A stretch of DNA of 64,000 bases from an uncultured Oscillospiraceae bacterium (GCA_949743955.1 CATJVQ010000036.1:8433-72432); one strand, 5' to 3'. Numbered from the stretch's first letter, positions 1 through 64,000 are shown. A program made the numbers and translations. Notes: generated by a model from the letters alone, not told the origin.

Positions 1-101
1 CCGCTTCTCTCCTTCGACGGAGGGAACATCCCGCCGGAAGGGCGCGACATCTCCGTCTCCTGCTGGCACCGGATCGTCTCTCCGTCGGACATCGGTTCTA
101 T

Positions 102-875
102 CTAATGCCGGTCGCGCGTGTAAATCAGGTTTAAGCCATCAAGAGTGAGGGTGCGGTCGAGGGCATGGAAGAGGCCGGGCTGCTGCTCGTCAATCAGGCG
201 GGAGAGGCCGCCCGTGGCAATCACCCGCGCGGGCGCGCCCAGCTCCTCCCGGATGCGCCCCACGATTTTTTCCACCGCCCCGACATACCCGAACATCATG
301 CCGGCCTGCATGCTCGCCGCCGTATTGCGCCCGATGACGGAATCCACCTTTACCAGCTCCACGCGCGGGAGCTTGGCTGTCTTTTCAAAGAGCGCCCCTA
401 TCGCTATCTTAACGCCCGGATAGATAGCGCCGCCGAGATACGACCCGTCCGCCGAGACCACGTCGAACGTGGTGGCGGTGCCGAAATCGACGACAATGAG
501 CGGCCCGCCGTATTTGGCGTAGGCCGCCTCGGCGTTCACCAGCCGGTCCGCTCCCACCTCGCGGGGGTTATCGTAGCGGTTTTCGATGGAACAGAAAATA
601 TTTTCCCCGACGATCAGCGGTGTCTTCCCCACATATTTTTTCATCGCATTGCTCACGGAGTACATCATCTGCGGCACGACCGAGGCGATGATCACGTCCG
701 ACAGGCCGTTTCTGTCGATGCCGTTGATAGAGAAAAACTGCATCAGCAGCAGCCCGATTTCGTCGGACGTACTGTCGCGGTTCGTCCCTAGGCGGAAGCG
801 CGCGGCGCTCTCATTCTCCCGGTAGACGCCGAACTCCATATTGGTATTGCCGATGTCGACTGCAAGCAGCATCAT
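102..875 (-). CDS. coaX: Type III pantothenate kinase
   Basis: N-terminal LAVDIGNTN, GADR and IVVDFGTATTFD motifs, C-terminal TGG...LTLDGL; 257 aa. Confidence 0.95.
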   Translation of the reverse strand: MMLLAVDIGNTNMEFGVYRENESAARFRLGTNRDSTSDEIGLLLMQFFSINGIDRNGLSDVIIASVVPQMMYSVSNAMKKYVGKTPLIVGENIFCSIENRYDNPREVGADRLVNAEAAYAKYGGPLIVVDFGTATTFDVVSADGSYLGGAIYPGVKIAIGALFEKTAKLPRVELVKVDSVIGRNTAASMQAGMMFGYVGAVEKIVGRIREELGAPARVIATGGLSRLIDEQQPGLFHALDRTLTLDGLNLIYTRDRH

Positions 876-921
876 CGGATTCCCCCTTTCGGTTTCATTC
901 TACCCTACAGGAAGCCGCTCG

Positions 922-1980
922 TCAAGCGCCCGGGAAGCGGCGGCGTCCGGTTTTTATCATCGTGTGCTCGGCGGCGAGCAGGGCGCAAAAGGGCCAGAAC
1001 AGCGGATCCAGCAGGAAGCTCTCATGTCCGGCAAAAAACGCGCGGGTAAACGCCATCCCCAGCACGCCCAGATAAATCATCGACACCCCGCGCCGCTCCA
1101 GAAAAAGCATGAACACGAAGTAGCTCGCACAGAGCCAAACCGCCAGCCCCAGCGCAAAGCGAACCACTCCGCCGTTGAGAAGGTCGGCGAGGAGGAAATT
1201 CTGCACTCCCTGCCCTGCGGTGAAGCTCAAATCGTATCCGCTGCCGCGGCCGAGAAGGATTTCCGGTGTGAGATACCCCTCAAGCTGCCCCACGGCCGAA
1301 CGCATGATGTCTCCGCGCGGCAGGGCTGCGGCCGGAGCCGCCAGCGCTCCCCATTGGGCGCACCGCCACACTGCCGGGACCATCAGCCCGGCGGCGGCTG
1401 TTCCCACCACCGCCTTGAACACCCGGTTATACTGAGCCGAGAGGAAAAAGACCGCGCCCGTATAGAGCCCCGCCGCGACAGTGCGGATCATGCCCCGGCT
1501 GTCGGCAATCGGGAAGCCCGCGAGCGCATACGCCGCTCCCGCCATCCCGGACGCTGCCGTGCAGATGATCAGGTTATCCACCTCGTCGGCGCTGCCGGCA
1601 TAGAAGAGTATCCCCAGCCAGATCACCGCCCCGCCCATGGGGATCAGCCATCCGGCGAATATCTGCGCCTTGAGGGGAGAATAACTGAGATTTAAGAGCG
1701 CGCAGCAGAAGTACGCCCCCACCAGCGCCGCGAGCGCCGCGCATCCCGACAGCCGCTGCCGCAGCATCGGGCGGATCCTCGCCGGGCGCCCGCCGAAACG
1801 CAGCGACGCTTCAAGCACAATGAACACGGTTAAGAGCAGCATCGCCGGGAGGAGAAGGGCCTTCCCTGTCTCCATGGGCAGGGCGGGCAGAACGGTCAGA
1901 TACAGGAATATAAACAGGCACAGGCTGCCCCCCAGCGCTTTGTGGCACAGCCGTCCCGGATTCTGCGACTGTTCTCGCAT
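922..1980 (-). CDS. Polytopic membrane protein, weakly O-antigen ligase/Wzy_C-like
   Basis: Many hydrophobic segments; C-terminal LLGRGSG...NFLLADLLNGG resembles the ligase loop. Start moved from 2121 to ATG 1980 (SD GAAAGGA). Confidence 0.55.
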   Translation of the reverse strand: MREQSQNPGRLCHKALGGSLCLFIFLYLTVLPALPMETGKALLLPAMLLLTVFIVLEASLRFGGRPARIRPMLRQRLSGCAALAALVGAYFCCALLNLSYSPLKAQIFAGWLIPMGGAVIWLGILFYAGSADEVDNLIICTAASGMAGAAYALAGFPIADSRGMIRTVAAGLYTGAVFFLSAQYNRVFKAVVGTAAAGLMVPAVWRCAQWGALAAPAAALPRGDIMRSAVGQLEGYLTPEILLGRGSGYDLSFTAGQGVQNFLLADLLNGGVVRFALGLAVWLCASYFVFMLFLERRGVSMIYLGVLGMAFTRAFFAGHESFLLDPLFWPFCALLAAEHTMIKTGRRRFPGA

Positions 1981-2154
1981 CAGTGTCTCATCCTTTCCGC
2001 GGGCAGAACGCCCGATTTTCCAAACTTTAGTATTGCTTGTTTGGCGGATGAGTATGCGGCGGGATAACGCTTTTGCGCCCATATCGGGCCGGCGGCCTGC
2101 CACCAGTTTTCTGACCGGCAAAGCTCTGCCCGCGAAAAGCCGGTAAAAAAGGGC

Positions 2155-2185
2155 TTGACATTCCCATGATGTGAAGGTCTATACT
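2155..2185 (+). promoter_or_regulatory. MerR-type promoter with 19-bp spacer and operator dyad
   Basis: TTGACA (2155-2160), 19 bp, TATACT (2180-2185); imperfect dyad ACATTCCCAT-G-ATGTGAAGGT overlapping -35 and spacer. Confidence 0.85.
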
Positions 2186-2228
2186 GTGTTTCGGAACCGG
2201 TTCCCACAATCAATCAAGGAGGTTTGTC

Positions 2229-3017
2229 ATGCTGACCATCGGCGACTTTTCCCGGCTGAGCCGTGTCACGCCCCGGATGCTGCGCCACTACGACGCCATA
2301 GGCCTGCTCCGCCCGGATGCGGTGGGCGAAAATGGCTACCGCTACTACCGGCAGGAACAGCTTTCCGTCCTAGTGCGCATCCAGTGGTTAAAGGGGTACG
2401 GCTTTTCCCTGAGCGAGATTGGACCCCTGCTTGCTCTGGACGACGCTCATCTTGCGCAGCATCTCCGGCAGCGGCGTCTCGCGCTTTATCAGGAGCTCGG
2501 CGCACAGCAGGACCGGATCCGCCTGATTGAAGCGGACATCCTCCGCATGGAGGGAACAAAAGTGATCGACACATCCTATCGCGTTATTCTATTGGAAGAT
2601 CCCGAACAGAAGGTCTTTTCCATCCGTGAGACCATCGGCATTAAGCAGTACCACGAATTCTTTAACCGGCTGCGCCGGGAGGCCGGAGAAAGAGGGCTCA
2701 AGCAAGCAGGGCCCATCCAGATGCTCTACCACTCCCCGAATTTCAGCCATGAGAGCTCCGATGTTGAGGCCCAGATGGTCGTGGCGCAGGACGGCCCCGG
2801 CGTCCGGGTGAAGCCCGCCTGTACCTGCGCCGCCGTACAGCACAGGGGATCCTATGAAAACCTGCATCTGGCCTATGAAGCGCTGTGCGCCTGGCTGGCG
2901 GAACACACGGAGTATCGGGTCTGCGGCCCGGCGATGGACCGCTATCTCAACGATCCCCACGATACGCCCCCCGATCAGCTGGAAACCGGCGTCCTGTTCC
3001 CGGTGGAACTCGTATAA
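2229..3017 (+). CDS. MerR-family regulator with C-terminal GyrI-like ligand-binding domain (BmrR-like)
   Basis: MLTIGDFSRLSRVTPRMLRHYDAIGLL..NGYRYY HTH; C-terminal HRGSYENL..AYEAL..W GyrI-like motif. Confidence 0.9.
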   Translation: MLTIGDFSRLSRVTPRMLRHYDAIGLLRPDAVGENGYRYYRQEQLSVLVRIQWLKGYGFSLSEIGPLLALDDAHLAQHLRQRRLALYQELGAQQDRIRLIEADILRMEGTKVIDTSYRVILLEDPEQKVFSIRETIGIKQYHEFFNRLRREAGERGLKQAGPIQMLYHSPNFSHESSDVEAQMVVAQDGPGVRVKPACTCAAVQHRGSYENLHLAYEALCAWLAEHTEYRVCGPAMDRYLNDPHDTPPDQLETGVLFPVELV

Positions 3018-3024
3018 GCGGGCA

Positions 3025-3050
3025 AAGAGGCGGCCATTCGGCCGCCTCTT
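3025..3050. terminator. Hairpin terminator between convergent merR and gmrSD genes
   Basis: Perfect 11-bp stem AAGAGGCGGCC/GGCCGCCTCTT with a 4-nt loop. Confidence 0.8.
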
Positions 3051-3053
3051 CCT

Positions 3054-5552
3054 TTACGCTCCGGTGATGTACGGAACAATGACATCATAGAATTTTTTGC
3101 TCCACTCCGCGTGGAACCGGGACATCTGTAACCAGTCCACCTCGTTCTCTATGCTGACGCCGGAGAGCTGGCAGTACACTTTTGAAGAGGTGATCTCATC
3201 GCCCCTGTTCCAGTGCAGGCCGATTCCCAGAGCGCTCTCAATCTCCGGTTTATGGGATGCCAGGCTGTCAAAGGCCCTCTTGTTCTCCTCCCTGTCCGGC
3301 TTGCCAAATACAACCTCCACACGGGCTGCATCGTAATTTGCGACACAGCAGAGATAGAAGCCGCCGACACCGAAGAAGCCGTTTATCCAGTTCTCTCTGG
3401 ACGGGCTGACATTCGCGAACGATCCGTCTTTCCCATGCGCTTCCTTAATCGCCGGGAGGGCATACGTCCAGTATCTTCTCCGCAGCTCCTGGCGGCTTCC
3501 CGGTTCGTCGGCATTCGGCTCGTTATCGTCCCGGAGATAGAACACCAGGCCGGCCGGGTCCTCATCGTACAGCTTAAACAGGCGGCTCAGCACGGAGAGC
3601 TTGCTCTGTGTGCTGGTATTCGTCCACACATAGATGCCGTCGCCGACTTCCTGGCACTTTGCAAAGGCGTCCGGGCCGATTCCGAAGTGAAACGCGAGAT
3701 TGTCCTCCTCTGAAACCGCCAGCTTCGTGATGATGGTTCTGTCCTCCTCATACAAAATCCGGATGACTTTCTGGAACATCTCCACCCAGCTCGCAACCGG
3801 CTGCTCCGTATTCTTAAAGGCAAAGCGCGCGATCAGGCGGCCGGTCAGCTCCGCATCGTCCTCCAGCGTGCAAGAGTCCATCTGCTTTTCCTTCGGCCGG
3901 AAATCTGTCGCGGGCATCGGCCAGATGGTCAGCGCCCTTCCGGTCAGGTATTCGCTGCGCTCCTCCAGCTCCGCCAACGTCCATTTCTCCTTCTTCGCTA
4001 CCCATGTGTTCATGCGGATGCCGGCGTCCTCAAAGCCGTTCGGCATGGTCTTCTTTTCGGTAAAGGAGCTGTTGCTGTACTTCGCGTTGTATGCGGTCAG
4101 CGTCAGGTTCGCGATTCTGTGCAGCCACTGCTCATGGATCCGCTCATAATCGCCGCCGAGGTCCTTCTGCCACACCGGCGTCAGATGCTGCGGCATGATA
4201 TGTTCAATGGAATAGGTTCCATCGTCACAGTGGCGGTAGACATCCTTGTCCTCCGCCGTCCCGAAATTTTCCAGGCGCTCAAGAATATAGATCTTGTTCT
4301 TGCTGTTCATGAGATAGACCGGCCGCTCCGCGAACGCGGCGGAAAATTCCGCATCGTCCGGAAAACGGGCGCGCTCCTTTTTGGACAGGAGAGCATATTT
4401 AAACTTCTCCACGTAATTTTCTTCGGCGCCGTCGTAACGCATGATCTCGCGGTGCAGCATCAGGAAGATTTTATTTAAGGCGTTGGTCGGCAGATCGCAG
4501 ATGCTCCGGCGGAACAGGTAGTTCTCCGTGGTCAGGAAAATTTCCGTAACCTGTGAGAGCGTCAGCGCACTTTCATCGTACAGACGGAACACCTCGAGGA
4601 AGAAGGGCCTTGTCACCGTCGTCTCTAGCCGGTTCAGGCGGAAAATGCAGGCGTCGAGCACGGAGCTTCCGGTTTTGCCGTCCAGAAGGAGCTGATAGCG
4701 TTTGGCGTATTTCAGCATCTCGTCCAGAAGCGGTTCGGTCTGTAGGCCGCCAATCTCCACATAGTCCTTGAAGGTCGTGTATACCTTCTTCTGCTGAGCG
4801 ATCGCCTGCTGCTTCACACTGAGATAATCCCGGATGAACGAGCTCACGTCATATTTTGTACAGACCTCGATCTTATTCCAGTACTTCTCATAGTACGCGT
4901 TCTGCTGCCGGGACGGCAGGCCCATCAGGATAAAGTTCCTGATTTTATCGCCCTCGCTCAGGTCGAGGCCCGTGGAATTCAGGCTCTCGAAAATGAGCTG
5001 CGGGTTATCCTCCATATCCAGCCGGATGTTGATGATCTCAAGGCGGCAGACAGCGTCATAGAGCTCGTCGAGCGTAATCTCCTGCTTCTGAATCTGGTTG
5101 TAGAAGTAATCGTAATTCACTGTCAGGTTCGATTCCCGGATATGTTCCGCAGGATCGGAAAAGAGCCTCCCGAAAGCCTCCTGATCGTTTTTGACCGGCT
5201 TGAGTTTTATCCGAGTGTCCTCCGGCTGCCATTTATCGACAAGATACTCCTCATAAATGCGCTGCTTCAGATTCGCCGTCTCCGGCGTCAGGACGCCCTT
5301 ATCCATCAGGTTATACATGGCGAGGAACAGCAAGGAAACCGTGGTCAGCCGCTGCTGTCCGTCGATCACCAAGAACTCCTCGCCATGGCCGTCCGGGTTA
5401 TAGACCGAAACGAGGCTGCCGAAAAAATGGCTCCTTCTGCGGTGTTTGACAATTTTCACAAGATCGTCATAAAGCTGCTTGCAGTTTTCCGTTTTCCAGT
5501 CGTAGTTTCTCTGGTAGACCGGGATGACAAAGCGCTTGTCCGATCCCTCCAT
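3054..5552 (-). CDS. GmrSD-type (type IV) restriction protein: DUF262 + DUF1524/HNH + C-terminal DUF4268-like domain
   Basis: IPVYQRNYDW, DGQQRLTT and FESLNSTG (DUF262); SIEHIMPQ...IANLTL..N (DUF1524); C-terminal RYW...ENW domain. Start may lie 11 codons upstream. Confidence 0.85.
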   Translation of the reverse strand: MEGSDKRFVIPVYQRNYDWKTENCKQLYDDLVKIVKHRRRSHFFGSLVSVYNPDGHGEEFLVIDGQQRLTTVSLLFLAMYNLMDKGVLTPETANLKQRIYEEYLVDKWQPEDTRIKLKPVKNDQEAFGRLFSDPAEHIRESNLTVNYDYFYNQIQKQEITLDELYDAVCRLEIINIRLDMEDNPQLIFESLNSTGLDLSEGDKIRNFILMGLPSRQQNAYYEKYWNKIEVCTKYDVSSFIRDYLSVKQQAIAQQKKVYTTFKDYVEIGGLQTEPLLDEMLKYAKRYQLLLDGKTGSSVLDACIFRLNRLETTVTRPFFLEVFRLYDESALTLSQVTEIFLTTENYLFRRSICDLPTNALNKIFLMLHREIMRYDGAEENYVEKFKYALLSKKERARFPDDAEFSAAFAERPVYLMNSKNKIYILERLENFGTAEDKDVYRHCDDGTYSIEHIMPQHLTPVWQKDLGGDYERIHEQWLHRIANLTLTAYNAKYSNSSFTEKKTMPNGFEDAGIRMNTWVAKKEKWTLAELEERSEYLTGRALTIWPMPATDFRPKEKQMDSCTLEDDAELTGRLIARFAFKNTEQPVASWVEMFQKVIRILYEEDRTIITKLAVSEEDNLAFHFGIGPDAFAKCQEVGDGIYVWTNTSTQSKLSVLSRLFKLYDEDPAGLVFYLRDDNEPNADEPGSRQELRRRYWTYALPAIKEAHGKDGSFANVSPSRENWINGFFGVGGFYLCCVANYDAARVEVVFGKPDREENKRAFDSLASHKPEIESALGIGLHWNRGDEITSSKVYCQLSGVSIENEVDWLQMSRFHAEWSKKFYDVIVPYITGA

Positions 5553-5624
5553 AAATTTTACGAATCTGCACTCTGAACCTTTTATAATGACACCCGCTCT
5601 CTTTTTTCTGTCGTCGGTCCCGAT

Positions 5625-6341
5625 TTAACTCTGCTTCTCCGTCAGCGTCCAGCCAAAATCGCCGTGATAGATCATCTGCCGGGTCATGCCGCCGTCCACA
5701 CAGATGTTTTCTCCAGTGATGAATCCGGCCTTCTCCGAGCAGAGAAACAGCACAAGATGGGCGATATCCAGCGGGCTCCCCACTCGTCCGGCCGGCTGCT
5801 GCACCGCGTCCGGCCCCTCATAGGCGGTGAACGACGTGTCGATCCAGCCCGGGGAAATGGAATTGACCCGCACCCTTCCCGCCAGACTGACCGCCAGCGC
5901 ATGGGTCAAGGCGGCGATGCCGCCCTTCGCGGCCGTGTAGCTCTCCGTCTGCGGCTGGCTCATCCGGTCGCGGGACGAGGAGATGTTCACAATCGACGCG
6001 CCGGGCGCGAAGTACGGCAGGAGGAGCTTTGTCAGGTAAAAGGGCGCACTCACGCCCACGCGCAGGGCGTAATTAAATTCGTCATAGGTACATTCGTCGA
6101 TCCCCTTCATCAGCGGGAGCGCGTTGTTCACCAGAAAATCCAACCGGCCATACTCGGCGGCCAGCTTCTCCGTGAAGCGGAGTATCGTCTCCTCCTGTGC
6201 TAGATCGCCCGTGAAATAACCGCCCGGCTGGCGATCGATGACACAGACTGCCGCGCCCGCCTTCTCAAACTCCTCCGCGATGGTTTTCCCGATCCCCTGA
6301 ACGCCGCCAGTAACGACAGCGACTTTATTTTGAAAATCCAC
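5625..6341 (-). CDS. SDR-family oxidoreductase
   Basis: VVTGGVQGIG, NNA, YTAAK, RVNSISPG; likely GTG start at 6341. Confidence 0.9.
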   Translation of the reverse strand: MDFQNKVAVVTGGVQGIGKTIAEEFEKAGAAVCVIDRQPGGYFTGDLAQEETILRFTEKLAAEYGRLDFLVNNALPLMKGIDECTYDEFNYALRVGVSAPFYLTKLLLPYFAPGASIVNISSSRDRMSQPQTESYTAAKGGIAALTHALAVSLAGRVRVNSISPGWIDTSFTAYEGPDAVQQPAGRVGSPLDIAHLVLFLCSEKAGFITGENICVDGGMTRQMIYHGDFGWTLTEKQS

Positions 6342-6450
6342 CAAAATCCCCCCTGTCCTCATTCGCTATTTTCAGCATAACACAGAAAGCGGAAAAAAGC
6401 TACACAAAATGCGGTTACTCGATACTAGCGTACTTTCTTTTAGCTCCGTC

Positions 6451-6478
6451 TTGCGATTTTGCGCAGATGTGCTATAAT
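6451..6478 (+). promoter_or_regulatory. Sigma-A-type promoter for the GNAT-nucleoside hydrolase operon
   Basis: TTGCGA-16 bp-TATAAT with an extended -10 TG. Confidence 0.6.
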
Positions 6479-6536
6479 GCCCATGGAAGGAACCGCAGAG
6501 AAACGGCATCCGAGCAAAACCTATGGAGGAGAATCC

Positions 6537-7103
6537 ATGAATACTGTCATCATCCGCAGCGCGGCACTGGCAGACGCGGCGCGCATCCTGGAAATCTTCG
6601 CCTATTACATCGAGCACACGGCGATTTCTTTTGATTACGAGGTCCCGTCCCTCCCGGCGTTTGAATGCCGCATGGAGAATATAATGAAGCGATATCCCTA
6701 TCTTGCCGCCGAAGTGGACGGGGTTGTCATGGGTTACGCGTACGCGGGCGCTTTTGTGGGGCGGGCGGCGTACGGCTGGGCGTGCGAAGTGACCATCTAT
6801 CTGGATCCCGCCGCACGAAAACGCGGTCTGGGCCGGAAGCTCTACGAGGCGCTTGAAGCGCGGCTGCGGGACATGGGGATCCTGAATCTGTATGCCTGCA
6901 TCGGTTGTCCGGAGGAGGACGACGAATACCTCAGCCAAAACAGCGCCCAGTTTCACGCACACCTCGGCTTTTCGGAGGTTGGGCGGTTTTCAAACTGCGG
7001 CTATAAATTCGGGCGCTGGTACCACATGATCTGGATGGAGAAAATCATCGGCAAGCACCGGCCCAGCCAGCCGCCGGTACGGTTTTTGGACAGCGAATCT
7101 TAA
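6537..7103 (+). CDS. GNAT N-acetyltransferase (phosphinothricin acetyltransferase/YncA-like)
   Basis: TAISF..EVP, GYAYA, TIYLDP..RKRGLGRKLY, FH..LGF, GYKFGRWY; ATG 6537 after GGAGGA. Confidence 0.88.
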   Translation: MNTVIIRSAALADAARILEIFAYYIEHTAISFDYEVPSLPAFECRMENIMKRYPYLAAEVDGVVMGYAYAGAFVGRAAYGWACEVTIYLDPAARKRGLGRKLYEALEARLRDMGILNLYACIGCPEEDDEYLSQNSAQFHAHLGFSEVGRFSNCGYKFGRWYHMIWMEKIIGKHRPSQPPVRFLDSES

Positions 7104-7118
7104 CAGAAGGGATAAACA

Positions 7119-8036
7119 ATGAGGAATTATACATATCGGGTGCCGAACGAGAAGAAGATCCGCTATATCATCCACACGGACTGTAAAAACGAAGCGGACG
7201 ATCAATTCACCGTGATCCACGCGCTGATGACAGATAAGCTGGATATTAGGGGCATTATCGCGGGACATTTTGACCGCGGGAACCGCGGCCGCTTTCCGGA
7301 GCACGCCACCGCGGACGCCAGCTATGCGGAAATCGAAAAGCTGCTCCGCCTCTCCGGAGCGGAAGGCGTCCCCGTCTGGATGGGCTCCAACCTCCCCCTG
7401 CGGGACAAGCACACCCCCATTGAGTCGGAGGGGGCGCGGCGAATCATTGAGGAAGCGATGAGGGAGGATGAGCGCCCCCTCTATATCGGGATGCAGGGAG
7501 CAATCACCGACCTCGCCTGCGCCCTCCTGATGGAGCCCCGGATCGCCGGGCGGATGACCTGTATCTGGATAGGCGGCGGGGACTATCCGGACGGCGGGGA
7601 GGAGTTCAATCTCTCCCAGGATATCCTGGCGGCGCGCGTCGTCTTCGCCTCAGAGATGCCGCTGTGGCAGGTGCCGAAATCTGTCTACAAGCAGTTCGCC
7701 GTCTCGCTCGCGGAGCTGGAGGTCAAGGTCCGGCCTTGCGGGGAGATCGGGCGGTATCTGTATGAACAGATGCTGGATCTCAACCAGGCCCTCGCCCAAA
7801 ACCGGACATGGCCGCACGGTGAGACCTGGGGGCTCGGGGATGAAGGCTGTATCTGCGCGCTCCTCGAAGAGGCCGAACGGAAGGACGGCTATACCCTCAT
7901 GGACGCTCCTCTGATTCTGGACGACATGCGCTACGCTCCCGGCCGCGGCGGCCGGAAGATCCGCGTCTATCACCGGATGGATGTCCGCTTGGATCTGGAG
8001 GATTTTTTCGCCAAGCTCCAGCTCAATTTCCGCTGA
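7119..8036 (+). CDS. Nucleoside hydrolase (IUNH family)
   Basis: N-terminal HTDCKNEADDQF Asp-rich motif, WIGGG..EFN..QD. Confidence 0.8.
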   Translation: MRNYTYRVPNEKKIRYIIHTDCKNEADDQFTVIHALMTDKLDIRGIIAGHFDRGNRGRFPEHATADASYAEIEKLLRLSGAEGVPVWMGSNLPLRDKHTPIESEGARRIIEEAMREDERPLYIGMQGAITDLACALLMEPRIAGRMTCIWIGGGDYPDGGEEFNLSQDILAARVVFASEMPLWQVPKSVYKQFAVSLAELEVKVRPCGEIGRYLYEQMLDLNQALAQNRTWPHGETWGLGDEGCICALLEEAERKDGYTLMDAPLILDDMRYAPGRGGRKIRVYHRMDVRLDLEDFFAKLQLNFR

Positions 8037-8045
8037 CAGATATTT

Positions 8046-8086
8046 TCGCTCCCTCTTTTTTCTTGAAAGGAGGGAGCGATTTTGTT
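8046..8086 (+). terminator. Intrinsic terminator after the nucleoside hydrolase gene
   Basis: 10-bp stem TCGCTCCCTC/GAGGGAGCGA followed by TTTTGTT. Confidence 0.75.
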
Positions 8087-8091
8087 ATACT
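8063..8091 (+). promoter_or_regulatory. Sigma-A-type promoter for the methyltransferase, embedded in the terminator
   Basis: TTGAAA-17 bp-TATACT with an extended -10 TG. Confidence 0.65.
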
Positions 8092-8163
8092 AGCGTCGTC
8101 CCCAAACCTCATAGGCGCCCATATCGGCCGCCATATATCCTATCATATAAAGGAGAAAACAAA

Positions 8164-8847
8164 ATGCAGGACAGACTCGAAGAAATGAGCGCCTTTTTTA
8201 ACGCGCGCGCGGAGGAATACGATGTCCGCCACACCGGCGGCATCGACGCAGGGGAGGAAAGCAAGCGCCTCCTCGCGTCGTTCCTGCCCGAAGGGACCCG
8301 GACGCTCCTCGATCTGGGTGTCGGGACGGGGCTGGAGCTTGTGGAGGTTTTCCACCGGTTTCCGGACATTTCGGTCACGGGCATCGACGGCGCCCCCAAA
8401 ATGCTCGATAAACTCCGCGAACGTTTCCCGAATCAGGAGATCCGCATTCTTTGCGGCGACTACCTCGCCGCTGATTTCGGCTCCGGCTGCTATGACGCCG
8501 TTCTCACAGCGATGACGCTCCACCATTATACGCACGCTGTCAAGCTGGCTCTCTACAAACGGATCTATGACGCGCTGACGGACACAGGTGTCTATCTGGA
8601 AAACGACTTCATGCTCTCCGCCTCGGAATTTCCCGATCCGCAGCGGGAGGAAGAGCGGCTCTTCGCCGAATACGAGGCGCTCAAGCGGGAACAGCACCTC
8701 CCGGGCGGCGCCTACTACCATTTCGATACCCCCTGCACAGTGGACAATCAGATAAAGCTGCTGCTTGCGGCCGGATTCGCCCGTGTGGAGGAGGTGTGGG
8801 GGGTGAGGAACAACATCACCCTGCGCGCATACAAACAGGAGGTATAA
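8164..8847 (+). CDS. Class I SAM-dependent methyltransferase
   Basis: LLDLGVGTG motif I, GID, LHH; ATG 8164 after AAAGGAG. Confidence 0.88.
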   Translation: MQDRLEEMSAFFNARAEEYDVRHTGGIDAGEESKRLLASFLPEGTRTLLDLGVGTGLELVEVFHRFPDISVTGIDGAPKMLDKLRERFPNQEIRILCGDYLAADFGSGCYDAVLTAMTLHHYTHAVKLALYKRIYDALTDTGVYLENDFMLSASEFPDPQREEERLFAEYEALKREQHLPGGAYYHFDTPCTVDNQIKLLLAAGFARVEEVWGVRNNITLRAYKQEV

Positions 8848-8874
8848 CCGTTAACGCCTGCGCCCTAGTGAAAA

Positions 8875-8916
8875 GGCGAGGTCTGCGGCTCCCAAACGGG
8901 ATCTGCAGACCTCGCC
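8875..8916. terminator. Bidirectional terminator between convergent genes
   Basis: 12-bp inverted repeat GGCGAGGTCTGC/GCAGACCTCGCC flanked by A and T runs. Confidence 0.75.
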
Positions 8917-8930
8917 ATTTTTCTGTGATT

Positions 8931-11240
8931 CTATGCGACGTAGATTTCGCCGTCCCGCACAGTTACGCGGATCTCCGCCGGGGGCGCGTCCTGCGTCTGG
9001 ATGACCTGCATACAGATGCGGTCCTCCACTTCCTTGCGGATGACGCGTGTGATGTCCCGCGCGCCGCTCTGCTTGCCGAAGGAACGCTTTGCCACCTCGG
9101 CGAGGACTTCGCCTGTATAGGAGAGCGCGATACCGCGCTCGGCGAGCGGCCCTTTCAGTTCCTCCAGCAGAAGCCCCGCAATACGCTGATAGTCCGTTTC
9201 GTCAAGCGGACGGAAGACGACTATCTCGTCCACACGCCCCAGAAACTCGGGGCGCAGAAATTCCTTGAGGGATTTCATCGCCCGGTCCTGCGACACCTGC
9301 TGCGGCTCACGGCTGAAGCCGATGTTCAGATCCTTTCGCTCTGTCCCGGCGTTGGAGGTCATGACAATCACGGTGTTTTCAAACGAGACAGCGCGTCCCT
9401 GCGCGTCCGTGACCTTGCCCTCGTCGAGAATCTGGAGCAGGATATTCATCACGTCCGGATGCGCTTTCTCAATCTCATCGAAGAGGACAACCGAATACGG
9501 GCGGCGGCGGACCTTTTCCGTGAGCTGGCCGGCCTCATCGTAGCCGACGTAGCCGGGGGGCGAGCCGATAATGCGCGAGACGGAGTGCTTCTCCATAAAC
9601 TCGGACATATCCAGCCGGATGAGCGGATCCTGATCGTCGAAGATCTGGCGGCTGAGGACCTTGACAAGCTCTGTCTTGCCCACACCTGTCGGTCCGACAA
9701 AGATGAACGACGCCGGGCGGCGGCGTGCGGAAAGCTGCACACGTGAACGCATCACGGCGGCGGACACCTTGGCGACCGCCTCCTCCTGCCCAATAATATG
9801 CTTCCCAAGCTCCTCCTCCAGCCCGCAGACGCGCTTATACTCGCTCTCCTGGATCTTGCTGGCGGGAATCCCCGTCCACAACTCAATGACCTTCGCCACA
9901 TCCTCCTCCGTGACAGGGAGGCCGAACACGTTCGGGCGCATTTCGTCAATCTTCTCCTGTGTGCGGATGGCCTCGCTCTTATACTGCGCAAGCTGCTCAT
10001 AGGCGCTCTCGTCGCCGCTGGGCAGGGCCTCTAGGGAATTGATCTCATCCTCAAGCTCCTCGCGGCGCTTTGTCAGCCGGTCGTATTCCCCAATGGCCGT
10101 ATTGCGCATCACGGCGCAGGAACAGCTCTCGTCGAGCAGGTCAATCGCCTTATCCGGCAGGAAACGGTCTGTGATATAGCGCTCGCTGAGCACTGTCATG
10201 CGCCGGAGCACATCGTCGCTCACCGTCACGCGATGGAACTCCTCGTAATGTCCTCTGATGCCGCGCATGACCTCGAGGGTCTCGTCGATATTCAGTTCGT
10301 CCACCGTCACCGGCTGGAAGCGCCTCTCGAGCGCGGCGTCTTTCTCGATGTTCTTGCGGTATTCGCGGAATGTCGTCGCGCCGATGACCTGCACCTCCCC
10401 GCGCGAGAGGGCGGGCTTGAGGATATTCGCCGCGTTCATCGCATTGCCCTCGCTCTCCCCCGCGCCGACGAGGTTGTGGATTTCATCAATAAACAGGATC
10501 ACGTCGCCATGGTCCTTGATTTCTGTAATCAGCCCCTTGACACGGCTCTCAAACTGGCCGCGGAACTGTGTCCCCGCGACAAGCGCCGTCAGATCCAGGA
10601 GGTAGAGCTCCTTCCCTTTTAAGCGGTACGGCACATCTCCGCTCGCCAAGCGCTGCGCGATTCCCTCTGCGATGGCTGTCTTCCCCACGCCCGGCTCGCC
10701 GATGAGACAGGGGTTATTCGTCTGCCGGCGGTTGAGGATCTGCATCACGCGGTAGATCTCCCTGTCCCGCCCCACGACATGATCGATGAGGCCGTCCCGG
10801 GCCTTGCCGGTCAGGTTCTCGCAGTATGTGCTCAGATATTTATGCCGCTTATCCGAGCGCTTATCCTCATAGCGGGGCGGCTTTTCCTTCTTCGCCTTCT
10901 CTCTGTCCTTTTCCCCCGGAGCGGAGCGTGCGCTCCCCTCGCCCGAGGCGGACGGCTTCGGCTGGCCGGAAAACAGATTCTGCAAAAACGGGAACGGCTG
11001 TGCGCCGCCCATCTCAAACCCGTCCTCCGACTCGCCCATGATCTCCATGAGCTGGTTGTTCATCATGTCCAGCTCGTCTTCACTGATGCCCATTTTCTTC
11101 ATCAGGTCGTCCACTGGCTGGATGCCCAGCTCCTTCGCGCACTGCATACACAGGCCCTCGTTGACCGGCTCCCCGTTTTCCATGCGCGTCATAAAAACGA
11201 CCGCGATTCGTTTTTTACATCTCGTACAAAGCATATTCAT
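8931..11240 (-). CDS. ATP-dependent Clp protease ATPase subunit, ClpE-like (N-terminal Zn finger, two AAA+ modules)
   Basis: CxxC...CxxC N-terminus, Walker A GEPGVGKT and GPTGVGKT, FIDEIH, FDEIEKAH, MTSN; no ClpC-type repeat N-domain seen. Confidence 0.9.
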   Translation of the reverse strand: MNMLCTRCKKRIAVVFMTRMENGEPVNEGLCMQCAKELGIQPVDDLMKKMGISEDELDMMNNQLMEIMGESEDGFEMGGAQPFPFLQNLFSGQPKPSASGEGSARSAPGEKDREKAKKEKPPRYEDKRSDKRHKYLSTYCENLTGKARDGLIDHVVGRDREIYRVMQILNRRQTNNPCLIGEPGVGKTAIAEGIAQRLASGDVPYRLKGKELYLLDLTALVAGTQFRGQFESRVKGLITEIKDHGDVILFIDEIHNLVGAGESEGNAMNAANILKPALSRGEVQVIGATTFREYRKNIEKDAALERRFQPVTVDELNIDETLEVMRGIRGHYEEFHRVTVSDDVLRRMTVLSERYITDRFLPDKAIDLLDESCSCAVMRNTAIGEYDRLTKRREELEDEINSLEALPSGDESAYEQLAQYKSEAIRTQEKIDEMRPNVFGLPVTEEDVAKVIELWTGIPASKIQESEYKRVCGLEEELGKHIIGQEEAVAKVSAAVMRSRVQLSARRRPASFIFVGPTGVGKTELVKVLSRQIFDDQDPLIRLDMSEFMEKHSVSRIIGSPPGYVGYDEAGQLTEKVRRRPYSVVLFDEIEKAHPDVMNILLQILDEGKVTDAQGRAVSFENTVIVMTSNAGTERKDLNIGFSREPQQVSQDRAMKSLKEFLRPEFLGRVDEIVVFRPLDETDYQRIAGLLLEELKGPLAERGIALSYTGEVLAEVAKRSFGKQSGARDITRVIRKEVEDRICMQVIQTQDAPPAEIRVTVRDGEIYVA

Positions 11241-11378
11241 AGATTGCTCTCCTCAAAAAACAATCGAAACCTCTCCGGTGTCTATAAAGTTTCGCACCGC
11301 ACAACGGCTTTCTATATTATACACCATCTCTGTGAATGTTCTATGACCAAACCATACAAAAATCGAAAAAAGAGCAGT

Positions 11379-12179
11379 CTATACAAACGCCTTCCCCGTG
11401 CCGGACATCCGGCGCCCCAGACTGGAAAAATCAAAATGCAGCGCCCAGTCGATGGGGTTAAAGCGCAAGAGCTGCCGGAAAATCACCGTCTTCTGGAACA
11501 CAGCGTCCCCGGCCAGCACATACGGGCGGCCGGCTACTGTGACATGTAAGGATCCGCCCGCGAATGTCAGCGCCACATTGATAAGAAGGATGATGACATA
11601 CAGTGTCAGCAGCGCCTCAACCAAGCCCACAGCGCCGCCGAAAATCCGGTTGGCCGGGCCGATGACGGGCAGTTCATTCATCCCCTCGAACACCTGAGCC
11701 AGGCGGCGCACAAAAAACATGGCGGCTCCAAAGATAAGCAGGAACAGCACCGCCCGAATAAACAGGATACACAGCGGCGCCACTGTCTCCGCGATTCCCT
11801 GTGCGACGCTCTGCGCAACGCCCGCTCCGCCGTTCTCCATCATTTCCGCAAGGGAATGCAGCAGATCTTCCCGGTCCATCTCCACCGAGCCGAAGAGAAA
11901 GGACGGGATCTCCTCCACCACCTCCAGCAGTGCCTCCGGCGCGGACTGTCCCATGATGAACTTATCGGAAATCTCCTTTTCCACCCGCGGACGGATCAGA
12001 ATCTGATAGATCCCTGACGCCAGCGGGTTCGAACAGGCCGCCGCTCCGAAGAGCGCGGCGATATACCCCACCAGGCTGATGGCTGTGCATGCAAAGCCGC
12101 GGCCCGCACTGGAGACAACCATCGCCAGAATCAGGATGACAGCGGCCGCGTCATAAATCATAGGAATAATTTCCTGCAT
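11379..12179 (-). CDS. CvpA (colicin V production)-family membrane protein
   Basis: N-terminal TM with GRGF, C-terminal LPVIGPANRIFGGAVGL motif. Confidence 0.7.
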   Translation of the reverse strand: MQEIIPMIYDAAAVILILAMVVSSAGRGFACTAISLVGYIAALFGAAACSNPLASGIYQILIRPRVEKEISDKFIMGQSAPEALLEVVEEIPSFLFGSVEMDREDLLHSLAEMMENGGAGVAQSVAQGIAETVAPLCILFIRAVLFLLIFGAAMFFVRRLAQVFEGMNELPVIGPANRIFGGAVGLVEALLTLYVIILLINVALTFAGGSLHVTVAGRPYVLAGDAVFQKTVIFRQLLRFNPIDWALHFDFSSLGRRMSGTGKAFV

Positions 12180-12199
12180 TACATTCTCCTTTACTGAAA

Positions 12200-13285
12200 C
12201 TACCGGATGATCTGGCGCTGCAGCTGCTCATAAGTCGCAATATACAGATCCTGCCCCAGAGGCAGGATATGCAGCGCGCCGGGAACATTGATTGTCTCCA
12301 GCGGTGTCCCCAGAAGGTCATACCGGTAGACGGCACCCTCGTTCAAATAACAGAAGCCGTCGCCGAAGGCATACAGCTCACCAACCGCGGACTCCGCGTC
12401 CACACGCCCCTGCTCCCGGCAGGATCCGTCAAGCACGACGATCTGACTCGAGCGCATATAGCGCGATCCGCCCAGGACGAGCACCAGATTCTCCCCGCCG
12501 GCCGCGTAGCGCTGGATCTGCCTCCCCTCAAAGTCAAACTCCTCCCGCACACGTCCCGAATCACCCACGCTCTTCACCGACTGATCCGTGATGAGCAGAA
12601 TTGACGACGGACCAAACATCGCCACATACCCGAACTCCTCTGGAAAGTCTTCTTTGAAGACGAGCTTCGGGTTCTGTAAATCGAGCAGGGAGAGCGACGT
12701 GACCACCGCCCCGTTCTCCGCAGAGAGCGAGCAGACAGCCGCGCGCCGCCCATCCGGCGAGAGCGCGAGGGAGACTACCATGCTCGTGGACTGCCAGGTG
12801 AAAATCTCATTGCCGTATTCGTTGTAGACCTTGACCTCCGCGGCGCTCTTGGTCGAAGAGGTCGCGATAGCGAAGGTACCGTTCGCGGCAACGTCTGCGG
12901 CATGGATCGACGAGACAGACTCCCCTGAAAACAGTTCCTTCGACTCGCTCCCCACCTTAAACCGGCTGCCGCCCTGATCATAGACCAGCATCCGCCCGCC
13001 GGATGTGCGCAGGACAGGGGAGGCATAACCATGCTCCATGCGCTGGAGCTCACTCCCCTTGCTGTTATAAACCGAAACAGCCGATTCGTCCATGACCGCT
13101 ATATCCCAGTTCATCGCCTCCATGCGCTGCACCGTGCGCCCTGCCAGTGAGATAGGGAACTGGGTCGATTTCTGCATACTGGCGCGGAAATCGCTGCCGA
13201 ATTCACTGTCCGAGAGCAGACCGAAGCCCGCCACCCCCACGACAACCAGCGCCGAGAGCAGCGTGATACCCAGTATCAGGCGCAT
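12200..13285 (-). CDS. Membrane-anchored beta-propeller protein (DUF5711-like)
   Basis: N-terminal TM then repeated beta-strand units (MLVYDQGG, ALSPDGRR). Frame is open to 13411, so the real start is probably near 13405. Confidence 0.6.
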   Translation of the reverse strand: MRLILGITLLSALVVVGVAGFGLLSDSEFGSDFRASMQKSTQFPISLAGRTVQRMEAMNWDIAVMDESAVSVYNSKGSELQRMEHGYASPVLRTSGGRMLVYDQGGSRFKVGSESKELFSGESVSSIHAADVAANGTFAIATSSTKSAAEVKVYNEYGNEIFTWQSTSMVVSLALSPDGRRAAVCSLSAENGAVVTSLSLLDLQNPKLVFKEDFPEEFGYVAMFGPSSILLITDQSVKSVGDSGRVREEFDFEGRQIQRYAAGGENLVLVLGGSRYMRSSQIVVLDGSCREQGRVDAESAVGELYAFGDGFCYLNEGAVYRYDLLGTPLETINVPGALHILPLGQDLYIATYEQLQRQIIR

Positions 13286-13429
13286 CCGGCGCTCACGCTC
13301 GAGCTTCAGCTTATACCGCTCAAATTCGCTCAGCTTTTTTTTCGGCTTCTTCGGAAAGGGGACTGTCTTCCCCTTCTTTTTTTCGGCCGCCGGTTCCTGT
13401 TTCAGTTTTTTTCACCTTCTTTTATACCG

Positions 13430-14158
13430 TCAGTAAAGCACATCCTCCAGGCACAATCCGTGCGCCGGTGCGGTGGAGCCCGCCCGGGATCGGTCGCGTG
13501 CCGCTAAAACTTCCCTGACAGAGGGGCACTTCCCGTCGTGTACGGCCAGAAGTGTCCCCACCATAATGCGTACCATATGATAGAGGAACCCGTCGCCCGC
13601 GATTTCAAAGAGGACGAGCTCCCCCTCGCGGTATACCCGGCTGGTAAACATCTCCCGCACATGATCTTCCACACCCCCGCCGGCCGCGCAGAACGACGAA
13701 AAGTCGTGCCGCCCCAGAAAGGCGGATGCCTCCCGGTTCAGGCGCTCCTCGTTCAGCGGGCGGGAAATGCGCCACGCCCTGTCCGCCAGAAACGGATCGC
13801 GTACGGCGCTGTTGTGGATGCGGTAGACATACCGCTTCCCCTTACAGGAGTAGCGCGCGTGGAAATCCTCCGGTGCCTCCCGGCAGGCCGTGACTGCCAT
13901 CGCCTCGGGCAGGGCGGCGTTGAGCGCCGGGATCATCCGCTCGCAGGGGATCCGGCAGGCTGTCCGTACGCTCACGCAGAACACGCGCGCATGGACGCCC
14001 GCATCTGTCCGCGAGCAGCACTTGAGGGCGAGCGGTTCCCCCGCCAGCCGCTCAAGGGCGGGCTGGAGCACTCCCTGCACTGTCGGCGCATTCGGCTGGA
14101 TAGCCGATCCGTGGAAAGCTGCGCCGTGAAAACGGAGCGTCAAAAGCAGATTCCGCAT
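13430..14158 (-). CDS. truA: tRNA pseudouridine(38-40) synthase
   Basis: SRTDAGVHA, FHAR, GFLYHMVR, APAHGL; follows ecfT as expected. Confidence 0.95.
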   Translation of the reverse strand: MRNLLLTLRFHGAAFHGSAIQPNAPTVQGVLQPALERLAGEPLALKCCSRTDAGVHARVFCVSVRTACRIPCERMIPALNAALPEAMAVTACREAPEDFHARYSCKGKRYVYRIHNSAVRDPFLADRAWRISRPLNEERLNREASAFLGRHDFSSFCAAGGGVEDHVREMFTSRVYREGELVLFEIAGDGFLYHMVRIMVGTLLAVHDGKCPSVREVLAARDRSRAGSTAPAHGLCLEDVLY

Positions 14159-14161
14159 GCC

Positions 14162-14974
14162 CTAGAACACCACCGGCGCACAATAATTGATGAGTATCGT
14201 CCCCGCAATACAGCATAGCATAAATCCGCAGGCGACAAAGTCGTAATAGCGCAGATGAAGCTGCTTCATCCGTGTGCGCCCCTCCCCGCCGTGGTAGCAG
14301 CGGCACTCCATCGCCAGCGCCAGCTCGTCCGCCCGCCGGAATGCCGAAACGAACAGCGGAATAAGGATGGGCACCAGCGCCTTCGCCCGCTGCATCAGTC
14401 TCCCTGTCTCGAAGTCCGCCCCGCGCGCCTTCTGCGCGGCCATGATTTTATCTGTCTCCTCAATCAAAGTGGGGATAAAGCGCAGAGCGATGGTCATCAT
14501 CATCGCCAGCTCATGGACCGGGACATGCAGGGTCTTCAGCGGGGAGAGCAGCCGCTCAATCGCGTCCGTCAGCGCGATGGGGGAGGTCGTGTACGTGAGC
14601 AGCGACGTCCCCGCGATGAGACAGATGATGCGCACCGCCATGAACACCGCCATACGGATGCCCTCATAGGTGACAGTGATGATCCAGACTCTCAGCACTG
14701 GGCGCCCATCCATAAACAGCATATTGAGCACGGCTGTAAACAGGATGATGGGCACCACCGGCTTAAGGCTCCGGAGGATGAGCTTATACGAAATCCGCGA
14801 AATACCGTAACCCAGAATAAGAAAGAGGATGCCGAGAAGCAGCCCCAAGGGGTTGTCCGCTAGGAACAGCATGATAATATACGCCATCACTAAGAGGATC
14901 TTGACACGGCTGTCCAAACGGTGAATGACCGATTTCCCCGGAAAATACTGCCCGATTGTGATGTCCCTGAGCAC
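14162..14974 (-). CDS. ecfT: ECF transporter transmembrane component
   Basis: DITIGQY, ALRFIPTL, AQKARG, AMECRCY; GTG start at 14974 after AAGGAGG. Confidence 0.93.
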   Translation of the reverse strand: MLRDITIGQYFPGKSVIHRLDSRVKILLVMAYIIMLFLADNPLGLLLGILFLILGYGISRISYKLILRSLKPVVPIILFTAVLNMLFMDGRPVLRVWIITVTYEGIRMAVFMAVRIICLIAGTSLLTYTTSPIALTDAIERLLSPLKTLHVPVHELAMMMTIALRFIPTLIEETDKIMAAQKARGADFETGRLMQRAKALVPILIPLFVSAFRRADELALAMECRCYHGGEGRTRMKQLHLRYYDFVACGFMLCCIAGTILINYCAPVVF

Positions 14975-14975
14975 G

Positions 14976-15836
14976 CTATTTCCCCTCCTTTGCCAAGAGC
15001 GAGAGAAGCTCCGCCTTCGCCTCGTCCATCGTGTAAATCGAGGTGCGCACATCGTACCCCTTCTCCTTAAGGCCCAAAAAGATGCGCGTCACCTGCGGGA
15101 CGGAGAGCCCCATGCCGGAGATTTCATCGGCCCGCTCGAAGACCTCGCGCGTGTCGCCGTAGAGGAACAGGCGAGAACGGTTCATCACCAGCACCCGACC
15201 GCAATAGCGGGCGACATCCTCCATCGAGTGCGAGACAAGCAGCACTGTGTTGTGCATCTGCTCATGGTACTCTCTGAGCTGCCCGAGGATGCGGTCGCGC
15301 CCGCGGGGATCCAAACCGGCGGTCGGTTCGTCGAGGATGAGCACCTTCGGGCGCATCGCCAAAACACCCGCGATGGCAACCCGCCGCTTCTGCCCGCCCG
15401 AGAGCTCAAACGGCGACTTCTCCATGTGCTTCTCCCGCAGCCCCACCGCCGCCGCGGCCTCGAGCACGCGCCGGTTGACTTCGTCCGCGGAGAGGCCCAT
15501 ATTCGTCGGGCCGAAGGCGATATCCTTATACACCGTCTCTTCAAAGAGCTGGTACTCCGGGTACTGGAACACCAGCCCCACCTGAAAGCGGAACTGCCGC
15601 AGCTTCGATTTGTCCGCCCAGAGATCCTCCCCGCCGATGAGGACCCGCCCCTTTGTGGGGGCAAGCAGGCCGTTGAAGTGCTGGATAAGCGTCGATTTAC
15701 CCGATCCCGTGTGGCCGATGACGCCCACGAACGCCCCCTCTTCGATCTCCACGTTCACATCGTCCACGGCTGTCTTCTCAAACGGTGTCCCGGGGGAGTA
15801 GACATAGCTGAGGTGTTCTGTCTGAATCGCTGCCAT
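14976..15836 (-). CDS. ecfA2: ECF transporter ATPase A2
   Basis: GHTGSGKST, LSGGQKRR, LDEP; ATG 15836 overlaps the ecfA1 stop (TAATG). Confidence 0.93.
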   Translation of the reverse strand: MAAIQTEHLSYVYSPGTPFEKTAVDDVNVEIEEGAFVGVIGHTGSGKSTLIQHFNGLLAPTKGRVLIGGEDLWADKSKLRQFRFQVGLVFQYPEYQLFEETVYKDIAFGPTNMGLSADEVNRRVLEAAAAVGLREKHMEKSPFELSGGQKRRVAIAGVLAMRPKVLILDEPTAGLDPRGRDRILGQLREYHEQMHNTVLLVSHSMEDVARYCGRVLVMNRSRLFLYGDTREVFERADEISGMGLSVPQVTRIFLGLKEKGYDVRTSIYTMDEAKAELLSLLAKEGK

Positions 15837-16684
15837 TACCGCCCCTCCATTCGCCGCAGAAAGGCTTCGATAAAATCGTTTTCGTCGAGGATATCGTCCG
15901 GCAGGTTCAACCCCGACGCGCACAGCTCATGGGCGAGCAGTGTCGCCTGCGGGACATCGAGCCCCACTTCGCGCAGAACGTCCACATGCGAGAAGACCTG
16001 CCGGGGCGTACCGTCGAGCAGGAGGCGGCCGTTATCTACGACCACGACACGCCCTGCCTGAGCGGCCTCGTCCATATAGTGTGTGATGAGGACGACTGTA
16101 ATCCCTTCCTCCTCATTAAGCTGGCGGATGGTGCGCATCACCTCACGCCGTCCGCGCGGGTCGAGCATGGCGGTCGGTTCGTCGAGCACGATGCACTCCG
16201 GGCGCATCGCGATGACTCCCGCGATGGCGACACGCTGCTTCTGCCCGCCCGAGAGCTGGTGCGGCGCGTGCTCACGGTAGGCGTACATGTCCACCATCCG
16301 GAGCGCCTCGTCGACCCGGCGGCGGATCTCGGGCGGCTCCACACCCATATTTTCCAGCGCGAACGCCACGTCCTCCTCCACGACTGTCGCCACAATCTGG
16401 TTATCCGGGTTCTGGAACACCATCCCCACCCGCTGCCGGATAGAGAGGAGGTTTTCTTCATCCGCGGTGTCCATGCCGTCCACCGTCACTTTTCCCGACT
16501 GCGGCACGAGAATCGCGTTCAAATGCTTGGCAAGCGTCGACTTGCCCGAACCGTTGTGCCCGAGCACCGCCACAAATTCCCCCGCCCTTATCTGGAGGCT
16601 CATGTCCTCGAGCACCGTGACCGGCTCCATGCCCTCCTCGGCGTCGTAGTGAAAATGGATATGATTCACTTCGATGAATCCCAT
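15836..16684 (-). CDS. ecfA1: ECF transporter ATPase A1
   Basis: GHNGSGKST, FQNPDNQ, LSGGQKQR. Confidence 0.93.
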   Translation of the reverse strand: MGFIEVNHIHFHYDAEEGMEPVTVLEDMSLQIRAGEFVAVLGHNGSGKSTLAKHLNAILVPQSGKVTVDGMDTADEENLLSIRQRVGMVFQNPDNQIVATVVEEDVAFALENMGVEPPEIRRRVDEALRMVDMYAYREHAPHQLSGGQKQRVAIAGVIAMRPECIVLDEPTAMLDPRGRREVMRTIRQLNEEEGITVVLITHYMDEAAQAGRVVVVDNGRLLLDGTPRQVFSHVDVLREVGLDVPQATLLAHELCASGLNLPDDILDENDFIEAFLRRMEGR

Positions 16685-16688
16685 CGGT

Positions 16689-17558
16689 TTACGCCTCCCC
16701 GCTCTGCCAGATAGCCGTGCTGCCGCAGGGAAGGGTGAGCCCCGTGCGCGAGACAGGCAGGCCGATTTCCCCGGCCGACACCCTCCCCCCGAAGCGCTCC
16801 GCCACCGTGACGCCCAGCAGGTACGCCATCACCGACGCGGAGAGCCCCGTGGTATAGCTGTTAAGAACAAAGAACGACGGCCTGTCCGAAAGCACGCCGG
16901 CGGCAAGGGCGCACAGATCGTAGACCTGCTCCTCGAGCTTCCACACCTCGCCCCCCGGGCCGCGCCCGTAGGACGGCGGATCCATGATAATCCCGTCGTA
17001 CCGCACGCCGCGGCGGCGTTCCCGCTCAAGGAACTTGCGGCAATCGTCGACAATCCACCGCACCGGCCGCTCCTGGAGACCACACAAAGACGCGTTCTCT
17101 CTCGCCCAGCCGACCATCCCTTTCGACGCATCTACATGGCACACCCGCGCTCCGGCCGCGGCGCACGCGAGCGTCGCCCCGCCGGTGTAGGCGAAAAGGT
17201 TCAGGACGTTCATCTCCCGCCCCGCGCTTCGGATACGCCGCATCAGCCAATCCCAGTTGACCGCCTGCTCCGGGAAGAGGCCGGTATGCTAAACCCCCGG
17301 GGGGCTGCCCTGGAAGGTCAGCCCCCGCCAGGAGACCGCCCATTCCTCGCGCCGGAGCGAGCGCTTTTCCCAGTGTCCGCCGCCGGAGGAGGATCGGTAG
17401 TAGTGCGCATCGGCGCGCTGCCACTCCTCCCCCTTCGGCGTGTTCCAGATCACCTGCGGGTCGGGGCGGATGAGCACCACGTTCCCCCAGCGCTCCAGCC
17501 GCTCGCCCGACGAGCAGTCAATCAGTTCATAATCCTCAAAGTCCCGAATCGCTCTCAT
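16689..17558 (-). pseudogene. SAM-dependent (RlmI/YwbD-like) methyltransferase interrupted by an in-frame TAG at 17289-17291
   Basis: ORFs 17289-17558 and 16689-17243 share one frame; read-through gives ..PPGV*HTGLFPEQAVNWDW..VLNLFAYTGG..DPP. May be an assembly error. Confidence 0.75.
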
Positions 17559-18912
17559 CGTGTCCCAGTCTCTCCCGAATGGTTGTCGCTATCTCCTCGG
17601 CCGCCGCCGTGATCTCCGCCTTATCCTCACCCTCGACCATTACGCGGATAAGCGGCTCCGTGCCCGAAACGCGCACCAGAATGCGCCCCGCCGCACCGAA
17701 GCGCTGCCGCCAGCGCTCCACGCGCCGGGCGACGCCTTCGTCCAGCTCGAGCTGTGACTTCATCTGCGCGTCGGCGCGAACGTTCACCATCACCTGCGGG
17801 AGCACCTGCATCACATCTGCCAGTTCCCGGAGTGTTTTGCCCGAACGCTTAACCGCGGCGAGCACCTGTAAAGCGGTGAGCTGGCCGTCGCCGGTCGTCA
17901 TGTATTCGCGCAGGATGACATGCCCCGACTGCTCGCCGCCGATAGAGTACCCATTCTTCACCATATTTTCCAGTACATACCGGTCGCCGACCTTCGTCAC
18001 CTCGGCATGGATGCCCTCCCGCTCGCAGAAGCGGTGAAAGCCGAGGTTGCTCATCACTGTCACGACAGCGGTATTCCCCGCGAGCTTCCCCTTTTCCCGC
18101 ATGGCCAGCGACAGAAGCGCGATGATGCGGTCCCCGTCCACGAGCTCTCCCTCGGACGTTACAGCTAGGCAGCGGTCCGCGTCGCCGTCGAAGGCGAAGC
18201 CGCAGGCGTAGTCCCCGCTTTTTACAAAGTCCGCAAGCGCTTCCAGATGAGTGGATCCGCAGCGATCATTGATATTGATCCCGTCCGGCTCATCGTGGAG
18301 CAGTGTCACCTCGGCGCCCAGACGCCGGAACAGCTTCCCCGCCGTGACGCTCGCGCTCCCGTTCGCGCAGTCGAGCGCAACACGGATGCCGGAGAGATCC
18401 CCCTCCACCGTCGAGGCCAGGTGATCGACATAAGCGTCGATGGCCGCCTCATCCCGCTCGACGCGCCCGACACGCCCTCCCCACTGCACCGGAAAGGGAA
18501 CCGTGCGGTCCAGCACGATCTCCTCGATCTCGAACTCTTCATCGTCGCTGAGCTTGAAGCCGTTCGCGCCGAAAATCTTTAGTCCGTTATATTCATAGGA
18601 GTTGTGCGACGCGGAGAGCATGATGCCCGCGTCCGCCCTCAGATGCGTGACCAGATATGCTAGCGCCGGTGTCGGCACCACGCCGACGAGCACACTGTCC
18701 GCCCCGGCGGAGCACAGCCCCGCGGCCACCGCGCTCTCGAGCATGTCGCCCGAGATACGCGTATCCCGCCCGATGAGCACCCGCGGCCGCCTGCCGACGA
18801 TGCGCTGCGCGAGCACCATGTCCAGCGCCCGGCCGATGTCCATCCCCAGTTCGCAGCTCAGCTCCGTGTTGGCGACACCGCGCGCGCCGTCCGTTCCAAA
18901 AATTCTGCCCAA
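17536..18912 (-). CDS. glmM: Phosphoglucosamine mutase
   Basis: FGTDG, SASHN, DGDADR, GGEQSGH, SGTEP motifs. Confidence 0.95.
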   Translation of the reverse strand: MGRIFGTDGARGVANTELSCELGMDIGRALDMVLAQRIVGRRPRVLIGRDTRISGDMLESAVAAGLCSAGADSVLVGVVPTPALAYLVTHLRADAGIMLSASHNSYEYNGLKIFGANGFKLSDDEEFEIEEIVLDRTVPFPVQWGGRVGRVERDEAAIDAYVDHLASTVEGDLSGIRVALDCANGSASVTAGKLFRRLGAEVTLLHDEPDGININDRCGSTHLEALADFVKSGDYACGFAFDGDADRCLAVTSEGELVDGDRIIALLSLAMREKGKLAGNTAVVTVMSNLGFHRFCEREGIHAEVTKVGDRYVLENMVKNGYSIGGEQSGHVILREYMTTGDGQLTALQVLAAVKRSGKTLRELADVMQVLPQVMVNVRADAQMKSQLELDEGVARRVERWRQRFGAAGRILVRVSGTEPLIRVMVEGEDKAEITAAAEEIATTIRERLGHDESDSGL

Positions 18913-18924
18913 AACGCCGCCTCC

Positions 18925-20010
18925 CTAAAACAGTTTCTGTTGTTCCGTCGTCTCCGCCGGAGCCTGAGCCGGCATCGGCAGGCCCAGGTGCTCGTATCCG
19001 CCGGGGGTGACGCACCGCCCGCGCGGCGTGCGCGCGAGGAAGCCTATCTGCATCAGATACGGTTCGTACACATCCTCAAGCGTGACTGCCTCCTCCCCGA
19101 CCGCAGCCGCCAGCGTCTCCAGCCCGACAGGCCCGCCCCCGTAGTGCTGGATGATGACGCGCAGCATCCGCCGGTCGATGTCGTCGAGCCCGAGGGGATC
19201 GATGTCCAGCTTGCTGAGCGCCTCCCGTGCCAGCGCGCTCGTAATCGTGCCGTCGCCGATGACCTGCGCAAAGTCGCGCACACGCTTTAAAAGGCGGTTG
19301 GCGATACGCGGTGTCCCGCGCGAACGGCGCGCAATCTCCAGTGCGCCGTCGTCCGCACACGAGATGTGAAGGATCCCCGCGCTCCGGCGGACAATTGTCG
19401 CCAGCTCCTCGGGGGTATACAGCTCCAGCCGCATCACGACACCGAAACGATCCCGCAGCGGGGCGGAGAGCTGCCCGGCCCTTGTCGTCGCGCCGATGAG
19501 CGTAAAGCGCGGCAGATCGATGCGGATCGACCGCGCCGACGGGCCCTTCCCGATCATGATGTCCAGTGCGTAGTCCTCCATCGCCGGATAGAGCACCTCC
19601 TCCACCGCGCGCGAAAGGCGGTGGATTTCGTCCACAAACAGGACATCCCCCTCGCCGAGATTGGTGAGGAGCGCTGCCAGATCGCCGGGCTTCTCTATGG
19701 CCGGGCCGGACGTGACACGCAGCTCCACGCCCATCTCGTGCGCGATGATGCCGGAGAGCGTCGTCTTCCCGAGGCCCGGGGGGCCGTAGAGGAGCACATG
19801 GTCGAGCGCCTCGCCGCGCTGGCGGGCCGCTTCAATGTAGACCGCCAGATGCTCCTTTGCCTTCTCCTGCCCGATGTATTCGCTGAGCGTCTGCGGGCGC
19901 AGCGTCAGTTCGACAGCGCTGTCCTCCTCCGTTTCGGCGCCCGTCATCAGCCGGCTCTCAAAATCAATGCCCGCTTCGTCAAACTCCACGCCCTTCGCGT
20001 TCCCCGCCAT
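18925..20010 (-). CDS. ruvB: Holliday junction branch migration helicase RuvB
   Basis: [32 protein letters not shown]. Confidence 0.97.
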
Positions 20011-20037
20011 CGGGACACCCCCCTTCCGTTATTTCTG

Positions 20038-20649
20038 CTATTTCTGCCCGCCGAGCTGCCGCAGAGCGCCCTTGATGAGCTCCTGCACGGGCGCGTCCGG
20101 ATTCTTCTGCTTTGAGACTGCCGCCGCCGCCTCGCTCGGGCCGTACCCAAGCGCCACGAGCGCGCTGACCGCCTCGCCCGCGTTCGACTCCTCCCCGGAC
20201 GGGATCGGCGCCCCGCCGGACGGGGAGAGGCCGGAGGCCAGCTCGTCGCTGCCAATTTTATCCCCCAATTCGAGCACAATGCGCCCGGCCAGCTTCGGCC
20301 CCACGCCGGGCGCCTGCGTGATGGCTTTCGCGTCCTTCGCCGCGACGGCGAGCATCAGTCTGTCCGGCGGCAGCTCGGAGAGAATCGCCACCGCCGCCTT
20401 CGGCCCGACACCTGTCACCCCCGTCAGAAGCCGGAAGAGGCGCAGCTCCTGCTGGCTCATAAAGCCGAAGAGCTCCACCGCGTCCTCACGGACACTCAGG
20501 TGTGTGAAAATCTTCACTTCTTCCCCTGCCCGCGGCAGCTTTCCGAGCGTGTAGGCCGAGGTGCGCACACCGTAACCCACCCCGGCGCATTCCACCACGA
20601 TGAAATTCTGCTCCACGAGCGCGAGTATACCCCGCAGGGAATAAATCAT
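20038..20649 (-). CDS. ruvA: Holliday junction DNA-binding protein RuvA
   Basis: GVGYGV, HLSVRED..LFGF, GVGPK HhH motifs, ALVALGY. Confidence 0.96.
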   Translation of the reverse strand: MIYSLRGILALVEQNFIVVECAGVGYGVRTSAYTLGKLPRAGEEVKIFTHLSVREDAVELFGFMSQQELRLFRLLTGVTGVGPKAAVAILSELPPDRLMLAVAAKDAKAITQAPGVGPKLAGRIVLELGDKIGSDELASGLSPSGGAPIPSGEESNAGEAVSALVALGYGPSEAAAAVSKQKNPDAPVQELIKGALRQLGGQK

Positions 20650-21176
20650 CTTCTCATCCCCGCTTTCTGTGCCTTCTGCGCTTTTTGTAATAGATTGTTT
20701 AAGGAGCTCCCCGCACAGTGTGCGTGGCAGATGGCTATCGCCAGCGCGTCGGCCGTGTCATCGGGGCGCGGGATTTCCGGTAGCGAGAGCATCCGCTGGG
20801 TCATGGACATGACCTGATGTTTTTCCGCCTTGCCGTATCCCACCACCGCCTGCTTGACCTGCATGGGTGTGTATTCGTAGACAGGCACGCCCGCGAGTGC
20901 CGCTGTCAGGAGGATGACGCCGCGCGCCTGCGCGACATCAATACCGGTTGTCTTATTACCGCCGAAATAGAGCTTCTCCACTGACATCGCCTGCGGCTGA
21001 TTCTTTGCGATCAGCGCCGTCATCTCCTGATAGATCTGCCGCAGACGTATCTCAAAATCCTCGCCGGCCGGCGTACAGATAGCGCCGTATTCCACCGTGC
21101 GAAACCGCGTACCGCTGTAATCAATCACCCCATAGCCCACGATGGCATAGCCCGGGTCTATTCCCAAAATACGCAA
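20646..21176 (-). CDS. ruvC: Crossover junction endodeoxyribonuclease RuvC
   Basis: ILGIDPG, SVEKLYF, QARGV, DDTADALAIA. Confidence 0.96.
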   Translation of the reverse strand: MRILGIDPGYAIVGYGVIDYSGTRFRTVEYGAICTPAGEDFEIRLRQIYQEMTALIAKNQPQAMSVEKLYFGGNKTTGIDVAQARGVILLTAALAGVPVYEYTPMQVKQAVVGYGKAEKHQVMSMTQRMLSLPEIPRPDDTADALAIAICHAHCAGSSLNNLLQKAQKAQKAGMRR

Positions 21177-21260
21177 ATGCGCTTACCCCTTATTCTTCCG
21201 TCCGTATGAATCCAATATCGCGGCCACCCCTGCAATCTGCAGGGCGGCCAAAAAATCAGA

Positions 21261-21288
21261 CTATAATAGCCGCTTGCGGCTATTATAG
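21261..21288. repeat. Perfect palindrome with 13-bp arms upstream of ruvC
   Basis: CTATAATAGCCGC-TT-GCGGCTATTATAG; TATAAT on both strands. Confidence 0.85.
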
Positions 21289-21442
21289 CATAACCGGCGA
21301 GGGCATCACAAGTGCGAACCGGGCGAAAAATCAAATGGGACACAAACGTTCACACATTGTTCAAAACCCACAGCTTATCCCACATAGTTTTAGTTCTTTG
21401 GACAAAATTAAATAGTCAGTATAAAAATGATGTAAAAAAATC

Positions 21443-21471
21443 TTGCATTTTCCCTGCCGCTGCGCTATAAT
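21443..21471 (+). promoter_or_regulatory. Sigma-A-type promoter of the ABC-2 exporter operon
   Basis: TTGCAT-17 bp-TATAAT preceded by an A-rich UP-like tract. Confidence 0.75.
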
Positions 21472-21557
21472 CAGCCTTGTTTTCCGGAGGAATGTTCCGG
21501 AAAGACAATTCAATATAGGTTCCGTGAGCGCGTGAGCTTGCGGAGCCCGCCATTTGG

Positions 21558-21599
21558 CGCTGTCCTTGCAATAGTGAGGGCGGCGTTTTGTTTGTTTTG
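21558..21599 (+). terminator. Leader-region intrinsic terminator (attenuator candidate)
   Basis: 12-bp stem with G-U pairs CGCUGUCCUUGC/GUGAGGGCGGCG, 4-nt loop, then UUUUGUUUGUUUU; lies between the promoter and ATG 21627. Confidence 0.65.
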
Positions 21600-21626
21600 A
21601 AATCCAATTTTTAGGAGGTATTAAGA

Positions 21627-22424
21627 ATGATCGTCATGCAGGACGTGCGCAAGACCTTCCGGGTCACGCGGCGGAAAGCCGGGATGCGTGCCGCGCTGGG
21701 GAGCCTCTTTTCAAGGGAATACGACACTGTCCGCGCACTCGACGGTGTCTCCTTCACCATCCCCGACGGGGAAATCGTCGGCTACATCGGCCCGAACGGC
21801 GCGGGCAAGAGCAGCACCATCAAGGTACTCTGCGGCATCCTTACTCCGGACAGCGGTGTCTGTACTGTCGACGGACTGTGCCCCTGGCGGGATCGGCGCA
21901 GGCATGTCGGGCGCATCGGGGTGGTGTTCGGGCAGCGATCCCAGCTCTGGTGGGATGTCCCCGTGGGCGACTCGTTTGAACTCCTGCGCGATATTTACAG
22001 TGTCCCCGCCGATCGCTTTTCACGGACGAAAGCGGATCTGTGCGAGCTGCTGGATCTGGGGGATCTGCTGCGCACGCCCGCGCGCCAGCTCTCCCTCGGG
22101 CAGCGGATGCGGTGTGAGATCGCTGCGTCGCTCCTGCACGAACCGCGCGTCCTCTTCCTAGACGAACCCACCATCGGGCTCGACGCTGTCTCCAAGCTGG
22201 CCGTACGCGAGTTTATCCGCCGCCTGAGCCGCGAGAAGGGGACAACTGTCCTCTTAACGACGCACGACATGCAGGATATCGACGCGCTTGCCGGGCGCGT
22301 CCTCCTCCTCGGCCACGGACGCGTGCTGTACGACGGCACCCTCGCCGCGCTCCGCACACGCTTCGACGCCGGGCACACGCTCGATGAGATGGTCGTTTCT
22401 CTCTATCAGGAGTACCGGATATGA
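21627..22424 (+). CDS. ABC exporter ATP-binding subunit (DrrA-like)
   Basis: GPNGAGKSS, LSLGQRMR, LDEPTIGLD, TTHDM. Confidence 0.9.
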   Translation: MIVMQDVRKTFRVTRRKAGMRAALGSLFSREYDTVRALDGVSFTIPDGEIVGYIGPNGAGKSSTIKVLCGILTPDSGVCTVDGLCPWRDRRRHVGRIGVVFGQRSQLWWDVPVGDSFELLRDIYSVPADRFSRTKADLCELLDLGDLLRTPARQLSLGQRMRCEIAASLLHEPRVLFLDEPTIGLDAVSKLAVREFIRRLSREKGTTVLLTTHDMQDIDALAGRVLLLGHGRVLYDGTLAALRTRFDAGHTLDEMVVSLYQEYRI

Positions 22425-23224
22425 AAAAATACGTCTCCTTCTTCCGCATCCGGTTTCTGACAGGGCTCCAGTACCGCGCGGCGGCGTGGGCGGGCCTCTC
22501 CACGCAGTTTGTCTGGGGGACGATGCTCCTGCTCATGTTCCGCGCCTTCTACCGGGCCGATACCTCCGCCTTTCCGATGACCTTCGAGCAGCTCTCCAGC
22601 TATATCTGGCTTCAGCAGGCGCTGCTCGCGCTCTTCATCACCTGGAGCTTCGATGAGGATCTCTTTGAATCCATCCGTTCCGGGAGTGTGGCGTATGAGC
22701 TCTGCCGCCCGGCGGATCTCTTCGGCATGTGGATGTGCCGGACAGTGGCGACCCGCCTCTCGAGGACAGCGCTGCGCTGTCTGCCTGTCCTGATAGTAGC
22801 GGCGGTGCTGCCGCGGCCGTGGGGGATTTCCCCGCCCGCCTCCCCTCTGGCGCTGCTGGCCTTTCTGGTATCGGTGCTTCTGGGCCTGCTCGTCATTTCG
22901 GCCATGGGGATGCTCGTCTACGCGCTCACGTTTTACACGATTTCCCCCGTGGGGCTGCGGACGATCTTCGCCTCGGCCGCCGAATTCCTCTCTGGCGGAT
23001 TCATCCCCCTGCCCTTCCTGCCCGACAGCATCCGGCGCGTGGTGGATATGCTCCCCTTCGCCTCTGTGCAGAATACGCCGCTGCTCATCTACGGCGGATT
23101 CCTCTCCGGGCAGGAGGCGCTTTTCCGGATAGCCCTACAGGCCGCATGGGCGCTCGCCCTCATCCTCGCCGGACGCCTCATCCTACTGCGGGCGATACGG
23201 CACGTCGTTTTACAGGGAGGCTGA
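22421..23224 (+). CDS. ABC-2 family permease
   Basis: About six TM segments, I.SG.VAYEL.RP, LSGGFIPL; ATGA overlap. Confidence 0.85.
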   Translation: MKKYVSFFRIRFLTGLQYRAAAWAGLSTQFVWGTMLLLMFRAFYRADTSAFPMTFEQLSSYIWLQQALLALFITWSFDEDLFESIRSGSVAYELCRPADLFGMWMCRTVATRLSRTALRCLPVLIVAAVLPRPWGISPPASPLALLAFLVSVLLGLLVISAMGMLVYALTFYTISPVGLRTIFASAAEFLSGGFIPLPFLPDSIRRVVDMLPFASVQNTPLLIYGGFLSGQEALFRIALQAAWALALILAGRLILLRAIRHVVLQGG

Positions 23225-23228
23225 AAGC

Positions 23229-24014
23229 ATGTCCGTTTTCCGGCTCTATCTGCGCTACTTTTCTCTGCATCTGCGCTCCTCCATGCAGTATAAGACATCG
23301 TTTTTTCTCACTCTGTTCGGGCAGTTTATGTCCTCCTTTGCGATGTTCCTCTCCGTCTATTTCCTGATGAGCCGGTTTCACCGGGTGGAGGGGTTCTCCA
23401 TGGAGGAGGTCATGCTGTGCTTCGCGGTGGTGCTGATGTCCTTTACGCTCGCGGAGTGCTTCGCGCGTGGGTTCGACTCCTTCCCCGCCATGCTCGCAAA
23501 CGGCGAGTTCGACCGCATCCTCGCCCGGCCGCGCGGCGTCGTGATGCAGACACTTGCCTCCAAGCTGGCGCTCACCCGCCTCGGGCGGCTGATACAGACT
23601 GCCTTCGTCTTTGTCTGGGTTATCCCGAACTGCGGCGTCCGCTGGGATACCGCGCGTATCATCACGCTCATCCTCATGATAGCGGGAGGCGTCCTGTTCT
23701 TTTCCGGGATGTTCCTCCTCTCTGCGGGAATCTGCTTCTTTACCACCGAGAGCATCGAATTTATCAACATCTTCACCAACGGCGGGCAGCAGTTCGGCTC
23801 CTACCCCTTGAGCATCTACGGCGAGAGCGTCCTGCGGCTGACGACATTCATTGTCCCGCTGGCGTGCGTACAGTATTACCCGCTGCTGTTCCTGATTGGA
23901 AGAACGGAGAACCTCCTCTATGCGCTGTGCCCATTGGCGGCGGCGCTGTTCATCATACCCTGCTACGGTTTCTGGCGCTTTGGCCTGCGCCACTACCGTT
24001 CGACAGGCTCTTAA
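23229..24014 (+). CDS. ABC-2 family permease (DUF990-like)
   Basis: MQYKTSF, GEFDRILARP, YPLSIY, Y.STGS C-terminus. Confidence 0.85.
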   Translation: MSVFRLYLRYFSLHLRSSMQYKTSFFLTLFGQFMSSFAMFLSVYFLMSRFHRVEGFSMEEVMLCFAVVLMSFTLAECFARGFDSFPAMLANGEFDRILARPRGVVMQTLASKLALTRLGRLIQTAFVFVWVIPNCGVRWDTARIITLILMIAGGVLFFSGMFLLSAGICFFTTESIEFINIFTNGGQQFGSYPLSIYGESVLRLTTFIVPLACVQYYPLLFLIGRTENLLYALCPLAAALFIIPCYGFWRFGLRHYRSTGS

Positions 24015-24024
24015 CGCTATCCCC

Positions 24025-24063
24025 AAAGGGGGGATCGCCGCAGCAAACGGCGATCCCCCCTTT
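24025..24063. terminator. Bidirectional terminator
   Basis: 16-bp stem AAAGGGGGGATCGCCG/CGGCGATCCCCCCTTT. Confidence 0.85.
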
Positions 24064-24108
24064 TACATGTAAGCCGCTGTCCGGCATAACACCTAATCTA
24101 ATGCAACA

Positions 24109-24450
24109 CTATCCGGCATTATACAGATCACGGCAGCAGAGCCAGCGCGGATGCGCGAAATCCGGCCAGAAGCCGTCCCGGCACTCGGCGGGATACAGGG
24201 CCATACAGCCGTTTTCATCCGTGCACGGACGGCGGTTGGCGAGGATATCCTCCGCCGTCAGAACGGGGTAGAGCGGCGAACAGTCCGTCCCGGCGGCGGG
24301 GACAAAGTTTTCCGCGATTGCCGCCAGATTTTCTTCTGTCGAACACGGTGCGCTCTGGCATACGCCAGTCGGAGTCGATGTCAACATCCCACAGGACGGG
24401 GCCGCATTGCAGGTGGTCTCCGCCTGTGTACAACCACAGTTACAAGGCAC
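24109..24450 (-). CDS. Small Cys-rich protein (113 aa), spore coat/exosporium candidate
   Basis: GTG start at 24450 after GGGAGG; 13 Cys; sigma-K-like promoter upstream. Confidence 0.55.
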   Translation of the reverse strand: MPCNCGCTQAETTCNAAPSCGMLTSTPTGVCQSAPCSTEENLAAIAENFVPAAGTDCSPLYPVLTAEDILANRRPCTDENGCMALYPAECRDGFWPDFAHPRWLCCRDLYNAG

Positions 24451-24497
24451 TTTTTCTGCCTCCCTTTTTACCTTCGCTTTGAAAGCGCTCTCACGAC

Positions 24498-24524
24498 AGT
24501 ATATGAACGCCGTTCCAAATGGGT
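24498..24524 (-). promoter_or_regulatory. Sigma-K-like promoter
   Basis: AC-17 bp-CATATACT on the minus strand, about 50 bp before the Cys-rich gene. Confidence 0.45.
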
Positions 24525-24569
24525 TCGCCCCATGGCACTCATCCCGGCCGGCAGTTCCAGTGATTGGAC

Positions 24570-24598
24570 GTGACAAGCCGGGCGGACTGTGGTACAAT
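24570..24598 (+). promoter_or_regulatory. Sigma-A-type promoter of the polysaccharide modification operon
   Basis: GTGACA-17 bp-TACAAT with an extended -10 TG. Confidence 0.6.
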
Positions 24599-24651
24599 CG
24601 ACGTATTATCACTAAGGAATATCAGCCTGAGAGGGAAAGGGCGGTCTGCGG

Positions 24652-25797
24652 ATGAACAGAAACGATCTGGATGTCGGGATTCTCACCTTCCACTGTTCGG
24701 ATAATTTCGGCGCCATGCTCCAGGCATACGGCCTCAGGCAGGCGCTGCACAGCCATGGAATCCGGGCCGGTATCGTCCGCTACGAGCCGCCCTTCTTGAC
24801 CGGGCGGCACTGGTTCGCCCCCTATGTGCCGCCGCATGGGAACCGGGGATACCGCAGAAGCGCGGCGATCCTGTGCTTTCATACTCTGGCGCATCTGCGC
24901 GCCCCGCGGGAATTTTTCCTGCGGCGGCAGAATATGCGCCGCTTTCGAATGAAGTATCTCGTCGATAAAGCCAGCCCGCGGAGCCTGTTTCTCCCCGGGC
25001 TTTGGAGGCTCTCCTTCCGCTGTTACATCGTTGGGAGCGATCAGATCTGGAATCCGGAGATTACATGCGGACTGAGAAAAGCGTACTTCGGCGCGTTTAA
25101 AAATAAGAGAAAGGAACGTGTCGTCGCCTACGCGGCGAGCCTCGGCGGGACGAACCTCCCTTCGCAGTATGACCGCACATTTTCCAATCTTCTCCGGCAT
25201 CTGGATGCTGTCTCCGTCCGGGAGGAGGGGGCCACCTCCTACATCCGCCGGTTCTGGAAGGGAGATGTAACCGCTGTGCTGGATCCGGTATTCCTCCTCG
25301 GGAGCGGGGAGTGGGAAAAGATAGAGATTCCCCCTGCCCGGGAAAAATACATCCTCGTTTCCTGCACGGAGAGAAATCCTTCCCTGCTTCGCTGCGCACG
25401 GGAGCTCTCCCAGAGAACCGGCCTGCCGGTCGTCGAACTGAGAGACACTCCTCCGGAGGCGGACGCTCCGTTCTCCGCGGACTGCACTGCGGGACCAGCG
25501 GAATTCCTCGGCTATGTCCGCCGGGCGGACTATGTTCTCAGCAATTCCTTTCACGCCGCCGCATTCAGTATCATTTTTGAGAAACGATTCCTCGCCTTTG
25601 CGCACAGCAGCTTCAACGCCCGTCTCCAGTCCGTCCTGCGGATCCACGGGCTGGAGGGCCGGCTGTGTACGGGGGACACCGATCCCGCGGTTATCGACAC
25701 CCCCGTGGATTGGGAGGCTGTCCGGGAGAGGACACGTTCGGCTGTGGAAAAATCTGAGGCTTTCCTGTTTCAAAACGCCGCGGAGGGGATGCAATGA
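24652..25797 (+). CDS. Polysaccharide pyruvyl transferase family protein
   Basis: NFGAMLQAY, IVGSDQIWNP, VSVRE, DPVFLL, SNSFH. Confidence 0.9.
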   Translation: MNRNDLDVGILTFHCSDNFGAMLQAYGLRQALHSHGIRAGIVRYEPPFLTGRHWFAPYVPPHGNRGYRRSAAILCFHTLAHLRAPREFFLRRQNMRRFRMKYLVDKASPRSLFLPGLWRLSFRCYIVGSDQIWNPEITCGLRKAYFGAFKNKRKERVVAYAASLGGTNLPSQYDRTFSNLLRHLDAVSVREEGATSYIRRFWKGDVTAVLDPVFLLGSGEWEKIEIPPAREKYILVSCTERNPSLLRCARELSQRTGLPVVELRDTPPEADAPFSADCTAGPAEFLGYVRRADYVLSNSFHAAAFSIIFEKRFLAFAHSSFNARLQSVLRIHGLEGRLCTGDTDPAVIDTPVDWEAVRERTRSAVEKSEAFLFQNAAEGMQ

Positions 25798-26924
25798 AGC
25801 CGTATCGAGAGAAATCGTCCTGCTGCGGATGCGCCGCCTGTGCGGACGCCTGCCCCGTGGACGCGGTCAAAATGGTGATGGACGCAGAAGGGTTTTTCTA
25901 TCCCCGGATCGAAGCGTCCGTCTGCATCCACTGCGGCCGCTGTGAAGAGGTCTGCCCCATGGGGAAGAAGATTCCTCCGGCGCAGAACCTGTACTTCGGC
26001 GCACAGGCAAAGGCGGAGCGCACGGCCAGCTCCTCCGGCGGCCTGTTCCCCCTGCTGGCGGGATGCGTTTTCCGAAGACAGGGTGTCATCTATGGGGCCG
26101 CCTTCAATGAGCGGATGGAGCTCGTCCACCGGGAGGCGCGCACGCCGGCCGAATTGGATCCGCTCCGGCGGACCAAGTACGTGCAGAGCAGTCCGGCCGG
26201 AGTCTACCGCCGGATCCAGTCCGATCTGGAAGCAGGAAAATGGGTGCTGTTCTGCGGTACCCCCTGCCAGACGCACGCGCTCCTCCGGTTTCTCCGCAAG
26301 CCGTATCCAACCTTGATCACGGCGGATCTGGTGTGCTACGGTGTCCCCTCCCCCGGCCTGTGGCGGGGTTACATCCGCACGCTGGAGCGGCGGCACAGGG
26401 GGAAACTGACCGCGTTTTCCTTCCGGGACAAGCGAAGCCGCGATAACGGACACACCTGTTCCTATACTGTCGGCGGGCAGGAACATGCCGGAAGCCTTGC
26501 CGAAGATCTCTACTGCAATCTGTTCTTTCTGAATTATAGCCTCCGTCCGTCCTGCCATACCTGCCCATACTGCACAGTGGACAGGCAAAGCGACTTCACC
26601 CTCGGGGACTTCTGGGGAATCGAAAACGTCCGCCCGAAGATGGACGATGGAATGGGAACCTCCCTCGTCATCCTCCACACGGACCGGGCAAAGAGAATCT
26701 GGGAGGACGTCAAAGCGGAGACCGACTGGTTCCCGTGTGAGAAGGAAGACATCCTCCAGCCGCGGCTACGGGAACCGACCCCTGCTGCCCGGGGACGGGG
26801 ACTGCTTATGCTCCTGTACCGGATGCTGCCTGCCTCCGCCCTCTTCTTTCTGTGCGAGAAAGCGAAGAAAATCGTTAATATAACCAATATATATTGTCGA
26901 AAAAAGCAAAAAGCCATCGAATGA
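25794..26924 (+). CDS. Coenzyme F420 hydrogenase beta-subunit (FrhB/FdhB)-like 4Fe-4S protein of polysaccharide loci
   Basis: CCGCAACADACP and CIHCGRCEEVCP, SSSGG, KYVQS, GTPCQ, CYGVPSP, RPSCHTC. Confidence 0.88.
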   Translation: MKPYREKSSCCGCAACADACPVDAVKMVMDAEGFFYPRIEASVCIHCGRCEEVCPMGKKIPPAQNLYFGAQAKAERTASSSGGLFPLLAGCVFRRQGVIYGAAFNERMELVHREARTPAELDPLRRTKYVQSSPAGVYRRIQSDLEAGKWVLFCGTPCQTHALLRFLRKPYPTLITADLVCYGVPSPGLWRGYIRTLERRHRGKLTAFSFRDKRSRDNGHTCSYTVGGQEHAGSLAEDLYCNLFFLNYSLRPSCHTCPYCTVDRQSDFTLGDFWGIENVRPKMDDGMGTSLVILHTDRAKRIWEDVKAETDWFPCEKEDILQPRLREPTPAARGRGLLMLLYRMLPASALFFLCEKAKKIVNITNIYCRKKQKAIE

Positions 26925-27508
26925 TCCGCTTACAAGAAACGAAAACGCCGCCGGTTAAAAAACACAGAGTTTACGATTATCTCCTCCAACTGTGTCGGCA
27001 CATTTATTTACCAGGATCTTGGGCTGCAATACCGCACACCCACAGTGGGGCTCACCATCAGTATGCGGGATCTGGTGAAAATGGCCGCGAACCTGCCGGA
27101 ATATATGGAAAAGGATCTGGTAGAGGCTCCGGAGGAAGGGCCTTGTCCAGCCGGTCTGCTGGGGGATGTTCGTGTCAATTTTGTGCACTATAAGAATTTT
27201 GACGAAGGAAAGAAAAAATGGGATGAGCGAAAAAACGGATCCGCTGGGATCGTATTTTCATCATTGGTTCTGAAAAAGATGACTGCGACTATGGAGTTCT
27301 TCAGGCCTTTGAAAAACTCCCCTACCCCAAAGCGGTTCTCACACATGTCGAATACCCGGAGTTTTCCTCCGCTTTCCATATAAAAGGGTTTGGAGAAGGA
27401 AATCCCCTCGGGACACTGACAAATTTTAAGCCGCAGACATGGAGGAGACGGTATATGGATGAATTTGATTATGTCTCTTTTCTGAATGAAGGAGGGAAGC
27501 TGCTGTGA
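26921..27508 (+). pseudogene. DUF1919-family exopolysaccharide protein, two frameshifts
   Basis: Frame switching gives ..LKNTEFTIISSNCVGTFIYQDLG..PT..VHYKNF..W..RKKRIRWDRIF..FDYVSFLN; breaks near 26930 and in the A-run near 27230; start and stop overlap both neighbours. Confidence 0.75.
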
Positions 27509-28542
27509 ATCCTGCGCCTTTCCGAAGCAGTGTCGTCTCCTGCGTCACGCCGGTCTATAATGGGGAACACCATCTCTCCAACCTGCTGGATTCCCTTCTG
27601 GCGCAGAGTTATCCTCTCATGGAAATCATCTTGGTGGACGACGGCTCCACCGACAGGACACTCCGGGTCGCGCAGAGCTACCATGAGGCGTTCGCCGCAC
27701 GGGGATATACTTACCGCATTATACATGCCGAACACAAGAACGCTTCCGCCGCCATTAACAGTGGACTGCCCTGGGTGACGGGCGAATACCTGATTTGGCC
27801 GGATAGCGACGACATCCTCGCACCGGATTCCGTGGAAAAAAGAGTGACGTTTCTCCGGGAGAATCTCCATTATCAGTGTGTCCGATCTCTTTCCGCCTAT
27901 TTCGACGCGGAGACCGGCGCTCCTCGCCAAACGCCCGACGAACGGCAGGGCGACCTCTCCAAAGAGGATTTGTTCTGGGACGTGCTGGAATTTAAAACTT
28001 TCGTCTGCTGCGGGTGCTATATGCTGCGGACAGAAGCATTTTTCACCATCTATCCGCAGCGCCGGATTCCGGAATACGATGTGGGGCAGAATTTTCAGAT
28101 GCTGCTGCCATTTCTGTACCGCCACCTCTGCCCCACCCTCCGGGATACGCTGTACCGTGTCTGTGTCCGGGAGGGGAGCCATTCCCGGGCGCCTCTCTCA
28201 CAGGCGGGGGAGAAAAAGAAGTATGACGATTATGAGCGGCTGATCGACGACATCACCGCTATCTGCCGCATTGAAGATAAAGCGTCAAAAAAACGCATCG
28301 TGTGCTGGAAAGCGAGGCGGCGGTATATTCTCTCAATGAAATACGGCAACAAAAAAGAAGCCCTCCGCGCACTGTACCGGCTGTGCCGCTGCGGAGGACT
28401 CCATAGCGGGGAAATATTTCAGTTTTTTCTGCGGCATTTATCTCTTTTTTTCCGAACGCGCAGCAATCCACCGGCTGATAAGACTGATAACGTGACAGCA
28501 CCGAAAACGAAAAAGAACAACAATGACACGTTCCTGCCATGA
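27505..28542 (+). CDS. Glycosyltransferase family 2
   Basis: VTPVYNGE, VDDGSTD, WPDSDD; 3' end runs 105 bp antisense into the next gene. Confidence 0.85.
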   Translation: MNPAPFRSSVVSCVTPVYNGEHHLSNLLDSLLAQSYPLMEIILVDDGSTDRTLRVAQSYHEAFAARGYTYRIIHAEHKNASAAINSGLPWVTGEYLIWPDSDDILAPDSVEKRVTFLRENLHYQCVRSLSAYFDAETGAPRQTPDERQGDLSKEDLFWDVLEFKTFVCCGCYMLRTEAFFTIYPQRRIPEYDVGQNFQMLLPFLYRHLCPTLRDTLYRVCVREGSHSRAPLSQAGEKKKYDDYERLIDDITAICRIEDKASKKRIVCWKARRRYILSMKYGNKKEALRALYRLCRCGGLHSGEIFQFFLRHLSLFFRTRSNPPADKTDNVTAPKTKKNNNDTFLP

Positions 28543-29451
28543 TCTGCACATGCGGTCCCATTTTATCAGCTGGCGGTATCGTTCATCTTCCCGAATCATC
28601 TGGCACAATCTGCATTTTTTTGAGTAGTCCGCCGGATTACCGGGAACAAAAATTTTATGTACCATATAATACACAAGAACATTGAGAGAAAAAGAAACAT
28701 ATTCGTTTTTTACTGCCGAAAGTCTGCCTCCGGCTTCTAAAACCGACTGAATTTCCTTCACCAGCCGCAGATGATTCCGCAGAAATTCGGAGTCGAAGCG
28801 GTGGGATGAAGAATCGTCATGTATATTATAAAAATAAACCCGCCGAGGAATGTAAAGAGTATTTGCCGCTTTCATCTGATATTCCAGATTAAACAGTTTA
28901 TCCTCTCCAAAAAACAGATCGGTAGAAAAGCGGAGCGCATAGAGAGCGATAATAGACTTTCTGTACGCTTTTGCACAGGGAGAGTTAAAGTTCACACTGC
29001 CGTTTTCCCGCAGCTGAACCGGGACTAAAATTCGTTTCAAAAACTCTAGTGTATGTTCGTCTCCATAATGAATCTTTTCCGCCGCTTTTCCTCCGGATAC
29101 AAGCTCCTGTTCCGTCTGGGCAAAATCAAACAGAAGCAAATCTGCTTCTTCTCCGGCAATCAGCGCCAGAAAGTCACGGGAAATGAGATCGTCCGCATCC
29201 ACGAATACGACCCATTCCCCGCTGCATTCTTCAAGCCCGCGGTTGCGCGCGGCGGACACGCCCTGATGTTTCTGTATAATCAGTTTTATCCGGCAGTCTG
29301 AATACTCTTCACAAATCCGCAGGCTTCCATCTGTGGATCCATCGTCGACAAGAATGAGTTCAAAAGCCCGATATGTGGAATTCAACACCGAATCGATACA
29401 GCGCCGCAGATAGGGCTCTGCGTTATAAATGGGAATGATCACTGAAATCAC
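28438..29451 (-). CDS. Glycosyltransferase family 2 (paralogue B)
   Basis: SVIIPIYNAE, VDDGSTDGS, GVSAARNRG, FVDADD, GED. Confidence 0.92.
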   Translation of the reverse strand: MISVIIPIYNAEPYLRRCIDSVLNSTYRAFELILVDDGSTDGSLRICEEYSDCRIKLIIQKHQGVSAARNRGLEECSGEWVVFVDADDLISRDFLALIAGEEADLLLFDFAQTEQELVSGGKAAEKIHYGDEHTLEFLKRILVPVQLRENGSVNFNSPCAKAYRKSIIALYALRFSTDLFFGEDKLFNLEYQMKAANTLYIPRRVYFYNIHDDSSSHRFDSEFLRNHLRLVKEIQSVLEAGGRLSAVKNEYVSFSLNVLVYYMVHKIFVPGNPADYSKKCRLCQMIREDERYRQLIKWDRMCRSWQERVIVVLFRFRCCHVISLISRWIAARSEKKR

Positions 29452-29479
29452 AGCTTTCTCTCCTCTCCGCGCATATACG

Positions 29480-30499
29480 TTAATGATACCGCTTCCATGT
29501 CAGATATACGGCGCTCACCCGGCAGATTGCATAGGTCATTCGATACCATTTCAGATGGAAAAAGAATACAAGCAGTCTTCTTCCCAATGGTCCGCAGACA
29601 TAATTATATTTTATAGCCTGCTGATCCAATCTATTTTCCTGCATTCTGCGGCACAAATCACATTTTTCATGATAAGGCTTTCCATTGCTGGGGTGAAAAA
29701 TATCCCACACCAAAATAAATGTCAGATTATCCAGCACATACGAATAGAACTCTCTTTCCAGCAGAGGCAGCATCTCACCGGCTTCCAGAGTGACATATAT
29801 CTCTTTAAGAAGCCGCATATGATTCTGCGAAAGTCCGGCATGATAACGATGTGACAAAGAGCTGTCGCTCATATGGTAAAAATAAACCGGCCGGAAAATG
29901 TAAAGAACATCCCTTACTTTCATCTGATATTCAAGATTAAAAAGTCTGTCCTCTCCATGGAACAGTTCCGGAGAAAAACGGAGCGCACAGCGGTCAATAA
30001 TGGACTTCCGATATGCTTTTGCCCAAGGTGAAAGAAAGTTTACATTGCCGTTTTCTCGCAGCTGATCCGGCACCAGAATCCGTTTCAACAGGTTCGGTAT
30101 ATATTCCTCTCCAAAACGCATTTTTTCCGCCTCCCCGCCTGCGGAAATAAGCTCCCGCTCTGTCCGGGCGAAGTCAAAGAGGATTAAATCCGCGTCCTCT
30201 CCCGCTATCAGCGCCAGATAGCCGCGGGAAATAACATCGTCCGCGTCCACGAACACGACCCATTCCCCGCTGCATTCGTCAAGCCCGCGGTTGCGTGCGG
30301 CGGATACACCTTGGTTTTTCTGTACAATTAGTTTTATCCGATCATCTATATATTGTTTGCAAATTTGCAGGCTTCCGTCGGTGGATCCGTCGTCAATGAG
30401 GATGAGTTCAAAATCCCGGTACGTGGAATCCAGCACCGAATCGATACAGCGCCGCAGATACAGCTCCGCATTATAAATGGGTATGATGACTGAGATCAC
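29480..30499 (-). CDS. Glycosyltransferase family 2 (paralogue A)
   Basis: Same motifs; N-terminal ~120 aa closely similar to paralogue B. Confidence 0.92.
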   Translation of the reverse strand: MISVIIPIYNAELYLRRCIDSVLDSTYRDFELILIDDGSTDGSLQICKQYIDDRIKLIVQKNQGVSAARNRGLDECSGEWVVFVDADDVISRGYLALIAGEDADLILFDFARTERELISAGGEAEKMRFGEEYIPNLLKRILVPDQLRENGNVNFLSPWAKAYRKSIIDRCALRFSPELFHGEDRLFNLEYQMKVRDVLYIFRPVYFYHMSDSSLSHRYHAGLSQNHMRLLKEIYVTLEAGEMLPLLEREFYSYVLDNLTFILVWDIFHPSNGKPYHEKCDLCRRMQENRLDQQAIKYNYVCGPLGRRLLVFFFHLKWYRMTYAICRVSAVYLTWKRYH

Positions 30500-30531
30500 A
30501 AGCCTTCCCCTCCCCGGGCCGATATGGTCTC

Positions 30532-30560
30532 AGTATAATACAGCTCCCCTCAAAAAGCAA
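30532..30560 (-). promoter_or_regulatory. Sigma-A-type promoter for the minus-strand GT2 pair
   Basis: TTGCTT-17 bp-TATACT about 30 bp upstream of GTG 30499. Confidence 0.55.
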
Positions 30561-30586
30561 CTCCGGCACAGCGGACAGGAGGCATT

Positions 30587-31579
30587 ATGTTTACATTTAT
30601 CGTCACATGCTACCAGCAGGCGGATATGATCCCGCTCGCGCTGGAAAGTGTCAGGTACCAGATTGAGCGCTACGGTCAGGGACAATCCTTCCAGCTCATC
30701 GTCACAGACGACGGATCCACTGACGGCAGCCGCGATGTCATCCGGCGGTGGACAGAAAAAAACCGGCGTCTCTTCGCCGAGGCCGATCTCCTCTTCCAGG
30801 AGGAAAACGCGGGGATCTGCCAAAATTATGTGGACGCGCTGAGGCACGTGCGAGGGGAACGCTTCATCGTCCTCAACGGTGACGATCTGTTCTCTTCCCA
30901 CAGCGTTTTCGCGTTCACAGACAGGCTCGCCGAATATGACATCGTGACTTCCGCCGCCGCTAAATTTACCGGATCAGGCAAGCCTGTCCATGCCCGGCAC
31001 ACAGTTTTAGAAATGGTGCTGCAAAACTTCATCACCGGAAAATCCCTGCATAACGCGGTAAAGCTGGGCTGCCCGATAATGGGATACGCCATCTACCGGA
31101 AATCCCTCCTGACAGAGGATATTTTCGATTTTATCCTGCGCTTCCGGACAGTGAATGACCGAGCCTGTTTTCAAAAAATACTGGATCAAAACGCGGTAAA
31201 AACCTGCTATATCAACCGCCCGATTATTCTGTGCAGAATTTCAGAAAATTCCATTTCCAACTTTAACAGTCCGTCGAGGATTCTGCACAATCAGGAAATT
31301 TCAGATCTGTGCCGGACACAGCGAAAAACAGAAAAGTCATTCCTCTTTCGGTCCCTGCTGTTCTGGCAGGAAAAGTCTATTTCCTTCCGCAAAAGTCCAT
31401 ATGAATTTATACGGTTTCTGCGATTTTTTTCCCCATATTTTATCTTCATATTTTGGATTTACTGCCGAAATTTTCTCTCTATCAAAAAAATGGAACAGGA
31501 GCTTATACATGCCTGCGAAAAAGAATGTGAAACGCACTATAAAAACATATGCACCCGCGCTTCCGGAAGCCTTCTGTAA
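30587..31579 (+). CDS. Glycosyltransferase family 2
   Basis: FIVTCYQQ, VTDDGSTDGS, LNGDDLF; ATG after AGGAGG. Confidence 0.85.
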   Translation: MFTFIVTCYQQADMIPLALESVRYQIERYGQGQSFQLIVTDDGSTDGSRDVIRRWTEKNRRLFAEADLLFQEENAGICQNYVDALRHVRGERFIVLNGDDLFSSHSVFAFTDRLAEYDIVTSAAAKFTGSGKPVHARHTVLEMVLQNFITGKSLHNAVKLGCPIMGYAIYRKSLLTEDIFDFILRFRTVNDRACFQKILDQNAVKTCYINRPIILCRISENSISNFNSPSRILHNQEISDLCRTQRKTEKSFLFRSLLFWQEKSISFRKSPYEFIRFLRFFSPYFIFIFWIYCRNFLSIKKMEQELIHACEKECETHYKNICTRASGSLL

Positions 31580-31641
31580 AAGATGCGCTGCACGCTATAC
31601 ACACTACCGCCATTCGCCGCTAATTTAAGGAGGATACCGCC

Positions 31642-32487
31642 ATGAAAGCGCGCCGGCTGACTTTAAAAAACATCGCTGCTTATATTCACCACCTGTATCT
31701 GGAAGAACGCGCGCCGGCCACGGCGGAAAAATACAACCGCGACATCCATGCCTTTATCGAATGGCTGGACGGCAGAAAAGTGGAAAAGGAAGCGGTGTCC
31801 CTCTGGAAAAAACATCTGCTGGAAAAGGGGCTTTCCCCCTCCACGGTTAACGCCAAGCTCTCCGCCCTCAACGGATTTTTCAGCTTTCTGGGCTGGGACG
31901 ACTGCCGCATCCGCTTCCTGCGCATTCAGCGGCGCCTGTTCCGGGACAAGGCGAAGGAGCTCACCCGTGCAGAATATGAACGCCTCCTCGAAACGGCGAA
32001 ACTGCTCCGGCGCAGCCGCTTGGAGCTGCTGATGGAGACCATCTGCTCCACGGGAATCCGCGTTTCTGAGGTGCGGTACATCACGGTTGAAGCGGCGCAG
32101 AACGGGCAGGCGGTCATTCGCCTGAAAGGGAAAATCCGGACAATTCTTCTGGCAAAAAAGCTGTGTGCGAAGCTCTTAAAATATGCCCAAAAAACAAAAA
32201 TCGTTTCCGGTGAGATTTTTCTCACCAAAAACGGAACCGGTCTCTCGCGAAAACAGATTTGGCAGGAAATGAAGTCACTGTGCAAAAAAGCGAATATTGC
32301 ACCGTCCAAGGTGTTTCCGCACAACCTGCGCCACCTGTTTGCCGTCACTTTTTATCAGGTCAGCCGGGATCTTGTCAAACTGGCCGATACGCTGGGACAC
32401 TCCTCCTTGGAGACGACGAGAATTTATCTTCTAACCACTGTTTCGGAACATATAAAATATTTGGAAAAATTGCGGTTAATCAGGTAA
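31642..32487 (+). CDS. Tyrosine recombinase (short, invertase/Xer-like, 281 aa)
   Basis: Catalytic set present: TGIRVSE (R), KGK, PHNLRH (HxxR), LGHSS, TRIY (Y). Confidence 0.93.
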   Translation: MKARRLTLKNIAAYIHHLYLEERAPATAEKYNRDIHAFIEWLDGRKVEKEAVSLWKKHLLEKGLSPSTVNAKLSALNGFFSFLGWDDCRIRFLRIQRRLFRDKAKELTRAEYERLLETAKLLRRSRLELLMETICSTGIRVSEVRYITVEAAQNGQAVIRLKGKIRTILLAKKLCAKLLKYAQKTKIVSGEIFLTKNGTGLSRKQIWQEMKSLCKKANIAPSKVFPHNLRHLFAVTFYQVSRDLVKLADTLGHSSLETTRIYLLTTVSEHIKYLEKLRLIR

Positions 32488-32497
32488 AACAAATACA

Positions 32498-32519
32498 GGA
32501 CGGAATATGCGTTTTGCCC
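32498..32519 (+). repeat. Inversion site 1 (left IR)
   Basis: GGACGGAATATGCGTTTTGCCC. Confidence 0.9.
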
Positions 32520-32539
32520 CTCTATCACAATTTATTTCC

Positions 32540-32568
32540 ATTGTACACAGATTTTCATAAAAAAGCAA
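32540..32568 (-). promoter_or_regulatory. Left outward promoter (P-L), currently antisense to the recombinase
   Basis: TTGCTT (32563-32568)-17 bp-TACAAT (32540-32545) on the minus strand. Confidence 0.7.
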
Positions 32569-32585
32569 TAGGCAAATTACATAGG

Positions 32586-32601
32586 CAGAATATGCGTTTT
32601 G
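32586..32601 (+). repeat. Inversion site 2 (internal copy)
   Basis: CAGAATATGCGTTTTG, 16/16 identical to the reverse complement of the site 3 core. Confidence 0.85.
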
Positions 32602-32674
32602 TAGTGGAGGATTTATGAAACAGCAGAATTGAAGATGATTGCCGGTTGAATGGAATAGAAAAACGCAATAAAGT

Positions 32675-32719
32675 CGCAGGCATACAGAGCCGTTGACCGG
32701 ACGGCTCTGTATGCCTGCG
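32675..32719. terminator. Central hairpin of the invertible element
   Basis: Perfect 19-bp stem CGCAGGCATACAGAGCCGT/ACGGCTCTGTATGCCTGCG, 7-nt loop. Confidence 0.8.
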
Positions 32720-32764
32720 TTTAAAACAGAGAAATGGGTTGGAAAATACTATATAATTTACCTA

Positions 32765-32793
32765 TTGCTTTTTAAGGGACGGATATGTACAAT
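32765..32793 (+). promoter_or_regulatory. Right outward promoter (P-R), currently facing pelD
   Basis: TTGCTT (32765-32770)-17 bp-TACAAT (32788-32793). Confidence 0.75.
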
Positions 32794-32812
32794 AGAAATG
32801 ATTAAAAAGAAT

Positions 32813-32834
32813 GGGCAAAACGCATATTCTGTCC
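32813..32834 (-). repeat. Inversion site 3 (right IR)
   Basis: Reverse complement GGACAGAATATGCGTTTTGCCC. Confidence 0.9.
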
Positions 32835-32944
32835 ATATTGAGAACGAGGAGGGGAATTTCGACATGGAGGTACTGCTTTCAGGTGACGATTTTCCCTCAC
32901 GAAATGACTGCTAATGACCACCGACAAGAAGGTGAGACGGAACT

Positions 32945-35116
32945 ATGGAAGTACTACTGGTTGGAAACGGTCGGATAACAGAGGCCCTTATTGACCGGCT
33001 GAACAAAAGTGGGGACCGTGTTTATCTGCTGACCGGTCATCGTAATGGCAAATCCTCACAAAAACATGTGTTCGAAAAATATAACTTCTCCTATGAGGAC
33101 GACAGCATAAAGGACATTTTCAAGAGCATCAAGCCGGATGTTACCATTTTTACCGGCGCATGGGACAGTCATTTTGACTGGCAAAAGGCTGAACAGGAAT
33201 CTGTTCGGTACACGACATCGCTCATCAACATCGTGACCGCCTATTCTATACTGCAGCAGGGGCGGTTTGTATATCTCTCGTCTCAGGAAGTGTTCAGCGG
33301 CTCCAGTCCGCAGAACCTGTCGGAATCCTCCCCGACATCACCTAAGGACTTTCGGAGCATGGCAATCTCTCAGGGGGAGGAGATTTGCGCCAATTACCGC
33401 CGCAATCAGGGGCTGGACATTCGGATTCTTCGCTTTGATCATCTCTATTGTGTGCCGGAAAAAGGGCGTCCTGAGGTGGATCCCTGCTTTGCCATGTGCC
33501 TGGAGGCACTCCGCAGCGGGCGCATTTCCGCCAATAACAACGAAGTGTTTTCCATGATCTTTCTCAAAGACGCTGTGGAATTGGCGTATAAGGCCATTGC
33601 AGCGCCAAAGCTGGAGCAGTCCCTCTATCACATTTCCTCTATGGAGGAAATAAGCGCTATGAGGCTCGCCGAGCTGGTGCAGGCGACGATAGGGAAAAAC
33701 ATCCGGATAATGGATTACACATCGGACGATGTGCATCGGCTGATTCTTGACGGCAGCGCCTATCAGGAAGAGTTGGGGATGAAGATCGCCACCCCCTACT
33801 GGGTTGGTGTGGAGCTGGTCGCCCAGTATATGCGGCAGCACAGCGAATCTTTTATTCGTGCCGAGGATGTAGGCGGAGGCCGGTGGACCCGGTTCTGGCA
33901 CAGAACAAAACTGATTTTCTCCGCACTGGTCCCGTATGTAGAGAACATCGTCTGTTTTCTGATTTTCTTTTTTCTAAACAGTATGGCTGCCGGCAGCGGT
34001 TTTTTCCAGCGCCTAGACTTTTTCCTGCTGTATGTGCTGCTCTTTGCCGTCATCCACGGCCAGAAGCAGGCGATCCTCTCCGCTTTGCTGGCCGTGGCAG
34101 GGTTCTGTGTGCAGGAAATGGTTACTCGCAGCGGCTTCGAGATCATGCTGGACTATAACACCTATGTGTGGGTGGCCCAGCTGTTTATTGTGGGGCTGGT
34201 CGTAGGGTATCTTAAGGATCAGCTGTACACCGTGCAGCAGGAGAGCCAGGACGAAATCGACTATCTGGAAAAAAGGCTGGCCGACATTGCAGAAATCAAC
34301 GACAGTAACGTGCGGATGAAGCAGAACTTCGAGGCGCAGCTTGTCAATCAGAAGGACAGTCTGGGGAAAATTTACGACATTACATCCAAACTGGAACAGC
34401 AGGCTCCGGAGGAAGTCCTTTTTACCGCCGTGCGGATGATTGCCCGCCTCATGGACTGCGAGAGCGCCGCTGTATATACAGTGGCCAACCGAAGCTATGC
34501 CCGGCTTTTCTCTTCCACATCCGCCGAGGCCCGAAGCCTTGGGAACTCCATCGAATACACCACCATGACGGAAATGTACAGCGATCTGCAGAAACGGCGG
34601 GTCTACATCAACAAAACGATGGAGAACAAATTCCCACTGATGGCCAGCGCCGTGTACTATGAGGATTCCATGCAGCTTATCTTCATGCTCTGGGGGATTC
34701 CCTGGCAGCGCATGACCATGGCGGAAGCCAACCGTCTGGCGGTCATCGGGCAGATGGTGCAGTCCGCTGTCGTGCGGGCCAACCGGTATCTGGAAGCGCT
34801 GAGCAACGAACGGTATGTCGAGGGCACCCGGCTGATGGCGGCGGACGCTTTCCGCCAGCTGGCCAGCGCGTTTCTCAGCGCACAGGAAAAGGGGCTCACC
34901 GAATGCGTCCTGCTGGAGGTGGAGACGAATGGGGACTGTGTGAGTGCGGCGGCCGCCCTAAACGGATATACCCGCCAGTCGGACTATATGGGGGCGGTGA
35001 AGAAGGGGGTCCTGTCCGTTCTACTCTCGAATACAAACAGCGAAAATGCCGCATTCGTAATGAATCGGTTCCGCTCCGCCGGATATGAGAGCCATCTGGT
35101 TCGGGAGATCGTATGA
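32945..35116 (+). CDS. pelD: PelD-like protein: degenerate SDR/epimerase domain + TM bundle + GAF + degenerate GGDEF with RxxD
   Basis: Epimerase-like N-terminus, four TM segments (FLLYVLLFAVIHG..), GAF-like region, C-terminal RQSD; first gene of a pelD-E-A-F-G order. Confidence 0.7.
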   Translation: MEVLLVGNGRITEALIDRLNKSGDRVYLLTGHRNGKSSQKHVFEKYNFSYEDDSIKDIFKSIKPDVTIFTGAWDSHFDWQKAEQESVRYTTSLINIVTAYSILQQGRFVYLSSQEVFSGSSPQNLSESSPTSPKDFRSMAISQGEEICANYRRNQGLDIRILRFDHLYCVPEKGRPEVDPCFAMCLEALRSGRISANNNEVFSMIFLKDAVELAYKAIAAPKLEQSLYHISSMEEISAMRLAELVQATIGKNIRIMDYTSDDVHRLILDGSAYQEELGMKIATPYWVGVELVAQYMRQHSESFIRAEDVGGGRWTRFWHRTKLIFSALVPYVENIVCFLIFFFLNSMAAGSGFFQRLDFFLLYVLLFAVIHGQKQAILSALLAVAGFCVQEMVTRSGFEIMLDYNTYVWVAQLFIVGLVVGYLKDQLYTVQQESQDEIDYLEKRLADIAEINDSNVRMKQNFEAQLVNQKDSLGKIYDITSKLEQQAPEEVLFTAVRMIARLMDCESAAVYTVANRSYARLFSSTSAEARSLGNSIEYTTMTEMYSDLQKRRVYINKTMENKFPLMASAVYYEDSMQLIFMLWGIPWQRMTMAEANRLAVIGQMVQSAVVRANRYLEALSNERYVEGTRLMAADAFRQLASAFLSAQEKGLTECVLLEVETNGDCVSAAAALNGYTRQSDYMGAVKKGVLSVLLSNTNSENAAFVMNRFRSAGYESHLVREIV

Positions 35117-36078
35117 TGAACTGGGGGTTGGACATGCGGGCATTTCTCCTGCTGTGTCTTATTAATTTGATTGCCGCTCTCCTCTATCTGCTGGTGGGAG
35201 CGCTGATTGTCTCTCCTGCCCAAACCCGGAAAGAACGGAAGGAGGGTATAGAAGTCCGGCACGACAACCGGCGCACCTATCTGCTGCGGTTTCTGGTCAT
35301 GGTTCTGTGCCCGGTGGTGGGGCCGCTCTTTTTCTTCTTCTCCTATCTGCTGTTCCGGATTCCACTGTGGACACAGCCTGATCTCGAGGATGTTGTTTTC
35401 AGTAAGGAGCGTGTAAAAACCCGCATGAAAGCGGATGAGGAACGCGAGAGGAACATGGTCCCGCTGGAAGAGGCCATGTTCGTCAATGAGAGCCGGGATC
35501 TGCGTCTCATCATGATGAACACCATCCGGGGGGATGTGCATGCCGCGTTGGGTGTCATCATGCTCGCGCTGGACAGTGAGGACTCCGAGACCGCTCATTA
35601 TGCAGCGTCCGTCCTGAGCGGCGAGCTGGATACATTCCGCGCCAATGTGAACCGGCTCTCGAGAATCATCCGGGAGGAGACGAATGAGGAGACAGCGGCC
35701 GAGCTGGAGCTTATCCCGTATATGGATGATTTTCTCCGCCAGAACGTATTCTCACAGCTGGAACAGAAAAAGCTGACGAAAATTCTGGAGGAAACAATCC
35801 AATCTCTTTACGAAAAAAATGCTTCTCTTCTGACACCGGAGCATTACGAAAGTGTCTGTCTGCGGCTTATGAAGATTTCAGATTATACCAGCGCGGAAAG
35901 ATGGTGCCTGTGCCTGACCGAACAGTATCCGGATACGCTGGCCTCCTTCACCTGCCGCCTGAAGCTCTATTTTTCCACAAGGAACCGGGACGCTTTTCTT
36001 CAAACACTGTCCGCGCTCAAGCAGTCGAATGTCGTTATTGACAGCGAGACACTGGAGCTTATCCGAATTTTCAGTTAA
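35113..36078 (+). CDS. pelE: PelE-like membrane protein with helical/TPR-like C-terminus
   Basis: Two N-terminal TM segments, VPLEEA, AL.SEDSETAHYAAS; position between pelD and pelA. Confidence 0.62.
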   Translation: MMNWGLDMRAFLLLCLINLIAALLYLLVGALIVSPAQTRKERKEGIEVRHDNRRTYLLRFLVMVLCPVVGPLFFFFSYLLFRIPLWTQPDLEDVVFSKERVKTRMKADEERERNMVPLEEAMFVNESRDLRLIMMNTIRGDVHAALGVIMLALDSEDSETAHYAASVLSGELDTFRANVNRLSRIIREETNEETAAELELIPYMDDFLRQNVFSQLEQKKLTKILEETIQSLYEKNASLLTPEHYESVCLRLMKISDYTSAERWCLCLTEQYPDTLASFTCRLKLYFSTRNRDAFLQTLSALKQSNVVIDSETLELIRIFS

Positions 36079-36107
36079 ACAATAATCAGCGTGATGGGAG
36101 GAATCGG

Positions 36108-37958
36108 ATGATATCGCGCCGCAATTTTTTTTCCATTGCTGCTCTCATGCTGGTGATTTTTTTCATGTTTCAGTTTACCAATGTGGCACTGGAATTATGG
36201 AATCACTACGAAGAGAATGCCTACGCTGTGGATCTTGCCTCTCTGCCTGGGGAAAACGGTGCCTATACTCTGAATACCTCCGGCGAAGACACTCTCTGGG
36301 GGAATGTGCGTCCCACCGTGACTTTTATCGGCGAAAGGGATAGTGCGATGGGGCAGGTGGTATCCAACTGGGCCGCTTACACAAAGCGCCGTCTGTCCGT
36401 TCAGCCAGCGCTGCAGGGCTATGTACTGGAGGATACCATACCGGAATTTCTTGTTCTGGACGCTGCCAGCATGGACTGGGATGAGAATGCCTGCCAGCTC
36501 CTTCTGGAGTGGGCAGAAAAGGGGTGCGACCTCGTGTTTGGCAGTCTGCCGGCGCCCTTTATCATCCGAGAAATACCCGGCCTGCAGGAACTGTTGGGCA
36601 TCTATGAGATCCGCGCGGATCGCGCCGCCGTGGAAGGACTCCACCTCTATGCGGGATTCTTCCTGGGCGGAGAGGTGATCTACCAGGGGGCTGATGCACA
36701 GGAGAACGAATTGCGGCAGGATCTGGATCTGGATATCCCCTGGTACATCCCCGATATTGGGACAAAGGTCTACATGAAGGGGATCCCTGCCGGCGACGTA
36801 AAAGCGGAAGATCATCCAGCTATCATCTGGCGCAGAAGCCTCAACGGTTCGTTCGTCTTCGCCATAAACGGCAGATACATGGAGGACGCCACCGGGCTGG
36901 GTATCCTCTCCGCGATAGTCTCACAGTCCGGTGTTCTGGATATCTATCCGGTGATCAACGCCCAGAATCTGGTGGTGGCCAACTATCCGGGCTTGGCCAT
37001 GGAGAACGAGGATGTCCTCTCACAGTATTACAGTGCGTCCATGCAGGGGATCTTCCGGGATATCCTGTGGCCGGACATCACCGCGATTTATCATCAGGGA
37101 AAGCTGGGGTTCTCCTGCATGATGGCTCCCCAGTTTGACTACGGGGATTCCAATCTGCCCGATTCGGAATCGTTCGTTTACTACATGAAGCTGCTCAACG
37201 AGCTGAGAGCGGAGGCGGGCATATCCGCTTTTTCCGTGTCGGAGACCCCTATGGCGGAAAAGTTGTTGGAGGATCTCCGTTTTATGGAGCATGAAAATCT
37301 AGGATACCGCTTCACTTCTCTTTATGCCGGGGAGGCCGGTAAAGATATACCGGCAGACGCTCTGCAGGCCATTCCCACTCTGCGTACCGTGGTTTTCCCT
37401 TACGATGGCGGCAGCGAACTCGTCGGCTATCAGAATGAGAGCGTAACCTGGCAGATGGCTGTAGCCGACGGCTTTGGCCATACCTACCGGAGCGATTTTC
37501 GGGTACGCAGTGTCGAAACGGCGCTGGCCTATACCAGTATTCTCGCAGACGTTGCCCGAGCTGTCTATCCCGAGAGTGCCGAAGATACCTGGAACTCCAT
37601 TTCCCAGCGTTTCTCCTCGGATGTGCCTCAATTCTGGCGGGAATTTGAATCGTTCGACGGTACCTCCGTTTCAGAATGCGATGAACGCGTCCGCCGCTTT
37701 CTCTCCCTGGACTATACCTACAAATACGATGGAGAAACTGTCTCTCTGCGCCACAGTGGCGATGGAACGGCATGGTTTATCCTGCGGGTGAACAACCGCC
37801 GGGTCAGATCCGTCGAGGGAGGGACTGTCCGGCGCATTGAAGAGGGTGTGTATCTTATTGGGGCAAAGGAAAAGGATGTGACCATCACTCTGCTCGGCAT
37901 TCGTGCCAATGTGCGGGACGGATACCGTATCGCACCGGAACATGGTGATGCTATTTAA
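36108..37958 (+). CDS. pelA: DUF2194 / PelA(DA)-like putative deacetylase
   Basis: N-terminal TM, YPVINAQ...P region, synteny; catalytic residues not verified. Confidence 0.6.
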   Translation: MISRRNFFSIAALMLVIFFMFQFTNVALELWNHYEENAYAVDLASLPGENGAYTLNTSGEDTLWGNVRPTVTFIGERDSAMGQVVSNWAAYTKRRLSVQPALQGYVLEDTIPEFLVLDAASMDWDENACQLLLEWAEKGCDLVFGSLPAPFIIREIPGLQELLGIYEIRADRAAVEGLHLYAGFFLGGEVIYQGADAQENELRQDLDLDIPWYIPDIGTKVYMKGIPAGDVKAEDHPAIIWRRSLNGSFVFAINGRYMEDATGLGILSAIVSQSGVLDIYPVINAQNLVVANYPGLAMENEDVLSQYYSASMQGIFRDILWPDITAIYHQGKLGFSCMMAPQFDYGDSNLPDSESFVYYMKLLNELRAEAGISAFSVSETPMAEKLLEDLRFMEHENLGYRFTSLYAGEAGKDIPADALQAIPTLRTVVFPYDGGSELVGYQNESVTWQMAVADGFGHTYRSDFRVRSVETALAYTSILADVARAVYPESAEDTWNSISQRFSSDVPQFWREFESFDGTSVSECDERVRRFLSLDYTYKYDGETVSLRHSGDGTAWFILRVNNRRVRSVEGGTVRRIEEGVYLIGAKEKDVTITLLGIRANVRDGYRIAPEHGDAI

Positions 37959-37985
37959 GCCGAACGGCGGAAAGGAGGGGCGCGC

Positions 37986-39437
37986 ATGTGTATCTGCATC
38001 ATTGTAGAAGGATGTTATCCATATGTAGTCGGCGGCGTGTCCAGCTGGGTACACAGCCTGATCCAGTCCTTTCCCGAAATAGAATTTGTCATTCTGACCA
38101 TCGTGTCGAACCGATCCATGCGGGGGAAGTTTGTCTATACGCTGCCGGAAAATGTTTCAGAGGTTTATGAGCTGTATCTGGATGATGTGGACTGGGGCCG
38201 CCAGCACAGGAAACGGATGAACCGCACGGAATATAATGCTCTGCGCAGCCTGCTCCTTGACCAGCACATCGACTGGGAGACACTCTTCAGATACTTCCAG
38301 AATAAGCATGTTTCCATCGACGGACTGCTCATGGGCGAAGATTTCCTGCACGCTGTGGAAGAATTTTATCTCCTTCATTACAGCCAGGTGGTATTCTCGG
38401 ATTTTCTGTGGATGATGCGCTCCATCTATCTGCCGCTGTTTTTCGCACTGAAAATGAAGCTGCCGAAAGCGGATCTCTACCACTGCCTCTGCACCGGTTA
38501 CGCGGGCGTGCTCGGCAGCATGGCCAAGCATCTGTATGGCACTCCCCTGCTGATCTCCGAGCACGGGATCTACACGCGCGAGCGTGAAGAGGAGCTTGTG
38601 AAGGCCAAGTGGGTGCAGGGACTCTATAAAAATGTCTGGATCAACCAGTTTCGGAAGATGTCCCGCCTAGCCTATGAGCGGGCGGATCTCGTGACCAGCC
38701 TGTATGAGCATGCCCGTGTCCTCCAGATTGAACTGGGCTGTCCCGAACAGAAGACACTTGTCACCCCTAACGGCATCCAGGTGGACGCTTTTCAGGATCT
38801 GCCGGGCCGGGTGGAGGAGGATGAAGGAAGAATCAATGTAGGAGCGGTTCTGCGGGTTTCCCCCATCAAGGATGTCAAGACAATGATACAGGCTTTCGGG
38901 TTTGCCAAAGAGCGCGAGCCTGCACTGAAGCTGTGGATCATGGGACCTTGGGAGGAAGACAAGGAGTACGCCGAGGAGTGTTTTGATCTGGTGCGGGACA
39001 TGAATCTTTCCGACGTGGTATTTACCGGGCAGATCAACGTGCGCGATTATCTGGGGCGAATGGATATGACCATCCTCACCAGCATCAGCGAGGGACAGCC
39101 GCTAACGATTCTGGAAAGTTTTGCCGCCCGCAGACCTGTCATTGCCACGAACGTGGGGAACTGTCATGGCCTCATCTTCGGCGAAGGCGACGATTTCGGT
39201 CCGGGAGGCATTATCACACACATCATGAATCTGGAAGAGATTTCCGACGCCATCGTCTATCTGGCCCGCCACCGGGAGGAACGGTTGCAAATGGGGGAAA
39301 ACGGATACCGAAGGGTATCCGCCCGCCACCGTATTGAGCAGATGCGCGAAAACTACCGGCGTATCTATGAGCGTTTCGAACAGGATGGCCAGTATCCGCA
39401 GGCGGGCGAAAAGCAGATTGAGCAGGAGGTGAAATAG
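37986..39437 (+). CDS. pelF: Pel synthase glycosyltransferase (GT4, DUF3492)
   Basis: EGCYPYVVGGVSSW, TGYAG, EHGIYTRERE, PIKDVKT, SISEGQP. Confidence 0.93.
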   Translation: MCICIIVEGCYPYVVGGVSSWVHSLIQSFPEIEFVILTIVSNRSMRGKFVYTLPENVSEVYELYLDDVDWGRQHRKRMNRTEYNALRSLLLDQHIDWETLFRYFQNKHVSIDGLLMGEDFLHAVEEFYLLHYSQVVFSDFLWMMRSIYLPLFFALKMKLPKADLYHCLCTGYAGVLGSMAKHLYGTPLLISEHGIYTREREEELVKAKWVQGLYKNVWINQFRKMSRLAYERADLVTSLYEHARVLQIELGCPEQKTLVTPNGIQVDAFQDLPGRVEEDEGRINVGAVLRVSPIKDVKTMIQAFGFAKEREPALKLWIMGPWEEDKEYAEECFDLVRDMNLSDVVFTGQINVRDYLGRMDMTILTSISEGQPLTILESFAARRPVIATNVGNCHGLIFGEGDDFGPGGIITHIMNLEEISDAIVYLARHREERLQMGENGYRRVSARHRIEQMRENYRRIYERFEQDGQYPQAGEKQIEQEVK

Positions 39438-40898
39438 ATGGCGGGTGTCGGTGTCCGGCTCAACCGTTTTTTCCAGAAGAGGTCCATTACCGCGGGGATT
39501 GCCGGAGTGGTGTACGGTTCCTGCCTGACCGTCGCGCCGATGGTTTTGGTTATCGGCGTCCTACTGCTGATGGAGTGGATTCTGGGGTTCGACACACTCG
39601 ATTATTACACAAGAGAACTCTTTTCCTGCACCATTCTATATATTTTTATTTTCTCTCTTCTCTGTGCCTCCCCATTCAACTCGGTGCTCTCCAAATATAT
39701 GCAGGACGCGATCTTTGAGGAGCGCTTTCAGGATATCCTCCCCTGTTATTATCTGGGGCTCTGGATAAATATCTTTCTCAGTTGTCTGGTGGGGATCCCA
39801 TTCTGCCTGTGGGAGCATTTTATAGGCGGGGTACCGGTGTACTATGTGTTTACCGGCTTCTGTGGCTACATCTCCCTGACACTGGTATTTTACTCGATGC
39901 TCTACCTCTCCATCTGCAAGGATTACGGAAGAATCTCTCTGTTTTTCCTGGTCGGGCTTTTAATCGGTTTTCTGCTCTCCCTGATTCTCCGTTTCTGGGC
40001 TGGATGGGAAATCTCCGAAAGCATGCTCTTTTCTTTGACAGTCAGCTTCTTTCTCATCTCCATTTTTGAATACAGCTCTGTCCGGCGGTATTTTATAGAG
40101 AACAGTAACCGTTTCCTGCCGGTATTGCGGTATTTTAAAAAGTATTGGCATCTGGTAGCTGTCAATTTCTTCTACACATTGGGGCTGTATATACATAACT
40201 TTGTCTTCTGGACAACGGAGCTGCGCATGGTGGTAGCCAAGTCCTTTGTCTGCTGCCAGCCCTACGATATGGCCTCCTGCCTAGCCATGTTCACCAACAT
40301 CTCTGCTACAGTCATCTTCATTGCACGCGTGGAAATGTATTTTCACGATCGGTACAAAGCGTATTCCGAGGCAGTCATCGGCGGGAGGCTGGTGGACATT
40401 CAGTCCACAAAGCGCAAAATGTTTCGGGAAATTGCCAATCAGCTTTTGGATCTGGCGCGCATCCAGTTTATGATTTCTGTCGTGGTCTATCTGTTGTTTG
40501 TCGTGATCCTGCCGCGGTTTGGATTTGCGGGTATGATTATGCGCATTTATCCTTGTCTGGCAGCGGGATACTTCATCCTGTTTCAGGTGTACGCTGAGGT
40601 CCTCTTTTTATACTATTTCAAGGATATGTGGGGGGCTGTGTTTACAACTGTCAGTTTTTTTCTGGTAACGCTTATTGGAGCTCTGATCGCCACGCGTCTG
40701 CCGGAAATCTGGTACGGCATCGGCGTGGTGGTGGGTTCCGCTGTCGGATGGTCTGTCGGATATATGCGCCTGCGCTGGGTGGAGAAGCATATAGACGTTC
40801 AGGTATTCTGCCAGGGAAGGCTGTTAGCCCGGGGCAAAGGAGTGCGTCCCAGCGATCAAGTGTATCAACGGACTGCGGCAGAGCCGCAAGGTAAGTGA
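39438..40898 (+). CDS. pelG: Pel polysaccharide transporter
   Basis: MAGVG..L N-terminus, about 12 TM segments, YD.A..LA; directly after pelF. Confidence 0.9.
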   Translation: MAGVGVRLNRFFQKRSITAGIAGVVYGSCLTVAPMVLVIGVLLLMEWILGFDTLDYYTRELFSCTILYIFIFSLLCASPFNSVLSKYMQDAIFEERFQDILPCYYLGLWINIFLSCLVGIPFCLWEHFIGGVPVYYVFTGFCGYISLTLVFYSMLYLSICKDYGRISLFFLVGLLIGFLLSLILRFWAGWEISESMLFSLTVSFFLISIFEYSSVRRYFIENSNRFLPVLRYFKKYWHLVAVNFFYTLGLYIHNFVFWTTELRMVVAKSFVCCQPYDMASCLAMFTNISATVIFIARVEMYFHDRYKAYSEAVIGGRLVDIQSTKRKMFREIANQLLDLARIQFMISVVVYLLFVVILPRFGFAGMIMRIYPCLAAGYFILFQVYAEVLFLYYFKDMWGAVFTTVSFFLVTLIGALIATRLPEIWYGIGVVVGSAVGWSVGYMRLRWVEKHIDVQVFCQGRLLARGKGVRPSDQVYQRTAAEPQGK

Positions 40899-40909
40899 GG
40901 GGGATGACC

Positions 40910-41281
40910 ATGGAATTGGTTGTCATCATGAGATGCGGCCTTGCCATTGTGGGACTGGTGCTTTTGATTTCTAGTTTCTGGTTCCATGCCGCAAAAAAAA
41001 TGACATCGGATCTGGCGGTAACCTGGTGTCTATTGGGATTTGTGCTGATGGTGGTCGGGATCGTTCCGGCATTGTCCGCGTGGATAGACCGTATCTCCGG
41101 CCAGGCAGGGATCACGCTCCTCTTTGCAGGTGCAGCCTGTCTGGGGGGCGCATTCCGGATATGCCTCATCATTTCCCGCCTGACAACACAAAATCAGGAA
41201 CTGGCGATGCTGGTTTCCCTGCTGCTGGAGGAAAGTGCAGAACGAACAGAGACAGGAGCTGAAAAGGAATACGAGCGATGA
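40910..41281 (+). CDS. DUF2304 small membrane protein (GacJ-like)
   Basis: Three TM segments, C-terminal SRL..QNQELA; ATG 40910 after GAGGGGG. Confidence 0.72.
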   Translation: MELVVIMRCGLAIVGLVLLISSFWFHAAKKMTSDLAVTWCLLGFVLMVVGIVPALSAWIDRISGQAGITLLFAGAACLGGAFRICLIISRLTTQNQELAMLVSLLLEESAERTETGAEKEYER

Positions 41282-42495
41282 AAAAGATCCTGTTTGTTAC
41301 GAATACACTCGGTATCGGCGGCGCGGAGAAGTCTCTGATCGAGCTGCTGCGCCATCTGGATGGATCGGAATATTCCATTGATCTCTATGTGCTGCTGGGT
41401 CGTGGAGAGCTCATGAAACGGGTTCCGGAACATGTCCGTCTCCTGAACCGGAAGGTAGATGGCGGCTCCGTCCTTGACAGCGCCGGACGCTGGGCCCTTA
41501 CGAAGATTGTCTTCGCTGATTTTTTTCGCGGCGGAGCGTATGCAGAAAAGCTCGGCAGTATCCTGCGGGGGCTCTGGCCCATGCTGAAAAAACGGCGTAT
41601 ACAGATAGATAAGCTCCTTTGGTATACGGTATCCGCCGGCGTACAGCGGCTGGACGAAGAGTACGATGTTGCGCTGGCCTGGCTGGAGGGAGGAGCCGCT
41701 TACTTCGCAGCCAAGTATGTGCGGGCCAAAAAAAAGCTGGCGGTCATCCATATCGACTATGAGTGCAGCGGCTATACACGAAGTCTCGATCAGGATTGCT
41801 GGGCGCAGTTTGAGAGGATTTTCACCGTCTCCGAGGAAACACGGGCTTCCTTTCTGCGCGTCTATCCGGAGTATGCAGAGAAGCTCAGCATCCTGCCCAA
41901 TCTCATCAATCAGGAGGAAATCCGCCGCCGTGCGCTGGAGGCGGAAGGCTTTTCTGATGGTTATTCAGGGGTGCGCCTGCTGACCGTGGGGCGCCTCACC
42001 TACCAAAAGGCGCTGGATATCTCTATCGACGCCATGAAACTTCTCCTAGATGCCGGCTACAAAGCCCGCTGGTACGTGCTGGGGGAAGGGATTGCACGGG
42101 AACGGTTACAGAAAAAAATAACGGCGCTTGGACTTTCAAAGGATTTTTTGCTGCTGGGAACCGTGGAAAACCCCTATCCCTACTATGTGCAGGCGGATAT
42201 CTTCATTCACGCCACACGCTTTGAGGGCAGGAGTGTCGCCGTGCAGGAGGCACAGACACTCGGCTGCGCAGTGATTGTTTCCGACACAGCCGGCAATCAT
42301 CAGCAGGTTTCTCACAATAAAGACGGCCTCCTGTGCGCTCTCGATCCGAAGGACATCGCAGTGAGCATTGCGCTTCTTATCAGCGATTCAGAAAAGCGTA
42401 AACGCCTTGGAGACACCGCAATGGCAAAAAAAATGCCCACATCGCAGGACATCGGTGAACTGCTTGAATTGCTGAATGGAGGGGATCTATTATAG
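41278..42495 (+). CDS. Glycosyltransferase family 4
   Basis: GGAEKSL, VGRLTYQK, NPYPY, EG..V.V.EA. Confidence 0.9.
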   Translation: MKKILFVTNTLGIGGAEKSLIELLRHLDGSEYSIDLYVLLGRGELMKRVPEHVRLLNRKVDGGSVLDSAGRWALTKIVFADFFRGGAYAEKLGSILRGLWPMLKKRRIQIDKLLWYTVSAGVQRLDEEYDVALAWLEGGAAYFAAKYVRAKKKLAVIHIDYECSGYTRSLDQDCWAQFERIFTVSEETRASFLRVYPEYAEKLSILPNLINQEEIRRRALEAEGFSDGYSGVRLLTVGRLTYQKALDISIDAMKLLLDAGYKARWYVLGEGIARERLQKKITALGLSKDFLLLGTVENPYPYYVQADIFIHATRFEGRSVAVQEAQTLGCAVIVSDTAGNHQQVSHNKDGLLCALDPKDIAVSIALLISDSEKRKRLGDTAMAKKMPTSQDIGELLELLNGGDLL

Positions 42496-42518
42496 AAAAG
42501 AAAGAGCTTTTAATCATT

Positions 42519-43262
42519 ATGCCCGCCCACAATGAAGAAGCGAACCTTCCAGGTGTTCTCGATTCGCTGGAGGAATGCGGGATCCCCGCCATTGCAGATG
42601 TGTTGATTATTAACGACGCTTCGACGGACGCTACCCCGGGGATTATCCGTGCACGCGGATATCGGATGGTTACAAATGTATTTTGTTTGGGGTATGGCGG
42701 TGCAATCCAGGTGGGGTATAAATACGCCGTCCGGTATGGCTACCAGTATGTGATCCAGATGGATGCGGACGGGCAGCACGATCCCTGCAATGTCCCAGTG
42801 ATCTACGGCCGCCTTCTCGAGGAGGATGCCGGAGGACCTCCTGATATTGTGCTGGGTACACGGTATCTGGAGGGAAGCCATTCTTTTCCTCTTTCGCTGC
42901 CCAAGCGGATGGCCCACCGGCTGTTCCGGTTTTTGATTCGCCTGCTGTCGGGACATACTGTCTCCGATCCCACGACGGGACTGCAGGGATTGAGCCGCCG
43001 TGCTTTCACCTTTTACGCCGGATACGATAACTTTGATGTGAAATATCCGGACGCCAACATGCTCATCCAGATGCTGCTCCTCCATTTTCGCATGGTGGAG
43101 GTTCCGGCCGTGATGCATGCGCGTACAGCGGGAAAGAGCATCCATTCCGGACTGCGCCCGCTGTGGTATATGATTCGCATGCTGTTCAGCACACTGGCCA
43201 TCGCTTTTCAAATCAATGTCCTCAAAATTGGCGCCGGAGAGAGCCGGCCGCAGATCATTTAG
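42519..43262 (+). CDS. GT2, polyprenol-phosphate glycosyltransferase (DPM synthase/GacI-like)
   Basis: PAHNEE, INDASTD, QMDADGQHDP, SDPTTG; true start probably at 42492 (ATA). Confidence 0.85.
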   Translation: MPAHNEEANLPGVLDSLEECGIPAIADVLIINDASTDATPGIIRARGYRMVTNVFCLGYGGAIQVGYKYAVRYGYQYVIQMDADGQHDPCNVPVIYGRLLEEDAGGPPDIVLGTRYLEGSHSFPLSLPKRMAHRLFRFLIRLLSGHTVSDPTTGLQGLSRRAFTFYAGYDNFDVKYPDANMLIQMLLLHFRMVEVPAVMHARTAGKSIHSGLRPLWYMIRMLFSTLAIAFQINVLKIGAGESRPQII

Positions 43263-43277
43263 AAAAGGAGCTGCTAT

Positions 43278-45578
43278 TTGAATATCGTCGATACCCTGCA
43301 CTGGCTTGCCGAATATTTTAAGGTCCTCTCCGGCTTCCTTCTTCTGGTTTTTGTGTGGCCCCATATCGTGTTTAAAAAACATCTGAACGGAGAGGGTATT
43401 ATCTACCGTTTCTGTTTCTGTATCTCAGTCCAGACAGTGCTCATCTCCACTGTCGTGCTGGGACTGGGGCTCTGCCATATTCTGAACCCCTGGAGTGTCC
43501 GCGCAGTGTTTTATGGCATCCCGCTGATTGTTCTGTGTAAAAGGGCCAAACCGACTGAAGAGAAGATCGCGGCATTCTGCCGGGCACTGTCCTTCAGTTA
43601 TACCGCCATACAGCTCAAGCAGTTTTTCCGGACTGCCAGCGGAAAAATAAAGCGGCTCTGGCAGATCATGCGCCCCCATATACTGGAGTATCTGGGATTG
43701 GGCGTGCTTCTGATCTACGCACAAGTCTTCCTTGTATGGGGATCGTTCCAGACTACGTCCTACGGTTTCGGCGATCAGTACGTCCACCACTCCTGGATTT
43801 ACGGTCTGAAAGAGGGAATCGCCTTTTCCGGAGGCATCTATCCGGAAGCGATGCATTGCCTCATCTATGCCATTCATATTCTGTTCGATGTGCGGACATA
43901 CTCTCTCATGCTGCTTTTCGGCAGTATACAGGGCATTGTCTTTCTGATTTCTGCCTACTGCTTGCTGAGGGAGTTTTTTCACTGGCGGTATACGCCCCTC
44001 TTCGTCCTTGCGGCCATCATCCTGTTCAATATGCTCACCTGGCGGGAAGGCAGCGGCATGGCACGCCTGCAGTGGACACTTCCCCTTGAGTTCGGGCTTA
44101 CGACACAATTTATCTGCGCTCTGTACCTGCTGCGTTACCTGCGAAAGAAACCGCCGGATGATAATTCCCCCCGGCGGCGCATCTGGAACCGGGATCTGTT
44201 TATTTTCATGATGTCGCTCTCCGCAACGTTTGCCGCCCATTTCTATCCGCTCATCATGGCCTTTTTTATGTGTGCGGGTATCGCCGTGCTTTATCTGAAA
44301 GCGATCTTTTCCCGGGAACGGTTTCTCCCCCTTGTCGCGGCGGTACTGTGCGGGGGGCTGATAGCGCTTGCGCCCATGGCTGCGGCCTTCGCCTCCGGCA
44401 CTCCGCTTGAAAAGTCGTTAAACTGGGCGATGGGCGTCATCGACGGAAACGACAGTGAATACGATGAGGCTCGCGGACGGCTTACAGACGATACTGAAAC
44501 GCAGGACGGCGCTTCGAATACACAGGAATCCGGACTGACAGGAAAAGTCGGCGCGGCCGTTGCTTTCGGCCTGCGGGTTATCCGGCTCGGATATGCAGAG
44601 ATGATCGGTACCGACCGGGGGCAATTCGTCATGAATCTGACAGTGGCGCTCGGCGCCCTCTGGCTGGCGCTCAGATTGATCCCGCGCTTTCTCTCTCCCG
44701 CGCGGCGAGAACAGATAAGAGCTGTGAGTGGTACTTGGCTCGAGGGGTATCTGCCGTTACTCGCCGACTCCGTTGTCTTTATCGTGATGTATATTGCGCC
44801 GTATCTGGGGCTGCCGGAGCTGGTTCTAGGTGTGCGTATGGCCAGCACGGAACGAATCCTTCTTTACGCGGTGGCAGCCATTCCGCTCGATCTTCTCTTT
44901 TTCTCCCTCACTGTATGGATCAAGGCGTCCGTTCTGCATGTGTCCTCCATGCTGTGCCTCGGGATTATCTCCGCCTGGGGATGCAGCCCGGAAAACTATC
45001 ACGGATACCTCTACTGCGAACTAACCCGCTACCGTTCTGAGGTTGCTGTAATGGATGAAATTATCGGTTCCTTCTCCCCGTTCACCTACACAGTCGTCTC
45101 CCCTACAGATGGTCTTTACCATGAAATCGAGACCGGGTGGCATGAGGAGCTCATCGACTTTGTGAAGCAGGCTTCGGGCGAACGGTATTTCCTTCCCACA
45201 GAGCATGTCTTCATCTTTGTCGAAAAACGGCCAATTCAATATGCTCAGACCTACTATTTCCAGGGACCGTCCTGGCTCGCGATGGAGAGGGAGATTCCGG
45301 AAAACTGCACCCAGGCGCCCAATATACTGGCCTCTGAAATTTCTGAAGAAGCTGCCCTGTCAGCGCTTGAGGATTTTTCCAATCCGTTCTCATTCTATAA
45401 AGAACCCGAGAGCCGCACGATTGTTGAATCCAAGGCGTACGCCTGGTGCCAGCGCTTCTGGCAGCTCTATCCGCATGAGATGGACGTCTATTATGAGGAT
45501 GATGATTTTGTCTGCTACTACTTCCGGCAGGAACCCAATTCGCCGTATAACCTGGCGCTCTCCCCAAAAGAGGAATAA
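43278..45578 (+). CDS. Large polytopic membrane protein, possible GT-C-type transferase
   Basis: TTG start after AAAGGAG; many TM segments, early extracellular loop with GDQYVH, soluble C-terminal domain. Confidence 0.55.
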   Translation: MNIVDTLHWLAEYFKVLSGFLLLVFVWPHIVFKKHLNGEGIIYRFCFCISVQTVLISTVVLGLGLCHILNPWSVRAVFYGIPLIVLCKRAKPTEEKIAAFCRALSFSYTAIQLKQFFRTASGKIKRLWQIMRPHILEYLGLGVLLIYAQVFLVWGSFQTTSYGFGDQYVHHSWIYGLKEGIAFSGGIYPEAMHCLIYAIHILFDVRTYSLMLLFGSIQGIVFLISAYCLLREFFHWRYTPLFVLAAIILFNMLTWREGSGMARLQWTLPLEFGLTTQFICALYLLRYLRKKPPDDNSPRRRIWNRDLFIFMMSLSATFAAHFYPLIMAFFMCAGIAVLYLKAIFSRERFLPLVAAVLCGGLIALAPMAAAFASGTPLEKSLNWAMGVIDGNDSEYDEARGRLTDDTETQDGASNTQESGLTGKVGAAVAFGLRVIRLGYAEMIGTDRGQFVMNLTVALGALWLALRLIPRFLSPARREQIRAVSGTWLEGYLPLLADSVVFIVMYIAPYLGLPELVLGVRMASTERILLYAVAAIPLDLLFFSLTVWIKASVLHVSSMLCLGIISAWGCSPENYHGYLYCELTRYRSEVAVMDEIIGSFSPFTYTVVSPTDGLYHEIETGWHEELIDFVKQASGERYFLPTEHVFIFVEKRPIQYAQTYYFQGPSWLAMEREIPENCTQAPNILASEISEEAALSALEDFSNPFSFYKEPESRTIVESKAYAWCQRFWQLYPHEMDVYYEDDDFVCYYFRQEPNSPYNLALSPKEE

Positions 45579-45666
45579 ACTAGGCGGCAGATCGGCACAC
45601 CGCTGTGGAGTCCTCTGGCTGACTCTTCTGATCATTCTGCTTCTTGCCGTTGGAGGGATCGTGGAA

Positions 45667-46971
45667 ATGCGCCGGGTCCGTGTGAGCGTACAGCCGTTTA
45701 CAGAGTCGAACCGCTTCTTAAAGAATCCGAACCGGGGCTTCTATTATATTTACGGATTCTATATCACAGACAATGCCGTCGATTATGCCTCTCAGGTAGA
45801 GGATTTTTACAGCCGGGACACGGACACAACATTGGCGCTGGTGGAAATCAATTTACAGGAATACCGAACCGGACCTGTGAGCGCGGCGGGAATGGAAAAT
45901 ATCGAAGCTCTGTTTCATGCCCTGTCAGCAGGCGGAAAGCGATTGATCGTCCGCTTTCTCTATGACTGTGAGGGAAAGAATCCCATCGTCGAACCGGATC
46001 GGATGAGCATCATTCTGGGACATATCCAGCAGATGGGACCCATCCTGCAAAAATATGAAAGGGACATTTTTACTTTGCAGGGCCTCTTTGTAGGCGACTG
46101 GGGAGAGATGCACAATACCCGGTATGAGTCGGATGAGGATTTCCAGATTTTAGCCCAGGCGCTGGCCCGTGCAGCCGGGCCCGGCAATTTTCTCTCCGTA
46201 CGGACCCCGGCACAGTGGCGGGTGATCACACTGCGGGGAAGGAATATCCCGCTGGCTTCTCAGATCGGACTGTTTAACGATGGAATTCTTGGCAATGACA
46301 TCGACCTTGGCACCTACGATATGGCCTATCAGGGAGCAGAACGGCGGACTCGTGAGCAGGAGCTGATCTTTCAGAATGAACTGTGCGCTCGTGTTCCCAA
46401 TGGGGGCGAGGTCGTTATCAATAATCCTTATAATGATTTTGAAAACGCGGCGCGCGATCTGGCCGCTATGCGTGTCACCTACCTCAATAAGGACTATGAT
46501 GCACAGGTATTCTCCAAATGGGCCGATACCGTGGTCTCCCGCAAAGGATGTTTTTCCGGAATGGACGGCCTGTCCTATATGGAGCGCCGTCTGGGGTACC
46601 GGCTGCTGGTGGACAATGTGAAAGCTGTCCGGCATTCTCTCCGGCAGTATATTTCGGTGGATGTGGATTTCCGTAATGCGGGATTTGCCCCGCTCTATAC
46701 ATCGCCGGAGCTCCTTTTCGTGCTGCGGGACGAAGAGAATGCCTCTGTCTGGTCGTCTCCGGCTGTACACTATCTGGAGGATCTGCGCGGCGGTACCGAC
46801 GCTGTCCATACTGTCAGCATTAAAATTCCGCTGGATGGGCTTCAAAAAGGTTCCTACCGCCTGTATCTTTCTTTGACAGACCCCGATTCCGAAGACCCCA
46901 TCCTTCTGGCCAATACGCAGGACTGCGGGCCGGACGGATATCTTCTGGGAAAAATAGAGAGACTATTTTGA
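45667..46971 (+). CDS. DUF4874/DUF4832-domain protein (putative glycan-active)
   Basis: NPNRGFY near the N-terminus, RLGYR...N.GFAP.Y Ig-like C-terminus; ATG 45667 has SD GGAGGG, but a hydrophobic segment lies just upstream in frame. Confidence 0.65.
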   Translation: MRRVRVSVQPFTESNRFLKNPNRGFYYIYGFYITDNAVDYASQVEDFYSRDTDTTLALVEINLQEYRTGPVSAAGMENIEALFHALSAGGKRLIVRFLYDCEGKNPIVEPDRMSIILGHIQQMGPILQKYERDIFTLQGLFVGDWGEMHNTRYESDEDFQILAQALARAAGPGNFLSVRTPAQWRVITLRGRNIPLASQIGLFNDGILGNDIDLGTYDMAYQGAERRTREQELIFQNELCARVPNGGEVVINNPYNDFENAARDLAAMRVTYLNKDYDAQVFSKWADTVVSRKGCFSGMDGLSYMERRLGYRLLVDNVKAVRHSLRQYISVDVDFRNAGFAPLYTSPELLFVLRDEENASVWSSPAVHYLEDLRGGTDAVHTVSIKIPLDGLQKGSYRLYLSLTDPDSEDPILLANTQDCGPDGYLLGKIERLF

Positions 46972-46986
46972 GTGCTTCAAAACATA

Positions 46987-47025
46987 AAGAATACCCCTCC
47001 GGAATCCTTCCGAAGGGGTATTCTT
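46987..47025. terminator. Bidirectional terminator at the right end of the polysaccharide island
   Basis: 12-bp inverted repeat AAGAATACCCCT/AGGGGTATTCTT. Confidence 0.8.
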
Positions 47026-47044
47026 GTATAATAGAGGAAGATGC

Positions 47045-48577
47045 TTACTGAACCACCGGAATCGAGACACAGCCCACGGACGCCTTTGGCAGCGTCACTG
47101 TCAGCGTACGGCCGGAGGCGGACAGCTTTTCCGTTTTGGGAACAACACGTTCCGGTTCGTCGAAGGTATTGGCGTCCTTGTCGTCCACGCCGGAGAGCAG
47201 GGTGAGGCTGCCTTCCCGGGCGTACTCTCCGCCGGAAAGGTCGAGAGTGATCTCCTGATCCTCGTCGATGGAGAGGTTCACGAGGCTGACATTCAGCACG
47301 CCGTCCTTGACCGAGGCGGAGCAGGAGACGGTATCCACCGCTCGATCCTCGCCGTCGAAATCGTAGGAGATGGCGTCGGTATGGACGAGCGAACGGACCG
47401 CCTGCCCGTTCTGGTGCTCCTTAAACATGTCGAAGACATGATAGGTCCCGGTGAGGACGAACTTCTCCCCTCTCGAGAGGAAGAGTGACTGGATACAGTT
47501 GACCAGCTGGGCCGCATTGGCCATGTGGATACGATCGCAGTGGTTGTTGAAAACATTGAGCGAGATCGCGGCCACCAGCGCGTCGCGCATCGTCGTCTCC
47601 TGTGCGAAGAGATGGCGTCCCGGCAGAGCGTTCTTGCCGTAGTAGAGCTCCCAGAGACCCCATTCATCGACAATGAGCCCCAGATCATTGCCCGGCCAGG
47701 CGGCGTTGAGCATCTCAATCTGGCGCACGATGAAGGGTTCAATCCCCCACGCACGGCGCAGTGTCTCATACCACTGCTCATCGGTGTAGCGGGTTTCCTC
47801 TCCGAGATCGCCAAAATTACTCACGTAGTAGTGCAGCGAATAACCGCTCATCGGCGGGATGCGGCCCTCGGTATACATCTGCTGGTACCGCTCGAAGAAT
47901 TTTAACGTCCAGTCGGGGATGGCGTCGTTGGCACCGCAGGCGATATAATAGCCGTCCGGGAAGACGCTCTTGCAGATGATCCCGTACTTGCGGTAAACGT
48001 TGCAGTAGTCCTCGGGCGTCATGGCGCCGCCGCCGCCCCAGTTTTCGTTCCCCAGTCCCCAGTATTTCACGCCGAACGGTTCGGCGCTGCCGTTCTTCTC
48101 TCTGAGCTTCGCAAGCGTGGTGGAGCCTTTGGGCATGTTGCAGTATTCCACCCAGTTGCGCCCCTCCAGCACGGTGGTCGTGGTCGCATTCAGGGCAAAA
48201 TACGGTTCCGCTCCAACCAGACGGCAGAAATCGACAAATTCATGTGTCCCGACCGCGTTGGACTCATACAGCCCATCGTTATTATACCACCAGTTGACTG
48301 TCGTGGGGCGTTCCTCGCGGGGGCCGATGCCGTCGCGCCAGTCATACGTCTCGGCGAAGCAGCCGCCCGGCCAGCGGATGACCGGCGGGCGAATGGCGCG
48401 CAGCTTCTCCACCAGCTCCTTGCGGAAGCCGCGGATATTCGGGATGGGGGAATCCTCCCCGACCCAGATGCCGTCATACACAACGCCGCCCAGATGTTCA
48501 ACAAAGTGGCCGTAAATATTCGGATGAATCGTTCCAATCGGTTCCATCAGGATGAGATCTATATTGTTCTTGGACAT
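47045..48577 (-). CDS. GH51 alpha-L-arabinofuranosidase
   Basis: IYGHFVEHLG, IRWPGGCF, GLGNENWG (acid/base), DEWG (nucleophile), RIHMANAAQLVN. Confidence 0.92.
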   Translation of the reverse strand: MSKNNIDLILMEPIGTIHPNIYGHFVEHLGGVVYDGIWVGEDSPIPNIRGFRKELVEKLRAIRPPVIRWPGGCFAETYDWRDGIGPREERPTTVNWWYNNDGLYESNAVGTHEFVDFCRLVGAEPYFALNATTTTVLEGRNWVEYCNMPKGSTTLAKLREKNGSAEPFGVKYWGLGNENWGGGGAMTPEDYCNVYRKYGIICKSVFPDGYYIACGANDAIPDWTLKFFERYQQMYTEGRIPPMSGYSLHYYVSNFGDLGEETRYTDEQWYETLRRAWGIEPFIVRQIEMLNAAWPGNDLGLIVDEWGLWELYYGKNALPGRHLFAQETTMRDALVAAISLNVFNNHCDRIHMANAAQLVNCIQSLFLSRGEKFVLTGTYHVFDMFKEHQNGQAVRSLVHTDAISYDFDGEDRAVDTVSCSASVKDGVLNVSLVNLSIDEDQEITLDLSGGEYAREGSLTLLSGVDDKDANTFDEPERVVPKTEKLSASGRTLTVTLPKASVGCVSIPVVQ

Positions 48578-48609
48578 ATCCGTTTCCTTCCTTTCTCTTC
48601 TGTAAAGCG

Positions 48610-49446
48610 TTACATCTTTACCGCGCCGGCGGTTACACCTCCGATGATCTGTTTAGAACACGCCAGATAGATGATAATAATCGGAATCAGCGAAATCGCG
48701 GCCGCAGCAAAGACAAGATCCATCTTGGAAATGTCAAAATAACCGGAGACCACAAATTTCATCAGCCCCAGGGGGACCGTTTTCACCTCGTCGCGGGTGA
48801 GGAAAATCATGGGCAGAAAAAAGTCGTTCCAGCAGTTCACCGCTACCATCGGCACTACCGATCCCAGCGCCGGAGCCGCAAGCGGCAGAATAATCCGGTT
48901 GAAAATGAAGAACTGGGAAGCGCCGTCTATTCGGGCCGCCTCGATAATGGAGGTGGGGATGGATCGGAAGAACCCGGTCAGTACAAACACCGGAATGGAG
49001 ATTGTGGCGCTGTAAATCAGGATCATACTGAACAGGGTGTTGTTTAACCCGAGCTGACGCACCAGAATATACAGCGGCACAACACCCAGCTTAATCGGGA
49101 ACATCAGGCCCAGGATGAAATAGAGATACATGAAGCCGTTGCCCTTAAACTGGAACTTCGCTATCCCGTAAGCGACCATGGCGGCAATATAGATGGAGAC
49201 CACCAGGGATACCGCCGTGATGAAAAAGCTGTTGAAGGTGTAGATAGAAAATTTATAGTCCTGCCACAGTGTCGGAAACTTGGAGAGATCCACTGTCTGG
49301 GGCAGCGCCCAGATGTTGGCAAACACTTCGCTTTTGGGCTTTATCGAGTTCAGAAAGATGACATAGAACAGAATGGCTGTCATGACACAGAGGAGAAGCG
49401 TGAACAGCCATCCGATCAGATTGACTGGATTCATTTTGCGTTTCAT
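48610..49446 (-). CDS. Carbohydrate ABC transporter permease (MalG-like)
   Basis: FFRSIP..IIEAARIDGAS, WNDFF; start placed at ATG 49446. Confidence 0.9.
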   Translation of the reverse strand: MKRKMNPVNLIGWLFTLLLCVMTAILFYVIFLNSIKPKSEVFANIWALPQTVDLSKFPTLWQDYKFSIYTFNSFFITAVSLVVSIYIAAMVAYGIAKFQFKGNGFMYLYFILGLMFPIKLGVVPLYILVRQLGLNNTLFSMILIYSATISIPVFVLTGFFRSIPTSIIEAARIDGASQFFIFNRIILPLAAPALGSVVPMVAVNCWNDFFLPMIFLTRDEVKTVPLGLMKFVVSGYFDISKMDLVFAAAAISLIPIIIIYLACSKQIIGGVTAGAVKM

Positions 49447-49481
49447 CGGACCAGATCCTTTCTGTAAAGGGGAGAGATGCG

Positions 49482-50390
49482 TTATTCGTCGCTCTCTCCG
49501 GCGTTCATCACTTTCAGCTGGACAGCCGCTCCCAAAAGCACCAGCACAAATATGATGGTCGCTACCGTGGTGCCCATGCCCATCGAATTGGTGATGCTGT
49601 TGACATTGAACGCCTGCCGGTAGAGGAAGATGCCCAGAACATCCATGTTGCCGGCCATACCGCCCGTCTCGCCGCCCAGCATGTAGGGCACCTCGAAGGC
49701 GGATACGCCCCAGATGTACTGAAGGATAAACACGTTCACCAGCGAGGGCTTCAGCAGCGGCAGAAAGATGTGCCGGAAAATCTGCCATTCGTTCGCACCG
49801 TCGATGGTGGCGGCCTCCTCGTAATCGGCGGGGATCATGTTGAAATTGGCAAAGACCAGCAGCATATAGTAGCCGAAGGTCTTCCAGCCGTGTACAATCA
49901 GGATATAGGGAATGCCGTATGAGGTGGACTCAAAGAACTGCGCTGTACTCCAGCCGGATCCAAACAGGGAGAGCACATTGGAAAGCAGACCGATGTGCGG
50001 GTCGAAGAACAGCGTAACCATGAAGCCTGTCGTGACAAAATTGACAAAATAGGGCGAGTAGCTGACCAGCTTGAGCCCGTTGTGAAGAGGGACCTTGCGG
50101 AACATCAGATACCCCATGTAGATCGAGATGGGAACCAGGATCACAAATCCCCAGAACGTGAGCTGGACATTATTCCAGAGCGCGTTATAGAACTCCTTGG
50201 AAATCCTGGGGTTGGTGAACACTGTGAGATAATTCTGAATCCCGTTAAACTCCGGCGGAGTGATCCCCGACCATTTTGTCAGGCTGTACGGCAGCGACGA
50301 GAGAATCGAATAGATGCTGATCAGGGTATACAGGCAGAATCCTGGCAGGATAAAGAAAATAAACGGCCGCTTTTTTAAGAACCGGATCAT
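49482..50390 (-). CDS. Carbohydrate ABC transporter permease (MalF-like)
   Basis: G.QNY, IP..YEEAATIDGANEWQ; start placed at ATG 50390. Confidence 0.9.
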   Translation of the reverse strand: MIRFLKKRPFIFFILPGFCLYTLISIYSILSSLPYSLTKWSGITPPEFNGIQNYLTVFTNPRISKEFYNALWNNVQLTFWGFVILVPISIYMGYLMFRKVPLHNGLKLVSYSPYFVNFVTTGFMVTLFFDPHIGLLSNVLSLFGSGWSTAQFFESTSYGIPYILIVHGWKTFGYYMLLVFANFNMIPADYEEAATIDGANEWQIFRHIFLPLLKPSLVNVFILQYIWGVSAFEVPYMLGGETGGMAGNMDVLGIFLYRQAFNVNSITNSMGMGTTVATIIFVLVLLGAAVQLKVMNAGESDE

Positions 50391-50464
50391 CGTATCACAC
50401 CTTTCCGCAGCGCTTCTTTTGATGAACAAAATTCTCCAGACGTCACAGGGTGCAAAAAACCAGG

Positions 50465-50495
50465 GCGGGCCCGTGGAATGCCCCTGTGGGCCCGC
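50465..50495 (-). terminator. Intercistronic hairpin after the substrate-binding protein gene
   Basis: GCGGGCCC/GGGCCCGC stem followed by a T-run on the minus strand. Confidence 0.45.
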
Positions 50496-50572
50496 CGCTT
50501 TTCATTTACAAGCACTGCTCAGAGTTCGATCCGGCCGGCGCCGCCTGTCCGGACCGCTCCGTTCTGTCTGGG

Positions 50573-51967
50573 TTATCTGCCGTCGCCCCACGGATCGAAG
50601 TTACGGGTCTCGTAGTCGATGGTATTGGTCTCCATATCCTCAATGAACTGATCGGGTGTAATCTCGCCGTAGGCAAGCTGCGTGCAGACCGACTTGTATT
50701 CGACCCAGGTGTCCAGCCCTTCCAGGCCCAGAGCGCCAAAGTAATCGCTGTACAGCGGCAGAACCACTTCGGCCGGTTCCGCATCCAGCTCGGCGAAGAC
50801 CGCGTCGCTGGAGGTGACGTCGGTACGTCCGGGAACGTTCTGGCCAGCGTCTGCGATGATCTGCATCTGCTCCGCGCTGAAGAGGTGCTTCAGGACATCC
50901 AGCGCCAGGTCCAGATTCTCCGCCTTGGAATAGACCGAGAAGCCCGAGGCACAGTCCTGACCGGCGATGAGGCTGCGCTTACCGTCCTTCGTGGGCGGAT
51001 TGAACGCGCCGACGTTGATTTCCTTGTTGGCGCAGATAGCGTCCTTATCATAGGATCCGCGGCACCACATGGCGGATTTGCCGCTGGTGAACTCCAGGAT
51101 GCCGCCGTTGGTATCGAGCCCCTTCCAGTCCGCGCCGAAATATCCGGCATCGATCCAGCGCTGGAACTCAACCAGACCCTCTTTGAAGCGGGGATCGGTC
51201 AGCCGGCCGTTGGGCTCGCCGTCGAACTTATAATTGACCATGTCGCTGACCCACTCGGGCGTCATCGCGTGCTGGATGAGCATAATCGTCTGCGCGGGGC
51301 CCTTGACATCCTTGCCCGGCATACCCATGGCGACCACGCCGTTGGCGGTCAGGGTATCCAGCGCGGCGATGAACTCGTCCCATGTCTTCGGTACCGAGAT
51401 GTTATACTGTGCGAAGATGTCCTTATTATAAAAGACAGGCCAGGTATCCATGTAGCTGCCGGGAGTCATGTAGAGCTTGCCGCCGACCTTGGCGCGCTGA
51501 ATCAGATACTCATTAAAGACACTGAGCTCCTCTTCCGTGAAATAGGGATCCAGATCCAGCACGACGCCCGCGTTGATGTACTGCAGCAGGTTCGCGTTCT
51601 TCGAGCCGTGGCTGGTGAAGAGCTCCGGCATATCGTCGGCCTGCAGGGCGGTGGAGAGAGCGCTGTAATACTGCCCAGCTTCGAACACTTCAAACGCCAT
51701 CTTGACGCCGGGGTTCTTGTCCATATAGTTTTTGGACATCTCGTCCCAGAAAGCCGACCTGTCCGGGCTCATGCTGTAAACACGCACTTCCCCTTCAAAC
51801 TGCCCGTCGCCGGACGGCTCAGCCGGGGCATCGCTGGGAGCGGGTTCCGCAGAGGAAGCGGGTTCCTGCGCGCTGCTCGAGGACGGCGTGTTCCCCTGTC
51901 CGCCGCAGGCCGCCAGTCCGGAAGCCACCGCCGCACACAGCAGCAGTGCGAAAAGTCTCTTTGCCAT
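50573..51967 (-). CDS. Sugar ABC transporter substrate-binding lipoprotein
   Basis: Signal peptide with LAAC lipobox, Ser/Pro/Ala linker, VFYNKDIF, PKTWDEF, FTSGKSAM. Confidence 0.92.
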   Translation of the reverse strand: MAKRLFALLLCAAVASGLAACGGQGNTPSSSSAQEPASSAEPAPSDAPAEPSGDGQFEGEVRVYSMSPDRSAFWDEMSKNYMDKNPGVKMAFEVFEAGQYYSALSTALQADDMPELFTSHGSKNANLLQYINAGVVLDLDPYFTEEELSVFNEYLIQRAKVGGKLYMTPGSYMDTWPVFYNKDIFAQYNISVPKTWDEFIAALDTLTANGVVAMGMPGKDVKGPAQTIMLIQHAMTPEWVSDMVNYKFDGEPNGRLTDPRFKEGLVEFQRWIDAGYFGADWKGLDTNGGILEFTSGKSAMWCRGSYDKDAICANKEINVGAFNPPTKDGKRSLIAGQDCASGFSVYSKAENLDLALDVLKHLFSAEQMQIIADAGQNVPGRTDVTSSDAVFAELDAEPAEVVLPLYSDYFGALGLEGLDTWVEYKSVCTQLAYGEITPDQFIEDMETNTIDYETRNFDPWGDGR

Positions 51968-52067
51968 GAAGAATAACCTCCTTTGTTGTGAAACAATTTT
52001 GTTTCCCTTGCACTATTATTATAATTCGATTTATAAACTGTTCACAGACCGTTTGATAGCTTTTGGG

Positions 52068-52124
52068 GGTGTGTTTTTCTGTCCGATTTTATCCGATTTT
52101 GTCACAGGTGTCTTTTTTTGTCCG
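52068..52124. promoter_or_regulatory. Two 18-bp direct repeats upstream of the sugar operon (activator-site candidates)
   Basis: GGTGTGTTTTTCTGTCCG (52068-52085) and GGTGTCTTTTTTTGTCCG (52107-52124), 16/18 identical. Confidence 0.5.
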
Positions 52125-52265
52125 TCAAAAGTCACTTATTTTATAAATTTGTAGAAAATATTCTTTCAATCACAGACAAATCTTGTGCAAATATGTTGAT
52201 CATATTCTTTCTCCCCATATCGTTATGAAGAAAAGATCCGGAAATGATCCTTTTATAAAAGAAAC

Positions 52266-52292
52266 CGGCCATGGACTTTTTCGCCATGGCCG
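52266..52292 (-). terminator. Terminator after the response regulator
   Basis: CGGCCATGG/CCATGGCCG stem with a downstream T-rich tract on the minus strand. Confidence 0.55.
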
Positions 52293-52307
52293 TGAAAGCA
52301 GGCTGTT

Positions 52308-53480
52308 TTAACGGGCGTGTTCCTTTCTATACTGCCCAGGCGTGAGGCCGGTCATCCGTTTAAACGCCTTGATAAAATACTTGCTGTTCTTATATCCCAC
52401 CTGATCGGTAATGCGTTCGATTTCCAGGTTGGTGGTGGTCAGCAGCTCCTGGGCCTTTTGGATGCGCCGTTCGCTCAGAAGGTCGATAAAGTTTTTCCCA
52501 TACTCCCGCACCAGGAGACGGCTGAGGTAGGGCGGTGTCACATGTACGGCGCCCGCCACATCGGCGAGCGTGAGGCGGCGGCAGTACTGCTCCATAATGA
52601 TGGCCAGCGCCTGCGAAACGATCTCGTTGCAGTGAAAATCGGGGGATTCCTGCGACAGCCGCAGCCGCATCTGCTGCCAGAATGTTTCAAATGCGTCGGG
52701 CAGTTCCCCCAGCTGCACCGGCGGATTCCAGAGAACAATGCACTCCGGCTGTGTCCGCTTTTCAGAAAGTTGGCAGCAGAACGACTCAGCCTCCTCTCCA
52801 AAGCAGAAGATCGCGATGGTTCCGTCCTCCAGGAGAACCGAGACGACCCGATCATCGTCCTGATACTCCTCATGCAGTCTGCGCGCGAGCTGGAGAAGCG
52901 TGGGGTGGTTAACCACCGCGTCGTATGGATTGCGGCAGGCCACCAGAATCATCCCTACCCGCTCCTGCCGGGCGCGCTCATCCTGCAAAAGTGATTCGTA
53001 GAGCTTCCGTTCCCCGCGGCTGATCAGCCGCCGCACCGCGTTCTTTAACAGCGTATTGTATCCGGTGTCATAGGAGTGCATCCGGCTCTGCGTCTGGCGC
53101 TCCTGCGTGCGCATCCCCGCCACACGGGTGAGGGTATCGATCATGCTTTCGGGCGTCAGGGCGGGCTTATGCAGGTAATCCCGCGCGCCGTAGATCATGG
53201 CCTGCTTGGCGTATTCAAAATTGTCGTAGCTGCTCAGGATGATGATCTCGCACTTAATGCCGCGGCTGCGGATCTGCCGGCAGAGCTCGATTCCGTCGAT
53301 CACCGGCATGCGTACGTCGGTGATCACAATGTCCACCGGCTCCCGTTCCATCAGATCCAGCGCCTCCTGGCCGTTGCCCACCGCGCCCACCAGCCGGAAG
53401 CCGTGCCGCTCCCACTCGATCATCACCTGCATGCCGCGGCGCACGATATATTCATCCTCTACCAGTATCACGTTCAGCAT
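52308..53480 (-). CDS. YesN-like response regulator (REC + AraC HTH)
   Basis: LVEDE, DIVITDVRMP..DG, YLHKP; C-terminal VGYKNSKYF..FK...GLTP.QYR. Confidence 0.92.
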   Translation of the reverse strand: MLNVILVEDEYIVRRGMQVMIEWERHGFRLVGAVGNGQEALDLMEREPVDIVITDVRMPVIDGIELCRQIRSRGIKCEIIILSSYDNFEYAKQAMIYGARDYLHKPALTPESMIDTLTRVAGMRTQERQTQSRMHSYDTGYNTLLKNAVRRLISRGERKLYESLLQDERARQERVGMILVACRNPYDAVVNHPTLLQLARRLHEEYQDDDRVVSVLLEDGTIAIFCFGEEAESFCCQLSEKRTQPECIVLWNPPVQLGELPDAFETFWQQMRLRLSQESPDFHCNEIVSQALAIIMEQYCRRLTLADVAGAVHVTPPYLSRLLVREYGKNFIDLLSERRIQKAQELLTTTNLEIERITDQVGYKNSKYFIKAFKRMTGLTPGQYRKEHAR

Positions 53481-55206
53481 CGCCCGTTATCTCCTCCCCC
53501 ATCCGCTGGGCCGGCCAGCGCAGCTCTATCCGGGTTCCCTCTCCCTGACGGCTGCAAATCCGCATCCGGCCCTCCGATTTATAGTAGACGTCTAAGCGCT
53601 GCCGGACACTGCCGACCCCTATCTTCATCAGCGACTCTCTCGACGGCTCCTCCCGGTGCTCCAGTTCTTCCAGATGCCGCTCGTCCATCCCCACGCCGTT
53701 GTCCTCAATGACAGCCTCCGCCTCCCCGTCACGGATCCGGACAGAGACACTCACCTTTCCCGGACGCCCCTGAAGCGGCGCAAGGCCGTGGAAGATGGAA
53801 TTTTCCACCAGAGGCTGGATCAGGAACGGCAGCATCTTTACATTTTCCGCCTGCGGATCCATCTCAATCTCCAGCGCGACATTCTCATACCGCAGCTTCA
53901 TCAGGTCCCCGTAGGAACGGATAAAGTCCAGTTCTTCCCGCACGGTGATGAATTCCTTGCGGCGGCTGACGCTGATCCGGAGCACGGTGATAAAAGAGGA
54001 GATGATATCGGCGATGAACTGATTCTTTTCCAACAGCGCCGCCCAGCGGATGCAGTTGAGCGTATTATAGATAAAGTGCGGATTGATGCTGACCTGAATA
54101 GCATAGAGCTCATGTTTAATCCGCTGCTGTTCCTTCTGGCTGATTTCGGAGATGAGCTGCTGAATCCGCTCCACCATCAAATTGAACGCCTGGTACATCT
54201 GCTGTACTTCGACATCGCTCGTGCTGGCCTTAATCGCTTCAAACCGCCCCTCGCTCACCAGATTCATCTGGCCGCGCAGAATCTGAATTGGCTGCGTGAT
54301 ATACGAGGAAACCAGCAGCGCTATGAAGAACGCGACTATGCACAGCCCGATGCCCATGAGCAGGATCATCCGGCCGACCACGCCGATCTCCCGGTAGAGC
54401 TGGCTCACCGGCAGACTGTACTGAATGGTGAAGCCGGTGTTATGCGAGATATGCTCGACCGTGAGATACTTCTTATCCGACAGATACTGCTGGCGGGTGA
54501 TCGGGGAACCATCCTGCCGCAGGATATTGATCACCCCGCCCGCATCGGCAGCCGTGACAATTTCCCTGATAAAATCCGCCTTGATATCGATGGCCAGCAC
54601 GCCGACAGGCTGAAAGGTGGACGCGCTGCGGACGAGCCGGGCAAACGTAATCACCTCCGCCGGCTCATTCATCTGCGCCCGGAGCAGGTAGTGGAGCTGC
54701 CGGTTCTCCCGAATGGGCGTGACAATCCAGCGTCCGTTGGCCTCCACTGCCTCCTGATACCATGTCTCCTCCCGGGAATCAACTGAAGAATTCCATGTCT
54801 TGTAGGGGTGATAGAAATAGTTCATCCCGCTGCTGCCAAACAGCATGACATCCTCAATCAGCGGCTTTAAGGTGAACAGATTGTCGAAGTATTTGAAGAT
54901 TTCGTTTTCCGTGTTGATATACTGAACCGAAAAATTCTGGTTGTCCCGGTAAGGCAGCATGCAAGCGTTCTGCACGACCGGTGCCTGCAACGCCACCAGC
55001 GACATCGTGTCGATCTCATCGAAAAACTGATCGCAGTAAACATTGATACTGCGCGCAACCACATCCATCTGGCTGCATGTCTTCTGCCTGATGGATGCGG
55101 CGTAAATATTATAGCTGTACCCTCCCAGAAAAATGAGCGCTATCCAGATGAGGGCTGTGCAGCAGACCAGAATCTTTCCTTTGACTGTTCCCAACAGCCT
55201 GCGCAT
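53452..55206 (-). CDS. YesM-like sensor histidine kinase
   Basis: Two TM segments, HAMP, INPHFIYNTL, QPLVENS..HG, DNGVG; start placed at ATG 55206. Confidence 0.92.
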   Translation of the reverse strand: MRRLLGTVKGKILVCCTALIWIALIFLGGYSYNIYAASIRQKTCSQMDVVARSINVYCDQFFDEIDTMSLVALQAPVVQNACMLPYRDNQNFSVQYINTENEIFKYFDNLFTLKPLIEDVMLFGSSGMNYFYHPYKTWNSSVDSREETWYQEAVEANGRWIVTPIRENRQLHYLLRAQMNEPAEVITFARLVRSASTFQPVGVLAIDIKADFIREIVTAADAGGVINILRQDGSPITRQQYLSDKKYLTVEHISHNTGFTIQYSLPVSQLYREIGVVGRMILLMGIGLCIVAFFIALLVSSYITQPIQILRGQMNLVSEGRFEAIKASTSDVEVQQMYQAFNLMVERIQQLISEISQKEQQRIKHELYAIQVSINPHFIYNTLNCIRWAALLEKNQFIADIISSFITVLRISVSRRKEFITVREELDFIRSYGDLMKLRYENVALEIEMDPQAENVKMLPFLIQPLVENSIFHGLAPLQGRPGKVSVSVRIRDGEAEAVIEDNGVGMDERHLEELEHREEPSRESLMKIGVGSVRQRLDVYYKSEGRMRICSRQGEGTRIELRWPAQRMGEEITGDAERDTGRG

Positions 55207-55231
55207 CCTCGATCTCCTTCCCCGGCGGCGT

Positions 55232-56452
55232 TCACTTTTCCAGCAGTTCTCCCAGCACGCCATCCACCAGAATCAGGGAGCGGGGGACATGAAACGGGCC
55301 CTTAAATGTAGACCCCTTCGCAGGCGGCATCGTGGGCACACCGTCCCGGCGCAGATAGCCATACCACTCGCCGTACTCCGAATCGGCGAAATGCGCCCTG
55401 CAGTAATCGACTGTCTTTTCAAACCAGTCCAGATACTTCTCGTCCCCGGTATCCCGGTAGAGCATGCACGACGCTGTCAGAATCTCGTTATGCGGCCACC
55501 ACAGCTTCATATCGTGTTCATAGGCCTCGATGGGCTTGCCCAGCGCGTCGATAAAATAAAACAGCCCGCCATACTCTCTGTCCCACCCGGCCTCAATGGC
55601 CCAGCCGAAGATCTGCGCCGCTCTGGAAACCAGATCCCTCTCTCCCACGCGCCGCGCATATTCCAGAAGGAACCACACCGCCTCGATATCGTGGCCGGGA
55701 TTGACTGTGCGCCCCTCCGAGTAGTAGAGGCGCGGCGTGCCGTCCACATCCACGTTTTCCAGCACGCACCGCAATTCCGGCTTCACATGGTACCGGAAGA
55801 TTTCATCCACACACTGCCTCGCCCGCTCCTCATAGAGCGCCTTTCTCTCCGGATCCACCCGCAGCAGCTCCTCGGTAACGTTCAGAATGATCATCGGGCC
55901 GCCGAAGGCGCGTCCAGCGCGCGTTTCGGCAATGGTTTTGGGCCCCAGCCCGGTCGGATCCGCCAGCCCATGGCCGAGATCCCAGTACAGATCATAGGCC
56001 CGGCGGGCCCGCAGAAGGCGCTCCTCCTCCCCGGTAACACTGTAATACGCCGCGTTGGCCAGCGCATAAAACGCCTCCGAAAAGCAGTACCGCCGCTGGC
56101 GGAGGGGTCTGCCGTCACCGGTGACGGTGAAATACATCCGGTCCCCGGCCTTCCGGTTGATGCAGTGGGCCTCCATGAAGTCCAGACAGCTTCCGGACGC
56201 CTCCAGCCATTCCGGTCGCACGCCGTATGTCCGGCAGAGATGCGCGAAAAGCCAGCTGCAGCGCCCCTGCATCCACACGCTCTTATCGGTGGAATAGATT
56301 TCTCCTTTTCTGTCTAGGCAGGTGTATACCCCGCCGTGTACTCTGTCCATACCGTATTTCAGCCAGAAATTGATACACCTCTCCAGCTCGTCCCGAATCC
56401 ATCGGTGGATCTGCTCCAGCCTGGACACCCTTTCCGGCCTATCGTTTTCCAT
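55232..56452 (-). CDS. N-acylglucosamine 2-epimerase (AGE family)
   Basis: D..HGG..TCLDR.G, K.VWMQGR, NPGHDIE..W, KLWWPH.E, KGPFHVPR; start placed at ATG 56452. Confidence 0.88.
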   Translation of the reverse strand: MENDRPERVSRLEQIHRWIRDELERCINFWLKYGMDRVHGGVYTCLDRKGEIYSTDKSVWMQGRCSWLFAHLCRTYGVRPEWLEASGSCLDFMEAHCINRKAGDRMYFTVTGDGRPLRQRRYCFSEAFYALANAAYYSVTGEEERLLRARRAYDLYWDLGHGLADPTGLGPKTIAETRAGRAFGGPMIILNVTEELLRVDPERKALYEERARQCVDEIFRYHVKPELRCVLENVDVDGTPRLYYSEGRTVNPGHDIEAVWFLLEYARRVGERDLVSRAAQIFGWAIEAGWDREYGGLFYFIDALGKPIEAYEHDMKLWWPHNEILTASCMLYRDTGDEKYLDWFEKTVDYCRAHFADSEYGEWYGYLRRDGVPTMPPAKGSTFKGPFHVPRSLILVDGVLGELLEK

Positions 56453-56540
56453 TCGGTCTCTCTCCTCATCCATATAGATATTATGCCTTTGTCTGTTTTC
56501 ATCATACCCCGGCAGCACAGGGCTGTCAACTCCGACATAA

Positions 56541-56583
56541 AAAGCAGGGGCGGGGACAGTTCCCGTCCCTCACCCCTGCCTTT
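56541..56583 (-). terminator. Terminator after nrdR
   Basis: GCAGGGG/CCCCTGC outer and GGGAC/GTCCC inner stems, with a T-run on the minus strand. Confidence 0.55.
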
Positions 56584-56626
56584 ATACACTGGAATCCGTT
56601 CTGCTGAAAATGTCAAACCCGCAGCC

Positions 56627-57103
56627 TCAGGACTGACTGCCGAAAGCATCTCTGGACTGGACGAGCCGATTGAGCTCCTCCAAAAACGTATTGATGTCTT
56701 TGAACTGACGGTACACCGAAGCAAACCGCACATAGGCAATTTCATCCACCGGCTTCAGCCTCTCGAGCACCATCTCACCGATCACCTGACTGTCCACTTC
56801 ATGTTCAAGCCTGTTTTGCAGTGCTATCTCAATATCTCCGACAATTTCCTCGAGCCTTGCCGTCGGAATCGGCCGCTTCTGACATGCGCGCAACAGTCCC
56901 GCCAGAATTTTTTCACGATTAAAGGACTCTCTGGAACGGTCCCGCTTAATCACCATCAGCGGTGTGGTCTCAATGATCTCATACGTGGTAAAACGCTTCT
57001 GACATTTCAGGCACTCTCGACGCCGGCGTATACGCTCTCCATCATCCGCCGGACGGGAATCCACCACCTTGCTTTCCTGATAGAAACAGTATGGACATTT
57101 CAT
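56627..57103 (-). CDS. nrdR: Transcriptional repressor NrdR
   Basis: [30 protein letters not shown]-cone, AYVRFASVY. Confidence 0.97.
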
Positions 57104-57173
57104 TCTCATCCGACCTCCCGGTCTTCATTCTGTTCCTATCATACCATTTTATACCGCAATAAACAAGAGTGAA

Positions 57174-57437
57174 TCAGACGTCTATCCCCCAAAAATCCTC
57201 AAGAATTTCCCGGATATGCACCAGTGATACCTGCTCACGATCAAAGAGTGCCGCCAGCTCCTCTACAGTCCGGCGGCAGGTAGAAATGTCCGCGATACAT
57301 ACCTCATTTCCCATTTCATCTGTGGCCAGCATTCCATATGTAGTTATTAGACCCGCGTCCGGAATCTCTCGGTCCTGTACGATGATCCGATAATGGAACC
57401 TTAGTCCATTTCTTGCTTCAACTTCCGCGTTTTTCAT
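57174..57437 (-). CDS. Small hypothetical protein (DUF6514-like)
   Basis: TYG......I.DIS....V..L...F....VS..H...I.EDF pattern; SD AGGAGG. Confidence 0.6.
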   Translation of the reverse strand: MKNAEVEARNGLRFHYRIIVQDREIPDAGLITTYGMLATDEMGNEVCIADISTCRRTVEELAALFDREQVSLVHIREILEDFWGIDV

Positions 57438-57616
57438 TTTCTCTTCCTCCTTTTTTGCTGGCCTTTTGTTTTATCTGTCATACCAATGCCTGATATGAAT
57501 CGCGGCGCGGTATACTCCTATTATACATGATTTCCCAAACATGGAAACATGTTTTTTACAAGCAATGTGGTTTTACCGCGTGTATACTGGCAAAATTGTA
57601 CAAAAAGCCGCTCGAT

Positions 57617-57648
57617 TTCGACAAATTTAGATAACGCATTTTGTCGAA
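57617..57648. promoter_or_regulatory. Pair of Spo0A boxes in inverted orientation
   Basis: TTCGACA (57617-57623) and TGTCGAA (57642-57648) match TGNCGAA. Confidence 0.55.
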
Positions 57649-57675
57649 GAACATCGGAGAAATTTTGTTTGCAAA

Positions 57676-58461
57676 CTAAATTGACAATAATCTTGTCAAA
57701 TAAACATATGATTCATAGAGCTGAACAAGACCGGTATAGCTATCTTTGTATAATTCCAGAATCAGGTCTCCCGTATACCCTCCGGCACGCAGAGAGGCGA
57801 TGAATCCCGGCAGATCCGCTGCCCCCACGCCGGGCGGCAGGCAGTCGCGCTCGCTGTCGCAGTCGCTGATATGGATATGCCGTATCCCCTCCCCCATGGC
57901 CTCCTGCATCTCTCCGACAGAGAACCCCGCCCGGACAGCCTGCTTCACGTCCAGCACGAAAGCAGCCTCCTCGCCCAGCGCAGCGCGCATCGCCCGGATG
58001 TAGGCGGGGGAGCGGCTTTTGCAGCGCGCTACGTTTTCCTGCAGCAGCGTCACACCGAAGCTGCGCGCCTGGCGTGCGAGCAGTCCGAAGCGTTCAAAGA
58101 TACACGCGTCCTCGAGCTTAGCCTTTATCGCGGCCCCGTGCAGGACGAAATACCGCGCCCCCACCGACGCCGCCAGTTCAAAGAAGCGGCTGTACAGGTG
58201 CAGTCCGTCCTCTAGGCGGCGCAGATAGTCGGAGAAGAACAGCGCCGTCTCGAAGCCGGAGGTATAGGGGTGAATGGAGACAATGTCGATCCCGTTTTCC
58301 TTCGCAAACCGCCCGTATGCCTGAAAGCAGCGCGGGGAAAACTCCTGATCGGCGTTTACAAAAATCTCCGTACACACCGCCCCCGCCGCCGCGGTCAGCT
58401 CCAGCGACCGTTCCGTCGTCTCGGGATAAAAACAGGCTGTGGATATGCCCGCACGTATCAT
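57676..58461 (-). CDS. Sugar phosphate isomerase/epimerase (AP endonuclease 2 TIM barrel)
   Basis: SIHP, VLHG, QENV, LDVKQ, HIHISD, G..PG.G, ILE. Confidence 0.82.
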   Translation of the reverse strand: MIRAGISTACFYPETTERSLELTAAAGAVCTEIFVNADQEFSPRCFQAYGRFAKENGIDIVSIHPYTSGFETALFFSDYLRRLEDGLHLYSRFFELAASVGARYFVLHGAAIKAKLEDACIFERFGLLARQARSFGVTLLQENVARCKSRSPAYIRAMRAALGEEAAFVLDVKQAVRAGFSVGEMQEAMGEGIRHIHISDCDSERDCLPPGVGAADLPGFIASLRAGGYTGDLILELYKDSYTGLVQLYESYVYLTRLLSI

Positions 58462-58535
58462 CTCAGTCCCCGCCTTTCATTTTACAGCTTACCGCCGTTT
58501 GGGGGAATCGCTGCCGGATCTCCCCCTCCTTTTCT

Positions 58536-58564
58536 ATCATATGACAGGATGAAAAAACTTGCAA
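58536..58564 (-). promoter_or_regulatory. Sigma-A-type promoter for the isomerase
   Basis: TTGCAA-17 bp-TATGAT on the minus strand. Confidence 0.55.
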
Positions 58565-58594
58565 GGAAAAATACGGTGCGATACGGCCTGGTTC

Positions 58595-58623
58595 TTGCAA
58601 AAACGGCCATCTTTCGATATAAT
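58595..58623 (+). promoter_or_regulatory. Sigma-A-type promoter for sortase 1 (and 2)
   Basis: TTGCAA-17 bp-TATAAT. Confidence 0.7.
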
Positions 58624-58694
58624 ATTTCTGTTGCCGCTTATAAGGAGCCGCAATTCCAAGTGCAAAAACCATGAAAGGGAGTGTGTATCGCAAC

Positions 58695-59609
58695 ATGCTC
58701 AGTCGAAATAAATCGCTGCCCCTGCTCCTGACAGCCGTAATCCTCCTCTCCCTGCCGGCGGGCTGCAAACGGGAGGATGCTCCGCCCCCCGAAGAGCCCG
58801 TCACCGTCACCCGCCTCAAGCCCTCAAACTGGAAGAATCCGCTCGAGCCGCCGGATCTGGTGACCCCCTATCAGGTGGAGGTCCCGCAGGAAAACCGCGA
58901 GAAGATGGAGGAGCTCAAAGCCTCCGCGGGCGACGTGGTCGCCTATCTGGAGGTGCCCGGCACGTCGATTAACGACGTCATTGTGCAGTACTCCGGAGAC
59001 GATCTGGCCTATGTCCGCGCGAACGGCCAGTATTACTACGAACGCAAGGATATTTACGGCAATTATAAGTGGGAAGGCTGCTTCTTCATGGATTTTGAGG
59101 ACCGCATCGGTTCGGGCAGCGCCGCGGAGATGCCGCAGAACACCATTCTTTACGGCCACCACCTGGGGAATCCACAGGGGGTAACGAACGATCCGAACGG
59201 CGCCATGTTCGCCCCGCTCCTTTTCTTCCGGGAGGAGGAGTTCGCTACAAAGACACCGTATATTTATCTGACGACGGAGAGCGAGGATCTGATCTATCAG
59301 GTGTTCGCTGCCGGAGACATGCAGACCGTGACACGGCCGGTGGAATACAACCTCGCGCAGTATACGGCAGAGCAGTTTACCCAGCTCATTGAGGACATGC
59401 GCCGCCGCTCCTACTTCCTCTATCCGGATGTTGAGGTCTCCCCGGGGGACAAGCTCCTGACCCTCTCCACCTGCATCTACGATTACGGTACGTACCGCCA
59501 GAACCACAGTCAGCGCTTTGTCGTGTTCGCCAAGCTCGTCACGGACGGCCGCTTCGAGGAGACCGCCAATGTCGAAGCGAACCCGGACCGGCTCATCCCG
59601 ACATGGTGA
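58695..59609 (+). CDS. Class B sortase-like protein 1, lipoprotein-type signal
   Basis: Signal ending PAGC; NTILYGHH, LTLSTC, QRFVVFAKL. Confidence 0.85.
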   Translation: MLSRNKSLPLLLTAVILLSLPAGCKREDAPPPEEPVTVTRLKPSNWKNPLEPPDLVTPYQVEVPQENREKMEELKASAGDVVAYLEVPGTSINDVIVQYSGDDLAYVRANGQYYYERKDIYGNYKWEGCFFMDFEDRIGSGSAAEMPQNTILYGHHLGNPQGVTNDPNGAMFAPLLFFREEEFATKTPYIYLTTESEDLIYQVFAAGDMQTVTRPVEYNLAQYTAEQFTQLIEDMRRRSYFLYPDVEVSPGDKLLTLSTCIYDYGTYRQNHSQRFVVFAKLVTDGRFEETANVEANPDRLIPTW

Positions 59610-59644
59610 TAAAGTGTAAATGACTTTTGAAGGGAGAAAACAAC

Positions 59645-60602
59645 ATGCTGACAAAAAAAGATAAAGGGTATTCTGGCGGTTTCTCTCGCGCTTCTCGTTT
59701 CCGGCTGTCAGTCGGGAGCGCCTGCTGATGAAAGATCTTCCAGTGAACCTCCATCCTCAGAAAGCGAGGAGGTTTCTTCTGCTTCCTCCGAAGAAGAGGA
59801 AGCAGGTCCCTATCAGGTGCAGATTCCTCCGGAAAACCGAACTACGTATGAGCAGATGAAAGCGGAGGTTCTGCAGAAACAGGTCGATCCCGATGAAGGC
59901 GTCGTCGCTTTTCTCGAGATTCCCGGCACCACTATCAAGGATGTTGTTGTTCATTATGATATGGAGAAATATATCGCATATTATCAGGCAAATGGGGAAG
60001 GTTACTCCGATCGTAAAGATATTTATGGGAATTACAGATTTGAGGGATGCATTCGCATGGACTACGAAAATAATCTTGGTTCAGGTTCCATAAGCGATCT
60101 TCCTCAAAATGTAATTATTTATGGAAATCATTTAGGAAATCCACAGGGTGTGTCTAACGATCCAGATGGTATCATGTCCGCTCCATTACTCCATTTTCGA
60201 GACGAGGAGTTTGCCGCCAAAACACCATATATTTATCTGACCACTGATAAAGCCGACCTAATTTATCAGATATTTTCCATAGCGGATCTTCCTTTAATTA
60301 CCAGTCCCATAGAATTTAATTGGGTCAGTTATTCCGATGAAGACTTTCTTACCTTGATTGCTGATCTTCGCGAGCGTTCTTATTTTGACTATCCTGAAGT
60401 CAGCGTTGGAACAGGCGACAAAATTCTTTCTCTTGTAACTTCAGTTTATGATTATGGTAGCCACAATGAAAATAGCGAACAGCGTTTTACAATTTTTTCT
60501 AAATTGGTAACAGACAATCAATTTAAAGAAACCGCTAACGTCACTGTAAATGTCGATCGCAAACTACCACCATATGATCCCAACGCAAACAATGCCGAAT
60601 AA
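59645..60602 (+). pseudogene. Class B sortase-like protein 2: +1 frameshift in an A7 run, catalytic motifs altered
   Basis: Removing one A at 59653-59659 gives MLTKKIKGILAVSLALLVSGC.. in frame with ORF 59817-60602; YGNH replaces YGHH and LVTSV replaces LSTC. Confidence 0.75.
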
Positions 60603-60631
60603 CTATTATCAAACATTTCACAATAAAAGCA

Positions 60632-60660
60632 TTGACTTTTTCGCGGGTACGTTTTATGAT
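60632..60660 (+). promoter_or_regulatory. Sigma-A-type promoter for sortase 3
   Basis: TTGACT-17 bp-TATGAT. Confidence 0.6.
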
Positions 60661-60792
60661 AATATGAGGTTTATGGTCGGTTTGTGATACCGGGAAAATG
60701 ATACAGGCAATCTGTGTCGACATACTTTCCCGTTTGGGGCGGCGGATCGCCATACCGGCGGGGAAAACTGAATGCAAAGGAGATTGAAAGCA

Positions 60793-61767
60793 ATGAACTT
60801 GAAAACCAAGCGGATCCTTGCTCTCGCACTGGCGGCGATGCTGACTCTGTCCGCCGCTACCGGATGCAAAAAGGGCGGGGACAAAAATTCCTCCAGCGAG
60901 GATCCCTCGAGCGACGTTTCACAGAGCAGCAGCGACTCCTCCTCCGAGGACGAGAAGGACCGCGTTTCCGAATATCAGGTGGAGGTCCCGAAGGAGGACC
61001 GCGAGGAATTTGACAGGCTTGTGAAGGACGTCGAGGAGAAACGCCTCGATCCGGACGGCAAGGTCATCGCCTATCTGAACGTCCCGGGCACTGATATCCG
61101 TGATGCTGTCGTGCAGTATAACGCGGAAAAGGATCTCGCCCATTTCCAGACCAACGGCGAAGCGTACTTCGAGAGAAAGGACATTTACGGCAATTACAGC
61201 TTTGAGGGCTGCTTCTTCATGGACTATGAGGATAAGGTCGGCAGCGGCAGCGCGGACGACATGCCCAAGAACACCATCATTTACGGCCACCATCTGGGAA
61301 ATCCGCAGGGCGTCACCAATGATCCGGACGGTATCAAGTTCGGCCAGCTCCTGCGCTTCCGTGAGAAGGATTTCGCAGAGGCGAACCCCTACATCTATCT
61401 GACAACGGAAAAGGGCGATCTCGTCTATCAGGTTTTCGCCGTATCGGATGCGCCGACCGTCACGAGCCCGATCGAATATAACCTTGTCGATTACTCCGAT
61501 GAGGACTTTATCAAGCTCACGAAGGATCTGCGCCGCCGCTCCTACTACAATTATCCCGACGTGACCGTCGAAGCGGATGACAAAATTATGATCCTCTCCA
61601 CCTGTGTCTATGACTATGGCACCTATGCGGAGAACAACAAGCAGCGTTTCCTCGTGGTGGCCAAGCTTGTCACGGGCAAGTACTTCGAGGAGACTGCCAA
61701 CGTTACCGAGAACACCAACCGCAAGCTCTCCCCCTACGATCCCAACTCCTCCAGCGAGGCCGCATAA
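60793..61767 (+). CDS. Class B sortase-like protein 3, lipoprotein-type signal
   Basis: Signal ending ATGC, Ser-rich linker; NTIIYGHH, MILSTC, QRFLVVAKL; ATG after AAAGGAG. Confidence 0.87.
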   Translation: MNLKTKRILALALAAMLTLSAATGCKKGGDKNSSSEDPSSDVSQSSSDSSSEDEKDRVSEYQVEVPKEDREEFDRLVKDVEEKRLDPDGKVIAYLNVPGTDIRDAVVQYNAEKDLAHFQTNGEAYFERKDIYGNYSFEGCFFMDYEDKVGSGSADDMPKNTIIYGHHLGNPQGVTNDPDGIKFGQLLRFREKDFAEANPYIYLTTEKGDLVYQVFAVSDAPTVTSPIEYNLVDYSDEDFIKLTKDLRRRSYYNYPDVTVEADDKIMILSTCVYDYGTYAENNKQRFLVVAKLVTGKYFEETANVTENTNRKLSPYDPNSSSEAA

Positions 61768-61825
61768 GGCGGGATTTTCTGCCCGGTGAATCCGCCGGGA
61801 ACTGCAACAGAATAAACAGAGCCGG

Positions 61826-61858
61826 GGCGGCATGACTTCTGTCATGCCGCCTCTTTTT
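61826..61858. terminator. Terminator between sortase 3 and the convergent DUF4363 gene
   Basis: 11-bp stem GGCGGCATGAC/GTCATGCCGCC followed by TCTTTTT. Confidence 0.8.
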
Positions 61859-61862
61859 CTGC

Positions 61863-62234
61863 CTATCCGAGGAACGCCTCCGCCCCCTGAATCTTCCGGA
61901 GATTCGATTTGATGTGCGCCACCGCGGCGAGCAGGTGACTGTAGCTGTCGTCGCGGGCGAGGTAGCGCAGTTCAGCGGTCAGGGAACCGATCTCGTCGAG
62001 ACGCGGGTGCCGCACGACACGCAGCAGCAGCGGCTCCTTTTCCTCCCACATCCGGATGTACCCGGCGCACATCTCCTCGAGTGTACCGCTGTCCGCCTCC
62101 GTGAGCGCGGCCTCCTCAATCGCGTCGAGCTGCAGCATCATCTCCCTACTCATGTCCGAAAAGAGACTGAAGGACCAAATGCAGACGCCAAGTATGGCCG
62201 CCAAGAGGCCCAGACAGATATAAAACCGCTTCAC
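61863..62234 (-). CDS. DUF4363-family protein
   Basis: N-terminal TM, W......L....H..LDEI; GTG start overlaps the DUF421 stop (GTGA). Confidence 0.72.
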   Translation of the reverse strand: MKRFYICLGLLAAILGVCIWSFSLFSDMSREMMLQLDAIEEAALTEADSGTLEEMCAGYIRMWEEKEPLLLRVVRHPRLDEIGSLTAELRYLARDDSYSHLLAAVAHIKSNLRKIQGAEAFLG

Positions 62235-62917
62235 GACGCCCTTCTCTCCTTCTCTACAATGTGATAGTTTGCCTGACGGTTGCAGGTCATGAGATACACA
62301 TCGGACACCTCGAGCTTCTTCTCCCGGAGAATCTTCCGGAGCCATTCCGGGCGCAGGTTGCAGTATTCGAGCGACTGCGGGATGAGCGTCCCGTCGGAAA
62401 TCATGACGACCGGCGGCGCCGTCTCCTCCCCCTCGCTCGGAAGCGAAAGCATCTTCGCTGTCACGCCGCGTGCCTCGAAGCGGGGATAGATCGAGAGCTG
62501 GCCCGTCGTCTCAACGATGGCGAACGCCACGTCGGCTATGTCGAACACCTGGTTCTGGCGAAGCTGCGCCATCAGATCGTCGATGGAGAAACGCAGCTCG
62601 CGCATCTCCTGCTGGTCGATGACACCGTCCCGAATGAGGATCTTCGGGCTGCCGGAGATGAGCTTGCGCGCACGCCGCGATTTCATCGACACTGTTGCCA
62701 TCACAACCTCGCAGCAGACCAGTGTCAGGATGGGGAGCACTCCCGTTAATAGCGGGATGTCCACATCCTCAATGGGCAGGGTGGCGATGTTGGAAATCAG
62801 AATCGTGATGACGAATTCTGTCGGCTGTAATTCGCCTAGCTGACGCTTCCCCATCAGGCGCAGGCTCAGCACGATGAGCGCATATAAAATGATGGTTTTA
62901 AAAAATACGGTAAACAA
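62231..62917 (-). CDS. DUF421 (YetF/YcaP-like) membrane protein
   Basis: LRLMGKRQLGELQPTEFV, G.P.ILI.DG, LRQ..VF.I.DV..AIVET.GQLS; TTG start after AAAGGAGG. Confidence 0.9.
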   Translation of the reverse strand: MFTVFFKTIILYALIVLSLRLMGKRQLGELQPTEFVITILISNIATLPIEDVDIPLLTGVLPILTLVCCEVVMATVSMKSRRARKLISGSPKILIRDGVIDQQEMRELRFSIDDLMAQLRQNQVFDIADVAFAIVETTGQLSIYPRFEARGVTAKMLSLPSEGEETAPPVVMISDGTLIPQSLEYCNLRPEWLRKILREKKLEVSDVYLMTCNRQANYHIVEKERRAS

Positions 62918-62952
62918 TCGCGCCGCCTCCTTTGCTCGTATCGTTTCCCTGC

Positions 62953-63002
62953 TAGTATTCATCCGCAGGCCATAAATATACTCGCCGTTTTGGGTCATAC
63001 TA
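62953..63002. promoter_or_regulatory. Back-to-back forespore (sigma-F/G-like) promoters
   Basis: Minus strand GTATA-17 bp-AATACTA; plus strand ATATA-15 bp-CATACTA within GGTCATACTA. Confidence 0.5.
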
Positions 63003-63069
63003 GTGGTACAAATTCTGTGATCCATGCAAAAAGATTCGGTTTGGAAGCAACCGGCGGGGAGGCATCAGT

Positions 63070-64000
63070 TTGTTCAGGAAATGGAACGCTTTCATCCACG
63101 GCGAGGAACGCCGCGACTACATGCACCCGAAGCCTGTCCGGGGTGTGGACGAGCACCTGAGCGGGGATCTGAGCGCGGATATGATTCAGATCCGGCGCAT
63201 GTTCGACAATTCCTCCGACCTCGTGGACAGGAGCATCATGGCCGCGGGGACACCCATCCGGGTGCTCATCTGCGAGGGGATGGTAAATCTGGGGACCTAT
63301 GCGGAGATCCTCGCCGAACCGCTGATGAACCTGCCCCCCACCCTTCAGGATAAGGACGCCCTCCTCGACTACATCCGCCGCGACTCGCTCCTCGGCGCGG
63401 ACCAGAAGGAGTTCCATACCTTCGGCGATCTCTTCACGTTTTTAATGTCCGGCTTTGCCGTGATCTTAATCGAGGGGCTCCCGCTCGGCATCGCCTGCGG
63501 GATGCAGGGCTTCTCGTTCCGCTCGATCTCCGAGCCCTCAAGCGAGGTGAATGTCCGCGGCTCGCGCGAGGGCTTTGTCGAGCCGCTGCGCATCAACCTG
63601 ACAATGATCCGCCGGCGGATCAAATCCCCGGCGCTTAAATTTGAATTGATGCAGTCCGGCGTGCGTTCAAAGACAGAGGTTGCGCTTGTCTATATGACTG
63701 ACAGTGTCTCGGGCGAGCTGCTCGACACCGTGCGTGCGCGCTTAAAGAGCGCCGAGCTGGACGTGGTGCTCGATTCGGGATATTTGCAGCCGTTTCTGGA
63801 AGAGAAGCCGCTCTCGCTCTTTTCCGGTGTCGGGACAACCGAACGGCCGGACACGCTGTGCGCAAAGATCTGTGAGGGGCGCATCGCCGTGCTGGTGGAC
63901 GGTTCACCGTTCGCGATGATTGTCCCCTACCTCTTTAACGAAAACTTTCAGTCCGTCGACGACTACACCCACCAGCCCTACTACGCCGCCTTCATCCGCC
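63070..64000 (+). CDS. Spore germination receptor A subunit (GerA/GerKA family), partial, runs off the window
   Basis: Absent from the ORF track; frame from TTG 63070 (SD GGGAGG) reads ..RSISEPSSE..VRGSREGFVE.LR.N...IRRR..TERPD...I.EGRIA.LVDGSP. Confidence 0.92.
   Translation, partial: MFRKWNAFIHGEERRDYMHPKPVRGVDEHLSGDLSADMIQIRRMFDNSSDLVDRSIMAAGTPIRVLICEGMVNLGTYAEILAEPLMNLPPTLQDKDALLDYIRRDSLLGADQKEFHTFGDLFTFLMSGFAVILIEGLPLGIACGMQGFSFRSISEPSSEVNVRGSREGFVEPLRINLTMIRRRIKSPALKFELMQSGVRSKTEVALVYMTDSVSGELLDTVRARLKSAELDVVLDSGYLQPFLEEKPLSLFSGVGTTERPDTLCAKICEGRIAVLVDGSPFAMIVPYLFNENFQSVDDYTHQPYYAAFIR

Follow-up and report, generated by a model that had tools for sequence, protein, structure and literature searches.

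A Gram-positive pel operon lineage with a putative built-in extracytoplasmic glycosylation module

Pel is among the most widespread biofilm polysaccharides and is regarded as a linear, partly de-N-acetylated polymer of GalNAc. Polysaccharides can also be modified outside the membrane, and Rv3779 is the GT-C transferase of one such system, that of PpgS and Rv3632. In this system from Mycobacterium tuberculosis, the GT2 PpgS (Rv3631) makes polyprenyl-P-GalNAc and is stimulated by the DUF2304 protein Rv3632 (10.1101/180810). In Streptococcus pyogenes, GacI, GacJ, GacK and GacL equip the group A carbohydrate with its GlcNAc side chain (Rush et al. 2017, 10.1101/180810), and the roles of GacJ and Rv3632 as GT2 partners were described in the same work (10.1101/180810). 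Pel operons of streptococci and clostridia, in turn, have an accessory set of CotH, PPP, DUF4956 and DUF4832 proteins (PMC12345266).

Here we describe a pel operon on a 64,000-nt stretch of DNA from an uncultured Oscillospiraceae bacterium (the window; positions are counted from its first nucleotide). We consider it reasonably probable that it represents a distinct Gram-positive Pel operon lineage with a built-in three-component extracytoplasmic glycosylation system acting on a Pel-like polymer.

Gene content of the operon

Five genes lie 3′ of pelDEAFG on the same strand, tightly packed and running to one strong terminator, which is the sole strong hairpin-plus-T-tract on this stretch (Table 1). 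Past pelG they encode, in order, a DUF2304 protein, a GT4, a DPM1/PpgS-like GT2, a 766-aa membrane protein and a DUF4874/DUF4832 protein, and the junctions between genes either overlap or are spaced by 15–23 nt. The initial annotation had read five packed same-strand genes from pelG to a terminator at 46987, and both the ORFs and their domains were confirmed. It had also described a canonical Gram-positive pelDEAFG core, with which the PelF equivalog, PF16933 and DUF2194 matches agree. As in other Gram-positive pel operons, homologues of PelD, PelE and PelA are encoded upstream of PelF (358.5 bits against an NCBIfam equivalog cut-off of 100) and the adjoining PelG, whose gene is the only one of polytopic transporter type in the operon. 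The pelDEAFG order is kept in at least 57 related loci, and pelD orthologues head the equivalent operon in at least 57 loci.

Table 1. Features of the pel operon and the evidence for each.
Feature	Position	Strand	Evidence or remark
pelD with N-terminal SDR/epimerase-like domain	32945..35116	+	Pfam Epimerase 6e-13; first gene of the operon
pelE	35113..36078	+	orthologues between pelD and pelA in related loci, 44–72% identity
PelA_DA homologue (DUF2194), apparent pseudo-deacetylase	36108..37958	+	DUF2194 4.2e-20
pelF, cytoplasmic GT4 polymerase with DUF3492	37986..39437	+	NCBIfam PelF equivalog; DUF3492 3.1e-78
pelG, membrane export component	39438..40898	+	PF16933, E 7.5e-139
DUF2304 small membrane protein, three hydrophobic segments	40910..41281	+	PF10066, 29.2 bits against cut-off 25.5
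GT4 retaining GT-B glycosyltransferase	41278..42495	+	Glycos_transf_1, E 5.5e-27
DPM1/PpgS/GacI-like GT2	42489..43262	+	PF00535, E 3.4e-16; first canonical ATG 42519
766-aa GT-C-fold membrane glycosyltransferase, unnamed family	43278..45578	+	TTG start; AF2 model and Foldseek
Membrane-anchored TIM-barrel glycoside hydrolase (DUF4874) with DUF4832 beta-sandwich	45571..46971	+	Pfam 2.9e-43 and 4.9e-50
Terminator hairpin, two-way, closing the operon	46987..47025		18-pair stem, then T-rich tails

A profile of the PelA orthologues matched Bacillus cereus PelA_DA (9zau_A) with an E-value of 4.3e-22. Deacetylase roles have been assigned to D262/D263, H350/H354 and H488 of the B. cereus protein (PMC13254593). 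In the alignment with 9zau_A, D262 is replaced by A291, D263 by N292, H350 by S373 and H488 by Y475, while H354 is deleted, and a search for a conserved histidine in 65 PelA orthologues found none. The homologue lacks the residues that mark an active PelA_DA de-N-acetylase and, judged by its sequence, is a pseudo-deacetylase that has lost its catalytic residues. Consequently, the polymer would be modified mainly by grafting and not by de-N-acetylation.

The 766-aa protein and its linkage to pel

The 766-aa protein had no match in Pfam, NCBIfam or PDB sequence searches, and a profile of 45 members gave nothing usable in the same three collections, so that only a fold search was informative. One member of the family matched DUF6541 at 1.3e-4. 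Structure prediction followed by Foldseek, the check proposed in the initial annotation, showed the protein to be GT-C-like. Its AF2 model (pLDDT 87.3, pTM 0.89) had GT-C structures as its 22 best PDB matches, with probabilities of 0.99–1.00 and E-values of 4.5e-6 to 1.7e-2, and every later match had E > 0.1. The matched structures were STT3/AglB/PglB, which ranked best, ArnT, DPY19 and PMT; TM-scores against the solved structures were modest, at 0.25–0.42. Sequence kinship to GacL went undetected in the Pfam, NCBIfam and PDB profile searches.

Residues D166, H170, W173, R263, E271, H321, R520, H622, E649 and K650 are invariant in homologues down to 21–27% identity. The loop charges agree with the predicted topology, in which D166 lies in the first outside loop of the core, following a cytoplasmic loop with 11 K/R residues, and residues 570–766 are modelled as an acidic extracytoplasmic C-terminal domain. 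As an acidic residue in the first outside loop, where GT-C enzymes would be expected to have one, D166 is the candidate catalytic acid. The 766-aa protein defines a new GT-C sequence family with a clear candidate active site.

In a species-level collection of genomes, about 300 stretches encoded homologues of this GT-C, the majority from Lachnospiraceae and Oscillospiraceae, and linkage was counted in the best 80 of these ~300 loci, each from a different species. Carriers that can be cultivated include Pseudoflavonifractor sp. 524-17, Acutalibacter sp. 1XD8-33, Lachnospiraceae bacterium M18-1 and, probably, Roseburia hominis A2-183. Among 399 evenly sampled Clostridia genomes there were 9 matches, too sparse for co-occurrence statistics, and this sample was therefore replaced by a pattern scan of genome contigs. 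Among the best 80 loci, pelF/pelG lay beside the GT-C gene in 72 and on the same strand in 70, which is the co-occurrence that the initial annotation had asked about; all five accessory genes were together in 52. Linkage of GT-C to pel is thus near-obligate, and it extends to distant copies. In three further families of Clostridia, copies at 25% identity sit between pelE and pelA, and such copies also occur inside second pel operons of two genomes. A remote operon (L090) combines GT-C, a MurJ-like flippase, GT2 and DUF2304 with an adjoining PelF-like synthase and GH114. Natural fusions (P0037 and P0074, whose clusters comprise 43 and 18 sequences) combine GT-C with the DUF4874/4832 domain, and the TM anchor of the latter is absent.

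Five pel-bearing genomes from the order of the source species had no GT-C homologue. One of them (L096, the sole one domain-scanned) carries the published CotH/VTC/DUF4956 set downstream, and a second (L095) has an ORF layout matching that set. The dependence is one-way: GT-C depends on pel, and pel does not depend on GT-C. The pel lineage of these order-mates is another one, with a PelF identity of 42%, and vertical inheritance within the source family seems unlikely given that PelG is absent from all 14 sampled family members.

The constancy of this linkage bears on whether Pel is the acceptor at all. The three-component glycosylation could be real and act instead on another envelope polymer (an ABC-dependent pyruvylated wall polysaccharide or teichoic acid) or on a surface protein, with its genes in the pel operon only for co-regulation. 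Candidate acceptor genes are near: upstream of the operon, the window encodes an ABC-2 transporter, a pyruvyl transferase and three GT2s, another locus (L028) has GT4, GT2, ABC-2 transporter and pyruvyl transferase genes downstream, and a pyruvyl transferase plus Fer4/F420-like pair lies beside the operon in 17–22 of the 80 loci. Moreover, the Gac precedent decorates an ABC-exported rhamnan, protein oligosaccharyltransferases are the best Foldseek matches of the GT-C, and Whitfield et al. took Roseburia clusters for capsule or teichoic acid genes (PMC7112168). However, pel and no other glycan gene is the constant neighbour of GT-C, and the ABC transporter genes of the window have 0–1 homologues in the 80 loci. 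The insertion of GT-C between pelE and pelA in several lineages and its fusion to a Pel-type hydrolase domain likewise tie it to Pel, and we regard a different acceptor as unlikely.

The donor pathway and the terminal hydrolase

The GT2 carries the motif MDADGQHDP (DADGQH). Its best NCBIfam models were PpgS (1.2e-15), Dol-P hexose transferase (5.5e-11) and AglJ (7.1e-10), and its only PDB sequence match was the P. furiosus Dol-P-Man synthase 5mlz (2.8e-5). The original description of a DPM-like GT2 holds in so far as the GT2 domain and the 5mlz match support it, whereas all three NCBIfam models stayed below their cut-offs. With a score of 57.5 bits against a cut-off of 370, far too low for the family, the PpgS match does not establish which sugar is used. 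From these similarities we propose that the GT2 is a polyprenyl-phosphate sugar synthase.

The frame of the DUF2304 gene is open from a GTG at 40895, with ATGs at 40904 and 40910. The gene is present in single copy in the genome, and across the 72 pel loci it never occurs without GT2. PF10066 is the family of GacJ and Rv3632, and its member here is encoded with the GT2, in keeping with the GacJ-type partnership first suggested; by analogy, we propose that it is a GacJ/Rv3632-like activator of the GT2. GT2 was absent nearby in 12 of the 72 pel loci. In five GT2-lacking GT-C genomes that were searched, three hold a GT2 orthologue of 57–61% identity elsewhere, two of these inside a second pel operon, and no close orthologue was found in the other two.

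The best solved relatives of the GT4 are the GT4 domain of the capsule polymerase Cps3D (2e-18) and PglH (1.7e-9). This enzyme, present in 59 of the 72 pel loci, may lengthen the lipid-linked sugar, or else its substrate in the cytoplasm may be the polymer. A search of the operon for a flippase of the GtrA/GtcA or Wzx/GacK type found none, and the GtrA family (PF04138) was not found in the 98% complete genome.

An enzyme of this fold could also move a larger unit. In Haloferax, AglB transfers an oligosaccharide en bloc from dolichyl phosphate, and here GT-C might likewise move an oligosaccharide built on lipid by the GT2 and GT4, or else a Pel chain onto a lipid or wall anchor, so that the module would serve anchoring or priming and not decoration. 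The rank of STT3/AglB/PglB among its structural matches, the weak AglJ match of the GT2 and the position of the GT4, which is related to PglH/PglA-type lipid-linked-glycan enzymes, between DUF2304 and GT2 all point this way, and Gram-positive Pel is not known to have an anchor. Yet a phosphoglycosyl transferase is absent, and 13 of the 72 loci have no GT4. Pairs of a DPM1-like GT2 and DUF2304 are known solely as monosaccharide donors (10.1101/180810), and the B. cereus Pel operon works without any of these accessory genes (PMC7112168). Transfer of a larger unit therefore seems to us quite improbable.

The initial annotation had counted the last gene as part of a Gac-like module, an assignment we abandon: it is of a known Pel-accessory hydrolase type, that of SIR_1591 (PMC12345266). 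Its AF2 model (pLDDT 90.2) consists of a helix (8–33), a barrel and a beta-sandwich, and its Foldseek matches are TIM-barrel hydrolases including beta-amylase and GH35 (beta-galactosidase-type barrels). SIR_1591 of S. intermedius, a published Pel-dispersing hydrolase, has similar beta-amylase/beta-galactosidase-type barrel matches (PMC12345266). The protein shares with SIR_1591 an N-terminal TM helix, a TIM barrel (DUF4874) and a DUF4832 sandwich, and its gene likewise closes a pel operon. Since there was no named Streptococcus homologue among its 120 best matches, the case for homology to SIR_1591 is one of architecture and fold.

Two of the accessory genes have odd starts. The conserved GT2 N-terminus MEKKELLII reads I-I-EKKELLII here (ATT at 42489, ATA at 42492), with ATA where relatives have the start ATG, and a protein starting at the first ATG would lose its first beta-strand. 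For the hydrolase, the 588-aa ORF that opens at 45205 shares 374 nt with the 766-aa gene; the real start must therefore be later, and is uncertain. Its frame has no ATG, GTG or TTG at 45508–45661, leaving as candidates ATG 45493, 45499 and 45502, which overlap the GT-C gene, or ATG 45667, which would leave out the anchor. Given that the odd starts recur in every independent assembly seen, the output of the module may be low in the source species.

Could the module be decaying or near-silent there, so that the lost starts leave an undecorated polymer in this species even if the system works in relatives? The replaced GT2 start with its cost in structure, the missing canonical hydrolase start and the recurrence of both oddities in different samples are what decay would predict. 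Every frame is nevertheless intact at full length, with zero stops, and in the hydrolase frame the upstream sequence has retained a good membrane anchor, an AlphaFold helix. A GGAGGGG Shine-Dalgarno lies 7 nt from the GT2 ATA, which overlaps the stop codon of the GT4; translation could thus re-initiate by coupling at this near-cognate codon. As the sequence is also fixed in the population and not degrading further, we think decay very unlikely. Assembly error was rejected because both start regions have the same letters in independent assemblies from different samples, with 6 such assemblies for the GT2. A programmed frameshift fusing GT-C to the hydrolase was rejected as well, because the included TM anchor, which natural fusions drop, would send the hydrolase to the wrong face of the membrane.

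Proposed mechanism and comparison with known systems

We return to glycosylation of a Pel-like polymer as the preferred reading. Most likely, the GT2 and DUF2304 make a polyprenyl-phosphate sugar that GT-C transfers to Pel outside the membrane, and the operon product is probably a branched Pel-like polymer. PelF would polymerise a GalNAc-type backbone for export by a PelD/E/G complex. On the cytoplasmic face, the DUF2304-activated, DPM1-like GT2 would put a sugar on undecaprenyl phosphate, to which the GT4 may attach a second. The lipid-linked sugar would then be flipped across the membrane by a flippase presumably of another family than GtrA. GT-C, with D166 and its C-terminal domain, would transfer it to the emerging polymer, and the membrane-anchored hydrolase would trim or release the product. 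The side-chain-decorated Pel variant proposed at the outset is retained as far as the GT-C fold and co-occurrence with pelFG go; its likeness to Gac is incomplete, with no GacK or GtrA gene and a GT4 that has no Gac counterpart.

A fuller picture is plausible, and we offer it tentatively: gut Lachnospiraceae and Oscillospiraceae would make a new matrix polymer with an N-acetylated Pel backbone, with the pseudo-enzyme PelA as a binding or scaffold protein, and this polymer would be branched extracellularly by the unnamed GT-C with a GacI/GacJ-like donor pair. PelG or another protein would do the flipping, and an upstream DNA inversion would switch the system here. GT-C is nearly always in a pel operon among the best 80 of ~300 loci, and much gut-commensal Pel may therefore differ chemically; it may largely be branched and non-deacetylated. 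If true, such a chemical difference would have consequences for adhesion, for immune recognition, for phage receptors and for the hydrolases put forward against biofilms, and among the exopolysaccharides that a membrane synthase complex makes and exports, Pel would be the first shown to be GT-C-glycosylated. For DUF2304 and DUF4874/4832 proteins, both poorly understood, the operon also offers partners that can be tested.

The pel loci of Roseburia hominis and R. intestinalis (Whitfield et al. 2020, S7 Fig, PMC7112168), larger clusters with GT1 and GT2 genes, are probably of the same operon type. They were drawn only and taken for capsule or teichoic acid genes, with the GT-C, the DUF2304 pairing and the pseudo-deacetylase unrecognised (PMC7112168), and this 2020 supplementary sketch is the only appearance of the operon type in print. 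The pelDEA(DA)FG operon of B. cereus ATCC 10987 (PMC7112168) agrees in its five core genes and in their order, and the PelG and DUF2194 matches found here exceed their Pfam thresholds. In contrast to B. cereus, the PelA described here is missing the Asp-His-His metal site and catalytic acid of PelA_DA (PMC13254593), PelD has in addition a degenerate SDR domain, pelG is followed by five more genes, and the hydrolase is a DUF4874/4832 TIM barrel and not a PelA_H-like enzyme. The S. intermedius operon with SIR_1591-1594 (PMC12345266) is similar in its SDR-PelD, its contiguous accessory genes and its final anchored TIM-barrel and DUF4832 hydrolase, but CotH, VTC and DUF4956 are replaced here by DUF2304, GT4, GT2 and GT-C.

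On the glycosylation side, the PpgS/Rv3632/Rv3779 system provides the best NCBIfam match of the GT2, and its sugar, GalNAc, is also the Pel monomer; it differs in organism, in acceptor (a GalN substituent of arabinogalactan) and in operon context. The Gac system shares with the present operon a DPM1-like GT2, a DUF2304 protein and a GT-C-fold transferase encoded in the operon of the polysaccharide that is decorated. Whereas the acceptor in Gac is an ABC-exported rhamnan, here it is presumed to be a synthase-dependent Pel-type polymer. The Wzx protein of Gac (GacK) has no equivalent in this operon, which has instead an extra GT4, a different gene order and a GT-C of an unnamed family without a detectable sequence tie to known GT-C families.

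Organization of the extended pel operon

Ten genes, from pelD through the gene for a protein with DUF4874 and DUF4832 domains (hereafter the hydrolase), form one unbroken row on the plus strand, as determined by ORF and Pfam/NCBIfam scanning of the window. Gene junctions overlap or leave gaps of ≤23 nt, and the row is followed by a terminator-type hairpin of 18 pairs with T-rich tails. Between 33000 and 46980 there were no strong hairpins, only weak ones no stronger than chance matches. ORF, domain and hairpin analyses thus agree with the initial annotation, which had correctly described tightly packed genes on one strand up to a terminator.

Features of the extended pel operon
Feature	Position	Strand	Basis or remark
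pelD	32945-35116	+	SDR-like N-terminus
pelE	35113-36078	+	position and orthology
pelA-like	36108-37958	+	DUF2194
pelF	37986-39437	+	NCBIfam PelF, 358 bits (cut-off 100)
pelG	39438-40898	+	PF16933, 7.5e-139
DUF2304	40895/40910-41281	+	PF10066
GT4	41278-42495	+	Glycos_transf_1
GT2	42519-43262 (first ATG 42519)	+	PF00535
766-aa ORF (GT-C)	43278-45578	+	no family match
hydrolase	to 46971	+	both Pfam domains
terminator-type hairpin	46987-47025		

The PelA-like protein has lost its deacetylase site. A profile of PelA orthologues matched PelA_DA, the deacetylase of the Gram-positive Pel system of B. cereus (9zau_A; E 4.3e-22), and the DD and IHGYNH motifs set the chain numbering offset to +25. Residues published as catalytic for the B. 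cereus enzyme are D262, D263, H350, H354 and H488 (PMC13254593); in the window PelA these positions are A291, N292, S373, a deletion and Y475, respectively, so that all published catalytic and metal-binding residues are missing. Neither an HxxxH nor a DD motif is present in the window PelA, and no histidine reaches 95% conservation among 65 PelA orthologues. Because of these losses we consider the protein a pseudo-deacetylase, and PelA of this pel lineage is most likely not a de-N-acetylase.

The hydrolase model (pLDDT 90.2) consists of an N-terminal helix, a TIM barrel and a beta-sandwich, and its structural matches are TIM-barrel hydrolases including beta-amylase and GH35 beta-galactosidases. 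The same architecture and structural neighbourhood are reported for SIR_1591, a pel-operon enzyme of Streptococcus intermedius that disperses Pel aggregates (PMC12345266). Whitfield et al. (2020, PMC7112168) listed DUF4832 genes among the accessory genes of Pel in streptococci and clostridia.

Fold and topology of the 766-aa membrane protein

More than 400 homologues of the 766-aa protein, all unnamed, come from Oscillospiraceae and Lachnospiraceae. Searches of Pfam, NCBIfam and PDB sequences gave no match, even with a 45-sequence profile. An AlphaFold2 model built from a 45-sequence alignment was confident (pLDDT 87.3, pTM 0.89). In a Foldseek search of the PDB with this model, ranks 1-22 were exclusively GT-C glycosyltransferases (E 4.5e-6 to 1.7e-2, probability 0.99-1.00), among them yeast, human and canine STT3, archaeal AglB, PglB, ArnT, the C-mannosyltransferase DPY19 and Pmt1-Pmt2, and from rank 23 onward the matches were unrelated transporters with E > 0.1. 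The TM-scores against GT-C structures were modest (0.25-0.42), as is usual between different GT-C families. The GT-C fold that had been proposed for this protein is therefore what structure prediction returns.

Alignment of the window GT-C with relatives of 21-27% identity from other Clostridia families revealed invariant D166, H170, W173, Y188, P189, R263, E271, H321, P366, S380, R520, H622, E649 and K650, a set that fits a GT-C active site. With 11 K/R and 2 D/E, loop 87-134 is predicted to be cytoplasmic; D166 falls in the loop after it, which has a single K/R. These charges put D166 at the beginning of an outside loop, followed by two short helices, a predicted placement like that of the catalytic Asp of GT-C enzymes. 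Three extra helices precede the GT-C core. The C-terminal domain (570-766) has 34 D/E versus 13 K/R. In two protein clusters (43 and 18 member sequences) GT-C and hydrolase are naturally fused, the GT-C C-terminus (…YYFRQEPSSPYNLG) running directly into the hydrolase domain (…FTESAQYLQNPNRGFY). The membrane anchor of the hydrolase is gone from these fusions, which places the GT-C C-terminal domain on the outer side of the membrane, beside the hydrolase.

Linkage of the GT-C gene to pel

In a pattern scan with each species represented by one genome, 308 stretches with a GT-C relative were identified, and the best 80 loci were analysed with 10-kb flanks, using tblastn and locus-built HMMs for gene content. 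As expected if the protein belongs to an extended pel operon, pelF/pelG were present in 72 of these best 80, with GT-C and pel on the same strand in 70 of the 72. Six of the eight loci lacking pelF/pelG are interrupted by contig ends; L065 and L073 have a full 10 kb upstream free of pel genes and only 2-4 kb of DNA downstream. Within the 72 pel-containing loci we found orthologous GT2 in 60, DUF2304 in 54, GT4 in 59 and the DUF4874/4832 gene in 68 (two copies in 38); all five accessory genes occurred together in 52, and DUF2304 never occurred without GT2.

The most frequent order was pelDEAFG, DUF2304, GT4, GT2, (hydrolase paralogue), GT-C, hydrolase. In L017 and L018 the GT-C gene is inserted between pelE and pelA, a position also taken by relatives of only 25% identity in three genomes of a class-wide sample (G235, G207, G359), whose operons also hold GT4, GT2 and a weak DUF2304 match. 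At some loci GT-C directly follows pelG and GT2 is absent; of five such genomes searched, three have a GT2 orthologue (57-61%) at another place, which in two cases is a second pel operon ordered, from pelE on, pelE, divergent GT-C, pelA, pelF, pelG, DUF2304, GT4, GT2. These two genomes hold L058/L092 (Lachnospiraceae bacterium M18-1, scaffold KE159609.1, ∼12 kb between the operons) and L028/L093; their first operon reads pelDEAFG, GT-C, hydrolase, and the divergent GT-C of the second shows 25-27% identity. A remote operon from another Clostridia family (G140/L090, 4259-19510) encodes, in order, a PelF-like DUF3492-GT4 protein, a PhoH-like protein, an ORF with no family match, a DUF6541-like membrane protein, a GT-C of the window's family, a MurJ-like flippase, GT2, DUF2304, an HD_5-domain protein and a GH114 hydrolase. 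It looks like a Pel-like system without PelG, D, E or A and with the full glycosylation module plus a flippase. The remote operons indicate that GT-C, GT2 and DUF2304 are kept with PelF-type synthases across deep divergence.

Of 251 genomes sampled from the window's order, 7 had PelG; among the 14 sampled from the window's own family there was none. No GT-C homologue was found in five of these pel-bearing genomes. The dependence is one-way: GT-C goes with pel, and pel occurs without GT-C. Scanning of the genes downstream of pel in locus L096 revealed the published accessory set (CotH, VTC, DUF4956, DGC/PDE), and the ORF layout of L095 matches it; the two come from order-mates of the window (G585, G612), and PelD of L096 has an N-terminal HD domain. 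PelF of L095/L096 is only 42-43% identical to that of the window; PelF from GT-C-bearing Pseudoflavonifractor/Lawsonibacter operons is 76-82% identical. By these identities the sampled pel operons of the order-mates are assigned to another lineage, and this, together with the absence of PelG from the sampled family, suggests that the window's operon was probably acquired horizontally.

A second glycan cluster (21627-31579), upstream of a recombinase and pel, comprises genes for an ABC ATPase and two ABC-2 permeases, together with one pyruvyl transferase gene and three GT2 genes; two of the three GT2 genes lie on the opposite strand. Its polysaccharide pyruvyl transferase is paired with a Fer4/F420-dehydrogenase-like protein (24652-26924). 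Such pairs, at 47-58% identity, are located shortly downstream of the extended pel operon at 17-22 of the 80 loci (e.g., L013, 15474-17900; L025, 16479-18900) and may further modify the same or a neighbouring glycan.

Proposed pathway and relation to known systems

The GT2 carries the motif MDADGQHDP. Its only PDB sequence match was Pyrococcus Dol-P-Man synthase (5mlz, 2.8e-5, residues 6-230), and its best NCBIfam models were PpgS (polyprenyl-P-GalNAc synthase), Dol-P hexose transferase and AglJ, all far below cut-offs and thus indicative of the class of GT2, not of its sugar. DUF2304, single-copy in the whole genome, is the family to which GacJ and Rv3632 belong: GacJ binds the Streptococcus pyogenes GT2 GacI and stimulates it, and Rv3632 stimulates Mycobacterium tuberculosis PpgS (Rush et al. 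2017, 10.1101/180810). GT4 is a generic retaining GT-B enzyme with the GT4 domain of the capsule polymerase Cps3D, PglH, PglA and TarM as nearest solved relatives. In Haloferax, the N-glycan is assembled on dolichyl phosphate; by analogy, one economical idea is that GT4 extends the lipid-linked sugar by a second one.

Gene content, GT-C fold, conserved residues, topology and linkage are results of the analysis, and the chemistry is inferred. We propose that GT2 and DUF2304 would make an Und-P-sugar at the inner membrane face, possibly extended by GT4; that a putative flippase would carry it outward; that GT-C would pass the sugar onto a Pel-like chain as the chain emerges; and that the anchored hydrolase would process the product. 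PelG is the sole transporter-type gene of the operon (remote operon L090 has its MurJ-like gene), and the genome contains no GtrA family gene. We regard this pathway as a whole as somewhat favoured. An acceptor other than Pel is rather unlikely; the neighbouring ABC-transporter, GT2 and pyruvyl-transferase genes speak for it, and the linkage to pelF/pelG speaks against it. En-bloc transfer, or anchoring, in place of grafting of single sugars seems to us improbable.

Two start sites in the module are unusual. Relatives of GT2 begin MEKKELLII, and the window reads I-I-EKKELLII, with ATT-ATA in place of the start ATG (42478-42521). ATA 42492 follows GGAGGGG at a distance of 7 nt and shares bases with the GT4 stop codon TAG, and starting at the first canonical ATG would remove the first beta-strand. 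In relatives, the hydrolase starts at or near the GT-C stop codon; here the frame from 45508 to 45661 has no ATG, GTG or TTG, yet encodes a basic tail and membrane anchor. Translation could start at ATG 45493/45499/45502, which gives ∼80 nt of overlap with the GT-C gene, or at ATG 45667, with the anchor missing, as in the 434-aa public-collection copy. Identical letters in six independent assemblies for the GT2 start region, and in two for that of the hydrolase, mark both odd starts as genuine features of this species. The GT2 start points to initiation that is near-cognate or coupled, or else to greatly lowered expression; that the module is nearly silent in this species is a slim prospect.

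Full-text literature searches found no paper linking Pel with a GT-C or with DUF2304. The only trace in print is S7 Fig of Whitfield et al. 2020 (PMC7112168), where Roseburia pel genes sit in a larger cluster with GT1 and GT2, read there as capsule or teichoic acid genes. The GT-C-bearing pel operon occurs widely among gut Clostridia, is experimentally untouched and combines two known kinds of system, Pel and three-component glycosylation.
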